This document shows positions 1 through 33,579 of a stretch of DNA of 33,579 nt, piece after piece. Position 1 is the stretch's first letter, and each line of letters begins with the position of its first letter. The DNA lies in the NCBI GenBank assembly GCA_015061845.1, contig SUVT01000020.1, positions 1 through 33,579 on the forward strand, written 5' to 3'. Origin of the DNA: Lentisphaerota bacterium (GTDB taxonomy: Bacteria > Verrucomicrobiota > Lentisphaeria > Victivallales > UBA1829). The notes under the pieces were generated by a model. It saw nothing but the letters and a program-made list of their open reading frames with translations. It did not search any database and was not told the DNA's origin. Both the position numbers and the translations under genes were made by a program.

Positions 1-458
1 ATACTGCGGTAATATGCTGTTGCACCATGAACTGTTGCAACACCAAGACCATCCCCGACGATTTCCCGGGCATAGAGAACGCCGTCGATCCAGACTTTGT
101 AACGCAAAGCACTTGTCCGGATCCGGTTATGAAGGAAAATGTCATTGATGGCAAACATTTTTTCGTTCCCGTCAACGGTTGCCATCAACTTCGGCAGAGT
201 TGTCCGTTCCAACTTATTTTCCAGAAACAGAGGAAACTGTTTTTCCAAGCTGTGCAAAGGACAGAGGGGTGCTGTTTCAGAATCCCGGATTGGATACTTC
301 AATATTCCCGGATACATCCGTTCCGCCCCCAGCAAAGAACCGTCTCCGCCATATACAATGATCATGTCCGCTTCTTCCGGTGGATAAATCGGAATATTTT
401 CTGACTGCAGCATCTCTTTCAGCTGCGGGCATTTTTTTCCAACAACACTGATCTTCAT
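1..458 (-). CDS. nadK: NAD kinase (ATP/polyphosphate-dependent), C-terminal part off the window edge
   Basis: Manual reverse-complement translation from the ATG at 456-458 gives MKISVVGKKCPQL...DMIIVYGGDGSLLGAER...MFAINDIFLHNRI...GDGLGVATVHGATAYYRS. The GGDG(S/T)LL, NE-hydrophobic and DG..v.T..GSTAYs motifs match NAD kinase. The six-frame track missed it because there is no stop within the window. Confidence 0.7.
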   Translation of the reverse strand, partial: MKISVVGKKCPQLKEMLQSENIPIYPPEEADMIIVYGGDGSLLGAERMYPGILKYPIRDSETAPLCPLHSLEKQFPLFLENKLERTTLPKLMATVDGNEKMFAINDIFLHNRIRTSALRYKVWIDGVLYAREIVGDGLGVATVHGATAYYRS

Positions 459-716
459 TATTCAGCAACATCCTTATTTCTTAATACAGCATACATTGCC
501 TATTAAGATAGCATTTTTTATGAATTTTTCAAATAAACTCCCGAAAAAACAGTTTTTTTTCATTTTTCACTGTCAGATATTTTCCCGTCAGGATTCTAAA
601 TATTACAGAAAAAGACGGTTTATGGTTGAAGATTTTCAGAAACGGCTTGCTTTTTCCATAGACGAAAGGTATATTAAAAAAAGAAAAAGTTTTTTGATCT
701 CAAGGAGCTTATAAAA

Positions 717-1391
717 ATGAAAATGAAACTTTTAATCGGATTTTTAACAGTTTGTACTTTCCTTTGCAGCCTTTCTGCGCAATGCGTAAAAAAACCGGTT
801 ATCAGAAGCAAAGGTTGTACTACTTATACGACCACGACAGTTGTCAAAAAGGGCTGTGGAGGCTCCGGAACCTGTCCGACTCCTGTTGTCAGACGCCCTG
901 TCATCCGCAGAAAAAGCTCTGTCCGCAACGTTGCCTCCGGACGTACCTTTTCCAACAGGCTCAATGGGAAACATTACACGCTCACCAGAAAAGAACAGCT
1001 GAACCGGGATCTCCGGAGGGCACAAATCGGCACAAAAAAATATGTTCTTCTTGTTCAGGAACGGGAAAGAATCGCTCTTGATGAAATTCATGAAGCGCAG
1101 AAATATATTCTGGAACACGGCAAAAAAAATCCCGAAAAATATTCTCAAAAAATGAATATTCTCCGTGAAGAATTTGAATTTATTTCTCCCACACTGGAAT
1201 ATATCAGAAACTATCCTTATGTGGAGGAAACAACGAATATTTATCCTGTTCTCGTGGCGATCAGAAGCGGTAAAATCGATTTGGGAGATTACAGGGGAAA
1301 GAGTCATATGAGAATTCTCACAAGAATTCAGGAGCTGCAGAAAAAACGTCTGCTTGAATTCCAGAAACAATATTTGGAAAACAAGTTCTGA
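717..1391 (+). CDS. secreted basic hypothetical protein (signal peptide, Cys/Thr-rich repeat region, coiled-coil C-terminus)
   Basis: AAGGAG RBS 10 nt upstream of the ATG at 717. N-terminal signal peptide MKMKLLIGFLTVCTFLCSLSAQC. Internal repeat KKPVIRSKGC / RRPVIRRKSS. Followed by an intrinsic terminator at 1409-1444. The antisense ORF 744-1370 is low-complexity and F-rich. Confidence 0.5.
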   Translation: MKMKLLIGFLTVCTFLCSLSAQCVKKPVIRSKGCTTYTTTTVVKKGCGGSGTCPTPVVRRPVIRRKSSVRNVASGRTFSNRLNGKHYTLTRKEQLNRDLRRAQIGTKKYVLLVQERERIALDEIHEAQKYILEHGKKNPEKYSQKMNILREEFEFISPTLEYIRNYPYVEETTNIYPVLVAIRSGKIDLGDYRGKSHMRILTRIQELQKKRLLEFQKQYLENKF

Positions 1392-1408
1392 GCCTGATCT
1401 GCGATCAC

Positions 1409-1444
1409 AGAAGACCTCCCCGGCAGCGGAGGTCTTCTTTTTTT
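1409..1444 (+). terminator. rho-independent terminator after the 717-1391 gene
   Basis: Inverted repeat agaagacctcc / ggaggtcttct (11 bp stem, 8 nt loop) followed by a T7 run. Confidence 0.55.
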
Positions 1445-1545
1445 CCGGAGAGTATTCTGAAGCCTCCGCTCCCGGTTATTTTCCGGAGAGTGCATTTTTA
1501 TCCCGAAAAACTTATGTTTTTCTGCCTGTCACGCTCTCTATTCAA

Positions 1546-1573
1546 CTTGAAAAGTATCGTGGAAAAGGTATAT
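1546..1573 (+). promoter_or_regulatory. putative sigma70-type promoter for the flotillin gene
   Basis: TTGAAA (1546-1551), 16 nt spacer, TATATT (1568-1573), about 55 nt upstream of the RBS/ATG at 1628. Confidence 0.25.
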
Positions 1574-1627
1574 TACTCTGAGAATAACAGTATATTGAGA
1601 ACAACATGCAACCAAGGAGGCAAAATT

Positions 1628-3175
1628 ATGGGTTCTTGTATTCTTGCAAGCGGATTTATTGAGGGAAGTATCCTCATATCAGTCCTGATCATTATCATTT
1701 TATTCGTAACGATCATGGGAATCGCATCACGATTCAAAAAATGTCCTTCGGACCAGATACTTGTGATCTACGGTAAAACCGGTGGACAGCGTGCGGCAAA
1801 ATGTATCCATGGCGGTGCGGCTTTCGTCATCCCGATCATTCAGGATTACAGTTTTCTTTCCTTGCGCCCCCTCCCCATTGACGTCAATCTGACCAATGCA
1901 CTTTGTATTCAGAATATCCGTATCAACGTTCCCTCAGTATTTACAGTCGGGATCAGTACAGATGAGGCTCTGATGGGGAATGCAGCAAACCGTCTGCTCG
2001 GACTTTCCTCGGATATGATCGCAGACCTTGCAAAAGATATCATCTTCGGACAACTCCGTCTGGTGATTGCATCCATGACCATTGAACAGATCAACTCCGA
2101 CCGTGAAACTTTCCTGCGTAAGATCGAAGAAAATGTTGCAGAAGAATTAAATAAAATCGGACTTCAGCTTCTCAACGTTAACATTACAGACATCACCGAC
2201 GAAAGCGGATATATTGATGCGATCGGAAGAAGAGCTGCAGCAGAAGCGATCAACCGTGCAAGAATCGATGTTGCGGAAGAAGAACGGAAAGGCGGAATCG
2301 GGGAAGCTGAAGCTCATAAAGCACAGCGTATTGCCGTTTCCAGTGCAGAAGCGGAAGCCCAATCCGGAGAAGCAAACGCTGATAAACAACGCCGTATTGC
2401 AGTCAAACAGGCAGAAGCGGAAGCACTCGTCGGAGAAGCAAACGCTGACCGTGACCGCCGTATCTCTGTGAAACAGGCAGAAGCATCTGCTATCGAAGGG
2501 GAAAATATCTCCGCAATCGAAATTGCAAAATCCAATGCCGCCCGTTTGGAACAGGAAGCTGATGCCTTCCGCCGTTCTGAAGCAGCAAAGAAAGTTGCAG
2601 AAGCAAACATCAAAAAGGCAGATTATGAAGCTGAAATGGGCGCACAGATCGCCCGTGCAAAGATGGAAAGCGAAAAACAGAAAGCTGACGTGATCGTCAA
2701 AGCTGAAATCGATAAAGAGCAGATGGTCATTGCAGCAGAAGCAGAAGCTGAAAAGAAACGCCGTGAAGCACGCGGGGAAGCAGATGCAATCTTTGCAAAA
2801 CTCGAAGCTGAAGCAAAAGGTAATTATGAACTTTTGAAAGCGAAGGGCGAAGGTTTCCAGCAGATCGTTGCAGCCTGCGGAAGTAATGCGGATGCCGCTG
2901 CAAAGATGCTCATGATCGAAAAACTCGACCAGATCGTTGCTCTTCAGACAGAAGCGATCCGCAATATCAAGATCGACAAAGTCACCGTCTGGGACAATGG
3001 TTCCAAGGGAAAAGATGGCAAGACTGCCACTTCTGATTTTCTCAGCGGCATTGTCAAGAGCCTTCCGCCGCTTCATGATGTTGCCGGAATGGCAGGTCTT
3101 GAGCTGCCCCAATATCTTGGCAAAGTGAAAGATGCCAATCCCGATGAACCTCAGGATCCTGAAAAGGCTGCCTGA
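1628..3175 (+). CDS. flotillin-family SPFH/band-7 protein (FloT/YqiK-like)
   Basis: AGGAGG RBS then the ATG at 1628. N-terminal TM helix. SPFH core (ILVIYGKTGG...FVIPIIQ...). Long Glu/Ala-rich region with AEAEA repeats typical of flotillins. The track ORF starts at 1490, but the RBS-supported start is 1628. Confidence 0.8.
   Translation: MGSCILASGFIEGSILISVLIIIILFVTIMGIASRFKKCPSDQILVIYGKTGGQRAAKCIHGGAAFVIPIIQDYSFLSLRPLPIDVNLTNALCIQNIRINVPSVFTVGISTDEALMGNAANRLLGLSSDMIADLAKDIIFGQLRLVIASMTIEQINSDRETFLRKIEENVAEELNKIGLQLLNVNITDITDESGYIDAIGRRAAAEAINRARIDVAEEERKGGIGEAEAHKAQRIAVSSAEAEAQSGEANADKQRRIAVKQAEAEALVGEANADRDRRISVKQAEASAIEGENISAIEIAKSNAARLEQEADAFRRSEAAKKVAEANIKKADYEAEMGAQIARAKMESEKQKADVIVKAEIDKEQMVIAAEAEAEKKRREARGEADAIFAKLEAEAKGNYELLKAKGEGFQQIVAACGSNADAAAKMLMIEKLDQIVALQTEAIRNIKIDKVTVWDNGSKGKDGKTATSDFLSGIVKSLPPLHDVAGMAGLELPQYLGKVKDANPDEPQDPEKAA
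2300..2497 (+). repeat. three tandem 66-bp (22-aa) repeats inside the flotillin EA-rich region
   Basis: Units GEAEAHKAQRIAVSSAEAEAQS, GEANADKQRRIAVKQAEAEALV and GEANADRDRRISVKQAEASAIE. The nucleotide units ggagaagcaaacgctga... at 2366 and 2432 are near-identical. Confidence 0.5.
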
Positions 3176-3189
3176 CCGTTCTGAATTTT

Positions 3190-3216
3190 GCCCTGTCTCC
3201 CCGGACAGGGCTTTTC
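3190..3216 (+). terminator. rho-independent terminator after flotillin
   Basis: gccctgtc / gacagggc 8-bp GC-rich stem with a 6-nt loop, followed by TTTT. Confidence 0.6.
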
Positions 3217-3259
3217 ATTAAAAACTGAACTTTCCTAAAAAATACAAAGGAGAACAAAA

Positions 3260-4585
3260 ATGTTTAAAGTCGGCTATGCACAGGAAATTATCACACCGCC
3301 TACAGGGGTTGGTCTTGCAGGTTACTTCAACAAACGCCCGAACGAAGGGATGTATGACGATCTTTATGTCAAAGTGATCATGATCGAAGCAAAAGAGAAA
3401 CTTTGCGGTTTCGTTGCCTTCGACCTGACATCCGTTCCTGCTGAAATTTACACAGATCTTGAAAAATTCGTTTCTGAAAAATATGGCAAGGAACTTTACA
3501 ACAACATGATCGTTTCCGCAACCCACACCCATACCGGACCGGAAATCCGTTTCCGCCGTGAAGAGTGGGACGATCGCACCTACTATGCTTATGATCTTGC
3601 TCTGGAAGGTGCAAAACGTGCTATCACCCGTGCAATCATGAACCTGCTCCCCGCTGAAATGGAAGTCGGTTCCGTCTACAACAACCCCTATGCGTTCGTT
3701 CGCAGATATTTTATGAAAAACGGTACCATCGTCACAAATCCCGGCTGGGGCAATCCCGATATCGAAAAACCGGAAAGTGAACTTGACCGTACCATCAGTT
3801 TCCTGAAAATCATCCAGGGCGGAAGAATTGCCGCTTTGATCTGCAACATTGCAAATCATGGCGATACCATCGGCGGAAACATCGTTTCCGGCGACTGGTA
3901 CGGACGTTTCACTCAGGAGATCCAGTACGAACTGAAAACAAGTCTTCCTGTCATTGTTCTTGACGATGCTTCCGGAGACGTGAACCACTTCGACTTCCGT
4001 CAGAAAATCAATCAGACCAGCTTCAAAGAAGCCGTTCGTATCGGACGCGGTTATGCACGGATCATTCTGGATGCTCTCAACGAGACCGAAAAGGTCACAG
4101 AAGAAGACATCATTGTGAAGAATGCTGTCGTTACGATCCCGCACCGTCAGGTCACCGATGAAGAGTATGCAGAAGCAGAACACGTTCTTGCAACAGTTCC
4201 CGATATCAAAATGAATCGTGACCTGGAAAGTCAGGACCTTGCAAACAAGGTTCCGGCTGCACTCCGTCACTTTGCCCAGAGAACCATCGACTGCCGCAAC
4301 AAGAGTGTCCCGTCCCATGACGGAAGAGTTACTTCCATCAGTTTTGGAAAGCAGCTCACCTTTGTCGCTGTTCCCGGCGAACCGTTCAACGGCGTTGCCC
4401 GTGCGATCCGTGAAAAATCAGATGCAAAATACACCTTTGTGGTCTCCCTTTCCCAGTCCATGTCCGGTTATGTTCCCATGCCGGAATGTTTTGAACGGGG
4501 CGGCTATGAAGTTCAGCCCGCAGTCAACTCTGTTGCTCCCAATGCAGCAACAGAACTGATCAAAGCCGCAATGGAAGTCCTCTGA
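3260..4585 (+). CDS. neutral/alkaline ceramidase-family hydrolase (N-terminal catalytic domain only, 441 aa)
   Basis: AAGGAGAA RBS. N-terminus FKVGYAQEIITPPTGVGLAGY and the Zn-site motif SATHTHTGPE resemble bacterial neutral ceramidase (YRIGVGKSDITGE... / AATHTHSGPGG). It is shorter than the ~670-aa ceramidases, so the C-terminal beta-sandwich domain is absent. Confidence 0.55.
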   Translation: MFKVGYAQEIITPPTGVGLAGYFNKRPNEGMYDDLYVKVIMIEAKEKLCGFVAFDLTSVPAEIYTDLEKFVSEKYGKELYNNMIVSATHTHTGPEIRFRREEWDDRTYYAYDLALEGAKRAITRAIMNLLPAEMEVGSVYNNPYAFVRRYFMKNGTIVTNPGWGNPDIEKPESELDRTISFLKIIQGGRIAALICNIANHGDTIGGNIVSGDWYGRFTQEIQYELKTSLPVIVLDDASGDVNHFDFRQKINQTSFKEAVRIGRGYARIILDALNETEKVTEEDIIVKNAVVTIPHRQVTDEEYAEAEHVLATVPDIKMNRDLESQDLANKVPAALRHFAQRTIDCRNKSVPSHDGRVTSISFGKQLTFVAVPGEPFNGVARAIREKSDAKYTFVVSLSQSMSGYVPMPECFERGGYEVQPAVNSVAPNAATELIKAAMEVL

Positions 4586-7720
<3,135 letters not shown>

Positions 7721-7731
7721 CGGATCAAACC

Positions 7732-8694
7732 ATGTCTGACCCATCAGCCAACATGTGTGTGATCATGCTCCCGGCGGAACGGAACGATGCGCTCCGTTCT
7801 GCGCTGGAAGCTCATTGCTGGGAGTTTTCTGATCATCAATATGCAAAATTCAAAGCTGTGAAAGAAAAGACATCTGTCATTCTTTATAACAGCGGGAAAC
7901 TTGTCATTCAAGGCAAGGGAACCCGGGATTTTGTAGAGTTTGTTCTTGAACCGGAAGTTCTCTGTTCCTGTCCGATCACCGGTGCAGAACAGGAAGAAAA
8001 GCCGGAACTGCCTTTTGTTGCTCATGCCGGAATGGATGAAAGCGGAAAGGGCGATTTCTTTGGTCCTCTGGTGGCTTGTGCCGCTTATATTCCGGATAAA
8101 GCGACGGAAAATGCACTGATCCAGGCTGGGGTTTGTGACTGCAAACTCATCAAAAGTGATACAAAACTGCGGGCAATCGCATCAAAAGCGGCAACGATCC
8201 TGAAAGGAAAATTTGCCATTGTCAGTATCGGACCGGAAGCCTACAACCGGATGTATCAGAGTTTCCGCTCCATCAACACTCTTCTGGCATGGGCTCACGC
8301 CCGGGCTTTGGAAAATCTTCTGGAAAAAGTACCGGAATGTACCGAAGCAATCGCCGATAAATTTGGAGATGATTCTCTGATTTGCAATGCTCTGGGAGAA
8401 CGCGGAAAAAAAGTTCATCTTGTTCAGAAAGTCCGGGCTGAAAGCGACATGGCTGTGGCGGCGGCTTCTATCCTTGCCCGTGCAGGTTTTCTGCGGAAAC
8501 TGGATGAATTGAGTGAACTTGCCGGTGTCACGCTGCCCAAAGGCGGCGGTGACCAGACCGATGATCCGGCATCACGTCTGGCAGTAGCCGGAGGATGGGA
8601 GCATCTTGGAAAATTTGCCAAGCTGCATTTCAGAAACACCTGCAAAGCTCTTGGTATTGAACCTCCGCCGAAACCGGTCTGGCAGAAACATTAA
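7732..8694 (+). CDS. rnhC: ribonuclease HIII
   Basis: About 320 aa with an N-terminal TBP-like domain plus an RNase H2-fold catalytic motif AGMDESGKGDFFGPLV. Start codon uncertain (7732 or downstream Met). Confidence 0.7.
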   Translation: MSDPSANMCVIMLPAERNDALRSALEAHCWEFSDHQYAKFKAVKEKTSVILYNSGKLVIQGKGTRDFVEFVLEPEVLCSCPITGAEQEEKPELPFVAHAGMDESGKGDFFGPLVACAAYIPDKATENALIQAGVCDCKLIKSDTKLRAIASKAATILKGKFAIVSIGPEAYNRMYQSFRSINTLLAWAHARALENLLEKVPECTEAIADKFGDDSLICNALGERGKKVHLVQKVRAESDMAVAAASILARAGFLRKLDELSELAGVTLPKGGGDQTDDPASRLAVAGGWEHLGKFAKLHFRNTCKALGIEPPPKPVWQKH

Positions 8695-8710
8695 AGAAAG
8701 GTAAACTTTT

Positions 8711-9844
8711 ATGCTGCTCTTTCTTTCACCGATCCTGGCAATTTTCATATTCTTTGTTGCAATCTTTCCTTTAAAGATCAATCGCTGGTGGAAACTGAGC
8801 ATCTTTCTTGTACTTTTTGCGATATCCCAGAAATATCTGATCATGTACCTGTTTGGCGGAAGAGTTCTTTTTGCGCCTTCATTGCCGCGGGGACTCATGC
8901 TTTTTTCGGCATGGCTCTATGCTGTTCTTATCTGCTGGTTTGCATTACTCCTGCTCAGCGTTATTGTCCGGGGAATTGTCCGGCTGTACCACAAGCGCAA
9001 ACAGAAAAAAATGCCGAATAACTGGAGTAAATGGGTCGGCAGAACGAACTTTATTCTTCTCGGGCTCTCGATTCTCTGCATCTCTCTTGGCATCTACTGG
9101 GGAACCGCCCTGCCCGAGGTAAAGAACAAAACGATTTATCTGAAAGATCTTCCATCCGGAGCAGAGGGCATGAAGATCGCAGTTCTTGCTGATTTGCATA
9201 TTGATTACATCACTGAGCCGGAACACATAAGAGAAATCATCAGACGAACCAATGCGGAAAAGCCTGATTTGATCGTAATTGTCGGTGATTTTGTCGATGG
9301 AACAGTGGAGCGGTGTGCTGCAAAAATGGCTCTCCTGAAAGAATTGGATGCCCCTTACGGTGTATGGGGAGTTCCGGGGAACCATGAATATTATTCCGGC
9401 TATAACGATTGGATGTACTTTCTGGAACGGGAAGCAGATGTCACAATGCTTCTGAACCGTTCTGTCAAGCTCCCAAATGGTGTTTATCTGGCGGGGACGA
9501 CCGATCAGGCGGCAAAGCGTTTCTGGGAGGAACTGCCCGATCCCGAAAAAGCTGCAGGCAATATGAAACCGGAAGATTGCGGGATCCTTCTTGCACATAA
9601 CCCGAAATTGGCCCATAAAGCGAAAGATTTGTATGATCTTCAGTTTTCCGGTCACACGCATGGAGGTATGATCCTCGGCATGGATTTACTGGTCAGACAG
9701 ATGAATGGCGGATTTGTTTCCGGGCATTATCAAGTTGGAAACATGCAGCTTTACCTGACAAACGGAACTGCGATCTGGAGCGGATTCCCAATCCGTTTCG
9801 GACGTCCGTCTGAGATTACAATGATTACTTTGAAAAAGAAGTAA
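8711..9844 (+). CDS. membrane-anchored calcineurin-like metallophosphoesterase (YkuE/COG1408-like)
   Basis: Three to four N-terminal TM helices, then MPE motifs LADLHID, GDFVDG, GNHEY and GHTHGG. Confidence 0.7.
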   Translation: MLLFLSPILAIFIFFVAIFPLKINRWWKLSIFLVLFAISQKYLIMYLFGGRVLFAPSLPRGLMLFSAWLYAVLICWFALLLLSVIVRGIVRLYHKRKQKKMPNNWSKWVGRTNFILLGLSILCISLGIYWGTALPEVKNKTIYLKDLPSGAEGMKIAVLADLHIDYITEPEHIREIIRRTNAEKPDLIVIVGDFVDGTVERCAAKMALLKELDAPYGVWGVPGNHEYYSGYNDWMYFLEREADVTMLLNRSVKLPNGVYLAGTTDQAAKRFWEELPDPEKAAGNMKPEDCGILLAHNPKLAHKAKDLYDLQFSGHTHGGMILGMDLLVRQMNGGFVSGHYQVGNMQLYLTNGTAIWSGFPIRFGRPSEITMITLKKK

Positions 9845-9862
9845 ATCTCTGCATTAAAAAGC

Positions 9863-9901
9863 AAAAAAAAATCAGGAAATCCGGTTTTCCTGATTTTTTT
9901 A
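9863..9901. terminator. bidirectional intrinsic terminator between convergent operons
   Basis: An A8 run, then the hairpin atcaggaaa / tttcctgat (9-bp stem, 6-nt loop), then a T7 run. It serves the plus operon ending at 9844 and the minus operon ending at 9916. Confidence 0.6.
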
Positions 9902-9915
9902 TGTTCAAACAATGA

Positions 9916-11484
9916 TCAATCTGAACTTTTTTCTTCCTGAATGACCCCGTTCAGCCGGGGTGCAAGTTTCGGGAAATTCTTCATGACCATCAACACGATC
10001 TCGCGTTTCATTGTTCCAAAGGGCGGAAGATGCATTCTTTCGACATCCTTGAACGAACGTGAATAGCGATCATGAGCCATCTGAGCAAGTTTCAAATGAG
10101 CTTCTCCTGCAGCGCTGTCATCATACGCAATATAAATCGCCGCAGTGTAAATCAAACCGCTGATCAGGTCATGGGCCTGCTTATAGGAACCATCCTTCAT
10201 ATCTTCTTCCCACTGGGAAACAATAAACTGTTCAAAGTTCAGGAACCGTTTATCATAGGAAACGCGTTCTTTCCGCATGATATTAAAGTATTCCCGTGCC
10301 TTCTTCTCCCTTCCGTAAGAATAAAGAATAACAATCGCATCGATCATATAGTTATCTAATGCACTCTTGAAAGAATGGGCGAAGTCATTGCGTTCAGCTG
10401 CAAGCAGGAATGATTCGCGGACTGCATCAGCCAGTTCCAGGTTCGGAACCATGATAAAGTCCTCACTGGGTGTTTTTTCCGGGAAGAGCATCCGTCCGCC
10501 AATGAAAGACTCTTTCAGGGACTGGGTGATCATACGGTCACATTCAATACTGAAACGGTTGGGACTGTACATGTTGCCAAGAGTTGCCCAGTAGATTGCA
10601 TGGGACTCAGAGGCACGCCAGTCAAGCTTGCCATACTTCTTATTGATCTCTATCACTACTTCCGGACGGATTTTATAATGGTCTCTGAGCCAGATCGCAC
10701 GCAGGAATGTTTCCAGTTCCAACGCCTCTTCATCAGACAAAGCCTCTTTCAAAGACTCAGGAAGCTGTCCAGTTTTCCGGAATGCACGGTTCAAAGATTC
10801 ATCGTCCCGATAACCGGCAGACTGAATTTTGTTCCAGAAAGAATTGGAAGAGTTCTTTCTGCGGAACTCAATAAATGACCTGGGAGCATTGTTCAAGGCT
10901 TCCCAATCAGGATCGGGCACACCGCCGAATGCGACCTGCATCTCTTTTGCAATCTGATACTTATAATATTTCTGGGCATCGTCCAGAGTATTTCCCATCT
11001 TGTGCTGATAGATCCACCCGAGCTGCTGATACAGTTTCGGGTCGTTGGCATTATAATTCAAGCCTTCATCACGGATGAGTTCGATCCCCCGCTGCACCCA
11101 TCTCCACCGGTCCTGCTTGTCCTGAAACGTAACTGAAATATTATACGACATATTCCAAGCAAGGAAGGATATCGCACCTGTAAACTTCGGCTGTAATTTT
11201 GTAATCCATGAAGCCAGCTGAACAAGTTCAAAGTATTTGCCTTCTTCCTGCAGAGTTCCGGCACGGAGCCAAAGCAAGTCTGCCAGAATTCCACGGAATC
11301 CACCAAGCGCAACTGTTGTAAATGCGACCATTGGCGGTAAACCTTTGTCATTGACAGCTTCATCGACCAGTTTTTCCTGGGTAATAATTTTATCCATTTT
11401 ATTCTGAATGGAGAGATTGATTCCCAGCAACACTCCGATTACAAGAAGCGCAAGAATCCATATTTTGAATTTTCTGAAACTCAT
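9916..11484 (-). CDS. N-terminally membrane-anchored helical (TPR-like?) hypothetical protein, last gene of the long minus-strand operon
   Basis: Single N-terminal TM (IWILALLVIGVLLGINL). About 500 extracytoplasmic, mostly helical residues with no recognisable catalytic motif. Lies 17 bp downstream of the ABC-2 permease. Confidence 0.45.
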   Translation of the reverse strand: MSFRKFKIWILALLVIGVLLGINLSIQNKMDKIITQEKLVDEAVNDKGLPPMVAFTTVALGGFRGILADLLWLRAGTLQEEGKYFELVQLASWITKLQPKFTGAISFLAWNMSYNISVTFQDKQDRWRWVQRGIELIRDEGLNYNANDPKLYQQLGWIYQHKMGNTLDDAQKYYKYQIAKEMQVAFGGVPDPDWEALNNAPRSFIEFRRKNSSNSFWNKIQSAGYRDDESLNRAFRKTGQLPESLKEALSDEEALELETFLRAIWLRDHYKIRPEVVIEINKKYGKLDWRASESHAIYWATLGNMYSPNRFSIECDRMITQSLKESFIGGRMLFPEKTPSEDFIMVPNLELADAVRESFLLAAERNDFAHSFKSALDNYMIDAIVILYSYGREKKAREYFNIMRKERVSYDKRFLNFEQFIVSQWEEDMKDGSYKQAHDLISGLIYTAAIYIAYDDSAAGEAHLKLAQMAHDRYSRSFKDVERMHLPPFGTMKREIVLMVMKNFPKLAPRLNGVIQEEKSSD

Positions 11485-11501
11485 TGCTGTTATCCTTATC
11501 T

Positions 11502-12989
11502 TTAACGTTTTACGGACGCTATGCCGAATTCACGTTTACTGTATATCCAGATACCAAGCAAGACAAGAGGAAGTCCCTTCAAGACAACTTGATAAAGGAT
11601 CACGGTTCCCATCATGGAAAGTTCAATCAATTCACCGTTCGCCACAAATTCAGACATTGAGAACTTCTGAACCGGAATCACAGCTGTTAAAAGAACCTGA
11701 CCGAAAATATATCCATACCGATCCATTGCCGGCATTGCGGCAACAGAATCATAATTCTTGATCGGGCTTTGGAGATACAGAGAAAACGCTCCATAAGCAA
11801 TATAACAAAGTGTAAAGAATATTGCGGTAGGCATGGAAAGGAAAGAAGCTGCTGAGAATGCAATCATGGTCACTACAAAAACACCGAGCCATTCCATAAA
11901 CACTGCACGGAGATAGTTATTGAAGAAACTGACCTCCTTGATCATAAGCTTCGGACCATCCTCCAACCGGAACTGAACAGGTTTTTGTGTAAGGTTGGTA
12001 AAGGTTACTTCCGCTTTTTTATCATGGATCATACGACCATCCGCATATTCAGACGGAAATTCCAGTTCATTTACAGATACGGTGAGATATTCCCCGATAC
12101 CATGATTCAGATAAGCGGCTCTGTAATCTTTCTTCGCATCTTGTCCGCTGCTATCCTTTGCCACATCGGATTTTACTTCAAAATGGTACAAACCGCCCCA
12201 GGCACCACTAACCCGTTCAGCAGTCTGAGATGTACTGTCGGTATAAATCCGGTAACGGATATAGAAGCTGCCTTTATAATCTTTCGGCAGATTTTCATAT
12301 ATCCAACGACGGGTGAGACCGGGTTTCACTTCAGAAAGACCGGCATAAACCTGCCGCTGGATTTCAGTCAGGATTTTCTTCTTCTGCTCTTCAGTATAAA
12401 CGTTATGAACAGGTTTTCCATCCGGACCTCTCTTTGCCATTTCTTCTTCATACCGCTTCTGTACCAAACCATTGATATCCGGAGCTTTCGGCATATAAAC
12501 GCGTCGTCCGGTCAGAAGTTCATTACTGATTTTATCCTGCTCGCGGCGGGCATTGGCAACCTCTTCCTTATTCTCCTTATCGGACACAATACCAGCCTTC
12601 TTGTACTGCCAGTTCACAAACCCATAGACAGCAAGAGAAGAAAGGAGAAGCAGAACGGTAAGAAGAAGCATGACTCCGGAAAATTTTCCGAGCCAGATAA
12701 CCGGTCTGGAAACCGGCTTGACCGCTATCATGTGAATCCGGTTATCTTCCAAATCCTGAGTCATCATCTGACACCCCAGCCAGATACCGGAAAGCATAAG
12801 CATCAATGAAATAAAGGAAAGACTGTATTCCAGAGAGACTTTGATAAATCCATAGGCAGAACCATCGCCTTTGATCGTGTTGGGGATAATAAGAATTCCC
12901 AGCAAGAGAATGACCAGCAAAAACTGAAACACATGAGAACGCAATGCGCCCCTGCATGTCAGCTTTACAATTGAGAAGTATGCAGACAT
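11502..12989 (-). CDS. ABC-2 family permease with a ~230-aa extracytoplasmic loop
   Basis: Three N-terminal and four C-terminal TM helices flank a large soluble loop. Lies 17 bp downstream of an ABC ATPase. Confidence 0.6.
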   Translation of the reverse strand: MSAYFSIVKLTCRGALRSHVFQFLLVILLLGILIIPNTIKGDGSAYGFIKVSLEYSLSFISLMLMLSGIWLGCQMMTQDLEDNRIHMIAVKPVSRPVIWLGKFSGVMLLLTVLLLLSSLAVYGFVNWQYKKAGIVSDKENKEEVANARREQDKISNELLTGRRVYMPKAPDINGLVQKRYEEEMAKRGPDGKPVHNVYTEEQKKKILTEIQRQVYAGLSEVKPGLTRRWIYENLPKDYKGSFYIRYRIYTDSTSQTAERVSGAWGGLYHFEVKSDVAKDSSGQDAKKDYRAAYLNHGIGEYLTVSVNELEFPSEYADGRMIHDKKAEVTFTNLTQKPVQFRLEDGPKLMIKEVSFFNNYLRAVFMEWLGVFVVTMIAFSAASFLSMPTAIFFTLCYIAYGAFSLYLQSPIKNYDSVAAMPAMDRYGYIFGQVLLTAVIPVQKFSMSEFVANGELIELSMMGTVILYQVVLKGLPLVLLGIWIYSKREFGIASVKR

Positions 12990-13006
12990 ACTGATCCTCC
13001 TACCGG

Positions 13007-14155
13007 TTATTTCTTATCGTCACTGGAGAACAGATCGGAAAGTTTCTTGTTGGCTTCGTCCAACTGCTGCTGTACAGCTTCATCGACAGGAGTTTCCGGA
13101 ACTTCTTCTTTTTCTTCCAGATCACTCAACATCTTCTGACTCTGCTCTGTCAAAACAGGAGCTGTCGGTTCAGGGACTTCTTCCACCGGTTCAGGTTCAA
13201 CTCCGGCAAGCCGGTCAAGTTTTGCCTTGCCTGTTTCAGAAATATCGCCATCAACGAGATAACTTGCGATTTCACCGCCGGAAGTTGCTCCGGAAGTAGA
13301 AATGCTTTCTTTCTTAGCATCATCCACAACATTGAGGAAGAAGTCTTCCAGCGTACGATGCGGGTGATCAATGGTAATTTCAGCATCTGTATTTTCGCGG
13401 ATAACAGCCTGAATTTTTTCCATGGCTTCCGGCGGAAGATCAGGAATGGTGATCCGGCTGGAAGTTTTCACGGAAAGCAGTTCTTCCATGGAACCTTCTG
13501 CACGGATCTTACCTCCGTAAAGAATGATCACACGGTCACAAACATCTTCCACATCGCTGAGAAGGTGACTTGTCACAAGGACAGTTTTTCCTCTGCGTTT
13601 CAGAAGAAGGATCAGATCTTTCACTTCACGGCAACCGATCGGGTCAAGTCCGCTGGTAGGTTCGTCCAGAATCAGAAACGCAGGGTCATTGATCATTGCC
13701 TGAGCAAGTCCGATACGGCGAGCCATACCTTTGGAAAACTCTCCGACCCGGCGGTTTGCAGCATGAGAGAGCCCAACCATGTCGAGCAGCTGCTCTGTAC
13801 GGGTTTTACGTTCCTTGGCGGAAAGTCCGAACAGAGAACCGAAGAAATCCAGTGTTTCGTAAGCTGTAAGATACTTGTAAAGATACGTTTCTTCAGGAAG
13901 ATAACCGATCATCCGTTTTGCATCAACACTGCGGGGAGATGTTCCGAAAACGCTCAAACGTCCACCTGTGGGGTAAAGCAGACCAAGCAGCATCTTCACT
14001 GTGGTGGATTTCCCGGATCCGTTCGGACCGAGAAGACCAAGGACTTCGCCCTCTCTGACTTCAAAATCAATATCATTGACGGCTTTAGCTTTGGGGCGGT
14101 TCCAGAAATCACGGAACTCTTTGACAAGTCCGACTGCTTCAACTACATTTGCCAT
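13007..14155 (-). CDS. ABC transporter ATP-binding protein with an acidic Pro/Glu-rich ~150-aa C-terminal tail
   Basis: Walker A GPNGSGKST, signature FSKGMARR, Walker B LILDEPTSGLD, H-loop TSHLL. The tail contains EPEPVEEVPEPTAPV...EEKEEVPETPVDE. GGAG RBS about 9 nt upstream, 26 bp after the P-type ATPase stop. Confidence 0.85.
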   Translation of the reverse strand: MANVVEAVGLVKEFRDFWNRPKAKAVNDIDFEVREGEVLGLLGPNGSGKSTTVKMLLGLLYPTGGRLSVFGTSPRSVDAKRMIGYLPEETYLYKYLTAYETLDFFGSLFGLSAKERKTRTEQLLDMVGLSHAANRRVGEFSKGMARRIGLAQAMINDPAFLILDEPTSGLDPIGCREVKDLILLLKRRGKTVLVTSHLLSDVEDVCDRVIILYGGKIRAEGSMEELLSVKTSSRITIPDLPPEAMEKIQAVIRENTDAEITIDHPHRTLEDFFLNVVDDAKKESISTSGATSGGEIASYLVDGDISETGKAKLDRLAGVEPEPVEEVPEPTAPVLTEQSQKMLSDLEEKEEVPETPVDEAVQQQLDEANKKLSDLFSSDDKK

Positions 14156-14181
14156 TTTCAGTTATACTCCACGGATAAATA

Positions 14182-16131
14182 TTATTTGGTCTGTTCCTGC
14201 TGCGATTCTGCAAGCGTGATATTCTCGCCTGTACGGACAAGACGTGCACTGTTAAAGATGACGATCAATGTACTGACCGTATGGAAAATTGCCGCAACAA
14301 CAGGGGTCAATTCTCCAAAGACAGACAGGATGATACCGCCGACGACGAAAATCATACCGAACGCAAGGTTCTGGCTGATCACTGAAGACATCTTCTTGGA
14401 AAGAGCGATCAACAGGGGAATACGGCGCAAGTCATTGTTCATTAATGCAATGGATGCACTGTTGATTGCAATGTCACTGCCGATTGCACGCATTGCAATA
14501 CTCAGGTTACCGGCAGCAAGCGCAGGAGCATCGTTCACACCATCCCCGACAAATGCAACCAGAGAGTCTTTCTTGACATTTTCAACATATTCCACTTTAC
14601 CTTCCGGCAGGCAGTCGCCCTGGAAATCATCAATACCGAGTGTCTTGGCAACTTCGCTTGCAACTGCAGCACGGTCACCGGTAACCATTGCACACTGACG
14701 GATTCCGGCAGCCTTCAATTCTTTGATCGTTTCAGCTGCTTCCGGACGGATCTTGTCACGGAAACCAAGCATACCCATCAATTTACCATTGCGGGCAATT
14801 CCGACAACACTCATGCCGATCACTTCTGTTTCATCCTGATCGATCACGATTCCCTGCTCAGCCATCCACTTTGTACGACCGACAACACAGGGGGCTCCGC
14901 CAATATTTGCGGTAACACCTTTTCCGTGAACTTCTTCATAATCAGTGCCTTCCGTCACCTTGATACCGACTTCTTTTGCAAGACGGAGGATCGCAAGAGC
15001 GGTCGGGTGGTTACTGCGGGATTCAACAGAGGCTGCAACCAGAAGCAATTCTGCCGGTTCAACACCTTCTACAGGACGGATCTTGGCAACAGCCAATTCA
15101 CCTTCTGTAAGAGTACCGGTTTTGTCAAACACAAATGTCTTGATCTTGGATGCAAGTTCCAGGTGGGTGATGTTCTTGATCAGAATACCGAGACGTGCTG
15201 CTGCAGCAACGGCTGCAACGACAGCGGTCGGAGTTGCAAGAACAACTGCACAGGGACATGCAATAACAAGCAGCGTGATCACACGGTTCATGTCTCCATC
15301 GGAGAACCACCAGGTGAGCATGGCAAGCATCAGGATCGTGGGGGTATAGAACGCTGCATATTTATCAATAAGACGAACGATTGGGCTCTTGCTGGACTCA
15401 GCGGCAAGAATCATTTCTTTCACTTTACCGAGGGTGGTATCATCACCGATCTTGGTGACACGGACTTCGATACCACCGGAAAGGTTCTGGGTACCGGCAT
15501 AAACTTCATCGCCAACAGCCTTATCAACAGGGAGAGATTCCCCGGTAATGGATGCCTGGTTCACCGCACTCTGACCTTCGATGATCTCACCATCGACCGG
15601 GAAGTTTTCACCGGGACGGACACTGATGACATCACCGATAGAAAGTTCAGCAGCTTCCACATCGGTGTAAGTACCGTCAGCATTCTTTTTATGGGCATCG
15701 TGAGGAGTCAACCGGAGGAGTTCTTCGATAGAACGCTGCGCTCCGGAAGCTGTTCTTGTTTCAATGATGATCGTGATCAGCAGGAAGAAAGAAATGATCC
15801 CTGCTTCACGGAATTCCTGTCCGGCAAATGCTGCAAGAATTGCAAGTGCAACGAGTTCATTCATATAAACCCGTCCGACACAAAGGTCTCTGACAGCAGC
15901 AATAAAGATCGGCAATGCCAGAACAATTGCCCCGATCACAGCACTGACTTCAGATGCGAAGGGCTGTTCCGGAAAGAACCATTCCAAAAGGAAAGAGTTC
16001 AAAACCAGGAAACCACCGACCGCAGCGAACGCAGCGCGCCCCATGCTGCGACCATGTCCGCGACCTTCGGACATCAATTCGCCGTTTTTGGCATCTTCTG
16101 TATGGTCATGTCCGCAGATACATACGCTCAT
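14182..16131 (-). CDS. P1B-type heavy-metal-translocating ATPase (CPC motif), no HMA domain, His/Cys-rich N-terminus
   Basis: DKTGTLT phosphorylation site, GDGVNDAPALA, TM CPC motif (IACPCAVVLATP), TGES-like ITGESLP. The N-terminus MSVCICGHDHTED is a short metal-binding tag. The start overlaps the stop of the upstream SPFH gene by 4 nt. Confidence 0.85.
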   Translation of the reverse strand: MSVCICGHDHTEDAKNGELMSEGRGHGRSMGRAAFAAVGGFLVLNSFLLEWFFPEQPFASEVSAVIGAIVLALPIFIAAVRDLCVGRVYMNELVALAILAAFAGQEFREAGIISFFLLITIIIETRTASGAQRSIEELLRLTPHDAHKKNADGTYTDVEAAELSIGDVISVRPGENFPVDGEIIEGQSAVNQASITGESLPVDKAVGDEVYAGTQNLSGGIEVRVTKIGDDTTLGKVKEMILAAESSKSPIVRLIDKYAAFYTPTILMLAMLTWWFSDGDMNRVITLLVIACPCAVVLATPTAVVAAVAAAARLGILIKNITHLELASKIKTFVFDKTGTLTEGELAVAKIRPVEGVEPAELLLVAASVESRSNHPTALAILRLAKEVGIKVTEGTDYEEVHGKGVTANIGGAPCVVGRTKWMAEQGIVIDQDETEVIGMSVVGIARNGKLMGMLGFRDKIRPEAAETIKELKAAGIRQCAMVTGDRAAVASEVAKTLGIDDFQGDCLPEGKVEYVENVKKDSLVAFVGDGVNDAPALAAGNLSIAMRAIGSDIAINSASIALMNNDLRRIPLLIALSKKMSSVISQNLAFGMIFVVGGIILSVFGELTPVVAAIFHTVSTLIVIFNSARLVRTGENITLAESQQEQTK

Positions 16132-17303
16132 TTTGCGGCCTCCTTACTCTTTTGAATAACGTTTTTGTCTGTCTTCGGTTCAGGATTGAGCTTCAGACGG
16201 ATTTCCTGTTTTCCGGATCCCAGAGAATTGACAACAAATTTATCGTTGACCTGTGCAAAGGCATCTGAAACTGCCTGCGTGAAGAGATCTACGATAACAG
16301 AGGACGGATTTTCCTGATACTTCGGCAAAAGCATCTTGAAGTAATTGGCATCGGCAGCCACTTCAGAAACAACTTTTGCACTGTAGTTCTCAGCTTCTGA
16401 AATCAGCACATTCTTTTCTGATTCTGCTGCAGCTTTCTGCTTGGAAGCATAAGCTCTTGCTTTGTCCTCTTCTGATTTTGCTTTTGTTTCAGCAGAAGTG
16501 ACTTCGTTGAACGCATTAATGGTTTGCGGAGGAGGACTCTTCACGCCCAGACTGACCGTCTCGACAGTGATACCGATCTTCAAGTCTGCAATCTGCTTTT
16601 TCACCAAGCGTTCCACTTCCATGCGGTACTCATTGGTTTTCTTGAAGATGATATCATTCACGTCCCACTTTGCAGTGACCTGCAGGACTGCGTTATCCAA
16701 CACATTCCGGAGCAGAGTTTTCGGTCCGCGAGTCCCGATTTCTTCCCCTTTATCATTCTTGAAAACGGTATCCGCTTCAGCCGGGACATCAGGCGTCATG
16801 CAGGTTTCATAATAACGTTTGGGAGCAGAGATTCTGTATGTCATACTCCAGGAGGTATGAATCACGCAGGCATCTGCAGTAATGAGATAACCATCAACGC
16901 CCGGAATCAGGGTTTCACCACCTTGAGGATTATTCTTCCGGTCTGTGATCAATTTTTCATTTGCAGGCATAAAAGTATTGCTTGTAATAGTCTGCGGGGT
17001 TGTCGGAATTTCAATGATCTTGCTGACGGGGAACGGGAACACCCAGTGCCAATCATCAGTGTAAAGCTCTTTGAATTTACCAAACTGCGTAACGATCACA
17101 GCAGTATCAGGACGGACTGTAAAGAAACCGCTGAACGTAAAGAACCAGATCAGCAGAATCAATATCAAGCTTGAAAGCAGGATAAACACCGCCTTCAAAC
17201 TCTTGACAAGCATATCCATTCCGGATGAAAAAACGCCATCACCCGAAACGTTTGTTGCTTCTGTCAATTCTTTATTTTCATTTTCCATTGTAGAATTCTC
17301 CAT
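16128..17303 (-). CDS. SPFH/band-7 protein, HflK-like
   Basis: N-terminal TM, SPFH core (TVRPDTAVIVTQFGKF...), C-terminal coiled coil rich in A/E/K. GGAG RBS. Lies 8 bp after the previous SPFH gene. Its stop overlaps the ATPase start. Confidence 0.7.
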   Translation of the reverse strand: MENSTMENENKELTEATNVSGDGVFSSGMDMLVKSLKAVFILLSSLILILLIWFFTFSGFFTVRPDTAVIVTQFGKFKELYTDDWHWVFPFPVSKIIEIPTTPQTITSNTFMPANEKLITDRKNNPQGGETLIPGVDGYLITADACVIHTSWSMTYRISAPKRYYETCMTPDVPAEADTVFKNDKGEEIGTRGPKTLLRNVLDNAVLQVTAKWDVNDIIFKKTNEYRMEVERLVKKQIADLKIGITVETVSLGVKSPPPQTINAFNEVTSAETKAKSEEDKARAYASKQKAAAESEKNVLISEAENYSAKVVSEVAADANYFKMLLPKYQENPSSVIVDLFTQAVSDAFAQVNDKFVVNSLGSGKQEIRLKLNPEPKTDKNVIQKSKEAAK

Positions 17304-17311
17304 CGGAAAGG

Positions 17312-18364
17312 TTATTTTTTCTTTGCTTCACCGTTGGAGGCAGAAGGCTTTTCACCGGATTTCTCAACTTCAGAGCTGAGAGAGTCGCCCAGCTTCAGAA
17401 TATCAAACGGCGCACAATTGGTATCGAGAATCAGGGTTGTCCGTTTTCCCATCAACCGTTTCATTGATTCCAATTTCCGGAGGAACATTGCAAGCTGAGG
17501 ATCAGCTTTGAATTCTGCGTAGTATTTGGCAGCAGCAGAGTCACCTTCTGCTCGGATCTTCTTCGCTTCTGCTTCCGCATTGGTCAGTGTATTGGTATAA
17601 TCATTGTCGGCTTTGGTCATGATCTCTTTTGCTTTGACTTCTCCCTGACTCTTGTATTTTTCTGCTTCGGTCTTACGTTCGGAAATCATGCGCTCTGCAA
17701 TTGCTTTTGCAGGTTCATCAGGCACACCGATGGTCCGGATGTTCACAGAAACGACTTCAAGCCCCCACTGTTCAAAAGCGGGAGGTGCAATCATTTCAAT
17801 CATTTCAGATTCCATATCACTGATTTTGATTTTGTCAGGATCGGAATTCACCAACTGATTGAATTCATACTTACCGATAATTGCACCTTTCGCAGAACGC
17901 ATAAGGATCCCAAGCTGATCTTCTGCAGTTGCAATGCTTCCACCGGCACTCTGGAATTTGATCAAATCTTTGATACGGAAAACGGTATAGATGGAAACAG
18001 TGATATTTTTTCCATCGCTGGTGGGAGTTTCTTCCAGCTTTCCAATATTTCCATCATAGCATCTGAGACGGGTATCGTACTTCATCACTTTCTGAATCGG
18101 ATAGGGCCAGCGGAAATGCAATCCGGGCTGTCTGACGACAGGATCGATTTTTCCCAGTGTAATAACAACAGCACGTTCCGTTGTCGGCACCTGATAAGAG
18201 AAGATTGCAATCAGAAAGATAATTGCCACAGCAAAGCCCAATAACATGATAGGGACATTGACATGCTTCTTCTTTGTTTCTGTTACCTTGTGATCGTGTT
18301 CATGCTCACATTTGCAATCTTTGTGATCATGATCATGATTGTGACCGCAGCAAGTTTCGGACAT
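17312..18364 (-). CDS. SPFH/band-7 protein, HflC-like, with a His/Cys-rich N-terminal metal-binding tag
   Basis: N-terminus MSETCCGHNHDHDHKDCKCEHEHDHK, then a TM helix and an SPFH domain (ERAVVITLGKIDPVV...HFRWPYPIQKV). HflC-like C-terminus (AEGDSAAAKYYAEFKADPQLAMFLRKLESM). Confidence 0.7.
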   Translation of the reverse strand: MSETCCGHNHDHDHKDCKCEHEHDHKVTETKKKHVNVPIMLLGFAVAIIFLIAIFSYQVPTTERAVVITLGKIDPVVRQPGLHFRWPYPIQKVMKYDTRLRCYDGNIGKLEETPTSDGKNITVSIYTVFRIKDLIKFQSAGGSIATAEDQLGILMRSAKGAIIGKYEFNQLVNSDPDKIKISDMESEMIEMIAPPAFEQWGLEVVSVNIRTIGVPDEPAKAIAERMISERKTEAEKYKSQGEVKAKEIMTKADNDYTNTLTNAEAEAKKIRAEGDSAAAKYYAEFKADPQLAMFLRKLESMKRLMGKRTTLILDTNCAPFDILKLGDSLSSEVEKSGEKPSASNGEAKKK

Positions 18365-18401
18365 TTTTCAAACTCCTGTATTTATGTTATTTTTTGTTTT
18401 T

Positions 18402-20363
18402 TCAGTTGATGTTACCGCCAAGATCAGCATCAAGGAGATCAAGCCGCGGTTTTTCTTCGGCATTGAGTTCCAGAATTTGATACGGGATCGTTGCGGATAA
18501 GATATATTTTCTCAAGTCGGCACAATCATTTTCAAGGAAAGAAAGATATGTGCGGAGCTTGAACATTGAGGGCATCGCTTTGTATGCAGCAAGCTTGCTC
18601 TGGAATTCACGGGCATCATATTCAGAGACCGTGGTACGTTTGTATTTGTAAGTATCAGCTTCCTGCTTGATCTGCATTTCTTTAACCTTGGCAGAAGCAT
18701 CTTTTTCAAGTTTGTATGTCTCAGCCTTTTCGATTTCGGTTTCCATCTTCTGTTCCGCAATGAAAACGCCCTGGAATGCAGCAGCAACATCCTTGACAGG
18801 AGGATGTGTTCCATTCAAATCGACGCTGAGGATCGTAACACCAAGATTCCATTCATCAGCACGTTTCTGAATGCGTTCAGTAAGGTTCTTCGTAATCTCT
18901 TTACGACCTTCCGCCAAGTCACGGTTAAAATCAGTACTTGCAAAATAAATTGTTGCTTCCTGGGTTCCGAGATCAAGCAGAGCCTGATCAACATTACGGT
19001 AATTCAGGAAATAATCCATGACCTTATCTTTATTGACTTTATAAGTCACAGGAAGCACAGCATTGAGCATAGATACGGCATTTCCAAGATCCTGACTGGA
19101 TCCGCTGTTCTTATCCGTTTTCTGCGCTGAACTGCTGTTTGCCACAAGGAAAGGCATTTCACCTTCTTCATGTTCTTTTGTCCAGAGAATCGTTTTCAAA
19201 GGAGCTTTCTCAGGCTGAGCTTTCGTGTCTTTTTTCGCTTCAACACCAATTGTTACAACACGGGGTTCATCGATCTTGATCCGGGAGATCTTGTCGCAGG
19301 GCCACGGAAGTTTGAAATAGAGACCGGGCTGAAGAGGTTCGGAAGAGACAAGCTTACCGAACCGGGTCTTGATTCCGACTTCTCCGGGTCCTACTTCCCC
19401 GATACATGTGAAAAGCCAGAAAACGACGAGCCAGACAAAAATTGCCGGGAGAGCGACTTTACAGAACTTCTGGAACAACCAGGTTCCGGAAACCTTAAAC
19501 CCGAACTGATAGTCAAGTGTATTTGCAATATTTTTCGCGACACTGCCCGGATCAATAAAGATCGCAAGAATACGGCTTTCATGTACCGGACGGTCTTCCA
19601 CTTGTGTTCTGGGACGATAGAATTCAGCGACGAAGCTGAAAATAAATTCCGCGCCGAGAATTGCCAATACAACAAAAACGACCTTTGCGATCGGGAGATC
19701 CCAACCCGGATTTTTATAATGAAGAGCAACAGCAGAAACAGCTGCCAGCAACCAAACAAAAGCTCCGGCAACAAACCAGGCTCCAATGGGACGCAGCCAG
19801 CGGAATTCATTCATCCGGCTCTGACCGGACAGAAACATCCCGGTGAAAAGTGCTACTGCAGCAGAAATCACACATACAAAAGCCAAAACCATCGGATTCT
19901 TCGGAGCGGGCAGCCCGACTGCGCCATAAGCTGCCGGTGTACCGTAGGCTTTGAGCAAGGAAAGGGCAACAAAAAGCAAAGCAATGATACAGAAAACCTG
20001 CGGAGCCTTTTTCAAATAATTGGCAAAGGTCCGTCCTGCGGTAAAACGAACATCTTCAGAGACATCCATAATACTGTGAAGAGACTCTTTCCGCTTCTTC
20101 AACAGTTCTTTTTCATACTCTTCTTCAGCTGCATTTCCGGACAGCAATCCGTAAAATATTGCAGCAACGCTGAAAATGACAGCAACACCAAAGGGAATCA
20201 CTCCCATAGTAAATGTCCCAATACCGCTCCAGCCATTACCATAACTGGCGATCAAAGCCAATATGGTAAAAAACAGAGACTCAATAAGAGCAAGAATTGC
20301 AAGTTTCATTGCAATTTTAGATCTCTCACTGCTTCCAGCATAATTTTTAATTCCGTCAGCCAT
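18402..20363 (-). CDS. polytopic membrane protein (~8 TM, ~300 aa) fused to a C-terminal SPFH/HflK-like domain
   Basis: AGGAG RBS. N-terminal half made of hydrophobic helices. C-terminal half GEVGIKTRFGKLVSSEPLQPGLYFKLPWP... then a coiled coil. First gene of the operon. Confidence 0.65.
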   Translation of the reverse strand: MADGIKNYAGSSERSKIAMKLAILALIESLFFTILALIASYGNGWSGIGTFTMGVIPFGVAVIFSVAAIFYGLLSGNAAEEEYEKELLKKRKESLHSIMDVSEDVRFTAGRTFANYLKKAPQVFCIIALLFVALSLLKAYGTPAAYGAVGLPAPKNPMVLAFVCVISAAVALFTGMFLSGQSRMNEFRWLRPIGAWFVAGAFVWLLAAVSAVALHYKNPGWDLPIAKVVFVVLAILGAEFIFSFVAEFYRPRTQVEDRPVHESRILAIFIDPGSVAKNIANTLDYQFGFKVSGTWLFQKFCKVALPAIFVWLVVFWLFTCIGEVGPGEVGIKTRFGKLVSSEPLQPGLYFKLPWPCDKISRIKIDEPRVVTIGVEAKKDTKAQPEKAPLKTILWTKEHEEGEMPFLVANSSSAQKTDKNSGSSQDLGNAVSMLNAVLPVTYKVNKDKVMDYFLNYRNVDQALLDLGTQEATIYFASTDFNRDLAEGRKEITKNLTERIQKRADEWNLGVTILSVDLNGTHPPVKDVAAAFQGVFIAEQKMETEIEKAETYKLEKDASAKVKEMQIKQEADTYKYKRTTVSEYDAREFQSKLAAYKAMPSMFKLRTYLSFLENDCADLRKYILSATIPYQILELNAEEKPRLDLLDADLGGNIN

Positions 20364-20459
20364 TTTTCTCCTGTTCGGGTTATTATGTTATTATGATTTA
20401 TGCTCTTTTTCTCTTTCGACAGCAAAGCACACAAAACGTTCGCACATTCTGATGGATGC

Positions 20460-20488
20460 AAAATACACCATAAAATACTATTTGTCAA
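20460..20488 (-). promoter_or_regulatory. putative sigma70 promoter for the SPFH/ATPase/ABC operon
   Basis: On the minus strand: perfect TTGACA (complement of 20483-20488), 17-nt spacer, TATTTT (complement of 20460-20465). About 95 nt upstream of the ATG at 20363, in a 179-bp AT-rich gap. Confidence 0.3.
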
Positions 20489-20542
20489 ATAAAAAAGAAT
20501 TATTATTTTATGAATATTTCACAAAAAATCCTGATTTTTCTA

Positions 20543-21124
20543 TCATTTAGGACGAAATGCGATATGAGGAACGGTTCTGCCGACTGCAAGCCAGTCCAAT
20601 TCAAACTCCGTTTTATATGTTGAAACATCTGCCAACGCATCGTCCGGCAATTGCTCAAAAAGCTCTGACTTTTCAATATTTTCCAAAGTGGCATTCATAT
20701 ACCGGGGATCATCCGTTGCAAAATGCAAAACACCATCCGGTTTCAGAATCCGCCGGAGTGACATCATAAATTCGGAAGACATCAGGCGGTTTCCTTTGTG
20801 TTTATGCTTCGGCCAGGGATCCGGACAGAGTATATGAATTCTGTCAAGGCAGCCATCCGGCAGGATCCTGCCTGTCAAATGCCGTCCCTCCACACGAAGA
20901 AGTTCCAGATTGTTCAAACCGGCACGTTTTCCCATTTTTTCAACTTTTCTCAATCTGCCAAGCATCACATCAGCAGCAAGAACAAGCGTTTCCGGATTGT
21001 CAGTTGCCAGTTTTATGGAAAAACCGCCGCTTCCGCATCCGAGATCAAGCTCTACCCGTTTCCACGGACTGACATCAATCACATCACACAAACGGCAATC
21101 AACTGCATTCAAAAGGTGAATCAT
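20543..21124 (-). CDS. trmB: tRNA (guanine46-N7)-methyltransferase
   Basis: SAM-binding motif VELDLGCGSGGF and the TrmB signature ILCPDPWPKHKHKGNRL. 193 aa. Its start overlaps the upstream gene stop (TAATG). Confidence 0.8.
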   Translation of the reverse strand: MIHLLNAVDCRLCDVIDVSPWKRVELDLGCGSGGFSIKLATDNPETLVLAADVMLGRLRKVEKMGKRAGLNNLELLRVEGRHLTGRILPDGCLDRIHILCPDPWPKHKHKGNRLMSSEFMMSLRRILKPDGVLHFATDDPRYMNATLENIEKSELFEQLPDDALADVSTYKTEFELDWLAVGRTVPHIAFRPK

Positions 21125-22230
21125 TATATATCTCCTGCAGGGTCTTTTGTCAAAATTTCAAATATCTTATCAGGAATGACATAATACCATCCCTCGTGTC
21201 CATCCAAAAACTTCTTCATACGGTTCATATCGACATCATCTCCACCTTTTTCAGCAGAAACTTTACAAACAACACATCCTTGTGCTTTCTCTGCCTTGTA
21301 AAATGTCAATTTCCGGATAAAACCTGTACTGTCTTTTGTGATAAGTTCTCCCAGTAAAGTCAATTTCCCGGTATCTTTTCCCCGCACGCCCTCAAAAATA
21401 TACCCCTGAGCAAGGTATTTAAACAGAGTTCCAAGATTCCGGGCGGGAACCAGAAGATTATCGCCGGGGATCCAACTCTGGAAAGGATCTTTTTCGTTAA
21501 AACGACCGATCAACCAGCTTGGAGTATATTTCGTTTTTGAAATATATTCAATGCGCACCAATTTATTGATATCATCAAAAACAGGACAGCTCATCCAGCG
21601 TCCGGGTCCGGGATGAAGATCTTCAAAGACGGTCGATACCAAAACCGGAACAACGGAACCATTGTTCTGAACAATTCCGACCCATCGCCCGCTGATTTCC
21701 GGTCTGCTGCCGGGCATTACCTGTTCCGGCTCATTGAAATGAACGCCTCCGAATACCAAATCCCGTAAGCATTTTTTGTTTTTATCAAACATCTGGACCC
21801 TGATTCCGGTACTTTTTCCGGAAGATCCCTGAATATTCACCGCGAGTTTTGAGCAGGTCTTATCATCAGCGGGAATTGCTTTCCGCAAGGGGCGGAGTTT
21901 TTGAAGCCGTTCAATAAAACGGACGACTTTATCTGTATCAGCTTTATGATAATCTCTTTCTTTGATATACCAAACGCCATTTTTTAAAGTCAAAGTAGTT
22001 TTATGCTCTCCCATTGAAACAACAATCTCAGCAGGTTCATCCAACGCAAAATTCTGCAAAAGATTTTTCATGGAAAGATTTGCTTTTTCTTTTTTATTTT
22101 TCTCTGACTTATAAGCAAAGAAAGCAACAAATATAAAGAGAAGGCAAATCACACATTTCAGGATGAATGACCGGTTCTGCCAGAGAAAATCTGCCGATTT
22201 TTTCAGAATAAACAATATTTTCTGCTTCAT
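21124..22230 (-). CDS. DUF4340-like protein (GldG-associated accessory protein)
   Basis: N-terminal TM anchor, then HKTTLTLKNGVWYIKERDYHKADTDKVVRFIERLQKL, which resembles DUF4340 proteins found downstream of GldG-type genes. Overlaps the upstream gene by 4 nt. Confidence 0.45.
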   Translation of the reverse strand: MKQKILFILKKSADFLWQNRSFILKCVICLLFIFVAFFAYKSEKNKKEKANLSMKNLLQNFALDEPAEIVVSMGEHKTTLTLKNGVWYIKERDYHKADTDKVVRFIERLQKLRPLRKAIPADDKTCSKLAVNIQGSSGKSTGIRVQMFDKNKKCLRDLVFGGVHFNEPEQVMPGSRPEISGRWVGIVQNNGSVVPVLVSTVFEDLHPGPGRWMSCPVFDDINKLVRIEYISKTKYTPSWLIGRFNEKDPFQSWIPGDNLLVPARNLGTLFKYLAQGYIFEGVRGKDTGKLTLLGELITKDSTGFIRKLTFYKAEKAQGCVVCKVSAEKGGDDVDMNRMKKFLDGHEGWYYVIPDKIFEILTKDPAGDI

Positions 22231-24875
22231 GACTTATTCCTCCTTGTCATAAGACTGTGCCGGACCAATGCATAGATGATCCCAAGCAAAGCAACGATAC
22301 CGGGCACAACAAGAAGATTTATAACCTTGATTTTCGTCTCAAACTGTTCTATCTCTGAACGGAAAGAATGAGAAAGAGCCTTAATCTCCCGCTCTGCTTC
22401 TTTCAGTTTTTGAGATTCAGATTCGATCTCATTCATTAAACTTACAGAAGGCTGTGTTCTCAACTTTTTCTTCATTTCTGTCAAACGTTTATTCGAGTCA
22501 ATAAACTTACGTTCCGCTTTCAAAAGTTTATCCCGGTAACGGAGCTCCGCTTCTGCTTTTATCTCAGTGAACCGGGTTAACGGACGGCTCATGGGAATAC
22601 GGCTGCGGACCTGAGCCAGAGATTTCTGATTTGTCAATTGTTCAGCAACATTCTGAATCAAAGAGACATTATCATTGAATCGGCTGAATATCTGCTGACC
22701 GGTGACATCCGGCTTCTTCTGTACACAGGCACTGTTAAACAAAATATCGGAATCTGCGAAAAGATAGATTTTACTTTTCTTTTCTGATCTCTTGAGGATT
22801 TTTGTGCCCGGTTGAAGAGCGGTAGGATCCGGAGCCCCATTCGGGAAAGCAGTTTCAAAGGAACCTTCCAGACGGACCGCAAGAGGATACTCTTTTTTAT
22901 GAGCCTTGAATTTCCGTCTGATCCAATCCTCGGAGCTGATTTGATCTCTGTGGAAATAAGCAGATTCAGACGTTGTTGAAAGCAAGATCTTACTTTCGAT
23001 TCCGGGGAGCTTATTCACTCTGAAAAGACCGGAATAAGGCATAAATACAGATTTCAGGAGAGCTGTTTCCGGAACATCCTTATTAAAACCAGCAGGCTGC
23101 AAACTCAAAAGCATCGGTCTCATATCATATCGGTTCTGCTGGGCCTGACGGTATGCAAAATTCATGTCAGCAACAACATATTCCTTCCTGTAGGAGACAC
23201 CCCATGCGCTGAAAAGATCGGAACAATCTGAAGAGAGATGATTCATCATATTGATATCACGCTTCTTTGTTCCGGAGGCATAATTGGAGTAAGGATCAAC
23301 AAAAACAGCCAGATTTCCACCGCGGAGAACAAACTGATCTAACGCAAAAAGTGTTCTCTGATGAAAACCGGATGGATGGATCACCATCACAGCATTGATA
23401 TCAGCCGGTATTTCAGTGGCATCCGCAGGAAGTTGAACAACTTCATAATCCTTCCGCAAATCAGAAATAATATACCATGGCGGAGTGATTTCCATAACAG
23501 GATTCTGGAGCTGCCGGAAACGGGTTGATAAATCCGGAGCGGTTCCGAACACAGGAAGGGAAGAAATAATTCCCAGTTTGGGGCGTTCCTTGCGGGAAAC
23601 ATTTTGGACGATTCGGAGGATCTCATATTCCAACTGAGCATCGTGCAGAGGTGTCAGATATGCAATTTTCTGGGATTTATCTCCATGAGATGCAGAAATT
23701 CCAAGAAAATACCGTTCTCCGGAAAGATCCTGCATCGCTGTACAACCATCAATTGCAGCAGCTTCTTCGTGAACCGGATCTGTCGCCGGATCGATGATCT
23801 CCAAAACGATCTTTCCATTGGAAGCAGATTCAAACTCTCTCAACAGCCATTCAACACGGTCAGCATACTTTTTCAGATAAGGAACCATGGCTTTGCTGGA
23901 ACGGGAAGCATAAAAACGAACCAGAACAACACCGTCAAGGTCTGCAGCGACCTGTTTAGAAACAGGGGAAATGGAATAAGCCTGATCATGACTGACATCC
24001 AGTCGATACTTCCAGGTATTTCCAATAATAAACATTGAGATACAGACCAGGAGGATCCAGGTAAAACGCAGAACAAATTTTCCCAACGCATTGCGGCTGG
24101 CACGGTTCTTCAAAATTCCGGAAGAAAAAAGTCCACTCGGAACTGCGGCGGCGAACTCCAATGTAAACCATGTCAAAGCAAGGAAAAACAGAGAAAGTGA
24201 AACGGCATAAACCAGTTCAGAAGTATCGATCAAGCCTTTCTGAAAAGCCTGACAATTGGAAAGGAATGAACAGGCTGCGATTTTATCTACAATGTCCTGC
24301 GGGATCCAAAGGGCGAGCAATTCTGTAACTTTCGGCCATCCGGCGAACAGGAAAAAACCGCAAACAAAAACTGATAACAGAAAACTGGCTGTTTGGCTCT
24401 TGGTCACAGCCGAACAGAAAGAAGCGATGGATAGATAGGCACATCCGAGCAATAACGCTCCGGCATACCCGCAAAGGATCGCTCCGATATCAGGTTCCCC
24501 GAGAACAATGGCTGTCACAGGAACAGAAAAAGTCAGAAGAAGTGCAACGAACAATAAAATCGTCCCTGCAATAAACTTCCCGAAAACCATTTCCCATGGA
24601 GATGCCGGGAATGAAAGAGTTAACTCAAAGACCCCCAAGCGGCGTTCTTCTGACCACATAGGCATTGCCAAAGCCGGTACGATCAACATGAAAAGCCAGG
24701 GCATCCAGTCGAAGAACGGGGCTAAATCAGCCTGACCGGAAGCATAAATCCCGCTGGCAACAAATGCACAAAAGGATGATAAAACAAGGAATATAACGAG
24801 GAAAACCCATGCAGCGGGAGAAGCCAACGCAAGGGATAATTCTTTCCGGATCAAAGCAGAAAAACGTCTCAGCAT
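22227..24875 (-). CDS. fused ABC-2 permease (GldF-like) / GldG-like auxiliary protein, 882 aa
   Basis: About 250 N-terminal residues with 6 TM helices (ABC-2 permease). Then a large extracytoplasmic GldG-like region (ABC-type uncharacterised transport system), a coiled coil and a C-terminal TM anchor (VVPGIVALLGIIYALV). Overlaps the upstream ATPase by 7 nt. Confidence 0.6.
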   Translation of the reverse strand: MLRRFSALIRKELSLALASPAAWVFLVIFLVLSSFCAFVASGIYASGQADLAPFFDWMPWLFMLIVPALAMPMWSEERRLGVFELTLSFPASPWEMVFGKFIAGTILLFVALLLTFSVPVTAIVLGEPDIGAILCGYAGALLLGCAYLSIASFCSAVTKSQTASFLLSVFVCGFFLFAGWPKVTELLALWIPQDIVDKIAACSFLSNCQAFQKGLIDTSELVYAVSLSLFFLALTWFTLEFAAAVPSGLFSSGILKNRASRNALGKFVLRFTWILLVCISMFIIGNTWKYRLDVSHDQAYSISPVSKQVAADLDGVVLVRFYASRSSKAMVPYLKKYADRVEWLLREFESASNGKIVLEIIDPATDPVHEEAAAIDGCTAMQDLSGERYFLGISASHGDKSQKIAYLTPLHDAQLEYEILRIVQNVSRKERPKLGIISSLPVFGTAPDLSTRFRQLQNPVMEITPPWYIISDLRKDYEVVQLPADATEIPADINAVMVIHPSGFHQRTLFALDQFVLRGGNLAVFVDPYSNYASGTKKRDINMMNHLSSDCSDLFSAWGVSYRKEYVVADMNFAYRQAQQNRYDMRPMLLSLQPAGFNKDVPETALLKSVFMPYSGLFRVNKLPGIESKILLSTTSESAYFHRDQISSEDWIRRKFKAHKKEYPLAVRLEGSFETAFPNGAPDPTALQPGTKILKRSEKKSKIYLFADSDILFNSACVQKKPDVTGQQIFSRFNDNVSLIQNVAEQLTNQKSLAQVRSRIPMSRPLTRFTEIKAEAELRYRDKLLKAERKFIDSNKRLTEMKKKLRTQPSVSLMNEIESESQKLKEAEREIKALSHSFRSEIEQFETKIKVINLLVVPGIVALLGIIYALVRHSLMTRRNKS

Positions 24876-25813
24876 GTTTCCTCTCCCTCATTATTTCCAA
24901 GAAGTGCAAAGACATCAGAAAGATCAGCATGAAGGATATCACACTCAAGAATATTTATTTTCTGTGCGGCAGCAAAATTCATTGCCGAGGCGGCGAGTGT
25001 CTTTTCCTTACCCGGAGCAGGTCTCAACTTAATAGAAGTTACGCCATCTTTTTTCGTAATTGAAAATGATGCGGCATCTTTGAAAAATTTAAAAACAGAA
25101 AGATCAGCATTTGCCTCTGTAGTCAGAACAACAGCTCCTTCATCAGGAGAAAGCCCACGGAATTCAGCTGCACTGCCATTGAATACCGCCCTGCCCCGCC
25201 GGATTGCAAGAACATGATCACAAACAGCTCCGATCTCTTCCAGGATGTGTGTTGATACGATGATCGCAGTTGTCTCTTTCAAATCTTCAATCAAAGAACG
25301 GATCTCTCTTTTCTGGTCAGGATCAAGCCCGTCTGTAGGCTCGTCAAGCACAAGATTTTCCGGAGAATGAATCAACGCCTGAGCAAGGCAGACGCGCCGG
25401 CGGAACCCTTTGGAAAGAGCTTCCACATCCATCCGCAGGACTTCATCCAAACGGCAGATTTCAACAACCCGGTTATAAGCGAGTCTCAATTTCTTTCCAC
25501 TCAATCCGCGCATTCTTCCGCAGAATTTGAGGAAAGCTGCCACACTCATACCGGAATAAAGCGGAGCGTTTTCGGGGAGATACCCCAAAACTTCCTTTGC
25601 CTGAACAGGATTCTTCAGCATATTGATACCGGAAACTGTCACTTCTCCGGAATCCGGCGGAAAAATACCGCAGATAATTTTCATCGCAGTTGATTTTCCC
25701 GCCCCGTTCGGTCCGATAAAACCAAGAACAGAACCGGTTGATACTTCCAGATCCAGATTATTCAGGACTTTATTCTTCCCGTAAGATTTATTGAGCTTGT
25801 CCGCTGAAATCAT
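24869..25813 (-). CDS. ABC transporter ATP-binding protein (GldA-like, ABC-2 exporter type)
   Basis: Walker A GPNGAGKST, signature LSKGFRRR, Walker B LVLDEPTDGLD, H-loop STHIL. Confidence 0.85.
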   Translation of the reverse strand: MISADKLNKSYGKNKVLNNLDLEVSTGSVLGFIGPNGAGKSTAMKIICGIFPPDSGEVTVSGINMLKNPVQAKEVLGYLPENAPLYSGMSVAAFLKFCGRMRGLSGKKLRLAYNRVVEICRLDEVLRMDVEALSKGFRRRVCLAQALIHSPENLVLDEPTDGLDPDQKREIRSLIEDLKETTAIIVSTHILEEIGAVCDHVLAIRRGRAVFNGSAAEFRGLSPDEGAVVLTTEANADLSVFKFFKDAASFSITKKDGVTSIKLRPAPGKEKTLAASAMNFAAAQKINILECDILHADLSDVFALLGNNEGEETC

Positions 25814-25836
25814 CTGACTAAACCTTTTTTTTCGAC

Positions 25837-26982
25837 TTAATCTTTCAAAGTATCAAAGAATTCTTTTACGGGGAAAATTCTTGTACTGGCACCGACATTG
25901 CAGCCGGTCATGTAAAGTCCGTTTTCCACATCCCCCTGATAAGTAGCAATCAGAGCGCGGGCAATACAAAACAGGGATTTTGCCGGATTACAGGAACGCA
26001 AACAACGGTACGGACAGGTGAAACGCTGTTTTTCTCCGGTCAGGACCCGTTCAACCAGCGGGGTTCTCAAAACACGGACAGGCAGCCCGACAGGACTCTT
26101 GATGATCACAACATCCTTTTCAGTTGCGTTGATCCAGACCATTTTACTCTTTTCATCGATTCCTGCCTCTTCAGTCGCAATAAAGTAGGTTCCGACCTGA
26201 ACACCGTTATAGCCATAGGAGATCATCCGTTCCACATCGGCACGGCATGCGACTTCGGCAGCGGCAATGATGGGAAGACCGGTCAGACCAGCCTGATCTG
26301 CAACCTCTTTGATTTCCTTATATAAGATATCGAGAGAGCAGGTTTCCGGATGTTCGATCTGTTCCATAGTAAAACCAAGATGTCCACCGTTACGGGGACC
26401 TTCAACGATCACAGCATCGGGTTTCCGGTTGTATTTCCGTTCCCAGGTACGAAGTACAAGATCAAAAGCTCTTGCACTGGAAACGACAGGGATCAGCGCA
26501 ATATTTGCATCTCCAACGAACTCAGGCAGATTCAACGGAAGCCCTGCTCCGGAAATAATGAAGTCGACCCCTTCTTTGACTGCAGTTTCCACGATTTCCT
26601 TATAATTGGAAAGAGCCACCATTACGTTCACACCGAGGGGCTTTTTGCCTTTCAAACGATCCTGAGCCCGATGTATTTCATCTGAGAATTTGTTATTACA
26701 TTCTTCTACAAAATGATACTTTCCACGCTCGACATCTCCCAACCCGACGCTGGCAATCGTTCCATATCCACCGCACTCAACCACTGCAGCTGCCAATTCT
26801 GCAGAACCGATTTTGACACCCATACCGGCTTGTATCACAGGATATTCCGATTCAAGATGTCTGATTTTCAATGACGGAAGTTTCATAACTTTCAACTTTT
26901 CCATGTTATTTTGCTCCGGCTGAATTACCCTTACAGCCGAACACAAATGATTTGTCTGAATATTCCACATTGTAATATACAT
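25837..26982 (-). CDS. nitronate monooxygenase / FabK-family FMN oxidoreductase (NPD-like)
   Basis: YPVIQAGMGVKIGSAELAAAVVECGGYGTIAS matches the NMO/2-nitropropane dioxygenase N-terminal FMN motif. A strong AAGGAGG RBS lies 7 nt upstream of the ATG at 26982. The alternative start at 26904 (MEKLKV, GGAG RBS) would remove 26 non-conserved residues. Confidence 0.65.
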   Translation of the reverse strand: MYITMWNIQTNHLCSAVRVIQPEQNNMEKLKVMKLPSLKIRHLESEYPVIQAGMGVKIGSAELAAAVVECGGYGTIASVGLGDVERGKYHFVEECNNKFSDEIHRAQDRLKGKKPLGVNVMVALSNYKEIVETAVKEGVDFIISGAGLPLNLPEFVGDANIALIPVVSSARAFDLVLRTWERKYNRKPDAVIVEGPRNGGHLGFTMEQIEHPETCSLDILYKEIKEVADQAGLTGLPIIAAAEVACRADVERMISYGYNGVQVGTYFIATEEAGIDEKSKMVWINATEKDVVIIKSPVGLPVRVLRTPLVERVLTGEKQRFTCPYRCLRSCNPAKSLFCIARALIATYQGDVENGLYMTGCNVGASTRIFPVKEFFDTLKD

Positions 26983-27066
26983 CTCAAACCTCCTTTTTCA
27001 ACTTGATTTTCTATATGACCTGATAAAATAATTAAAAAAAACATTTATAATTTTTCAAGTCTTTCA

Positions 27067-27095
27067 TTGACTTTTATGATAAACATGTATATATT
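27067..27095 (+). promoter_or_regulatory. putative sigma70 promoter for the ECF sigma factor gene
   Basis: TTGACT (27067-27072), 17-nt spacer, TATATT (27090-27095), about 30 nt upstream of the AGAGGGA RBS and the TTG start at 27134. Confidence 0.3.
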
Positions 27096-27133
27096 TAGCC
27101 GGAATATTTCTCATAGAAAGAAAAGAGGGAAAC

Positions 27134-27730
27134 TTGAAACGCAGTTTGACGACAGACAGTAAGTTATTGGGACAGTTGGCAGCTGAAGATGAGCAGGCAT
27201 GGAGCGAATTCCATTCAAAATACAGAAAAATGATCTGTTCTATCGGTAAAAAACGCGGTATTTCTCCCGATGAGACGGAAGATCTTATTCAGGAAGTTAT
27301 GCTGATTTGCTGCCGACGGATCAAGGAATTTACATACGACAGGGAGAAAGGACATTTCCGTTCCTATCTTACAGCAATTATACATAATGTGTCGTGGCAG
27401 CTGCAGCGTAAAAGAAAAAATCCGCCTCCGGTGGATACGGAATATGATGACAGTATCGATAAACTTTTCATGGAGCAGTATGAAAAGTTTCTGATCAATG
27501 CCCTTATGAAAAAGCTGAAAGAGCGGGTCAACAGTCAAACCTTTTCAACTTTTGAAATGCTTTATATCCAGCAGCTTCCGGTAGAGGAGGTCTGTAAAAT
27601 CACAAGAAAAAGCCCCGGTGCGGTCTACCTGATCAAAATGAGATGCCTGCGAATCCTGCGTCAATGTATCGCAGAAATCCCGGAAGCAGCCGACCGGCTC
27701 GGAAGAGATAACTCCAGCAAAAATGCCTGA
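27134..27730 (+). CDS. ECF-type RNA polymerase sigma factor (sigma-70 regions 2 and 4)
   Basis: Region 2 DLIQEVMLICCRRIKEF...FRSYLTAIIHNVSWQLQRKR and region 4 HTH LPVEEVCKITRKSPGAVYLIKMRCLRILRQ. Likely a TTG start preceded by an AGAGGGA RBS. Its 3' end overlaps the convergent kinase gene by 70 nt. Confidence 0.7.
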   Translation: MKRSLTTDSKLLGQLAAEDEQAWSEFHSKYRKMICSIGKKRGISPDETEDLIQEVMLICCRRIKEFTYDREKGHFRSYLTAIIHNVSWQLQRKRKNPPPVDTEYDDSIDKLFMEQYEKFLINALMKKLKERVNSQTFSTFEMLYIQQLPVEEVCKITRKSPGAVYLIKMRCLRILRQCIAEIPEAADRLGRDNSSKNA

Positions 27731-30558
27731 CTGATCTGCAGAGCGCAATATTCTCCGTCCACCAGACCGATTGAGGCAGAGTGCAGGCTGTTCCGGTAAA
27801 CAGTTCCTTTGAGTTCCAATGAAGAATCAAATTTTGATCCATCGGAGAAAACCCATTTATCATATCTCCAAGTACCGCCAAGCATGATATTTTTCTCTTT
27901 CCAGGGAGTTAATTCTTTCCGGAACAAAGCCTGCAATTCCGGAGTTTTCGGCTCTGCCAGTTTTCCGCCAAGCAGTTCTGCGACCCGGCGCAGCACATGG
28001 TTGTGAGTTCTGTACGGGAATAGAACATAAAGTTTTCCCTTGTGTTCAAAGGAATGGAGAACCGCCGGATGTTTTCGGATCCGTTCGGGATTTTTCCGGT
28101 TCTTATACTCGTCTGCGGTCCACTGGCAGATCGCCCCCGTGGCATCCGCCCGCTTGAAACACTGGATGCGTCCGCCAAGAAATACCAGACACCACCGTTT
28201 GAAATTCGGGAAAGGCGGAAGAGGAAAGCCGGTGTAAGGTTTTCCATCCGGACGCCGCCATTTTCCATCTGCAAAGAAGCCGTCTATATTAACATGAAAA
28301 CTGTTGGTTTCAAAAAATTTATTTTGCAGCTTCTTCAGAAGCTCTCCGGACTCCGGAACAAAGAGCCTGCCGCCAAGGAAGGAACAGATCTGACGGGCAG
28401 AATCCTGTCTGATCGAGGATTCATTACTTGTCAATACTTCATATATTTTCCCTTCATGATCAAGCTGACGGGATCCATGTGTCCAAAGGTGTTTTTCAAA
28501 GAACTCCATCGAACCGGGAGCAACAACGATCCGGCTTCCGACGTAAGGCGGCAGAAATTGATACTTCAAGTAAAGGGAATGTTTTTCCGGATCTACGGAG
28601 TTGCTGTTATACCATCCGCCGCTGATCCGGGCGCAATAATCATCCGGTTTCGCGGAATCTGCCATTGTGATTTCCATTACATTGCCCGCCATATCATAGA
28701 TCCCAAGATTATTCGGGAGCCCGGATGACACCGGATGGATATACCCTTTGGATTCTTTTTTCAACAATTTTGTGGGCGTTCCTTCTCCAGCCCAGGCACC
28801 ACGGTAAACCCACTCCCATTCACTGGTCTGCATCGGACGGAATATAAAACCATCCGGCAGCCGTCCCTGTTGTCTCATAATGATCGTCAATTCCCGGCAA
28901 TAACTTAAAAGATCGTTCCATGTGAACTTGGTCATTGGCAAATCAGGATGCGCTGAAGTCATGGGCATTTTCAGAACGCCGGTAAAATGATCCATGCGGA
29001 TCTCTCCATCATTACACCAGAAAGCGTTCTTGATCCGGACGATTTTTCCTTTTTTATTGCGATAAGATCCTGCGGGGACATAAACGAATTTAAAACGGAG
29101 GCTTGCCTCTGTCAAAAAATCTTTTTCCGGTTGAAGATTTCTGTCTGAAGGATAAATTTTTGTCTCAAGAGACTTCAATTTTTTCATTACCTTGGATTTT
29201 TTCTCCTCTGCGATCCATTTTCCCAACGGAGAGAGGAACAGACCCCTGACACCGGATGAAATTCTATGGATCTTATCCACATTTCCGCTGATTGGTATTT
29301 CCGGGATCCCCTTTAATGCAATTTCCCGGATCCTGGAATCGATTTTCTTGAGAATTTCCAATCTTTTTTCATAATCCAACGGCAGAGATTTCAACGCTGT
29401 TCTTATTTTTTCAGTTTCCTTTTCTCCTGCGAATGCTGCAATCTGATCAAATAATACAGTTCCATTTTCCTGAATGGATTTTTCCAGAGTTTCACATGCC
29501 TGCAACAACTCCTGCTGACGTTTTTGTTTTTCCTTTTCCGCTTTCAGAGATCGCTCATTTTCCAGTTTCTGAAGTTCCAACTCTTGAGCCATTTCCCGTT
29601 TTTTCTCTTCAAACAGACGTTCCGTTTCCATCTTTTGTTTCTGGATGTAAAAATAGGATCCGCATATTCCGGAAACGAGGAAAAACAACAGAAAAAGGAA
29701 CAAAATCAACATTGCGCCCGGATGTGCAAGCCGCCATTGCAGAAAAGACTCTCTCATCAAATCCAATTTTGTCGGTTTGATCAATGTTTGTGGAAGTGCC
29801 TGAGAGAATTCTTCGACAGAATGAAAGCGGTGTTTCGGGTTATTCTCGCAAACTCTGGTCAAAACCGGCCATAATTGACGTCTGACACTTAAAGGAAGAT
29901 CTGAAGGCAGATAAGGATAACGGGAAGCGGCTTCTCCGGTTACCGCCACATATAAAACCTTTCCCAGAGCATAAATATCCCGTTCGCAGGTATTCAGATT
30001 CAAACCATTGAAACATTCATGCGGAAGATATCCGAGTGTCCCGACAAAAGATACGGTCGCATCTATCTCGCATACCAGCCCCGGATCACATAATTTCGGG
30101 ACATTATCAACAAAAATAATATTTTCCGGCTTGATATCCCGATGGATCAGGTCTGATTTATGCAGAACATCCAAACCGGAAGCCAGAGAGTGAATCATTG
30201 TAAGGGCTTCATCCGGCTGCATTTTCCGGGAGGCAGCCAACACTGCAGACAGTGTTTTCGGAACATATGTTCCGCCGGCTTCTTCCAATGGATCCGCTGC
30301 CTCCATGATATAATACAGGAAATCATTTTCCACTCCCGCATGATAAATCTGAATCAGATTCGGACAATCCCTGGCAACCTGAATATATTTCCGGATCCCC
30401 CGAAGCTCACGTTCCGTGTCCGGGATTGAGACGATCTTCAAAGCAACCATCCGGTCAAGCGCATCTTTGGCAAGGTAGACAGTCCCCATGCCGCCGTGAC
30501 CGCACATGGTTATAATGCGGCAGCCTGCAAATATATCACCCTGTTTCAAGTTGATCAT
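27661..30558 (-). CDS. Ser/Thr protein kinase with TM segment, coiled coil, FGE-sulfatase-like domain and two C-type-lectin-like domains (965 aa)
   Basis: Kinase motifs GHGGMGTVY, VALKIV, HRDIKPENI, DPG, GTLGYLPHE. TM helix LILFLFLLFFLVSGICG. Coiled coil rich in E/K/Q. FGE-like domain FKFVYVPAGSY...NNLGIYDMAGNVMEIT...RISGGWYNS with no Cys pair. Two CTLD-like segments (ARQICSFLGGRLFVPESGEL...CQW and VAELLGGKLAEPKT...GEYCALQ). The start overlaps the upstream ABC ATPase stop by 4 nt. Confidence 0.8.
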   Translation of the reverse strand: MINLKQGDIFAGCRIITMCGHGGMGTVYLAKDALDRMVALKIVSIPDTERELRGIRKYIQVARDCPNLIQIYHAGVENDFLYYIMEAADPLEEAGGTYVPKTLSAVLAASRKMQPDEALTMIHSLASGLDVLHKSDLIHRDIKPENIIFVDNVPKLCDPGLVCEIDATVSFVGTLGYLPHECFNGLNLNTCERDIYALGKVLYVAVTGEAASRYPYLPSDLPLSVRRQLWPVLTRVCENNPKHRFHSVEEFSQALPQTLIKPTKLDLMRESFLQWRLAHPGAMLILFLFLLFFLVSGICGSYFYIQKQKMETERLFEEKKREMAQELELQKLENERSLKAEKEKQKRQQELLQACETLEKSIQENGTVLFDQIAAFAGEKETEKIRTALKSLPLDYEKRLEILKKIDSRIREIALKGIPEIPISGNVDKIHRISSGVRGLFLSPLGKWIAEEKKSKVMKKLKSLETKIYPSDRNLQPEKDFLTEASLRFKFVYVPAGSYRNKKGKIVRIKNAFWCNDGEIRMDHFTGVLKMPMTSAHPDLPMTKFTWNDLLSYCRELTIIMRQQGRLPDGFIFRPMQTSEWEWVYRGAWAGEGTPTKLLKKESKGYIHPVSSGLPNNLGIYDMAGNVMEITMADSAKPDDYCARISGGWYNSNSVDPEKHSLYLKYQFLPPYVGSRIVVAPGSMEFFEKHLWTHGSRQLDHEGKIYEVLTSNESSIRQDSARQICSFLGGRLFVPESGELLKKLQNKFFETNSFHVNIDGFFADGKWRRPDGKPYTGFPLPPFPNFKRWCLVFLGGRIQCFKRADATGAICQWTADEYKNRKNPERIRKHPAVLHSFEHKGKLYVLFPYRTHNHVLRRVAELLGGKLAEPKTPELQALFRKELTPWKEKNIMLGGTWRYDKWVFSDGSKFDSSLELKGTVYRNSLHSASIGLVDGEYCALQISQAFLLELSLPSRSAASGISAIH

Positions 30559-31256
30559 CGTTGAAATCTCATCCCTTCGTTAACTCTGTAAATCTCGTGA
30601 AAAAGTCTTTCGGAAAAGATCTCTCCGGGAGCCCCACTCTGATACAGAGAACCATCATTCAAAAACAGAGTTTCATCAAGATACTCTCTCGAAACAAAAA
30701 CATCATGCGTAACCATGATCACACACTTTCCCCCGTTTGCCAGCTCCTTGAGGATACCATAAAAATGATGCTGGTTTCCGATATCCAGAGAACTGAACGG
30801 TTCATCAAGCAGAAGGACAGGAGTATCCTGAACAAGAACCCGTGCCAGCATCACCCGCTGTTTTTCCCCGCCGCTCAAGGTGCTGTAAATCCGGTTCTGT
30901 AAAGGGATCAGATTCAACCGTTCCAGAATCGGCTCGATAGAAAAAGATTTTCCGGATTTCCGCCATGGGTAACGTCCCAGCTCCACAACATCCCGAACCG
31001 TAAGAGGGATCAACTCCGGACATTGCTGCTCCATGAAACCAATCATCCGCGCCCGCTCTTCTGCTGTTTTATAACAGGGAAAAACCGTTCCGCTTTCCGG
31101 TTTGAGTTCCCCGGTGATCAGCCTCAGCAATGTGCTTTTTCCACTGCCGTTTGCACCGAAAACCCCATAGAACTTTCCGGCAGAGAATTGATAACTGAAC
31201 TCTTTCAGGACAGAAGTTTTGCCGTAAGAAAATTGAATATTCTTCAACTCAATCAT
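30555..31256 (-). CDS. ABC importer ATP-binding protein (FecE/FepC/BtuD family)
   Basis: Walker A GANGSGKST, signature LSGGEKQR, Walker B LLLDEPFSSLD, TVRDVVELGRYP typical of iron-chelate/B12 ATPases. The start MIELKNIQF at 31256 overlaps the permease stop, so the longer track ORF reaching 31304 is unlikely. Confidence 0.8.
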   Translation of the reverse strand: MIELKNIQFSYGKTSVLKEFSYQFSAGKFYGVFGANGSGKSTLLRLITGELKPESGTVFPCYKTAEERARMIGFMEQQCPELIPLTVRDVVELGRYPWRKSGKSFSIEPILERLNLIPLQNRIYSTLSGGEKQRVMLARVLVQDTPVLLLDEPFSSLDIGNQHHFYGILKELANGGKCVIMVTHDVFVSREYLDETLFLNDGSLYQSGAPGEIFSERLFHEIYRVNEGMRFQR

Positions 31257-32205
31257 GATGTTTCCTCCGGCGCAAAAGCAGAATAAAGAAGAAAGGTCCG
31301 CCAAAAGCAGAAGTCAGAATTCCAACCGGGATCTCGTGGGGAACATAAATCATTCTTGCCAGAAGATCCGCCAGCAAAAGAAATATTCCGCCGACCAGAA
31401 TCGAAGCCGGAAGAACAGAAGAGAATTTTGACCCGGAAAAACTGCGGACAATATGAGGAACTGCCAAGCCGATAAAACCGATCACGCCGCAGCAGCTGAC
31501 ACAGCTTGCAGTCATCAATGCAATCGCTGTCAGAACGATTGGTTTTACCTTTTTCAAAGGAACACCCGAAAGAGCTGCTCCGCGGTCGCCCAGTAGAAGC
31601 ATATCCATTTCCGTTGAAAATGCGCTGAGAAGACATATTCCTGCCGCAAACGAACAACTGAGCAGAATCACATCGTTCCACCCGGCCCGCCAGAACCCGC
31701 CAAGCATCCAGAAAACAATCGAGGAAAGTCTCTCGTCTGCCAGATAAAGAACGCCGGAAGTCAGCGATGCGGCAAACGCATTCACGGCAACACCGGCAAG
31801 CAGTAATGCTGCACTGTCCCATGCTAAACGTCTGCCCGGAAGAAATATCAAAAGCAATGCGAAAATTGCAAAGAGGAAAGAAAAAATGACAGACGGGATC
31901 GGAAGAAACATTCCGAAAACTGCGCCCAGAGCTGCGGCATAAATCACGCCGAGAACATGAGGAGATGCCAAATCATTCCGGAACAGATTCTGGGCGGCAG
32001 CACCTGATGCGGCAAGCATACCGCCGGTCAGAAATGCTGCGAGCAGACGGGGTAAACGGATCTCCAAAAGAATGGTACGCGCAGATTCCGGTACATCTTG
32101 TCCGGAAAGCAGACGGAACAGGTCGGAATATCCGCACTCCCCTGCCCCTGCTCCCCAGAGCAGGATAAAAAACGGAACGATTGCGATGTACCAGAAATAT
32201 TTCAC
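31249..32205 (-). CDS. FecCD-family ABC permease (BtuC/FepD-like)
   Basis: 318 aa with about 9 TM helices. EIRLPRLLAAFLTGGMLAASGAAAQNLFRN and LTSAFGGPFFFILLLRR are the FecCD hallmark motifs. Confidence 0.8.
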   Translation of the reverse strand: MKYFWYIAIVPFFILLWGAGAGECGYSDLFRLLSGQDVPESARTILLEIRLPRLLAAFLTGGMLAASGAAAQNLFRNDLASPHVLGVIYAAALGAVFGMFLPIPSVIFSFLFAIFALLLIFLPGRRLAWDSAALLLAGVAVNAFAASLTSGVLYLADERLSSIVFWMLGGFWRAGWNDVILLSCSFAAGICLLSAFSTEMDMLLLGDRGAALSGVPLKKVKPIVLTAIALMTASCVSCCGVIGFIGLAVPHIVRSFSGSKFSSVLPASILVGGIFLLLADLLARMIYVPHEIPVGILTSAFGGPFFFILLLRRRKHHD

Positions 32206-32206
32206 G

Positions 32207-32941
32207 TTACACTCCGGCTATGATCTCAACATTGAAACGGTCATCCCGTGCGGTCAAATCCAATGCTTCTTCTGAGGTAAGATGGGATGCTCCGACTTTT
32301 GTCATATAACTGAGACACAACGCTTTGGCTTGTTCCATCTGCTCCACCGTCGGACGCTGATAATCCAATCCGGGAACCGGAATATACCCCATAATGTGAA
32401 ACGGAATATTTTTATCCAGAGACGAGAGATATTTCAGCACGCCTTCCATTTCATCAAGTTCAATCAAGCCGGGGATATAGATCATGCTTGCAGAGAGTTC
32501 CATTCCGGCATCAAAAGCTCTGGAAAAATTATCAAAAATCAATGATTTCGGACGTCCGGTCAGCTTCAGATGCAATTCATCGCTCCATGCTTTGAAGCCG
32601 ATATTTGCGGCATCCAGAAAGGGGATCTGCAAGTTGCTTCCGTTCGTATGACCGAGTTTTGTGTATGCTCCAAGTTCATTTTTTGCGAAGTCGACCATTT
32701 CCTGAAGTTCTTTTGCAACGGTCGGTTCGCCACCCATAAAATAAACTTTTCCGGGTTTGGCATCCAGCAAAGCTGTTTTTTGTTCCTCAACACTCAAAAA
32801 ACGTTCCGGCTTCGGATATGCAAAACCGCTTTTCCCTCCGCGCAATTTATAGCTGCAGAACGGACAATGGAAGGTACATCCCCAGTTGTGGAGAGTGGCG
32901 AAATCATATTTTTTATTCCGGGTGATCCGATAAAAGGACAT
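32207..32941 (-). CDS. small radical SAM protein of unknown function
   Basis: CTFHCPFC (CxxxCxxC) at residues 22-29, then GGEPT. 244 aa. Lies between the binding-protein and permease genes with gaps of 1-2 nt. Confidence 0.65.
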   Translation of the reverse strand: MSFYRITRNKKYDFATLHNWGCTFHCPFCSYKLRGGKSGFAYPKPERFLSVEEQKTALLDAKPGKVYFMGGEPTVAKELQEMVDFAKNELGAYTKLGHTNGSNLQIPFLDAANIGFKAWSDELHLKLTGRPKSLIFDNFSRAFDAGMELSASMIYIPGLIELDEMEGVLKYLSSLDKNIPFHIMGYIPVPGLDYQRPTVEQMEQAKALCLSYMTKVGASHLTSEEALDLTARDDRFNVEIIAGV

Positions 32942-32943
32942 TC

Positions 32944-33579
32944 TTATTTCTCCCTGATAATTTGTTCTCTGAAAAATCTGATTGCTTCCAGCGGTTCGAT
33001 GCCTTCTGTGATCAAACGGCGGGGGACTGCGTGGATCCTGTTATTTTTTACCGCCGGAAACTCTGAAAAGCCCGGACGGTTCCGGATCTCTTCTGCAGAA
33101 GAACTGCCTTCAACATAAAAAATGATCTCCGGCTGATGTTCCAACAGACTTTCTGTACTGATCAAACCGGTCTTTTTATTCAAAACAACACCGCCCGCAT
33201 GAGCAAGCAAATCTCCTGTATAACTCTCTTCACCAACAGATTTCAACGGACCGTAAAGTTCAAAATAAACAGCCTTTTTCTTTTCCGGTTTCGGGATCGC
33301 CGACAGTTCTTTCCGGAATACGGCGCAAAGTTCCTCTGCTCGCTCTTTTTTTCCAGTCAAATCCCCCAGACGGCGAACCAGTGCGGGATAATCCCGGAGA
33401 CGGAAAGGCTGAACTTCCATAACTTGAATTCCTTTCCTGCGAAAATCCTGTGCGGCATCCTGCTGATAAGTCCACAAAATAACGCAATCAATGCCAAGTG
33501 CTGCAATTTTTTCTCTGGAAACTGCGCTTCCTTTTCCAATGACTGCTGGTTCCGGCTTTCCGGCGGCAATTCTTCCATA
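32944..33579 (-). CDS. periplasmic substrate-binding protein of chelate/cobalamin ABC importers (BtuF/FepB cluster A), N-terminus off the window edge
   Basis: Manual translation continues upstream of the track's TTG: ...GRIAAGKPEPAVIGKGSAVSREKIAALGIDCVILWTYQQDAAQDFRRKGIQVMEVQPF...LTGKKERAEEL... This matches the BtuF pattern (PDLVL...G..V.........L..LTG...A). No stop before the window end. Confidence 0.6.
   Translation of the reverse strand, partial: YGRIAAGKPEPAVIGKGSAVSREKIAALGIDCVILWTYQQDAAQDFRRKGIQVMEVQPFRLRDYPALVRRLGDLTGKKERAEELCAVFRKELSAIPKPEKKKAVYFELYGPLKSVGEESYTGDLLAHAGGVVLNKKTGLISTESLLEHQPEIIFYVEGSSSAEEIRNRPGFSEFPAVKNNRIHAVPRRLITEGIEPLEAIRFFREQIIREK

Follow-up and report, generated by a model that had tools for sequence, protein, structure and literature searches.

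A gut Lentisphaerae bacterium carries, within a 33,579-nucleotide stretch of DNA (hereafter the window), three adjacent genes that we infer encode a single ABC machine: a motor, a membrane subunit with a periplasmic domain and an anchored helical partner. The trio appears to be a widely conserved, previously unstudied ATP-driven membrane machine, which in the Lentisphaeria lineage forms one seven-gene block with three SPFH genes and a P1B-type metal pump (Table 1). Our overall reading, to which we assign a probability of roughly 0.4, is that it acts as an ABC extractor or mechanotransducer that works in the periplasm on a membrane-anchored cargo, probably a polypeptide.

A compact seven-gene block

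The seven co-directional genes (SPFH1–SPFH2–SPFH3–P1B–ABC–permease–solenoid) span positions 9916–20363 on the minus strand. The ABC ATPase, permease and 522-residue protein open reading frames were recovered just as an earlier sequence-only reading had them, as were the gaps of 26 bp between the P1B and ABC ATPase genes and of 17 bp both between the ABC ATPase and permease genes and between the permease and solenoid genes. The SPFH3 stop and the P1B start overlap by 4 nt. The GGAG reported ahead of the ABC ATPase start lies in the 26-nt spacer, in which a scan detected no hairpin or terminator-like site. A bidirectional terminator had been placed at the array end, where we found a strong hairpin with an A-run on one side and a U-run on the other; lying between convergent genes, it is common to the array and the metallophosphoesterase gene. 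The proposed TTGACA promoter does have a consensus match (20488–20460), but the region holds 17 such matches compared with 14.6 in shuffled sequence, indicating no enrichment and making the site weak evidence for a promoter. Together, spacing and conservation (below) suggest that the seven genes are co-transcribed.

Table 1 Features of the block and its flanks, in window coordinates
Feature	Position	Strand	Description
Metallophosphoesterase gene	8711–9844	+	Convergent with the seven-gene array
Hairpin terminator	9865–9900		15-bp stem between an A-run and a U-run; −17.5 kcal/mol, z −4.2
Solenoid	9916–11484	−	Signal-anchored TPR-like α-solenoid, 522 aa; family without annotation
Solenoid conserved core	10915–11334	−	Residues 51–190
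Membrane subunit (permease)	11502–12989	−	Predicted type V (ABC-2), 495 aa; elbow helix, TM1–3, periplasmic insert, TM4–5, short helices, TM6
Permease periplasmic domain	11928–12590	−	Between TM3 and TM4, residues ~134–354; three helices and CBM-like β-sandwich (predicted)
ABC ATPase	13007–14155	−	382 aa; NBD ~1–235, small C-terminal domain 236–285, acidic tail 286–382
Terminal tail motif EANKKLSDLF	13028–13057	−	Residues 367–376; ends acidic linker
Tail motif 1, TSGATSGGEIASYL	13256–13297	−	Residues 287–300; family-wide, short-tailed ATPases included
P1B/ABC ATPase spacer	14156–14181	−	26 nt, reads TATTTATCCGTGGAGTATAACTGAAA; includes GGAG
P1B-type heavy-metal P-type ATPase	14182–16131	−	649 aa; CPC motif in membrane, CxCGHxH N-terminus
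SPFH3	16128–17303	−	HflK-like, single-TM, 391 aa; Band_7 3.8e-21
SPFH2	17312–18364	−	HflC-like, single-TM, 350 aa; His/Cys-rich cytoplasmic N-terminus
SPFH1	18402–20363	−	HflK-like, 653 aa; seven predicted TM helices, then Band_7/SPFH domain
Promoter-like site TTGACA-17-TATTTT	20460–20488	−	Consensus match only; ~97 nt upstream of SPFH1

SPFH2 is the sole SPFH protein to pass an NCBIfam equivalog cut-off (TIGR01932 HflC, 149.8 bits against 134.4); SPFH1 (Pfam Band_7, 1.3e-14) and SPFH3 reach 98.2 and 92.3 bits, respectively, against HflK (TIGR01933), under its cut-off of 159.4. Homologues of SPFH1 were found in Lentisphaerae only. The pump scored 550.4 bits against TIGR01525 (cut-off 346.25), and its membrane motif ACPCA is conserved. 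Neither the window nor the conserved seven-gene block contained an FtsH gene.

Motor and membrane subunit

Assignment of the first gene of the trio as an ABC ATPase was borne out by its match to PF00005 ABC_tran (4.7e-32, 111.9 bits; Pfam gathering cut-off 25) and by its conserved catalytic motifs, with 51 orthologues keeping GPNGSGKST (Walker A), FSKGM (signature), ILDEPTSGLD (Walker B, including the catalytic Glu) and TSH (H-loop). The signature, in which Lys replaces the first Gly of the canonical LSGGQ, is invariant across the family. The motor is predicted to be a catalytically intact ABC-2-class ATPase. Its best NCBIfam matches all fall under curated cut-offs, and the corresponding equivalogs were rejected: DrrA (225 versus 312), GldA (the second-best match, 199 versus 403) and NodI (160–172 versus 424–549), as was LptB (158.5 versus 240). 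An acidic tail is present as described, although it extends for ~97 residues (24 D/E, 9 K/R and 7 P) rather than ~150; residues 236–285, ahead of it, are conserved and resemble a small C-terminal domain. The terminal tail motif has the consensus (E/D)(A/V)(N/D)xKLxDLL in all 51 tail-bearing orthologues and also in L088 and L090, two loci discussed below.

The second gene had been read as an ABC-2 permease, an assignment that we uphold. Its scores lie under the Pfam gathering cut-offs for ABC2_membrane_2 (17.4 versus 27.2) and ABC2_membrane_3 (18.7 versus 31.6), families for which some homologues have precomputed matches. In the AlphaFold2 model (all structure models are single-chain AlphaFold predictions), a helix at residues 3–16, corresponding to the type V elbow helix, precedes TM1–TM6, TM3 and TM4 occupy residues 95–133 and 355–381, and short helices (408–412, 421–436, 440–443 and 446–450) separate TM5 from TM6, where type V proteins have extracytoplasmic helices. 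What had been called a ~230-residue periplasmic loop is present as an insert but is modelled as a folded domain, with β-strands at residues 226–354. The model is similar to solved type V structures, among which NosY, PmtD, ABCG2 and CcmB outscored glycan exporters, pointing to a type V fold with NosY closest by a small lead over other type V proteins. LptG and LptF align over the whole model in Foldseek; LptF_LptG (PF03739) gave no match in the permease at E up to 0.01.

A conserved solenoid beside the membrane

Consistent with the description of the 522-residue protein as belonging to no recognisable family, Pfam and NCBIfam profile searches returned no matches. Its AlphaFold2 model is all-helical (pLDDT 85.8), and Foldseek retrieved TPR arrays only, generic matches with probability up to 0.99, TM-score of at most 0.2 and E of at least 2e-3; a few homologues have sub-threshold TPR_17 matches, and no Pfam TPR model matched the window protein. 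The family comprises ~2,886 clusters at 50% identity. The window protein had been described as helical with one TM segment, which agrees with the model and with a clear TM helix at residues 8–26. To this we add another helix, at residues 51–81, that is weakly hydrophobic and extremely conserved. The conserved core includes the helix PPxVAFTTVALGxFRGxxADxLWLR and the motifs WNMAYNIS, RWxW, WIYQHKxGN and DDAxxYYK; among 150 diverse representatives, columns with at least 90% conservation number 29 of 140 in the core versus 0 of 21 in TM1. The protein is predicted to be bitopic, and its conserved part adjoins the membrane.

Which side of the membrane the solenoid occupies is suggested by its relatives. 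Four of the best 150 representatives, possibly one clade, carry a C-terminal FKBP domain that most resembles Legionella Mip (6e-38) and FkpA (7e-31), and one such fusion occurs on at least 24 contigs. Upstream at L090 is a SurA-like gene whose product carries a signal peptide, a neighbour seen once. The Mip/FkpA-type fusions and the SurA-like gene indicate that the solenoid probably faces the periplasm, with a chaperone-like role, in keeping with the positive charge of the N-terminus before the TM helix. Cytoplasmic proteins with FKBP_N and FKBP_C also exist, and helix 51–81 could be a second membrane span, which would place the solenoid inside the cell.

Conservation of the trio and of the block

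The permease and solenoid genes adjoin in 76 of 76 loci, often with 4-nt overlaps. An ABC ATPase gene adjoins the pair in 51 of 67 loci, and 16 have no adjacent ATPase gene, suggesting that the pair may also use a remote ATPase, or none. Hundreds of species share the trio as a conserved core module, apparently in single copy. Where enough upstream sequence was available (54 loci), the full seven-gene order was present in 35, with 6 more in which only SPFH1 went undetected (35–41/54), and look-ups anchored on SPFH1 found the full block in 4/4 cases (L091–L094). Conservation in relatives had been named beforehand as a test of the linkage, and by this measure the linkage stands. The trio had also been described as appended to the SPFH and pump genes; the trio or the permease–solenoid pair occurs alone in other lineages (L009, L014, L028, L073, L081, L084, L086 and L095), suggesting that the module is self-contained and was joined to the SPFH/P1B genes in Lentisphaeria. 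In many lineages the trio has no SPFH/P1B genes with it, so it need not form a physical supercomplex.

The association could instead be one of inherited gene order, with an independent trio whose transcript is shared with the SPFH and P1B genes by history rather than function, a reading we regard as possible but on the unlikely side. The eight solitary loci favour it, as do two unrelated genes between P1B and ATPase in a Victivallis vadensis MAG (L025) and long-tailed ATPases found without adjacent SPFH genes. However, the block retains its order while both flanks vary (in the window and in L091–L094, where flanking genes differed each time) and down to 35% solenoid identity, and all four SPFH1 homologues examined lie in a full block. 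Moreover, the two halves remain adjacent despite an inversion in L017, and a Band_7–P1B pair again sits beside the trio in L088, a divergent FKBP-fusion lineage.

A proposed mechanism and its competitors

We propose that a permease homodimer with two ATPase copies would form the core of the machine in the source organism. Cytoplasmic ATP binding and hydrolysis would move the membrane subunits and so deliver work at the periplasmic side, where either an amphipathic anchored cargo might be pulled from the outer leaflet, over the β-sandwich, to the solenoid, or a client held by the solenoid might be remodelled. Since related solenoids bear a prolyl isomerase of Mip/FkpA type and one locus has a SurA-like chaperone gene, we favour a polypeptide cargo, for instance an envelope protein that is anchored or lipidated, over a metal or small solute. 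Against this, the FKBP fusions are a minority and the SurA-like neighbour a single case, the β-sandwich is CBM-like, and the conserved W, Y, N, D, R and K residues of the solenoid would be as well suited to a glycan as to a peptide. In Lentisphaeria, the machine would be expressed together with the P1B pump and the three HflK/C-like SPFH proteins as a single unit, and these proteins plausibly confine it to one patch of membrane; the acidic tail and conserved terminal peptide of the ATPase may serve as a cytoplasmic docking or regulatory element.

A type V exporter of glycolipid or polysaccharide, like Wzm/Wzt, TarGH or KpsMT, would use the CBM-like domain and TPR-like partner as glycan guide or scaffold, the role that AlgK, PelB and BcsC play in exopolysaccharide systems. 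The conserved solenoid residues (W110, N111, Y114, N115, W127, W129, W157, K162, D168, Y174 and K175) are suitably rich in aromatic and polar side chains, and glycan-related neighbours do occur (BacA and AsmA-like in L081, GT87 in L084 and a glycosyltransferase cluster in L097). These neighbours are sporadic, however, and across 80+ loci no conserved glycosyltransferase, polymerase or Wzt-type carbohydrate-binding ATPase domain was found beside the trio. With the FKBP fusions and SurA-like neighbour suggesting polypeptides and the structural comparison ranking glycan exporters below NosY, PmtD, ABCG2 and CcmB, we consider glycan export doubtful.

Metal trafficking of the NosDFY type, in which the pump would deliver metal to the periplasm and the ABC complex would spend ATP to load or unload it through the solenoid, seems improbable. 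In its favour, 45 of 61 loci place the P1B gene directly upstream, 12 loci have a CNNM/CBS cation-exporter gene downstream, the SPFH2 and P1B N-termini are His/Cys-rich in the source organism, and NosY was among the top PDB matches of a profile search, albeit non-significantly. Yet neither the solenoid nor the permease periplasmic domain has any invariant or near-invariant Cys, His or Met, the SPFH2 tag is shared by the window organism and its nearest relative (L001) alone, and the trio commonly occurs without any P1B gene; the NosY margin is small, the partner is all-α where NosD is a β-helix, and the block has no NosL-like gene. A drug or antimicrobial-peptide resistance pump of DrrAB or lantibiotic-immunity type is very improbable, as all such matches are under curated cut-offs, biosynthetic or regulatory resistance genes were not found nearby, and accessory resistance cassettes do not resemble a conserved, apparently single-copy core module that has a large, obligatory partner in the periplasm.

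Comparison with known systems

The glycan and lipid exporters Wzm/Wzt, TarGH, KpsMT and ABCG/ABCA lack this solenoid partner and carry their extra domains elsewhere, in the TM1–TM2 loop (ABCA), the TM5–TM6 loop (ABCG) or the ATPase C-terminus (Wzt). GldA–GldF–GldG similarly combines an ABC-2 ATPase, a permease and a large membrane-anchored auxiliary protein, but the latter is ABC_transp_aux rather than a solenoid, and all matches here are under GldA/GldF cut-offs. Separately, the window encodes a true GldF–GldG-like system at 22227–25813. NosDFY(L), a copper-site assembly machine, is a type V ABC system acting as a mechanotransducer; apart from the differences in partner, NosL and metal ligands noted above, NosY lacks a TM3–TM4 domain.

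The SPFH proteins recall the HflK/HflC–FtsH quality-control cage in their N-in, single-anchor, periplasmic layout, and SPFH2 passes as HflC. By contrast, there are three paralogues here, SPFH1 has a seven-TM N-terminal domain, and the conserved neighbours are the P1B pump and the ABC trio, with no FtsH gene in the block.

LptB2FG–LptC, a type VI ABC extractor of LPS, also pairs a cytoplasmic ATPase with a six-TM subunit and a bitopic partner. As in LptF/LptG, where it is a β-jellyroll, a β-rich periplasmic domain lies between TM3 and TM4, and, like LptC, the partner has an N-terminal TM helix and a (probably) periplasmic domain. However, the permease model has an elbow helix and TM5–TM6 helices, both absent from type VI; one permease gene replaces two, with no LptF_LptG Pfam match; the partner is an α-solenoid rather than the β-jellyroll of LptC; and the ATPase scores under the LptB cut-off. 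Two further analogies are functional only. LolCE are type VII, four-TM proteins, and searches here found no sequence or fold relation to LolA, PpiD or YfgM. In LolCDE–LolA, cytoplasmic ATP extracts an anchored protein and passes it to a periplasmic carrier; in PpiD/YfgM, an inner-membrane-anchored helical or TPR-like chaperone is combined with a prolyl isomerase module.

A conserved seven-gene block

Seven co-directional genes run along the minus strand from 20363 down to 9916, encoding three HflK/C-like SPFH proteins (SPFH1–SPFH3), a heavy-metal P1B-type ATPase and a trio comprising an ABC ATPase, an ABC-2/type V permease and a 522-aa anchored helical protein, the solenoid. The spacing described in the sequence-only reading holds: 26 nt carrying a GGAG separate the P1B stop from the ABC ATPase start, with no hairpin found on scanning this spacer, and the ATPase–permease and permease–solenoid gaps are 17 nt each. 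The array is closed, as had been proposed, by a 15-bp hairpin (-17.5 kcal/mol, z -4.2) with flanking A- and U-runs, which faces a convergent metallophosphoesterase gene. The proposed promoter fared less well; a TTGACA-17-TATTTT match is present upstream, but promoter-like matches were not enriched over shuffles. The SPFH2 N-terminus reads MSETCCGHNHDHDHKDCKCEHEHDHK, a His/Cys-rich tag found only in the window organism and its closest relative (L001). The P1B pump has an N-terminal CxCGHxH motif that also occurs in a Victivallis vadensis MAG (L025).

Directly upstream lies a second, separate ABC-2 system with overlapping start and stop codons, followed by TrmB. Elsewhere in the window, a flotillin-like gene encodes a fourth SPFH protein (561 aa; Band_7 and a weak Flot match); it is preceded by an ORF without a family and followed by a gene for a 441-aa protein whose neutral/alkaline ceramidase N-terminal match is just above cut-off. 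A gene for a 965-aa protein, in which a Ser/Thr protein kinase domain at the N-terminus is joined to an FGE-sulfatase-like one, adjoins a sigma-70 region-2 (ECF-like) gene, and an iron-siderophore/cobalamin-type uptake cluster lies beyond it.

Coordinates of features in the window and in homologous loci from other genomes or contigs (L numbers)
Feature	Source	Position	Strand
SPFH1	window	18402-20363	-
SPFH2	window	17312-18364	-
SPFH3	window	16128-17303	-
P1B-type ATPase	window	14182-16131	-
ABC ATPase	window	13007-14155	-
Permease	window	11502-12989	-
Solenoid (522 aa)	window	9916-11484	-
Closing hairpin	window	9865-9900	
Promoter-like match	window	20488-20460	-
Second ABC-2 system	window	21124-25813	-
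GldA-like ATPase	window	24869-25813	-
GldF-GldG fusion, 882 aa (ABC_transp_aux, DUF7088)	window	22227-24875	-
Single-TM protein, 368 aa, no family	window	21124-22230	-
TrmB	window	20543-21124	
ORF, 224 aa, no family	window	717-1391	
Flotillin-like SPFH gene and gene for the 441-aa protein	window	1490-4585	+
Sigma-70 region-2 gene	window	27134-27730	
Kinase/FGE-sulfatase-like protein	window	27661-30558	-
Uptake cluster	window	30555-33477	-
ABC ATPase of uptake cluster	window	30555-31304	-
FecCD-type permease	window	31249-32205	-
Radical-SAM protein	window	32207-32941	-
Periplasmic binding protein fragment	window	32944-33477	-
Inserted genes (529 aa, 201 aa)	L025	5090-7288	
Small ABC-2 membrane protein	L081	4734-5702	
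Small ABC-2 membrane protein	L090	2838-3815	
ExbB/MotA-family and ExbD genes	L053	3628-4813	
ExbB/MotA-family and ExbD genes	L063	11627-12271	
ExbB/MotA-family and ExbD genes	L084	12737-13860	
CNNM/CBS gene	L018	11710-12993	
CNNM/CBS gene	L094	20542-21765	

At least 594 loci with solenoid relatives emerged when one genome was scanned for each species; 80 were retained, mostly from Lentisphaerota with some from Kiritimatiellota and Verrucomicrobiota. Counting only loci with enough upstream sequence, the permease lay directly upstream of the solenoid in 76/76, the ATPase upstream of the permease in 51/67 and the P1B gene upstream of the ATPase in 45/61. Linkage in relatives, set beforehand as a refuting test, proved conserved: all seven genes occurred in order in 35 of 54 loci (plus 6 with only SPFH1 undetected), down to 35% solenoid identity, and look-ups from SPFH1 homologues recovered the complete block in 4/4, with different flanking genes in each. 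The seven-gene block is thus a discrete conserved unit of Lentisphaeria. It is rather doubtful that the trio's link to the SPFH and P1B genes, a question separate from the nature of the trio, reflects inherited order only, as the flanks vary around a constant block, the adjacency survives inversion of the SPFH–P1B half (in L017) and it recurs in L088. The L025 block carries two extra co-directional genes between P1B and ATPase, and in 12 block-carrying loci (L018 and 11 others) a gene for a CNNM/CBS protein (CorB-like divalent-cation exporter) follows the solenoid; such a gene also follows it in L094.

Outside the Lentisphaeria clade, the trio stands alone, with 4-nt overlaps (L081, L084 and L095). 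The permease–solenoid pair occurs without an adjacent ATPase in L086 and 16/67 genome loci, and some such pairs have ExbB/MotA-family and ExbD genes directly after or near them (L053, L063 and L084). The pair is the invariant core and the ATPase its usual neighbour. In two distant lineages, L081 and L090, a small ABC-2 membrane protein (322–325 aa) is encoded ahead of the ATPase. This protein and the N-terminal half of the large permease are paralogues (85% probability by hhalign across the 105 N-terminal columns), suggesting a heterodimeric membrane domain there. Neither the window nor the Victivallales loci contain a counterpart of this subunit.

Motor, tail and solenoid

The ABC ATPase is a standard ABC-2-class motor (PF00005, 4.7e-32) with intact Walker A, Walker B with catalytic Glu, and H-loop, and with a signature, FSKGM, that is invariant across its family. 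It falls under every curated equivalog cut-off, including those of its best NCBIfam matches, DrrA, GldA and NodI. Its acidic tail, previously put at about 150 aa, measures 97 residues (24 D/E, 9 K/R and 7 P). Tails of 97–168 residues are present in 51/51 adjacent orthologous ATPases from the 80 genome loci, starting with a conserved TSGAxSGGxIAxYL motif and ending in (E/D)(A/V)(N/D)xKLxDLL. The first motif is retained even in distant-lineage short ATPases lacking the linker (L081), and the terminal one in the divergent L088 and L090 ATPases. Because a short conserved peptide sits on an acidic tether, these sequences suggest a cytoplasmic docking or autoregulatory element.

The solenoid, described earlier as lacking a recognisable family, had zero Pfam or NCBIfam matches. 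A Lentisphaerae MAG has yielded an identical 522-aa protein, and an exhaustive profile search placed 2,886 clusters at 50% identity in the family at E up to 1e-3, or 2,044 at E up to 1e-10. Its model shows an all-helical solenoid behind one N-terminal TM helix (pLDDT 85.8); Foldseek against the PDB returned generic TPR arrays only, and a PDB sequence-profile search gave no significant relative for solenoid or permease. Conservation does not extend to the TM anchor and is concentrated at residues 51–190, a stretch made up of the helix PPxVAFTTVALGxFRGxxADxLWLR plus the five that follow it and bearing the motifs WNMAYNIS, RWxW, WIYQHKxGN and DDAxxYYK.

Several features speak for a solenoid that lies in the periplasm and takes part in protein handling. 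Positive charge precedes its TM helix, and 4 of the 150 best representatives of the family end in an FKBP prolyl isomerase domain closest to Mip of Legionella (6e-38) and FkpA of E. coli (7e-31), which are extracytoplasmic enzymes. One such fusion was found on at least 24 contigs and is therefore not an assembly artefact. Upstream of the system in L090 is a gene for a SurA-like protein bearing a signal peptide. We also considered docking of the ATPase tail on the solenoid, by analogy with TPR domains that bind the C-terminal peptides of Hsp70/Hsp90; this would require a cytoplasmic solenoid, against which the Mip/FkpA fusions and SurA-like neighbour argue.

A proposed periplasmic machine

Sequence, single-chain predicted models and gene linkage together show the trio's architecture, and we consider it probable (roughly 80%) that the trio is one three-part type V ABC machine. 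More tentatively, it may be an ABC extractor or mechanotransducer performing periplasmic work, most likely on a membrane-anchored amphipathic client. Cytoplasmic ATP turnover would move the type V membrane domain, and this movement would do work through the periplasmic TM3–TM4 domain of the permease and the conserved solenoid face next to the membrane; most likely, the client would be pulled from the outer leaflet and given to the solenoid. We infer the direction of work, the solenoid's periplasmic location and a polypeptide client.

Export of a glycan or glycolipid by the trio is unlikely, although the predicted TM3–TM4 domain (about residues 134–354), which combines helices with a CBM-like beta-sandwich, would fit such a role. 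Less likely still is metal delivery by a NosDFY-like device linked to the P1B pump: no conserved Cys, His or Met was found in either periplasmic protein, which disfavours a metal site, and the lineage specificity of the SPFH2 tag further downgrades this reading. That the trio is a resistance pump is very improbable. Anti-phage defence was rejected, because scanning the seven proteins with PADLOC brought up generic ABC-ATPase similarity only.

Relation to known systems

The periplasm lacks ATP, and to our knowledge few ABC machines (Lol, Lpt, FtsEX, MacB and NosDFY) carry ATP energy across the inner membrane for periplasmic work. The three-part machine looks like another such device, and its partner family, although it spans about 2,900 sequence clusters across Lentisphaerota, Kiritimatiellota and Verrucomicrobiota, carries no annotation. 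What stands out most is the machine's fixed linkage, in Lentisphaeria, to a P1B pump and three HflK/C-like SPFH proteins in a block that lacks FtsH. As far as we know, the non-FtsH clients of bacterial SPFH cages are poorly known, and the Lentisphaeria block is a case of SPFH scaffolds with transporters, not FtsH, as conserved gene partners. A long shot is that all seven proteins form one physical, FtsH-independent assembly, a three-paralogue HflK/C-type cage around a metal pump and an ATP-driven periplasmic extractor or chaperone; if so, it would be a PVC-lineage route for cytoplasmic ATP to envelope-protein or lipoprotein handling, and a functional parallel to Lol or Lpt built from different parts. 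Because the cultured Lentisphaerota bacterium zth2 (CP071032, L023; complete genome) carries the full block, the question is testable.

Literature searches covering SPFH/P-type ATPase/Lentisphaerae, HflK gene neighbourhoods and LolCDE in Lentisphaerae turned up no account of the system. Whereas HflK/C is paired with FtsH in the known complex, the block pairs three HflK/C-like proteins with a P1B pump and FtsH is absent from it. LptB2FG–LptC is closest to the trio in layout and NosDFY in fold, but by the membership tests of each the trio belongs to neither. We class it as an ABC-2/type V system whose solenoid partner is in no described family and whose permease has a hybrid architecture, joining a type V fold to an Lpt-style insertion.

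Follow-up and report, generated by a model that had tools for sequence, protein, structure and literature searches.

A conserved operon of Lentisphaerota and related bacteria connecting an HflK/HflC-like SPFH protein trio with a P1B-type ATPase and an ABC-2-like module

A Lentisphaerota bacterium carries on contig SUVT01000020.1 three genes predicted to encode SPFH proteins (S1, S2 and S3) directly followed by the gene of a P-type ATPase, which raises the question whether SPFH proteins and pump act together and what the former contribute. The original prediction for the 33,579-nt stretch of DNA analysed here (the window, to whose positions all coordinates refer) regarded the four genes as a unit in which an SPFH scaffold is dedicated to a heavy-metal pump, and the arrangement as undescribed; in accordance with the latter, the literature searched did not provide any description of an operon combining an SPFH trio and a metal pump. 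Our preferred reading, to which we assign about an even chance, is an HflK/C-type scaffold or cage organising both a divalent-metal pump and an ABC exporter, the assembly as well as the metal being inferred.

According to the ORF calls the four genes are encoded on the minus strand exactly as predicted, separated by 37 and 8 nt and overlapping by 4 nt at the last junction (Table 1). However, the unit is longer than originally assumed, since the pump gene is followed on the same strand by three further genes, whose products are an ABC ATPase, a permease of ABC-2-like type and a TPR-like protein with a membrane anchor. The resulting seven-gene operon extends from 20363 to 9916 with intergenic gaps of 37, 8, -4, 26, 17 and 17 nt in 5' to 3' direction. 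The proposed translational coupling of the SPFH trio to the pump is supported by the junction of S3 and the pump gene, where stop and start codon overlap in an ATGA preceded 8 nt upstream by an AAGGAGG ribosome-binding site; the ATG of S2 is also preceded by a ribosome-binding site (AGGAG, 8 nt upstream). A signal scan of the operon detected neither a promoter nor a terminator separating the pump from the SPFH genes. A promoter-like site was identified within the 179-nt AT-rich spacer 5' of S1 and a terminator-like hairpin behind the seventh gene, both being consensus matches at background frequency, and the number of promoter-like sites across the region does not exceed the shuffled expectation.

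Table 1. Features of the SPFH/P1B/ABC operon and of the separate flotillin-like gene in the window.
Feature	Position	Strand	Characteristics
Promoter-like site	20460..20488	-	TTGACA-17 nt-TATTTT; consensus match only
S1	18402..20363	-	653 aa; 7-TM N-terminal domain fused to HflK-like SPFH domain; Band_7, TIGR01933
S2	17312..18364	-	350 aa; HflC-like SPFH protein, single N-terminal TM; Band_7, TIGR01932
S2 His/Cys-rich N-terminal tail	18284..18364	-	MSETCCGHNHDHDHKDCKCEHEHDHK; 9 His and 4 Cys in 26 residues; predicted cytoplasmic
S3	16128..17303	-	391 aa; HflK-like SPFH protein, single N-terminal TM; Band_7, TIGR01933
ATGA overlap of S3 stop and pump start codon	16128..16131	-	4 nt
P1B-type P-type ATPase (pump)	14182..16131	-	649 aa; E1-E2_ATPase and Hydrolase domains, TIGR01525
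ABC ATPase	13007..14155	-	382 aa; acidic C-terminal extension of ~130 aa; ABC_tran 112 bits
ABC-2-like permease	11502..12989	-	495 aa; weak ABC2_membrane matches and hydropathy
TPR-like protein	9916..11484	-	522 aa; membrane-anchored, all-helical, uncharacterised family
Terminator-like hairpin	9865..9900	-	15 pairs and T run; 15 nt past the seventh gene
Flotillin-like gene	1490-3175	+	Band_7 96.5 bits, Flot domain

The predicted SPFH identity of the trio was confirmed by the Pfam model Band_7 (PF01145, gathering cut-off 23.6 bits), which was matched by S1 (residues 324-550), S2 and S3 with 55.1, 93.4 and 76.4 bits, respectively. Based on the NCBIfam models S2 exceeds the cut-off of the hflC model TIGR01932 (149.8 bits, cut-off 134.4) and fails the stricter model NF008259 (106.9 bits, cut-off 427), and S1 and S3 match the hflK model TIGR01933 with 98.2 and 92.3 bits, below its cut-off of 159.4. 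As also predicted, the flotillin-like gene, whose FloT match of 160 bits is under the NCBIfam cut-off, brings the number of SPFH paralogues within 20 kb to four. A stomatin/flotillin-NfeD system was rejected, since the domain search revealed no NfeD match among the cassette proteins and none for the ORF preceding the flotillin-like gene. Likewise, S1, S2 and S3 do not represent PacL scaffolds, which are characterised by DUF1490 with one TM, Glu/Ala repeats on the cytoplasmic side and, in some cases, a His motif at the C-terminus, as Pfam reports only Band_7.

Hydropathy predicts seven TM helices ahead of the SPFH domain of S1. Its best match in the PDB is E. coli HflK, and its structural model shows the HflK architecture consisting of the SPFH domain, an 85-residue helix and C-terminal strands. 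The S1 family always retains this special 7-TM domain and its strongly conserved cytoplasmic loop, and among 763 representative clusters the TM domain was exclusively found in fusion with SPFH. Its fold resembles the membrane domain of CDF/ZnT proteins; however, an assignment to CDF/ZnT/YiiP was rejected due to the lack of the CDF metal-site residues (Asp/His in TM2 and TM5 of a 6-TM fold).

Since the HflC equivalog model is passed by S2, the trio may represent the ordinary FtsH modulator of the organism, i.e. the PVC version of HflK/HflC, whose cage would gate the access of FtsH to the transporters and set their turnover without any scaffolding. The closest solved relatives of the trio are indeed E. 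coli HflK and HflC, some database records name S1 homologues 'protease modulator HflK', and other bacterial metal-ion transporters are shielded from degradation by partner proteins (PMC13460109). However, the sub-threshold HflK scores of S1 and S3 and the failure of S2 in NF008259 do not favour this explanation, nor does the presence of three subunits, one of them with a 7-TM extension, instead of a K/C pair. Metal-binding tails on SPFH subunits, as described below, would furthermore be unexpected for a protease modulator. No FtsH-like ORF was detected within ~10 kb in 74 loci (up to ~21 kb each), which carries little weight considering that hflKC and ftsH are not linked in E. coli either. An FtsH modulator without scaffolding function seems unlikely.

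The fourth gene had correctly been recognised as encoding a CPC P-type ATPase. Its product scores 550.4 bits against TIGR01525 (cut-off 346, NCBIfam) and contains CPC in M4 as well as the motifs DKTGT, TGES, HP and GDGVNDAP, and thus represents a complete P1B ATPase as defined by catalytic motifs, an xPC-type M4, an 8-TM core and a score above TIGR01525; hydropathy detects hydrophobic segments before M1 and at M1/M2, M4 and M5/M6, and misses M3. The short N-terminus contains Cys and His (CICGHDH), and no HMA domain was identified by Pfam. Both the Cd-type and the Cu-type subfamily models of NCBIfam are passed.

With respect to the ion site, P1B-1 (Cu+; CPC, YN in M5, MxxSS in M6) was rejected, as CPC is present but YN is replaced by FV and MSSVS by HTVST. 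P1B-2 (ZntA; Zn/Cd/Pb), whose members combine CPC in M4 with a Lys conserved in M5 and a DxG motif in M6, was likewise rejected. The pump shares CPC with them, but its M5 (INQNLxxG) lacks the Lys and His takes the position of the expected M6 Asp; ZntA (4umv) is also a weaker PDB match than CopA or sCoaT. The best match of the M5-M6 region is the P1B-4 pump sCoaT (7qbz), a representative of Co/Zn/Cd/Ni/Fe exporters, with HTVST aligned to HEGST. The aligned M6 His and Ser-Thr, the lack of HMA and the short N-terminus are common to both, whereas Thr-Val replaces Glu-Gly of HEGxT and M4 is CPC instead of SPC, so that P1B-4 (Co/Zn/Cd/Ni) was rejected as the likeness is limited to M6. P1B-6, with its hallmarks SCA in M4 and N-X18-H-N-X-(S/T) between M5 and M6 (PMC13460109), was rejected on account of CPC in M4, H-T-V-S-T in M6 and an Asn-to-His spacing of 28 residues. 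The motifs, from which any metal specificity has to be read, fit no curated P1B subclass; the most probable substrate exported by the pump of the window organism is a divalent transition metal, namely Zn, Co, Ni, Cd or Fe. In some lineages the CPC/His site is replaced by CP(I/V)/Gln or VPA. Hence, the designation as heavy-metal pump is not valid for every member of the family.

The ABC ATPase is DrrA/GldA-like, scoring under the equivalog cut-offs of NCBIfam, and its permease, which is conserved in the cassette, consists of three TM helices, an extramembrane domain of ~230 aa and further TM helices according to hydropathy. The assignment to the ABC-2 exporter class (ABC_tran ATPase and ABC-2 permease) is clear for the ATPase, whereas the matches of the permease to ABC2_membrane_3 and ABC2_membrane_2 are weak and under the Pfam cut-off. 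Many invariant polar residues occur in the TPR-like protein.

Pump and ABC/TPR module may alternatively serve biogenesis or metalation and not detoxification. The pump would then feed its cation under a closed periplasmic SPFH vault, and the ABC-2 exporter and the TPR-like protein would deliver or hold an ion-requiring substrate such as a peptide, a lipid or an apo-protein. The predicted periplasmic location of the SPFH domains (from HflK/C homology) and, more tentatively, of the large permease domain and the TPR-like protein would be consistent with such a device, as would the invariant polar residues of the latter and an ion site that differs among lineages retaining the rest of the cassette. 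Furthermore, a metal-responsive regulator or riboswitch was looked for and not found, which also counts against the preferred reading, and the varied origin of the hosts (gut, groundwater, wastewater and marine lineages) looks more like housekeeping than niche metal resistance. However, no conserved candidate metalloprotein or biosynthetic enzyme was identified in the neighbourhood in 74 loci, the His-rich cytoplasmic tails suit the capture of excess metal equally well, and for the permease domain and the TPR-like protein the orientation is predicted only tentatively. A biogenesis or metalation device appears quite unlikely.

The conservation of the arrangement was assessed in 69 non-redundant loci from Lentisphaerota, Verrucomicrobiota, Kiritimatiellota, Planctomycetota and one contig labelled Armatimonadetes. 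The pump gene directly follows S3 in 61 of the 68 evaluable loci, confirming that the adjacency is conserved in relatives; stop and start codon overlap in 25 of these 61 pairs (by -4 in 21 of the 25), and the order persists even where the identity of S3 has dropped to 23-30%. A fully colinear set of seven genes occurs in 36 of the 69 loci. The matrices of pairwise distances obtained for S1, S2, S3 and the pump show correlations of r = 0.93-0.98 (52 loci), partly explained by the shared species phylogeny.

Among the 53 loci with sufficient flanking sequence for module counts, the SPFH trio is linked to the pump in 47 and to the ABC-2/TPR module in 42, and pump, ABC and TPR genes are all present in 34. 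The ABC module is colinear in most loci and divergent or convergent in L005 and L030. Five planctomycete loci combine the trio with the ABC/TPR module and lack the pump, indicating that the scaffold does not serve the pump exclusively; taking also into account ten loci that keep the pump without ABC/TPR genes nearby, neither client seems to be obligatory. Thus, the predicted association of SPFH scaffold and pump is upheld by the conserved link and the roaming tails described below, but its exclusiveness is not, given the five pump-less loci and an ABC-2/TPR linkage that is almost as tight.

The His/Cys-rich N-terminal tail of S2 is conserved in the relatives L012 and L013 with indels solely in multiples of 3 nt, and resembles the metal-binding motif DLHDHDH of PacL1 (PMC9374683). 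The carrier of the His-rich tail varies by clade: it is S2 in the clade of the window, S3 in Phycisphaerae (MAHKHGHHHGHHHHHVGH) and the pump in most other Victivallales loci (HNHDEHHHEHGPGCACGHTHHHH), and L010 and L028 possess tails on S3 and S2/S3. Such tails are absent from lineages in which CPC/His is no longer present in the pump. The roaming tails lend independent support, at the sequence level, to a functional link between SPFH proteins and pump. Mere co-expression, in which the operon would group independent membrane-homeostasis functions needed simultaneously without forming a common complex, could account for the missing client modules and the differently oriented ABC module in two loci, but is highly improbable considering the frequent stop/start overlap, the gene order kept across phyla at low identity, the exchange of metal-binding tails between pump and SPFH subunits and the S1 family never occurring without its 7-TM domain and loop.

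In the preferred scaffold or cage, the HflC-like S2 and the HflK-like S1 and S3 would assemble into a hetero-oligomer, a ring or cage of the HflK/C type, with the SPFH domains facing the periplasm and the N-termini the cytoplasm. This scaffold would corral the P1B-type pump, the ABC-2-type exporter and the TPR-like partner in one membrane platform, the clients either replacing FtsH or joining it. S1 would contribute its family-specific 7-TM domain as well as the conserved cytoplasmic loop, the latter probably docking a partner. The His/Cys-rich tail of S2 may be involved in metal capture, hand-over or sensing beside the pump entrance, similar to the metal-binding motif of PacL1 serving CtpC in Mycobacterium tuberculosis. 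We infer cage formation and its stoichiometry as well as efflux as opposed to metal supply; the benefit would lie either in detoxification or in the supply of metal. In a more speculative and quite improbable extension, the three-subunit cage would enclose a membrane patch containing the pump and the ABC-2 exporter and, together with the TPR-like partner, constitute a protein-walled periplasmic nano-compartment, an HflK/C vault repurposed in PVC bacteria, which would receive a metal and another substrate by pumping and serve storage, mineralisation or metalation.

A conceptual likeness exists to the ferrosome (fez) gene clusters, in which a P1B-6 ATPase is encoded together with membrane proteins building a metal compartment (bioRxiv 10.1101/2020.01.10.902569). 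As far as the accessible part of that preprint describes them, they share no accessory family with the cassette, whose pump lacks the P1B-6 hallmarks and whose speculative compartment would be protein-walled and periplasmic.

The PacL1-3/CtpC, CtpG and CtpV effluxosomes of M. tuberculosis are related by analogy, not homology (PMC9374683, PMC13043812, PMC13460109). P1B pumps depend on PacL scaffolds bearing a His-rich motif, which assemble into 'effluxosomes' (PMC9374683, PMC13460109), the proposed role of the scaffolds being to stabilise or cluster the pump, and the lone mycobacterial flotillin is dispensable for effluxosome foci (PMC9374683, PMC13043812, PMC13460109). Both systems combine genes of membrane-anchored scaffolds, present as several paralogues, and of a P1B ATPase in one operon, and the optional cytoplasmic His motif of PacL (DLHDHDH) has its counterpart in GHNHDHDH...EHEHDH. 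However, PacL are small DUF1490 proteins without SPFH, whereas the cassette encodes true SPFH proteins with periplasmic domains, carries the motif N-terminally and includes an ABC/TPR module.

Stomatin/NfeD and flotillin/NfeD operons and eukaryotic stomatin, for which an assembly with bound aquaporin-1 has been solved (PDB 9zd2), share with the cassette an SPFH oligomer associated with an operon partner or a membrane-transport client. Here, in contrast, NfeD is missing, the SPFH proteins belong to the HflK/C type instead of the stomatin or flotillin type and the putative clients are ATP-driven pumps of the same operon.

In sequence and structure the closest relative of S1, S2 and S3 is the E. 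coli HflK/HflC-FtsH complex (PDB 7vhp, 7wi3, 9cz2), with which they share the N-in single TM (S2 and S3), the periplasmic SPFH domain, the long coiled-coil helix, the C-terminal strands and the location of K-like and C-like paralogues in adjacent genes. In contrast to a pair with one TM each, the cassette comprises three subunits including S1 with 7 TM, has His-rich tails in some lineages and no ftsH nearby, and within the operon the SPFH genes are accompanied by those of a P-type pump and an ABC/TPR module instead of hflX and hfq as in E. coli. The conservation of the cassette points to an undescribed scaffold or cage around transporters and not around the FtsH protease, which, if true, would represent a bacterial SPFH cage with clients encoded in its own operon.

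The three SPFH genes of the window (S1, S2 and S3) and the P1B ATPase gene next to S3 (the pump) were recovered as open reading frames with exactly the originally predicted coordinates, and their predicted spacing of 37 nt, 8 nt and a 4-nt overlap holds as well. The overlap between S3 and the pump reads ATGA and is preceded by AAGGAGG. Three further genes of this strand, separated by 26, 17 and 17 nt, extend the unit past these four, and all seven are referred to here as the cassette. The best predicted promoter-like site falls within the 179-nt spacer upstream of S1. Neither a promoter nor a terminator was seen between the SPFH genes and the pump, where such elements would have spoken against the original prediction.

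Coordinates of the cassette, of its neighbours in the window and of additional genes at homologous loci in other genomes (L numbers)
Feature	Location	Coordinates	Strand	Remark
S1	window	18402-20363	minus	HflK-like, 653 aa
S2	window	17312-18364	minus	HflC-like, 350 aa
S3	window	16128-17303	minus	HflK-like, 391 aa
Pump	window	14182-16131	minus	P1B ATPase
ABC ATPase	window	13007-14155	minus	acidic extension = C-terminal ~130 residues
ABC-2-like permease	window	11502-12989	minus	extramembrane domain of ~230 residues
TPR-like protein	window	9916-11484	minus	522 aa, one predicted N-terminal TM helix
Strong terminator-like hairpin + T run	window	9900-9865	minus	15 nt beyond last gene
FloT-like flotillin, longest ORF	window	1490-3175	plus	GTG start
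ORF upstream of flotillin gene	window	717-1391	plus	224 aa
TrmB-like methyltransferase	window	20543-21124		between second ABC set and cassette
Unknown protein	window	21124-22230	minus	368 aa; second ABC set
GldF-GldG fusion	window	22227-24875	minus	second ABC set
GldA-like ATPase	window	24869-25813	minus	second ABC set
Kinase/FGE-sulfatase-like protein	window	27661-30558	minus	965 aa; N-terminal Ser/Thr kinase, C-terminal FGE-sulfatase-like domain
Eighth gene	L010	602-1564	plus
Eighth gene	L063	6361-7311	plus
Eighth gene	L052	5715-6677	minus
~340-aa kinase	L029	5851-6870	minus
~340-aa kinase	L043	5747-6757	minus

The ABC ATPases of the cassettes comprise 330-490 aa and carry an acidic, Pro/Glu-rich and probably disordered extension past the nucleotide-binding domain. 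The TPR-like protein belongs to an uncharacterised family with at least 3587 homologues. A sequence search of the PDB gave no match for this protein or the permease, and a fold search with the model of the TPR-like protein returned generic TPR matches only and no functional lead. An anti-phage defence system was considered and rejected, PADLOC yielding only generic ABC matches. According to Rfam, neither the window nor six representative loci contain a metal riboswitch or any other family, and the 5' region gave no match even at E = 1.

Each of the three SPFH proteins passes the Pfam Band_7 model, which bears out their predicted identity. In NCBIfam S1 and S3 are nearest to HflK (98 and 92 bits, below the cut-off of 159 bits) and S2 is nearest to HflC (149.8 bits, above the cut-off of 134.4 bits). 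Seven TM helices are predicted in S1, all ahead of the SPFH domain, and one each in S2 and S3. The closest solved relative of S1 is E. coli HflK, and the S1 model (pLDDT 72.5 overall, 85-94 in most TM helices) has the architecture of HflK, combining the SPFH domain with a helix of 85 residues and strands at the C-terminus. Glu239 in TM6 is the sole residue within the S1 TM helices that is both charged and conserved, and conservation is highest in a cytoplasmic loop, YRP(R/K)...ESRxL...P...(D/E/N)YQFGx(K/R)x(S/T). Both features, which together span residues ~239-295, are kept across all lineages; the loop was rejected as a marker of pump-containing cassettes, since pump-less loci retain it. A search of S1 residues 1-320 against 1.84 billion representative proteins gave at least 763 clusters at 50% identity, and nearly all of the matches listed are 600-840 aa long, which indicates that the seven-TM domain occurs only fused to SPFH. 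Fold matches pointed to a CDF transporter, an assignment rejected because S1 has neither the CDF metal-site residues nor a sequence relationship to this family; the resemblance of the model to the CDF fold is thus a lead, not membership.

The additional flotillin gene proposed at 1628-3175 is real and FloT-like, although its longest open reading frame starts further upstream. The product of the ORF preceding it appears to be secreted or lipoprotein-like and matched neither NfeD nor any other family.

The window derives from a Lentisphaeria MAG. Homologues of S3 with 56, 44, 37, 30, 28 and 26% identity were each found in an identical gene arrangement. A 12-sequence S3 alignment, used because a set of 21 HflK-like homologues was too diverse for this purpose, detected 63 loci in a scan that covered each species by one genome. 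These belong to the Lentisphaeria/Victivallales and Lentisphaerales (including the isolate Lentisphaera marina), the Verrucomicrobiota (including Limisphaera isolates), the Kiritimatiellota, Planctomycetota contigs labelled Phycisphaerae, Sedimentisphaerales or Pirellulales, and a single contig labelled Armatimonadetes. Gene content was determined by searching the ORFs of each locus with the seven window proteins. The pump directly follows S3 in 61 of 69 non-redundant loci, with a stop/start overlap in 25 of these 61 pairs (mostly the identical -4 overlap), and 36 of the 69 have the complete set of seven in colinear order. Among the 53 loci with at least 6.5 kb of downstream sequence, 34 encode the pump together with the ABC and TPR genes, ten the pump only, five the ABC and TPR genes without the pump, two the pump and ABC genes, one (a fragmented assembly) the pump and the TPR-like protein, and one neither pump nor ABC/TPR genes. 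The orientation of the ABC module varies, being divergent in L005 and convergent in L030. The pairwise distances of S1, S2, S3 and the pump correlate with r = 0.93-0.98, to which the species phylogeny contributes, and fit an inheritance of these four genes as a block.

A pump-less variant in marine Phycisphaerae and other Planctomycetota MAGs (L067-L071) encodes, besides S1-S2-S3-ABC, a permease of 683 aa and the TPR-like protein; its S1 (723-816 aa) and S3 (~490-500 aa) are larger. Two MAGs contain two cassettes each, Lentisphaerae GWF2_49_21 (L029/L030) and Verrucomicrobia OFTM167 (L047/L051). Identity amounts to 83-94% in one pair but only 23-41% in the other; the latter value points to old paralogy of the cassettes or to contamination of the bin.

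Some loci encode an eighth gene directly upstream of S1, a second ABC-2-like permease of ~320 aa which is absent from the window. Besides the loci in the table it occurs in L046, L049-L051, L058, L059, L062, L064 and L066, on the same strand as S1 in Verrucomicrobia and Lentisphaerales and divergently in Phycisphaerae and Sedimentisphaerales. The Victivallis clade, one Kiritimatiellota and one other Lentisphaeria locus (L029, L031, L032, L033, L034, L039, L043) encode a divergent Ser/Thr protein kinase of ~340 aa just upstream of S1, and in L043 a 922-aa kinase takes the pump's place after the SPFH trio. Kinase genes beside the trio may represent a regulatory link. In the window a second, unrelated ABC set (21124-25813, minus strand) lies just upstream of the cassette.

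The predicted P1B ATPase identity of the pump was borne out by a score of 550 bits on TIGR01525; the protein is complete, with the motifs DKTGT, TGES, HP, GDGVNDAP and CPC, and no HMA domain was found. Among 56 orthologues, 55 of them complete in the site region, M4 reads xCPC(A)xxLAxP in 45, and the orthologues have INQNLxxG in M5 and AAxLHxxS(T/S)LxVxFNSARL in M6. The Cu-type motifs YN and MxxSS are missing, as are Lys in M5 and DxG in M6, which are ZntA-type features. The pump furthermore lacks the P1B-6 hallmark as quoted in PMC13460109. The best match to its M5-M6 region is sCoaT, a P1B-4 pump whose HEGST aligns with HTVST. Based on the M4/M5/M6 motif pattern and the sCoaT-like M5-M6 region, we infer that a divalent transition metal is the substrate, and the CPC + HxxST signature, as read from these alignments, matches no curated P1B subclass.

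The cassette pumps split into three ion-site classes (pump genes cited for them: L008, L009, L045, L051, L053, L058, L063, L064 and L066). CPC with the M6 His is found in the window and most loci, CP(I/V) with an M6 Gln in Lentisphaerales and some Verrucomicrobia, with GDGVNDGP in five of six loci of this class, and cysteine-free VPA with the M6 His in the third.

HflK/C topology and the positive-inside rule predict a cytoplasmic location for the N-terminal segments of S2, S3 and the pump. In the window clade the S2 N-terminus is MSETCCGHNHDHDHKDCKCEHEHDHK, its translation being backed by an AGGAG site and in-frame indels in relatives, and the pump carries just a short CICGHDH. Most other Victivallales loci have a long His-rich stretch on the pump (e.g. 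HNHDEHHHEHGPGCACGHTHHHH) and plain SPFH tails. In the Phycisphaerae clade the S3 N-terminus is MAHKHGHHHGHHHHHVGH and the pump has just MAHQHLH; L010 carries the His-rich stretch on S3, and L028 shorter ones on S2 and S3. Lineages with the CP(I/V) + Gln or the VPA site have His-rich tails on no subunit, which suggests that their pumps handle a different cation. Since the putative metal-binding appendage moves among the subunits and vanishes together with the thiophilic site, the pattern is most simply explained if the N-termini of S2, S3 and the pump meet at one place.

A dedicated SPFH-transporter platform is our best reading of these sequences, held with about even confidence. The original prediction of a scaffold or cage serving the metal pump survives in part in this reading: the ABC-2/TPR module belongs to it too, and some lineages do without the pump. 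The platform would hold this module besides the pump; we infer its assembly, its ion and its physiological role. Alternatively, the SPFH proteins may gate the turnover of the pump by FtsH, which seems unlikely; no FtsH-like ORF was detected near the cassette in any of the 74 loci examined, weak evidence though this is. A periplasmic chamber for metalation or biogenesis appears rather improbable, and mere co-expression of the genes is very improbable.

Structures of HflK/C, flotillin, stomatin, prohibitin and erlin cages have recently been obtained, and the contents of bacterial SPFH cages other than FtsH are an open question in the field. The cassette genetically nominates the pump and the exporter as candidate clients, and the link between SPFH proteins and transporters across four phyla makes this question directly testable. 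The S1 seven-TM domain and the TPR-like protein of the cassette each define a large, uncharacterised family.

As originally supposed, the arrangement seems to be undescribed: the literature searched gave no SPFH protein combined with P-type or P1B ATPases, ABC partners or metal efflux, and the words "ATPase", "ABC" and "transporter" are absent from a 2009 survey of prokaryotic SPFH families and their operon structure. The cassette SPFH proteins resemble HflK/C in sequence and architecture; however, the cassette does not fit the two-subunit definition, and S1 and S3 remain below the model cut-offs. The closest functional analogue is the PacL/Ctp "effluxosome" of M. tuberculosis. Its scaffolds are small DUF1490 proteins in which a His motif (DLHDHDH) is optional; they share operons with P1B pumps, whose stability and clustering depend on them, and the sole flotillin was shown to be dispensable (PMC9374683, PMC13460109). 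In contrast, the proposed scaffold role is taken here by true SPFH proteins. This suggests that scaffold-assisted P1B pumps are not peculiar to mycobacteria, and true SPFH proteins may have given rise to effluxosome-like systems independently, with movable, His-rich putative capture tails among their features.

Follow-up and report, generated by a model that had tools for sequence, protein, structure and literature searches.

Kinase-linked ECF groups exist mainly in planctomycetes (PMC7826278; PMC8999054), and the sigma2.2 charge switch of ECF43 is the only mechanism by which a kinase acts on an ECF factor that has been characterized experimentally (PMC13147305; PMC8999054). In the ECF43 pairs, the sigma factor is a direct substrate of the kinase and is activated by it (PMC13147305; PMC8999054), direct phosphorylation having been demonstrated for EcfP and EcfK (PMC13147305); in ECF43 sigma factors, the acidic DAED motif is lost, and a phospho-acceptor Thr is conserved within the consensus QTTA (PMC13147305; PMC8999054). 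Kinase-linked ECF groups that retain DAED are expected to differ mechanistically from ECF43 (PMC8999054; PMC7826278). Periplasmic FGE domains are common in the kinases of Planctomycetota, in which FGE-sulfatase ranks third in frequency among the accessory domains of single-pass Ser/Thr kinases (PMC11032199).

The window (the whole 33,579-nt stretch of DNA analyzed here), from a gut/rumen-type Lentisphaeria bacterium, encodes an ECF sigma factor and a receptor Ser/Thr kinase, which had been predicted to form a pair on the grounds that PVC ECF sigma factors are linked to kinases and FGE-like domains, in agreement with the literature (PMC7826278; PMC8999054; PMC11032199). The two genes are laid out as follows:

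27067..27095, + strand: promoter-like site of housekeeping type upstream of the sigma gene, TTGACT-17-TATATT (a consensus match only)
27134..27730, + strand: ECF-type sigma gene, 198 aa, with a TTG start preceded by GAGGG (ORF listing)
27215..27418, + strand: sigma region 2, aa 28-95 (Pfam), with the acidic sigma2.2 motif ETEDLIQE at aa 47-54
27506..27673, + strand: sigma region 4, about aa 125-180 (span of TIGR02937; weak Sigma70_r4_2 match at aa 138-165)
27674..27730, + strand: conserved sigma C-terminal tail, AEIPEAADRLGRDNSSKNA plus stop (alignments), missing in co-directional relatives
27661..30558, - strand: receptor Ser/Thr kinase gene, 965 aa, with an ATG start (ORF listing)
27661..27730, no single strand: tail-to-tail CDS overlap of 70 nt (two-frame reading)
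27661..27702, - strand: lineage-specific, low-confidence kinase C-terminal extension, SRSAASGISAIH plus stop (DNA comparison with locus L006; pLDDT down to 55)

The sigma factor matches TIGR02937 (sigma70-ECF) over aa 22-178 with 63.2 bits, above the cut-off of 42.9 (NCBIfam), as well as Sigma70_r2 (Pfam, E 9.5e-10), and this score, together with its small size and its composition of sigma2 and sigma4 alone, is that of an ECF (group 4) sigma-70 factor. Against the PVC-specific sigma models of NCBIfam, its scores fall far below the cut-offs, both for TIGR02989, the Rhodopirellula/Verrucomicrobium sigma-70 family (32.2 bits, cut-off 124.55), and for TIGR02984 (22 bits, cut-off 183.75). At least two acidic residues are present in sigma2.2 in 139 of 147 representatives of the sigma family (family consensus [DE]x[DE][DE]; ETED in the window), and a Ser or Thr at the ECF43 switch position is found in none of the 147. 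Nor does the family have a conserved Ser/Thr at or near sigma2.2, and no phospho-acceptor was found. The ECF43 sigma2.2 charge switch was considered as a candidate mechanism and does not fit, given that the acidic motif is kept and the switch position is without Ser/Thr. In loci where the tail stretch EIPEAADRI lies outside the kinase CDS, all changes are synonymous and at third positions; by this substitution pattern, the tail is under protein-level purifying selection. The promoter-like site is identical in locus L004 and reads TTGAAA-17-TATATT in L006 and L094, and no ECF-type autoregulatory motif was recognized upstream of the sigma gene. A search of the neighborhood of the pair found no anti-sigma gene, as anticipated for a kinase-linked ECF factor that functions without a separate one.

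The ORF listing gives exactly the 70-nt overlap of gene ends at 27661-27730 that the original prediction had described. Within it, the kinase residues QAFLLEL are antisense to NSSKNA and the stop codon of the sigma gene, and the sigma tail is antisense to the kinase extension and its stop. The extension is limited to the window and to the sequences P0001 and P0002, and DNA comparison indicates that it arose via loss of an ancestral stop codon, by which 12 more codons are read (an extra 36 nt). Even discounting the extension, the sigma stop falls within the codons of the last beta-strand of the kinase's second C-type-lectin-like domain (CTLD2). At its other end, the kinase is alignable with all homologues at the N-terminus; the start of its gene shares 4 nt with the stop of an upstream ABC ATPase gene.

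The convergent arrangement of sigma factor and kinase occurs in 11 of 11 related lineages from one Lentisphaeria clade, across a range of kinase identity from 90% to 32%. The genes overlap by 34-83 nt in 10 of these lineages and are separated by a 36-nt gap in the remaining one (L010). The overlap measures 70 nt in the relative with 90% kinase identity, 73 nt in that with 59%, 83 nt in that with 34%, and 47 nt in that with 33%; in five loci with 44-50% kinase identity, it is conserved at exactly 34 nt. In more distant relatives, a homologous sigma gene lies immediately upstream of the kinase and is co-directional with it. Sigma orthologues adjoin a homologous kinase in all related loci and in both gene orders, which bears out the predicted pairing, and sigma relatives at 23-34% identity are mostly kinase-adjacent too. 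Flanking genes differ between clades, the sigma-kinase pair alone being conserved. All convergent loci form one clade in a neighbor-joining (NJ) tree, and because the distant relatives carry the sigma gene upstream and co-directional, it was probably relocated once, in the ancestor of this clade, from upstream of the kinase to the kinase 3' end, with inversion.

The kinase is organized, from the N-terminus, into a cytoplasmic catalytic domain, a membrane helix, a stalk, and an ectodomain:

29773..30519, - strand: Hanks-type kinase domain, about aa 14-262 (Pfam Pkinase, E 5e-28; invariant columns)
30079..30087, - strand: DPG in place of DFG, aa 158-160 (family comparison)
29650..29718, - strand: single transmembrane helix, aa 281-303, the sole hydrophobic 19-mer cluster in the protein
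29149..29646, - strand: charged, probably helical extracytoplasmic stalk, aa 305-470 (28 K+R and 26 D+E within a stretch of 135 residues)
28504..29121, - strand: FGE-fold domain without catalytic cysteines, aa 480-685 (Pfam FGE-sulfatase, AF2, Foldseek)
28111..28470, - strand: CTLD1, aa 697-816 (AF2, Foldseek), with Cys 725, 790, 800, and 811
27703..28059, - strand: CTLD2, aa 834-952 (AF2, Foldseek; internal repeat, E 4e-5)

Across 33 kinase sequences, there is no variation at G20, G22, G25, K41, H139-R140-D141, K143, N146, and D158 and hardly any at E51, and the domain thus has the Gly-rich loop, the VAIK Lys, the alphaC Glu, the HRD motif with its Asn, and the Mg-binding Asp of Hanks-type kinases; it is predicted to be catalytically competent. 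The DFG Phe of the regulatory spine is replaced, and the DPG already pointed out in the original prediction is present in 48 of 55 family members versus 0 of 65 non-family kinase matches, the nearest other kinases having DFG or DIG. By this distribution, DPG is a family-wide trait, not a lesion; because it removes the regulatory-spine Phe, kinase activity is assumed here as a prediction. The stalk has no domain match in Pfam.

The FGE-fold domain matches FGE-sulfatase (PF03781, E 7e-10; Pfam), and its AF2 model (pLDDT 89) retrieves, in Foldseek order, CarF, Tvp1, PvdO, and PorK, then FGE, with human and bacterial FGE at E about 1e-8 and TM 0.6, values that place it in the FGE fold; sequence matches in the PDB are to PorK/GldK. 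There is no Cys in aa 643-724, i.e., between C642 and C725, and none after ISGGW within the domain, so that the prediction of an FGE-like domain without cysteines beyond this motif holds. In human FGE, the Cu(I)-binding Cys pair is C336/C341, just after the GG(S/W) motif, and judged by this position, the catalytic pair appears to be missing from the window domain.

Both C-type-lectin-like modules expected after the FGE-like domain were recovered by AF2 and Foldseek. The model of aa 680-965 (pLDDT 92, pTM 0.89) aligns with tandem CTLDs in the PDB over ~280 columns (Foldseek, E 4e-9); Foldseek gives a probability of 1.00 to MR, DEC-205, Endo180, LOX-1, and NKp80, as well as TM 0.72-0.78 to single CTLDs, which identifies the CTLD fold. 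Pfam Lectin_C has no match in the query kinase and matches 4 of its 33 relatives (best E 4.4e-6). In CTLD1, Cys 725 (alpha1), 790 (beta3), 800, and 811 (beta5) occupy the elements expected for the canonical disulfides, and CTLD2 has C938 as its sole Cys. The last beta-strand of CTLD2, QAFLLEL, lies inside the overlap (model strand E266-272, corresponding to aa 945-951; pLDDT >90). Among the 33 sequences, the EPN/QPD and WND Ca2+/sugar motifs are neither present nor conserved in either CTLD, and putative glycan sensing is unproven on this account; moreover, the closest FGE-fold relatives (CarF, Tvp1, PvdO, and PorK) are unrelated to sulfatases, and the proposal that the ectodomain is a sensor of glycans or sulfated glycans is left without direct support.

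Taken as a whole, the pair is probably a two-gene transmembrane module, in which a single-pass receptor kinase controls the adjacent ECF sigma factor, most likely by phosphorylating it directly. The extracytoplasmic sensor would comprise the non-catalytic FGE-fold domain and the two CTLDs, carried on the stalk and one transmembrane helix; a ligand binding to it outside the cell would change the activity of the kinase and thereby its action on the sigma factor. Candidate phospho-sites are in the sigma2-sigma4 linker, the N-terminus, and the conserved C-terminal tail. Because the sigma factor keeps an acidic sigma2.2, both the phospho-site and the logic must differ from the ‘charge-completing’ switch of ECF43. 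The sigma gene itself is apparently under a housekeeping-type promoter, which is consistent with post-translational control.

Since the acidic core-binding motif is kept, the sigma factor is possibly intrinsically active; the role of the kinase might then be inhibition, sequestration, or an indirect one. We consider it unlikely that the kinase is a membrane-anchored, anti-sigma-like sequestering partner, or an inhibitor by phosphorylation, and not an activator: the family-wide acidic sigma2.2 without a switch Ser/Thr, the replacement of DFG, the missing anti-sigma gene, and the clade-specific sigma tail, which could be a docking element, all fit such a role, yet the kinase has no anti-sigma domain detectable in Pfam or NCBIfam, its invariant catalytic residues argue for phosphotransfer, and the characterized kinase-ECF pairs are all activating (PMC13147305; PMC8999054). 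It is very unlikely that the ectodomain is an enzyme, with formylglycine-generating or other oxidizing FGE-family activity, and not a ligand-binding sensor. Such activity might be read from the FGE-sulfatase match, from the NCBI name of relatives (‘SUMF1/EgtB/PvdO family nonheme iron enzyme’), and from the oxidizing enzyme PvdO among the top fold matches; the region expected to hold the Cu-binding Cys pair is nevertheless devoid of cysteine, the domain is nearest by sequence to a structural protein (PorK/GldK), and it is fused to a receptor kinase behind a transmembrane helix, where sensor domains usually lie (PMC11032199).

As regards the overlap, convergent CDS overlaps, if long, are often annotation or assembly errors, and the final 12 kinase codons are both lineage-specific and of low model confidence. 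Even so, an indel or frameshift in assembly or sequencing that shifted one gene end, as the original prediction had suspected, has a negligible chance of accounting for it, and the suspicion is refuted at the level of sequence data: the exact kinase protein is present on 22 contigs from different samples (ENA and JGI), the DNA of three fetched loci is 100% identical across 27001-30700, the relative with 90% kinase identity (nucleotide divergence about 9-17%) and its 59% counterpart retain their overlaps, with both frames open in the former, and the sigma stop would lie inside structurally required beta-strand codons without the kinase extension. The 70-nt overlap is genuine. Because the CDSs overlap by this length, with no room for a terminator, full-length transcripts of the two genes are necessarily complementary at the 3' end, and the overlapping transcripts that characterize a convergent excludon are in this way deduced from sequence alone; the overlap could couple expression of both genes in an excludon-like manner, a regulatory role that is unproven. 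We rate as only slightly short of even the chances that the sigma-kinase pair is real and its overlap a neutral by-product of sigma relocation and genome compaction. The overlap may be neutral because its length varies across the clade and L010 has a gap instead. Simple stop-codon loss accounts for the additional 36 nt of overlap in the lineage of the window, divergence per nucleotide is no lower inside the overlap (0.086) than in the kinase-only flank (0.083), no strong terminator or special RNA structure was found between or within the 3' ends, and much bacterial antisense transcription is considered noise (PMC4783119). Against neutrality, the convergent abutting layout persists down to 32% kinase identity where all other neighbors have changed, five loci share exactly the same overlap length, and where convergent transcripts overlap, each can measurably affect the other (PMC12288877).

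In convergent excludons and convergent-transcription switches, such as scbA-scbR in Streptomyces and the convergent excludons mapped in E. coli and S. aureus, the 3' overlap permits transcriptional interference and RNase III processing (PMC12288877; PMC7154746; PMC3134472). The window shares with these its convergent neighbors and a predicted 3' transcript overlap, but differs in that the CDSs themselves overlap (not only the UTRs) and that the genes are partners in one pathway. The CTLDs have the same fold as the tandem CTLDs of the mannose-receptor family (MR, DEC-205, Endo180, PLA2R) and the single CTLDs of NK-type receptors (LOX-1, NKp80), and the four Cys of CTLD1 are placed where canonical disulfides would be expected; unlike the mannose-receptor and NK-type domains, to which identity is 12-20%, they lack EPN/QPD/WND, CTLD2 is without disulfides, and both are part of a receptor kinase from a bacterium. 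PorK/GldK of the type IX secretion ring, T. denticola Tvp1, CarF, and PvdO, the best matches of aa 470-700, likewise have no FGE Cu-binding Cys pair, but these are lipoproteins or soluble periplasmic proteins, and their functions are not directly transferable to the window domain. The single-pass Planctomycetota kinases with FGE-sulfatase (SUMF1-like) have the same succession of kinase, transmembrane helix, and periplasmic FGE-like domain; the window kinase differs from these in its two CTLDs, its stalk of ~165 aa, its DPG, and its Lentisphaeria host.

Among sigma factors, that of the window resembles ECF59, ECF61, ECF62, and ECF217 (Casas-Pastor et al., 2021), which are likewise from PVC bacteria, kinase-associated, without anti-sigma factor, and equipped with a DAED-like motif (PMC7826278; PMC8999054); compared by description, it differs in the sigma tail and the convergent overlap, neither of which is described for those groups in the cited literature. 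The ECF43 pairs EcfP-PknT (Vibrio parahaemolyticus) and EcfK-PknS (Xanthomonas citri) also have a sigma gene adjoining that of a single-pass Hanks-type kinase, the extracytoplasmic domain of which is variable, and no anti-sigma factor, and the genomic context of ECF43, a Hanks-type kinase gene in a conserved neighborhood without anti-sigma factor, is reproduced in the window. The ECF43 sequence signature is not, as the window sigma factor has ETED and no Ser/Thr at the switch; its gene and that of the kinase are convergent and overlapping where those of ECF43 are operonic, and the sensor domains differ. The sigma factor and kinase of the window form a genuine ECF module of the kinase-linked type, which varies a known kind of system and is not categorically new.

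The two genes of the module converge, and their 3' ends share coding sequence. In the ORF list they are:

27134..27730, forward strand: ECF-type sigma factor gene, 198 aa, TTG start with GAGGG before it
27661..30558, reverse strand: receptor Ser/Thr kinase gene, 965 aa, ATG start

Positions 27661-27730 are common to both ORFs, so the 70-nt convergent overlap in the original prediction is exact. Both frames are read through it: the kinase codons Q-A-F-L-L-E-L lie antisense to the final sigma codons N-S-S-K-N-A-stop, and the sigma tail EIPEAADRL lies antisense to the final 12 kinase codons, SRSAASGISAIH-stop. A frameshift or assembly artefact had been suspected at this position. That explanation is excluded, since 22 contigs from separate ENA and JGI samples carry the identical 965-aa protein and the arrangement is kept in diverged relatives (see table); in addition, three loci compared over 27001-30700 are each 100% identical to the window.

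Table. Arrangement of the sigma and kinase genes at related loci (L-handles), with identity to the window.
L004/L005: kinase 90%; convergent, 70-nt overlap
L159: kinase 59%; convergent, 73-nt overlap
L006/L007: kinase 48%; convergent, 34-nt overlap
L094, L095, L096: ectodomain about 46-52%; convergent, 34-nt overlap
L160: kinase 44%; convergent, 34-nt overlap
L008/L009: kinase 34%; convergent, 83-nt overlap
L161: kinase 33%; convergent, 47-nt overlap
L010: kinase 32%; convergent, 36-nt gap instead of overlap

At four more distant loci (L011, L012, L013, and L162), where the kinases have 27-31% identity and the same architecture, a gene of 181-188 aa lies 2-7 nt upstream of the kinase on the same strand, and the window sigma is homologous to this upstream gene. 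Because of this homology, and because all convergent loci form one clade in the kinase neighbour-joining tree (co-directional loci forming the other clade or being basal), the simplest history would be that the sigma gene moved once, with inversion, from its place upstream of the kinase to the kinase 3' end. The flanking genes vary between lineages, and only the sigma-kinase pair is constant. The NMO gene, the FecCD-type ABC genes, and the radical SAM gene were rejected as parts of the module, as they are common only to the window and its 90% relative; an NMO match in L012 is weak (25%) and was not counted as a conserved neighbour.

The overlap has also been extended. In the 34-nt form, the kinase C-terminus reads ...AFLLELPLE-TGA; in the window lineage, this ancestral stop was removed by a 3-nt indel and substitutions, and the kinase frame continues for 12 codons to a new TGA within the sigma codons R-Q-C. 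The core overlap predates this extension, which occurs only in the window and in two homologous proteins (P0001 and P0002), and for which the AF2 model is of low confidence (pLDDT down to 55). The sigma stop lies within the codons of the last beta-strand (aa 945-951, AF2 pLDDT >90) of the second C-type-lectin-like domain (CTLD2).

The sigma factor is of the ECF type (TIGR02937, 63.2 bits against a cut-off of 42.9), and it falls below the cut-off of all specific NCBIfam sigma subfamilies, including two that are PVC-specific. In a full HMMER scan covering 1.84 billion representatives, 896 relatives were found at E <= 1e-10. In relatives from metagenomes (23-34% identity), a kinase gene usually adjoins the sigma gene on the same strand, either downstream or upstream, and the ectodomains of these kinases are different; the whole sigma family is thus kinase-linked. 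The kinase-linked ECF groups comprise ECF43, ECF59-62, ECF217, ECF267, and ECF283 (PMC7826278), among which the mechanism is characterised for ECF43 only: these sigma factors are without the acidic DAED motif of sigma2.2, and phosphorylation of the Thr that replaces it restores the charge for core binding (PMC8999054, PMC13147305). The window sigma family, in contrast, keeps the acidic motif, which is ETEDLIQE in the window; two or more of the four motif positions are acidic in 139 of 147 relatives, and none of the 147 has Ser or Thr at the ECF43 switch position. The ECF43 mechanism is therefore not applicable, and the family must use a different one. No conserved phospho-acceptor in or near sigma2.2 was found among the 147 relatives. 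At position 44, only about half of the relatives have Ser or Thr, and L006 has Pro.

A C-terminal tail, absent from the co-directional sigmas, distinguishes the convergent clade. Its segment EIPEAADRI is invariant in L006, L094, L095, and L096, where it lies outside the kinase CDS, and its codons there differ by synonymous third-position changes only, which argues that the tail is a translated, selected part of the sigma factor. At the other end of the protein, the motif (Y/L)TT(D/K/N/R)S..LL (aa 5-12; 27146-27169) hardly varies within the clade; it is similar to the ordinary N-terminus of ECF sigmas, and its two Thr are possible phospho-acceptors. A sigma orthologue of about 57% identity in L097 (475-1101) ends in ...GKSDGGSK, and no kinase-ectodomain ORF occurs within 1.2 kb downstream of it; this lineage may have lost or moved the kinase.

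The kinase domain (Pfam Pkinase, E 5e-28) retains G20, G22, G25, K41, H139, R140, D141, K143, N146, and D158 as invariant residues in a 33-sequence alignment, in which E51 is nearly invariant. As the original prediction had noted, DPG stands in place of DFG. This substitution occurs in 48 of 55 family members, whereas the 65 other kinase matches all lack it and carry DFG or DIG; it is thus a family trait rather than a lesion. From these residues, we infer that the kinase is active and that its regulatory spine is unusual. Of the kinases outside the family, the nearest (P0056-P0068) mostly have DIG for DFG, and loss of the DFG Phe may be wider among kinases of this type than one family. Beyond the sole hydrophobic segment of the protein (aa 281-303) comes a stretch of ~165 aa that is rich in charged residues.

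The first ectodomain module gives a partial Pfam FGE-sulfatase match (E 7e-10). Among solved proteins, the PorK/GldK lipoproteins are nearest to it by sequence (E 2e-5), with true FGE reached only at E 0.2-0.4. The AF2 model of aa 470-700 (pLDDT 89) has CarF as its best structural match (E 5.5e-11), then T. denticola variable protein 1, PvdO, and PorK, and lastly human and bacterial FGE (E about 1e-8). The protein has no cysteine between residues 643 and 724, which rules out the Cu-binding Cys pair that FGE carries; the earlier view of this domain as binding rather than Cys-oxidising is reasonable. An enzymatic ectodomain, as in the public name "SUMF1/EgtB/PvdO family nonheme iron enzyme", is unlikely, and the name is probably misleading.

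Pfam Lectin_C does not match the query protein but does match 4 of 33 relatives (best E 4.4e-6). The fold of both modules is confirmed by structure prediction: the AF2 model of aa 680-965 (pLDDT 92, pTM 0.89) matches the tandem CTLDs of DEC-205, mannose receptor, Endo180, and PLA2R over ~280 columns (E 4e-9), as well as the single CTLDs of LOX-1 and NKp80 (TM 0.72-0.78). CTLD1 and CTLD2 are similar to each other (E 4e-5, one-to-one BLASTP); CTLD1 has four Cys, in the elements that hold the canonical disulfides, and CTLD2 has one. Neither CTLD, in the window or the family, has the EPN/QPD or WND motifs, leaving the proposed glycan sensing without sequence support. A homologue search with the ectodomain alone gave seven matches and missed known full-length relatives, and is uninformative on other output domains. 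It yielded P0162 (669 aa, on a 115-kb contig of a Lentisphaeria MAG), with 46% identity over 97% of the window ectodomain and no kinase domain recorded; the protein may truly lack the kinase, or its start may have been mis-called.

The surroundings differ between loci. In the window, the kinase start overlaps the stop of an ABC ATPase gene by 4 nt (ATGA). This gene is the last of an apparent operon (30555-33000, reverse strand) also encoding an N_methyl/SBP_bac_10 protein, Peripla_BP_2, a radical SAM protein, and FecCD, with ABC_tran; a radical SAM gene within a FecCD-type uptake operon is unusual. The 90% relative has the same operon, with a 20-nt gap before the kinase. In L008 (12157-17143), a 34% relative, a second, co-directional pair of sigma (Sigma70_r4_2) and kinase (TPR) genes lies ~0.8 kb upstream of the module sigma gene, along with a separate 365-aa FGE-sulfatase protein, which suggests that kinase-linked sigma modules have expanded in these genomes. 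A ceramidase-like gene adjoins a GH2 beta-galactosidase gene in the window (3260-7720, ~20 kb from the module), and ceramidase-like and GH123 genes lie directly beside the sigma gene in L010 (4756-7835), after a small Nif11-like ORF; these neighbours could hint at a glycolipid or glycan metabolism context, or be coincidence. For two large adjoining ORFs of the window (9916-12989, reverse strand; 522 and 495 aa), Pfam gave nothing at E <= 1e-5.

A sigma70-like site, TTGACT-17-TATATT, lies 40-70 nt upstream of the sigma start, identified by consensus match only; it is conserved in L004, and L006/L094 have TTGAAA-17-TATATT. No ECF-type promoter motif was recognised upstream of the sigma gene. No convincing intrinsic terminator occurs 3' of either gene, and therefore both mRNAs must reach into the partner gene. 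Judged from sequence, the pair fits, at the transcript level, what is defined as a convergent excludon (PMC12288877, PMC7154746), and the 3' overlap may couple the sigma and kinase transcripts. If so, sigma transcription would enter the sensor-coding 3' end of the partner kinase gene in antisense, and vice versa, tying sigma:kinase stoichiometry or making expression mutually exclusive, an excludon within a signalling pair. The odds of a neutral and of a functional overlap are about equal. Between the window and L004, the overlap has diverged by 0.086 per nt, against 0.083 for the kinase flank and 0.172 for the part that encodes the sigma only, so that extra constraint on the overlap is not seen in these small numbers; its RNA structure is ordinary (z-scores +0.64 and -0.58), and no concealed bidirectional terminator or RNA structure was found in it. 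As the overlap persists at about one-third protein identity, it offers a good natural case for asking whether convergent overlaps are regulatory or neutral.

For signalling, the ectodomain would bind an extracytoplasmic ligand, the stalk and TM helix would pass the signal to the kinase, and the kinase would control the sigma factor through phosphorylation at a non-ECF43 site. A rival and less likely explanation is that the kinase inhibits or sequesters an intrinsically active sigma factor. In a further reading, the clade-specific tail EIPEAADRIHS.GSSSKNA, gained with the relocation, could serve the DPG kinase as a docking site or phospho-acceptor, and these features would jointly define a kinase-to-ECF mechanism unlike the ECF43 charge switch. 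The full combination, with the coding overlap as a functional part of the circuit, the tail in such a role, and non-ECF43 control, is improbable as a whole.

Kinase-linked ECF sigmas are among the least understood branches of bacterial signal transduction, and the conserved tail and DPG kinase give concrete, testable features for a non-ECF43 mechanism. The component types are known, namely kinase-linked ECF sigmas, CTLD folds, and convergent excludons, and FGE-domain receptor kinases have already been described in PVC bacteria (PMC11032199). What is new is that a DPG kinase combines an FGE-fold domain with two CTLDs, an example of lectin-like folds put to use by a bacterial receptor kinase; that a kinase-linked ECF family has both an intact acidic motif and a tail specific to the clade; and that a tail-to-tail coding overlap is kept across the clade.

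Follow-up and report, generated by a model that had tools for sequence, protein, structure and literature searches.

Gene order and junctions at the locus

The window, that is, the whole stretch of 33,579 nucleotides analysed here, comes from an uncultured Lentisphaeria bacterium and carries toward its end a series of tightly packed genes on the minus strand. The open reading frame listing and a base-by-base reading gave the order substrate-binding protein, radical SAM enzyme (rSAM), FecCD permease, ATPase and a Hanks-type kinase of 965 aa, and the features are listed in Table 1. The binding-protein and rSAM genes are separated by a gap of 2 nt (TAA-GA-ATG), and the rSAM and permease genes by a gap of 1 nt (TAA-C-GTG). 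The permease and ATPase genes overlap by 8 nt (ATGATTGA), and the ATPase stop codon overlaps the kinase start codon by 4 nt. The ATPase start was assigned to ATG 31256, and the TTG at 31304 given by the mechanical ORF call is unlikely to be used. The earlier note had claimed this order and these four junction sizes, and our reading agreed with it exactly. The gene identities it had proposed were also confirmed by Pfam for all families (Peripla_BP_2, Radical_SAM, FecCD, ABC_tran, Pkinase and FGE-sulfatase).

Table 1. Features of the importer, kinase and sigma genes (positions in the window).
Feature	Position	Strand	Evidence
Substrate-binding protein gene, 3' two-thirds (gene cut by window end)	32944..33579	-	Pfam Peripla_BP_2, E=3.6e-19
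Small radical SAM enzyme, 244 aa	32207..32941	-	Pfam Radical_SAM, E=6.5e-12
FecCD/BtuC-type permease, 318 aa, GTG start	31249..32205	-	Pfam FecCD, E=1.4e-79
ABC ATPase, 233 aa	30555..31256	-	Pfam ABC_tran, E=8.1e-29
ATGA junction, ATPase stop codon overlapping kinase start codon, 4 nt	30555..30558	-	CGATGATC, sequence reading
Membrane Hanks kinase, 965 aa, whole gene	27661-30558	-	Pfam Pkinase and FGE-sulfatase
Cytoplasmic Hanks-type Ser/Thr kinase domain, ~aa 1-270	29749..30558	-	Pfam Pkinase, E=5e-28
Single hydrophobic transmembrane segment, aa 281-305	29644..29718	-	Kyte-Doolittle maximum windows aa 277-301; GAMLILFLFLLFFLVSGICGSYFYI
Extracytoplasmic sensor region	27661..29076	-	Pfam FGE-sulfatase aa 532-632, E=7.1e-10; PDB profile matches
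Convergent 3'-end overlap of kinase and sigma genes, 70 nt	27661..27730	.	Stop codons located
ECF-type sigma-70 family factor, 198 aa	27134..27730	+	Pfam Sigma70_r2; NCBIfam TIGR02937, 63.2 bits (cut-off 42.9)
Housekeeping-type promoter-like site upstream of sigma gene, TTGACT-17-TATATT	27067..27095	+	Promoter scan

The part of the importer operon lying outside the window was read in an independent ENA assembly (L001). There, the complete binding protein (9186-9998) is about 270 aa long and has a lipoprotein-like signal peptide, and the operon begins one gene earlier: its first gene encodes a prepilin-like DUF1559 protein and directly adjoins, or overlaps, that of the binding protein. The identical rSAM protein was present on 22 contigs read, 19 of which were collapsed with L001, their neighbouring genes being mostly the same. 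An assembly chimera or sequencing artefact at the junction is effectively refuted: the complete importer-kinase-sigma order occurs both in L001 and in an independent JGI assembly (L002), and two more assemblies, from a sister lineage (L101 and L102), have it as well.

The importer cassette and its substrate

The importer is a type II (BtuCDF/FecBCDE-like) ABC importer, in which a cluster A-II binding protein, a permease and an ATPase are encoded together. The Pfam scores of these three proteins were far above the gathering scores, and the tight junctions are kept in six lineages. As in the BtuCDF, FecBCDE and HmuTUV importers, a Peripla_BP_2 protein, a FecCD permease and an ATPase are encoded in a tightly packed operon. 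In contrast to those systems, the cassette has the prepilin-like DUF1559 protein and the small rSAM as extra conserved members, no equivalog model reached its cut-off, and a cobalamin riboswitch is absent. The five-gene cassette (DUF1559, binding protein, rSAM, permease, ATPase) is conserved across Lentisphaeria. In all five other lineages examined the internal junctions are the same and the ATPase gene is the last of the cassette; it is followed there by a convergent gene, or by an unrelated gene on the same strand after a gap of 67 nt or about 100 nt.

The rSAM homologues are 58-98% identical across Lentisphaeria and carry a CxxxCxxC motif at C22/C26/C29. The structure model of the protein (pLDDT 92.5) had as its nearest fold the pyruvate formate-lyase activating enzyme (TM 0.70, Foldseek E=2e-11). 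The two resemble each other in size, fold and the N-terminal CxxxCxxC, but they are only 16% identical. The NCBIfam activase models were all far below their cut-offs with the cassette rSAM, and no glycyl-radical enzyme gene was found near it.

The earlier note had raised a B12 riboswitch upstream of the binding-protein gene, and none was found: Rfam gave no cobalamin riboswitch match in the window, nor in L001 7400-10100 at E<=1, and in the five cassette loci searched tRNA alone reached the gathering score. The BtuC, BtuD and BtuF models were all under cut-off with the importer proteins. In NCBIfam, the binding protein gave weak IsdE and BtuF matches, every one below cut-off, and the top match of the ATPase was a heme ABC ATPase model, which it matched at 192.7 bits, short of the cut-off of 261. 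We therefore rejected a cobalamin (Btu) importer, for lack of both an upstream riboswitch and equivalog-level similarity to BtuC/D/F.

Nickel is suggested instead, because NikR genes (NikR_C E=5.9e-26) flank the cassette directly in three distant Lentisphaeria lineages (L107, L110 and L111). The promoter regions of these three cassettes contain a NikR-box-like palindrome, TATTAC-N13-GTAATA, which is similar to the NikR consensus GTGTTAC-N13/14-GTAACAC (PMC545781). Gene neighbourhood and sequence motifs thus favour nickel or one of its chelates as the probable substrate, over B12 and iron chelates. Unlike NikR-regulated nickel transporters, the lineage of the window has neither a NikR gene nor a clean NikR box; it gave no NikR match, and its only candidate box has 3 mismatches and overlaps the -10 element. 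Fischer et al. are said to have described, in 2016, NiuBDE of Helicobacter as a FecCD-type nickel importer. The cassette resembles NiuBDE and the NikR-regulated nickel transporters in the FecCD-type importer and, in the three lineages, the adjacent NikR gene. To our knowledge, Niu has no rSAM and no pilin-like gene, unlike the cassette described here.

The kinase and its neighbouring sigma gene

The N-terminus that follows from a kinase start at ATG 30558 lines up with the one conserved in 26 homologues. Among 27 family members the motifs K41, HRDIKPxN (139-146), D158-P-G and P179-x-E181 are invariant. That is, the Lys, the catalytic loop, the DFG-like and the APE-like elements of a Hanks-type Ser/Thr protein kinase are all present. 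The sensor region consists of an FGE-sulfatase-fold domain (~aa 495-690), then a C-type lectin-like domain and a further conserved C-terminal domain (~aa 703-950), and last a variable C-terminal tail. Its profile matches in the PDB were PorK/GldK, a T. denticola protein and SUMF2, together with the lectin domains of Mincle, Dectin-1 and DEC-205; PF00059 is precomputed in the homologues P0028 and P0032. Thus the FGE/lectin ectodomain claimed earlier held, the FGE-sulfatase part by Pfam and the C-type lectin part by the profile search of solved structures.

The conserved partner of the kinase is the neighbouring ECF sigma gene, a conclusion that is well supported. The sigma gene adjoins the kinase gene in all 16 loci in which both could be located, at 30-86% identity, and in 13 of them the two genes are convergent with a 3' overlap of 34-116 nt. 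These results bear out the link to the neighbouring ECF sigma factor that the earlier note had drawn. Because the two genes of the window are convergent with a 70-nt 3' overlap, they are not co-transcribed, and any kinase transcript must cover 70 nt or more of the sigma gene in antisense. No anti-sigma Pfam family was found among the called neighbours of the kinase loci. By eye, an equivalent of the promoter-like site listed in Table 1 (TTGxxx-17-TATATT) was seen 5' of the sigma gene in seven other loci (L101, L004, L006, L090, L094, L096, where it reads TATAAT, and L099). The promoter-like sites in these 8 sigma loci are consistent with constitutive transcription and a post-translational control of the sigma factor.

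ECF groups that are associated with an STK and lack an anti-sigma factor form a recognised class (PMC7826278; PMC8999054). Examples are ECF43, with EcfP/PknT of Vibrio parahaemolyticus and EcfK/PknS of Xanthomonas citri, as well as ECF59-62, ECF217, ECF267 and ECF283 (PMC7826278, PMC8999054). The pair described here fits this general class in its conserved synteny and in the absence of an anti-sigma gene among the called neighbours. As in the known systems, an ECF sigma gene lies beside a transmembrane Hanks kinase without an evident anti-sigma factor, and the housekeeping-type promoter of the sigma gene fits their post-translational activation. The pair differs from them in its convergent genes, which overlap at their 3' ends and are not co-transcribed, in the presence of both an FGE fold and C-type lectin-like domains in the ectodomain, and in its distribution, the family having been found only in Lentisphaeria. 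Membership in ECF43 (the EcfP/PknT type) was rejected, as this sigma family keeps acidic residues in region 2.2 (ETEDL, DCDDL, DLEDL, ECDEL). ECF43 lacks the acidic DAED motif and has a phospho-acceptor Thr there, whereas the sigma factors here have DAED-like ETED/DCDD/DLED, so that the ECF43 mechanism is not directly transferable. The Thr of the ETED of the window sigma factor is not conserved in the family; another candidate acceptor is a Thr-Thr motif conserved at the N-terminus.

Origin of the importer-kinase junction

The importer-kinase order was found only in the species of the window (L001 and L002) and in the sister lineage L101/L102, whose ATPase is 85% and whose kinase is 90% identical. 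Even there the junction differs. The sister lineage has a spacer of 20 nt, containing AAAGGAAGAG, between the ATPase stop and the kinase start, its junction is 12 nt longer than that of the window, and the 4-nt ATGA overlap is not shared. Kinase homologues of 59%, 48%, ~33% and ~27% identity had no importer genes beside them. In the other kinase loci tested (59-26% kinase identity), the binding protein, rSAM and permease had no tblastn match, and the ATPase had one distant partial match, in L094, where it lies some 4 kb downstream of the kinase; the sigma gene lies beside the kinase wherever that flank exists. The upstream neighbours of the family kinases vary (AP_endonuc_2, lipoprotein, flavodoxin and others) and are often just 19-68 nt away. 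A conserved importer-kinase operon was thus rejected: the order is missing in the other kinase loci tested and in the five other cassette lineages, and the ATGA overlap is missing even in the sister lineage. The earlier note had treated importer and kinase as a functional unit and had itself named unconserved linkage as the finding against this; the linkage is not conserved past the nearest sister lineage. A deliberate link between uptake and signalling by design is therefore not supported. It should be added that the interval in which the fusion arose is sampled by only one sister lineage and one relative of 59% kinase identity.

The window scan, made with a sigma-70-type consensus that may not be that of the host, gave no promoter-like or terminator-like site on the minus strand at 30555-31300. 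Because the junction has no such site, co-transcription of importer and kinase in the window organism is likely, and the ATGA overlap may couple their translation. The adjacency might instead be purely physical, with the kinase expressed mainly from its own promoter in the 3' part of the ATPase gene. The scan recognises sigma-70-type consensus sites only, and another promoter type inside the ATPase gene would be invisible to it. The relative L103 (59% kinase identity) does have its own promoter-like site: behind a divergent upstream gene it has a 308-nt AT-rich spacer in which a strong 11/12 match with an extended -10 element stands some 110 nt 5' of the kinase start. The spacing of 19-68 nt from unrelated upstream genes in several family members also suggests that promoters lying within upstream coding sequence may be frequent. 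Nevertheless, no promoter-like match was present on the kinase strand at 30559-31300, the sole match in L101 overlaps the kinase start codon itself, and without a terminator read-through from the importer operon would happen anyway. We therefore consider a main promoter inside the ATPase gene rather unlikely.

It is also conceivable that the fusion is adaptive, the kinase having been recruited so that its dose tracks metal or chelate starvation and nutrient status gates the ECF response, possibly with a read-through antisense RNA acting against the sigma gene. The ATGA overlap, the lack of a promoter-like or terminator-like site at the junction and the antisense run of at least 70 nt would suit this explanation, as would the order being kept in two lineages whose proteins now share 85-90% identity. 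Against it stand the absence of the linkage past the sister lineage and the unconserved 4-nt overlap; the FGE/lectin ectodomain, moreover, has no tie to a metal chelate. In addition, family kinases elsewhere lie closely behind unrelated genes, and therefore placement at the tail of an operon is customary in this family rather than peculiar to the importer. Taken together, an adaptive fusion seems distinctly unlikely.

We think, with a probability of roughly 0.7 for the explanation as a whole, that two modules, each conserved on its own, are adjacent here and were joined by a recent rearrangement. One module is the five-gene importer operon, apparently transcribed from a housekeeping-type promoter 5' of the DUF1559 gene, outside the window. 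The other is the transmembrane Hanks-type kinase with the convergent ECF sigma gene. In this second module, the ectodomain may bind a ligand, possibly a glycan-like one, and the ligand-bound kinase would then phosphorylate and activate the constitutively transcribed sigma factor, by analogy with known STK-regulated ECF systems. Before the window species and the sister lineage diverged, a rearrangement in their common ancestor would have put the kinase-sigma module directly behind the ATPase gene of the importer. The ATPase frame of the window extends as far as the TGA that overlaps the kinase ATG, and that of the sister lineage ends at an earlier stop, followed by the spacer with its Shine-Dalgarno-like run. 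Most likely, the kinase transcript would arise by read-through from the importer promoter, and its translation by coupling or reinitiation. The importer-kinase arrangement looks like a by-product of genome compaction, not a conserved regulatory design.

The juxtaposition has nevertheless been kept through the divergence of two lineages, which would fit weak selection in its favour. It is very doubtful, in our opinion, that the importer operon, possibly metal-regulated, captured the kinase in such a way that kinase abundance follows metal starvation and antisense read-through affects the sigma mRNA as well. If this were true, nutrient uptake would recently have become wired to ECF signalling, and the locus would show an early stage of this new connection: against the sister lineage, the overlap corresponds to a 12-nt indel.

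Gene order and junctions on the minus strand

We determined the gene order from a mechanical ORF list and by direct reading of the junction sequences. The features are collected in the table. The earlier note had read a continuous minus-strand series of binding protein, radical SAM enzyme (rSAM), permease, ATPase and kinase, and both this order and the sizes of the junctions were confirmed. That is, the binding-protein and rSAM genes are 2 nt apart (TAA-GA-ATG) and the rSAM and permease genes 1 nt apart (TAA-C-GTG); the permease and ATPase genes overlap by 8 nt (ATGATTGA), and the ATPase and kinase genes share the 4 nt ATGA. In the alignment of the kinase family, the ATG of the kinase at 30558 lines up with the conserved N-terminus.

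Coordinates of the features considered in this part (window positions unless a contig is named)
Feature	Position	Strand	Basis or remark
Binding protein (Peripla_BP_2)	32944 to past window end	-	ORF list, Pfam
Radical SAM enzyme (Radical_SAM)	32207-32941	-	ORF list, Pfam
FecCD permease, GTG start	31249-32205	-	ORF list, Pfam
ABC ATPase (ABC_tran)	30555-31256	-	ORF list, Pfam
Protein kinase, 965 aa (Pkinase, FGE-sulfatase)	27661-30558	-	ORF list, Pfam
ECF sigma factor	27134-27730	+	TIGR02937 above cut-off
Thr-Thr and DAED-like motifs of the sigma factor	aa 5-8 and 44-52 of 27134-27730	+	kept in the sigma family
12-nt indel at the ATPase/kinase junction	30559-30580 vs L101 4755-4789		window, 4-nt overlap; sister, 20-nt spacer
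NikR gene and promoter region beside the cassette	L107 4816-5524; L110 3826-4495; L111 2681-3343

An assembly chimera was ruled out, because the full order is present in independent ENA (contig L001) and JGI (contig L002) assemblies. Twenty-two contigs encoding an identical rSAM protein were read, and 19 of them collapsed with L001, their neighbouring genes being mostly alike. Full-length kinase homologues with a named source all came from Lentisphaerae, Lentisphaeria or Victivallales, every one a metagenome-assembled genome, and the rSAM homologues carried the same labels plus one Oligosphaeraceae. The source of the window is an uncultured member of Lentisphaeria (PVC group).

The first gene of the operon lies outside the window and was seen on the longer contig L001. 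It encodes a 223-aa prepilin-like protein that combines an N-terminal methylation motif of the prepilin type with a DUF1559 (SBP_bac_10) region. At its 3' end this gene directly adjoins or overlaps that of the binding protein. About 45 nt 5' of this gene is a promoter-like site, TTGATT-17-TATATT, which is kept in two related lineages. Divergent from this promoter are two to three small genes (57-134 aa) without a Pfam match, which are conserved, being shared by the window lineage (L001 7476-8394) and the cassette locus L104 (4575-5380); they could include the local regulator.

On the kinase strand, no sigma-70-type promoter-like or terminator-like site was found in or after the ATPase gene, and in contig L101 of the sister lineage the sole promoter-like match overlaps the kinase start codon itself. 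Co-expression of the importer and the kinase is plausible in this organism. In this lineage read-through of the importer promoter would supply the kinase transcript, with translation by termination-reinitiation at the ATGA.

The importer-kinase linkage among relatives

The complete order, from the pilin-like gene through binding protein, rSAM, permease, ATPase and kinase to a convergent sigma factor gene, was also found in L101 and L102, two contigs of a sister lineage with a 90%-identical kinase. When the junction was aligned between the window and these two contigs, the 4-nt overlap proved not to be conserved. The sister ATPase gene ends with AAG ATT TGA, and a 20-nt spacer containing AAAGGAAGAG separates it from the start codon of the kinase. 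At this point the window has 12 nt fewer and lacks the sister's stop codon and the Shine-Dalgarno-like AAAGGAAGAG run. Because that stop is absent, the ATPase frame stays open for a few more codons (…EGMRFQR), until a TGA that happens to overlap the kinase ATG. The overlap had been taken as translational coupling; the alignment instead attributes it to a small indel within the last ~10% of protein divergence, and not to a feature that has been maintained. Between co-directional bacterial genes, overlaps of four bases are more frequent than any other class. The junction is a small natural case of a short indel altering the boundary of neighbouring genes.

In more distant members of the kinase family, the gene preceding the kinase is a different one. 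The 59%-identical relative in L103 has a divergent upstream gene, a 308-nt AT-rich spacer and no importer; ~110 nt before the kinase start is a promoter-like site (11/12) that includes an extended -10 element. The kinases of the 48% group (L004, L005, L088 and L089) follow an AP_endonuc_2 or a lipoprotein gene, the 34%-identical kinase of L006 follows a flavodoxin gene, and other members follow unrelated genes. Searches with tblastn gave zero matches to the binding protein, rSAM and permease of the window in the other kinase loci tested, and the ATPase gave a single match, distant and partial, in L094 (~4 kb downstream from its kinase).

The importer was also followed on its own. The five-gene cassette with the same internal junctions occurs in five other lineages (L104-106, L107, L108/109, L110 and L111), with rSAM identities from 87% down to 58%, and its last gene is the ATPase in all five. 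Beyond the ATPase lies either a convergent gene or an unrelated same-strand gene after a gap of 67 nt or ~100 nt. Among these loci, L104 matches the upstream synteny of the window (Fe-ADH, an SH3-like gene and two small divergent genes) and diverges right after the ATPase, which indicates a rearrangement breakpoint at the 3' end of the ATPase gene.

The earlier note had read the arrangement as co-expression of uptake with a signalling branch, and had named a lack of conservation of the linkage as grounds for refuting it. As a conserved unit the linkage does not extend beyond the sister lineage, and the proposal that chelate uptake and ECF signalling were linked by design gives way to another reading; the arrangement looks like a recent, lineage-restricted operon fusion. 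Other kinases of the family lie 19-68 nt behind unrelated co-directional genes, and the family seems generally to ride on whatever gene is upstream. Such close placement behind varied, unrelated genes speaks against any functional bond specific to the importer. A 4-nt overlap alone should not be taken as proof of a functional unit.

The receptor kinase and its sigma factor

The description of the protein as a receptor kinase with lectin/FGE domains proved correct. Pfam places Pkinase at aa 19-210 and FGE-sulfatase at aa 532-632, the single strongly hydrophobic segment is aa 281-305, and in the PDB the ectodomain profile matched proteins of FGE fold (PorK/GldK and SUMF2) as well as C-type lectin domains. 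A metagenome scan with an ectodomain-only alignment yielded 13 specific loci. A scan of a genome collection with the whole kinase alignment and the generic HRDIKPxN pattern returned unrelated kinases of many phyla, and only L008 and L085 were from Lentisphaeria among the matches listed.

The link between the kinase and the ECF sigma factor is well supported. Both genes could be located in 16 loci, and in every one of these a sigma homologue (30-86% identical to that of the window) adjoins the kinase. Overlaps were computed from true stop codons; the two genes are convergent with a 34-116 nt 3' overlap in 13 of the 16 loci and lie on the same strand in the other 3. In the window the 3' ends overlap by 70 nt (27661-27730), so that each transcript must be antisense to the end of the other gene, and the sigma gene is outside the kinase transcript. 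The convergent overlap persists down to ~27% kinase identity. The kinase tail past the conserved ...LLELPLE motif is variable, and the sigma C-terminus is kept in the closer relatives (48-90% kinase identity).

We considered an ECF-type autoregulated promoter common to the sigma factor, the kinase and the importer, and rejected it because the regions upstream of the sigma genes are instead of the housekeeping type. Eight loci, including the window lineage, have promoter-like sites of the form TTGxxx-17-TATATT (in one of them TATAAT) at their sigma genes, which fits constitutive transcription with post-translational control. No anti-sigma family was found among the called neighbours of the pair. 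ECF sigma factors that have a Ser/Thr kinase as partner in place of an anti-sigma factor form a known class (ECF43, ECF59-62, ECF217, ECF267 and ECF283; PMC7826278). Phosphorylation is a demonstrated means of activation in EcfP/PknT, and a phosphomimetic mutant supports it in EcfK/PknS (PMC8999054). Compared with ECF43, the sigma family of the window keeps an acidic DAED-like motif (ETED, DCDD or DLED; ETEDL in the window). PknS reportedly phosphorylates EcfK directly, according to a 2026 paper. Near the sigma N-terminus a Thr-Thr pair is conserved (LTTDS, YTTRS), and we regard it as a candidate phospho-acceptor.

We suppose that the ectodomain would sense an extracytoplasmic ligand and that the kinase would then phosphorylate the sigma factor. 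Judging by the FGE fold and the lectin-like domains, this ligand may be a glycan or some other surface molecule rather than a metal chelate. A literature search on FGE-domain kinases paired with sigma factors found nothing relevant. The FGE/lectin sensor kinases, a family that spans Lentisphaeria and is paired with ECF sigma genes through conserved convergent 3' overlaps, may outweigh the original claim in importance.

In L006 (12157-17143), a second, co-directional pair of sigma (Sigma70_r4_2) and Pkinase/TPR genes lies ~1.4 kb beyond the family pair, together with a stand-alone FGE-sulfatase protein. These genomes appear to have expanded sets of Ser/Thr kinase-sigma factor pairs and of FGE domains.

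The importer cassette and possible metal handling

The cassette keeps its five genes with near-identical junctions in L001 (8525-12387, of which window 30555-33579 is the 3' part), L101 and L104-L111. Its rSAM is highly conserved, being 244-247 aa long and 58-98% identical among these loci, and the structural model is a confident one (pLDDT 92.5). Its sequence and fold matched only generic radical SAM cores (PFL-AE, viperin and MoaA being closest); the likeness to the PFL-activating enzyme is that of the minimal radical SAM core.

A search for a cobalamin riboswitch or any further Rfam element upstream of the importer found none in the window, in the upstream region of L001 (E<=1) or in five cassette loci, and none of the equivalog models for heme, B12, siderophore or citrate transport reached its cut-off. 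FecCD-type nickel importers, NiuBDE, exist. In three distant lineages (L107, L110 and L111) the cassette has a NikR gene as its immediate neighbour (NikR_C E=5.9e-26 in L107), and L111 has a CobW-type metallochaperone gene nearby. The promoter regions there contain TATTAC-N13-GTAATA palindromes, exact in L107 (from 5279) and L111 (from 3226) and with one mismatch in L110, which resemble the NikR consensus GTGTTAC-N13/14-GTAACAC (PMC545781). Neither a nearby NikR gene nor a clean NikR box was found in the window lineage. From the NikR genes and palindromes of the three lineages, our best guess is that the substrate of the family is nickel or a nickel complex. A conserved importer cassette carrying an rSAM and a prepilin-like protein, NikR-flanked in several lineages, may likewise outweigh the original claim.

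Elsewhere in the window, the minus strand at 14182-20363 encodes three SPFH/Band_7 proteins in succession and, after them, a P-type (E1-E2) ATPase. One SPFH/Band_7 protein (17312-18364) and the ATPase open with Cys/His-rich stretches (MSETCCGHNHDHDHKDCKCEHEHDH... and MSVCICGHDHTED...), which suggests a metal-handling membrane cluster.
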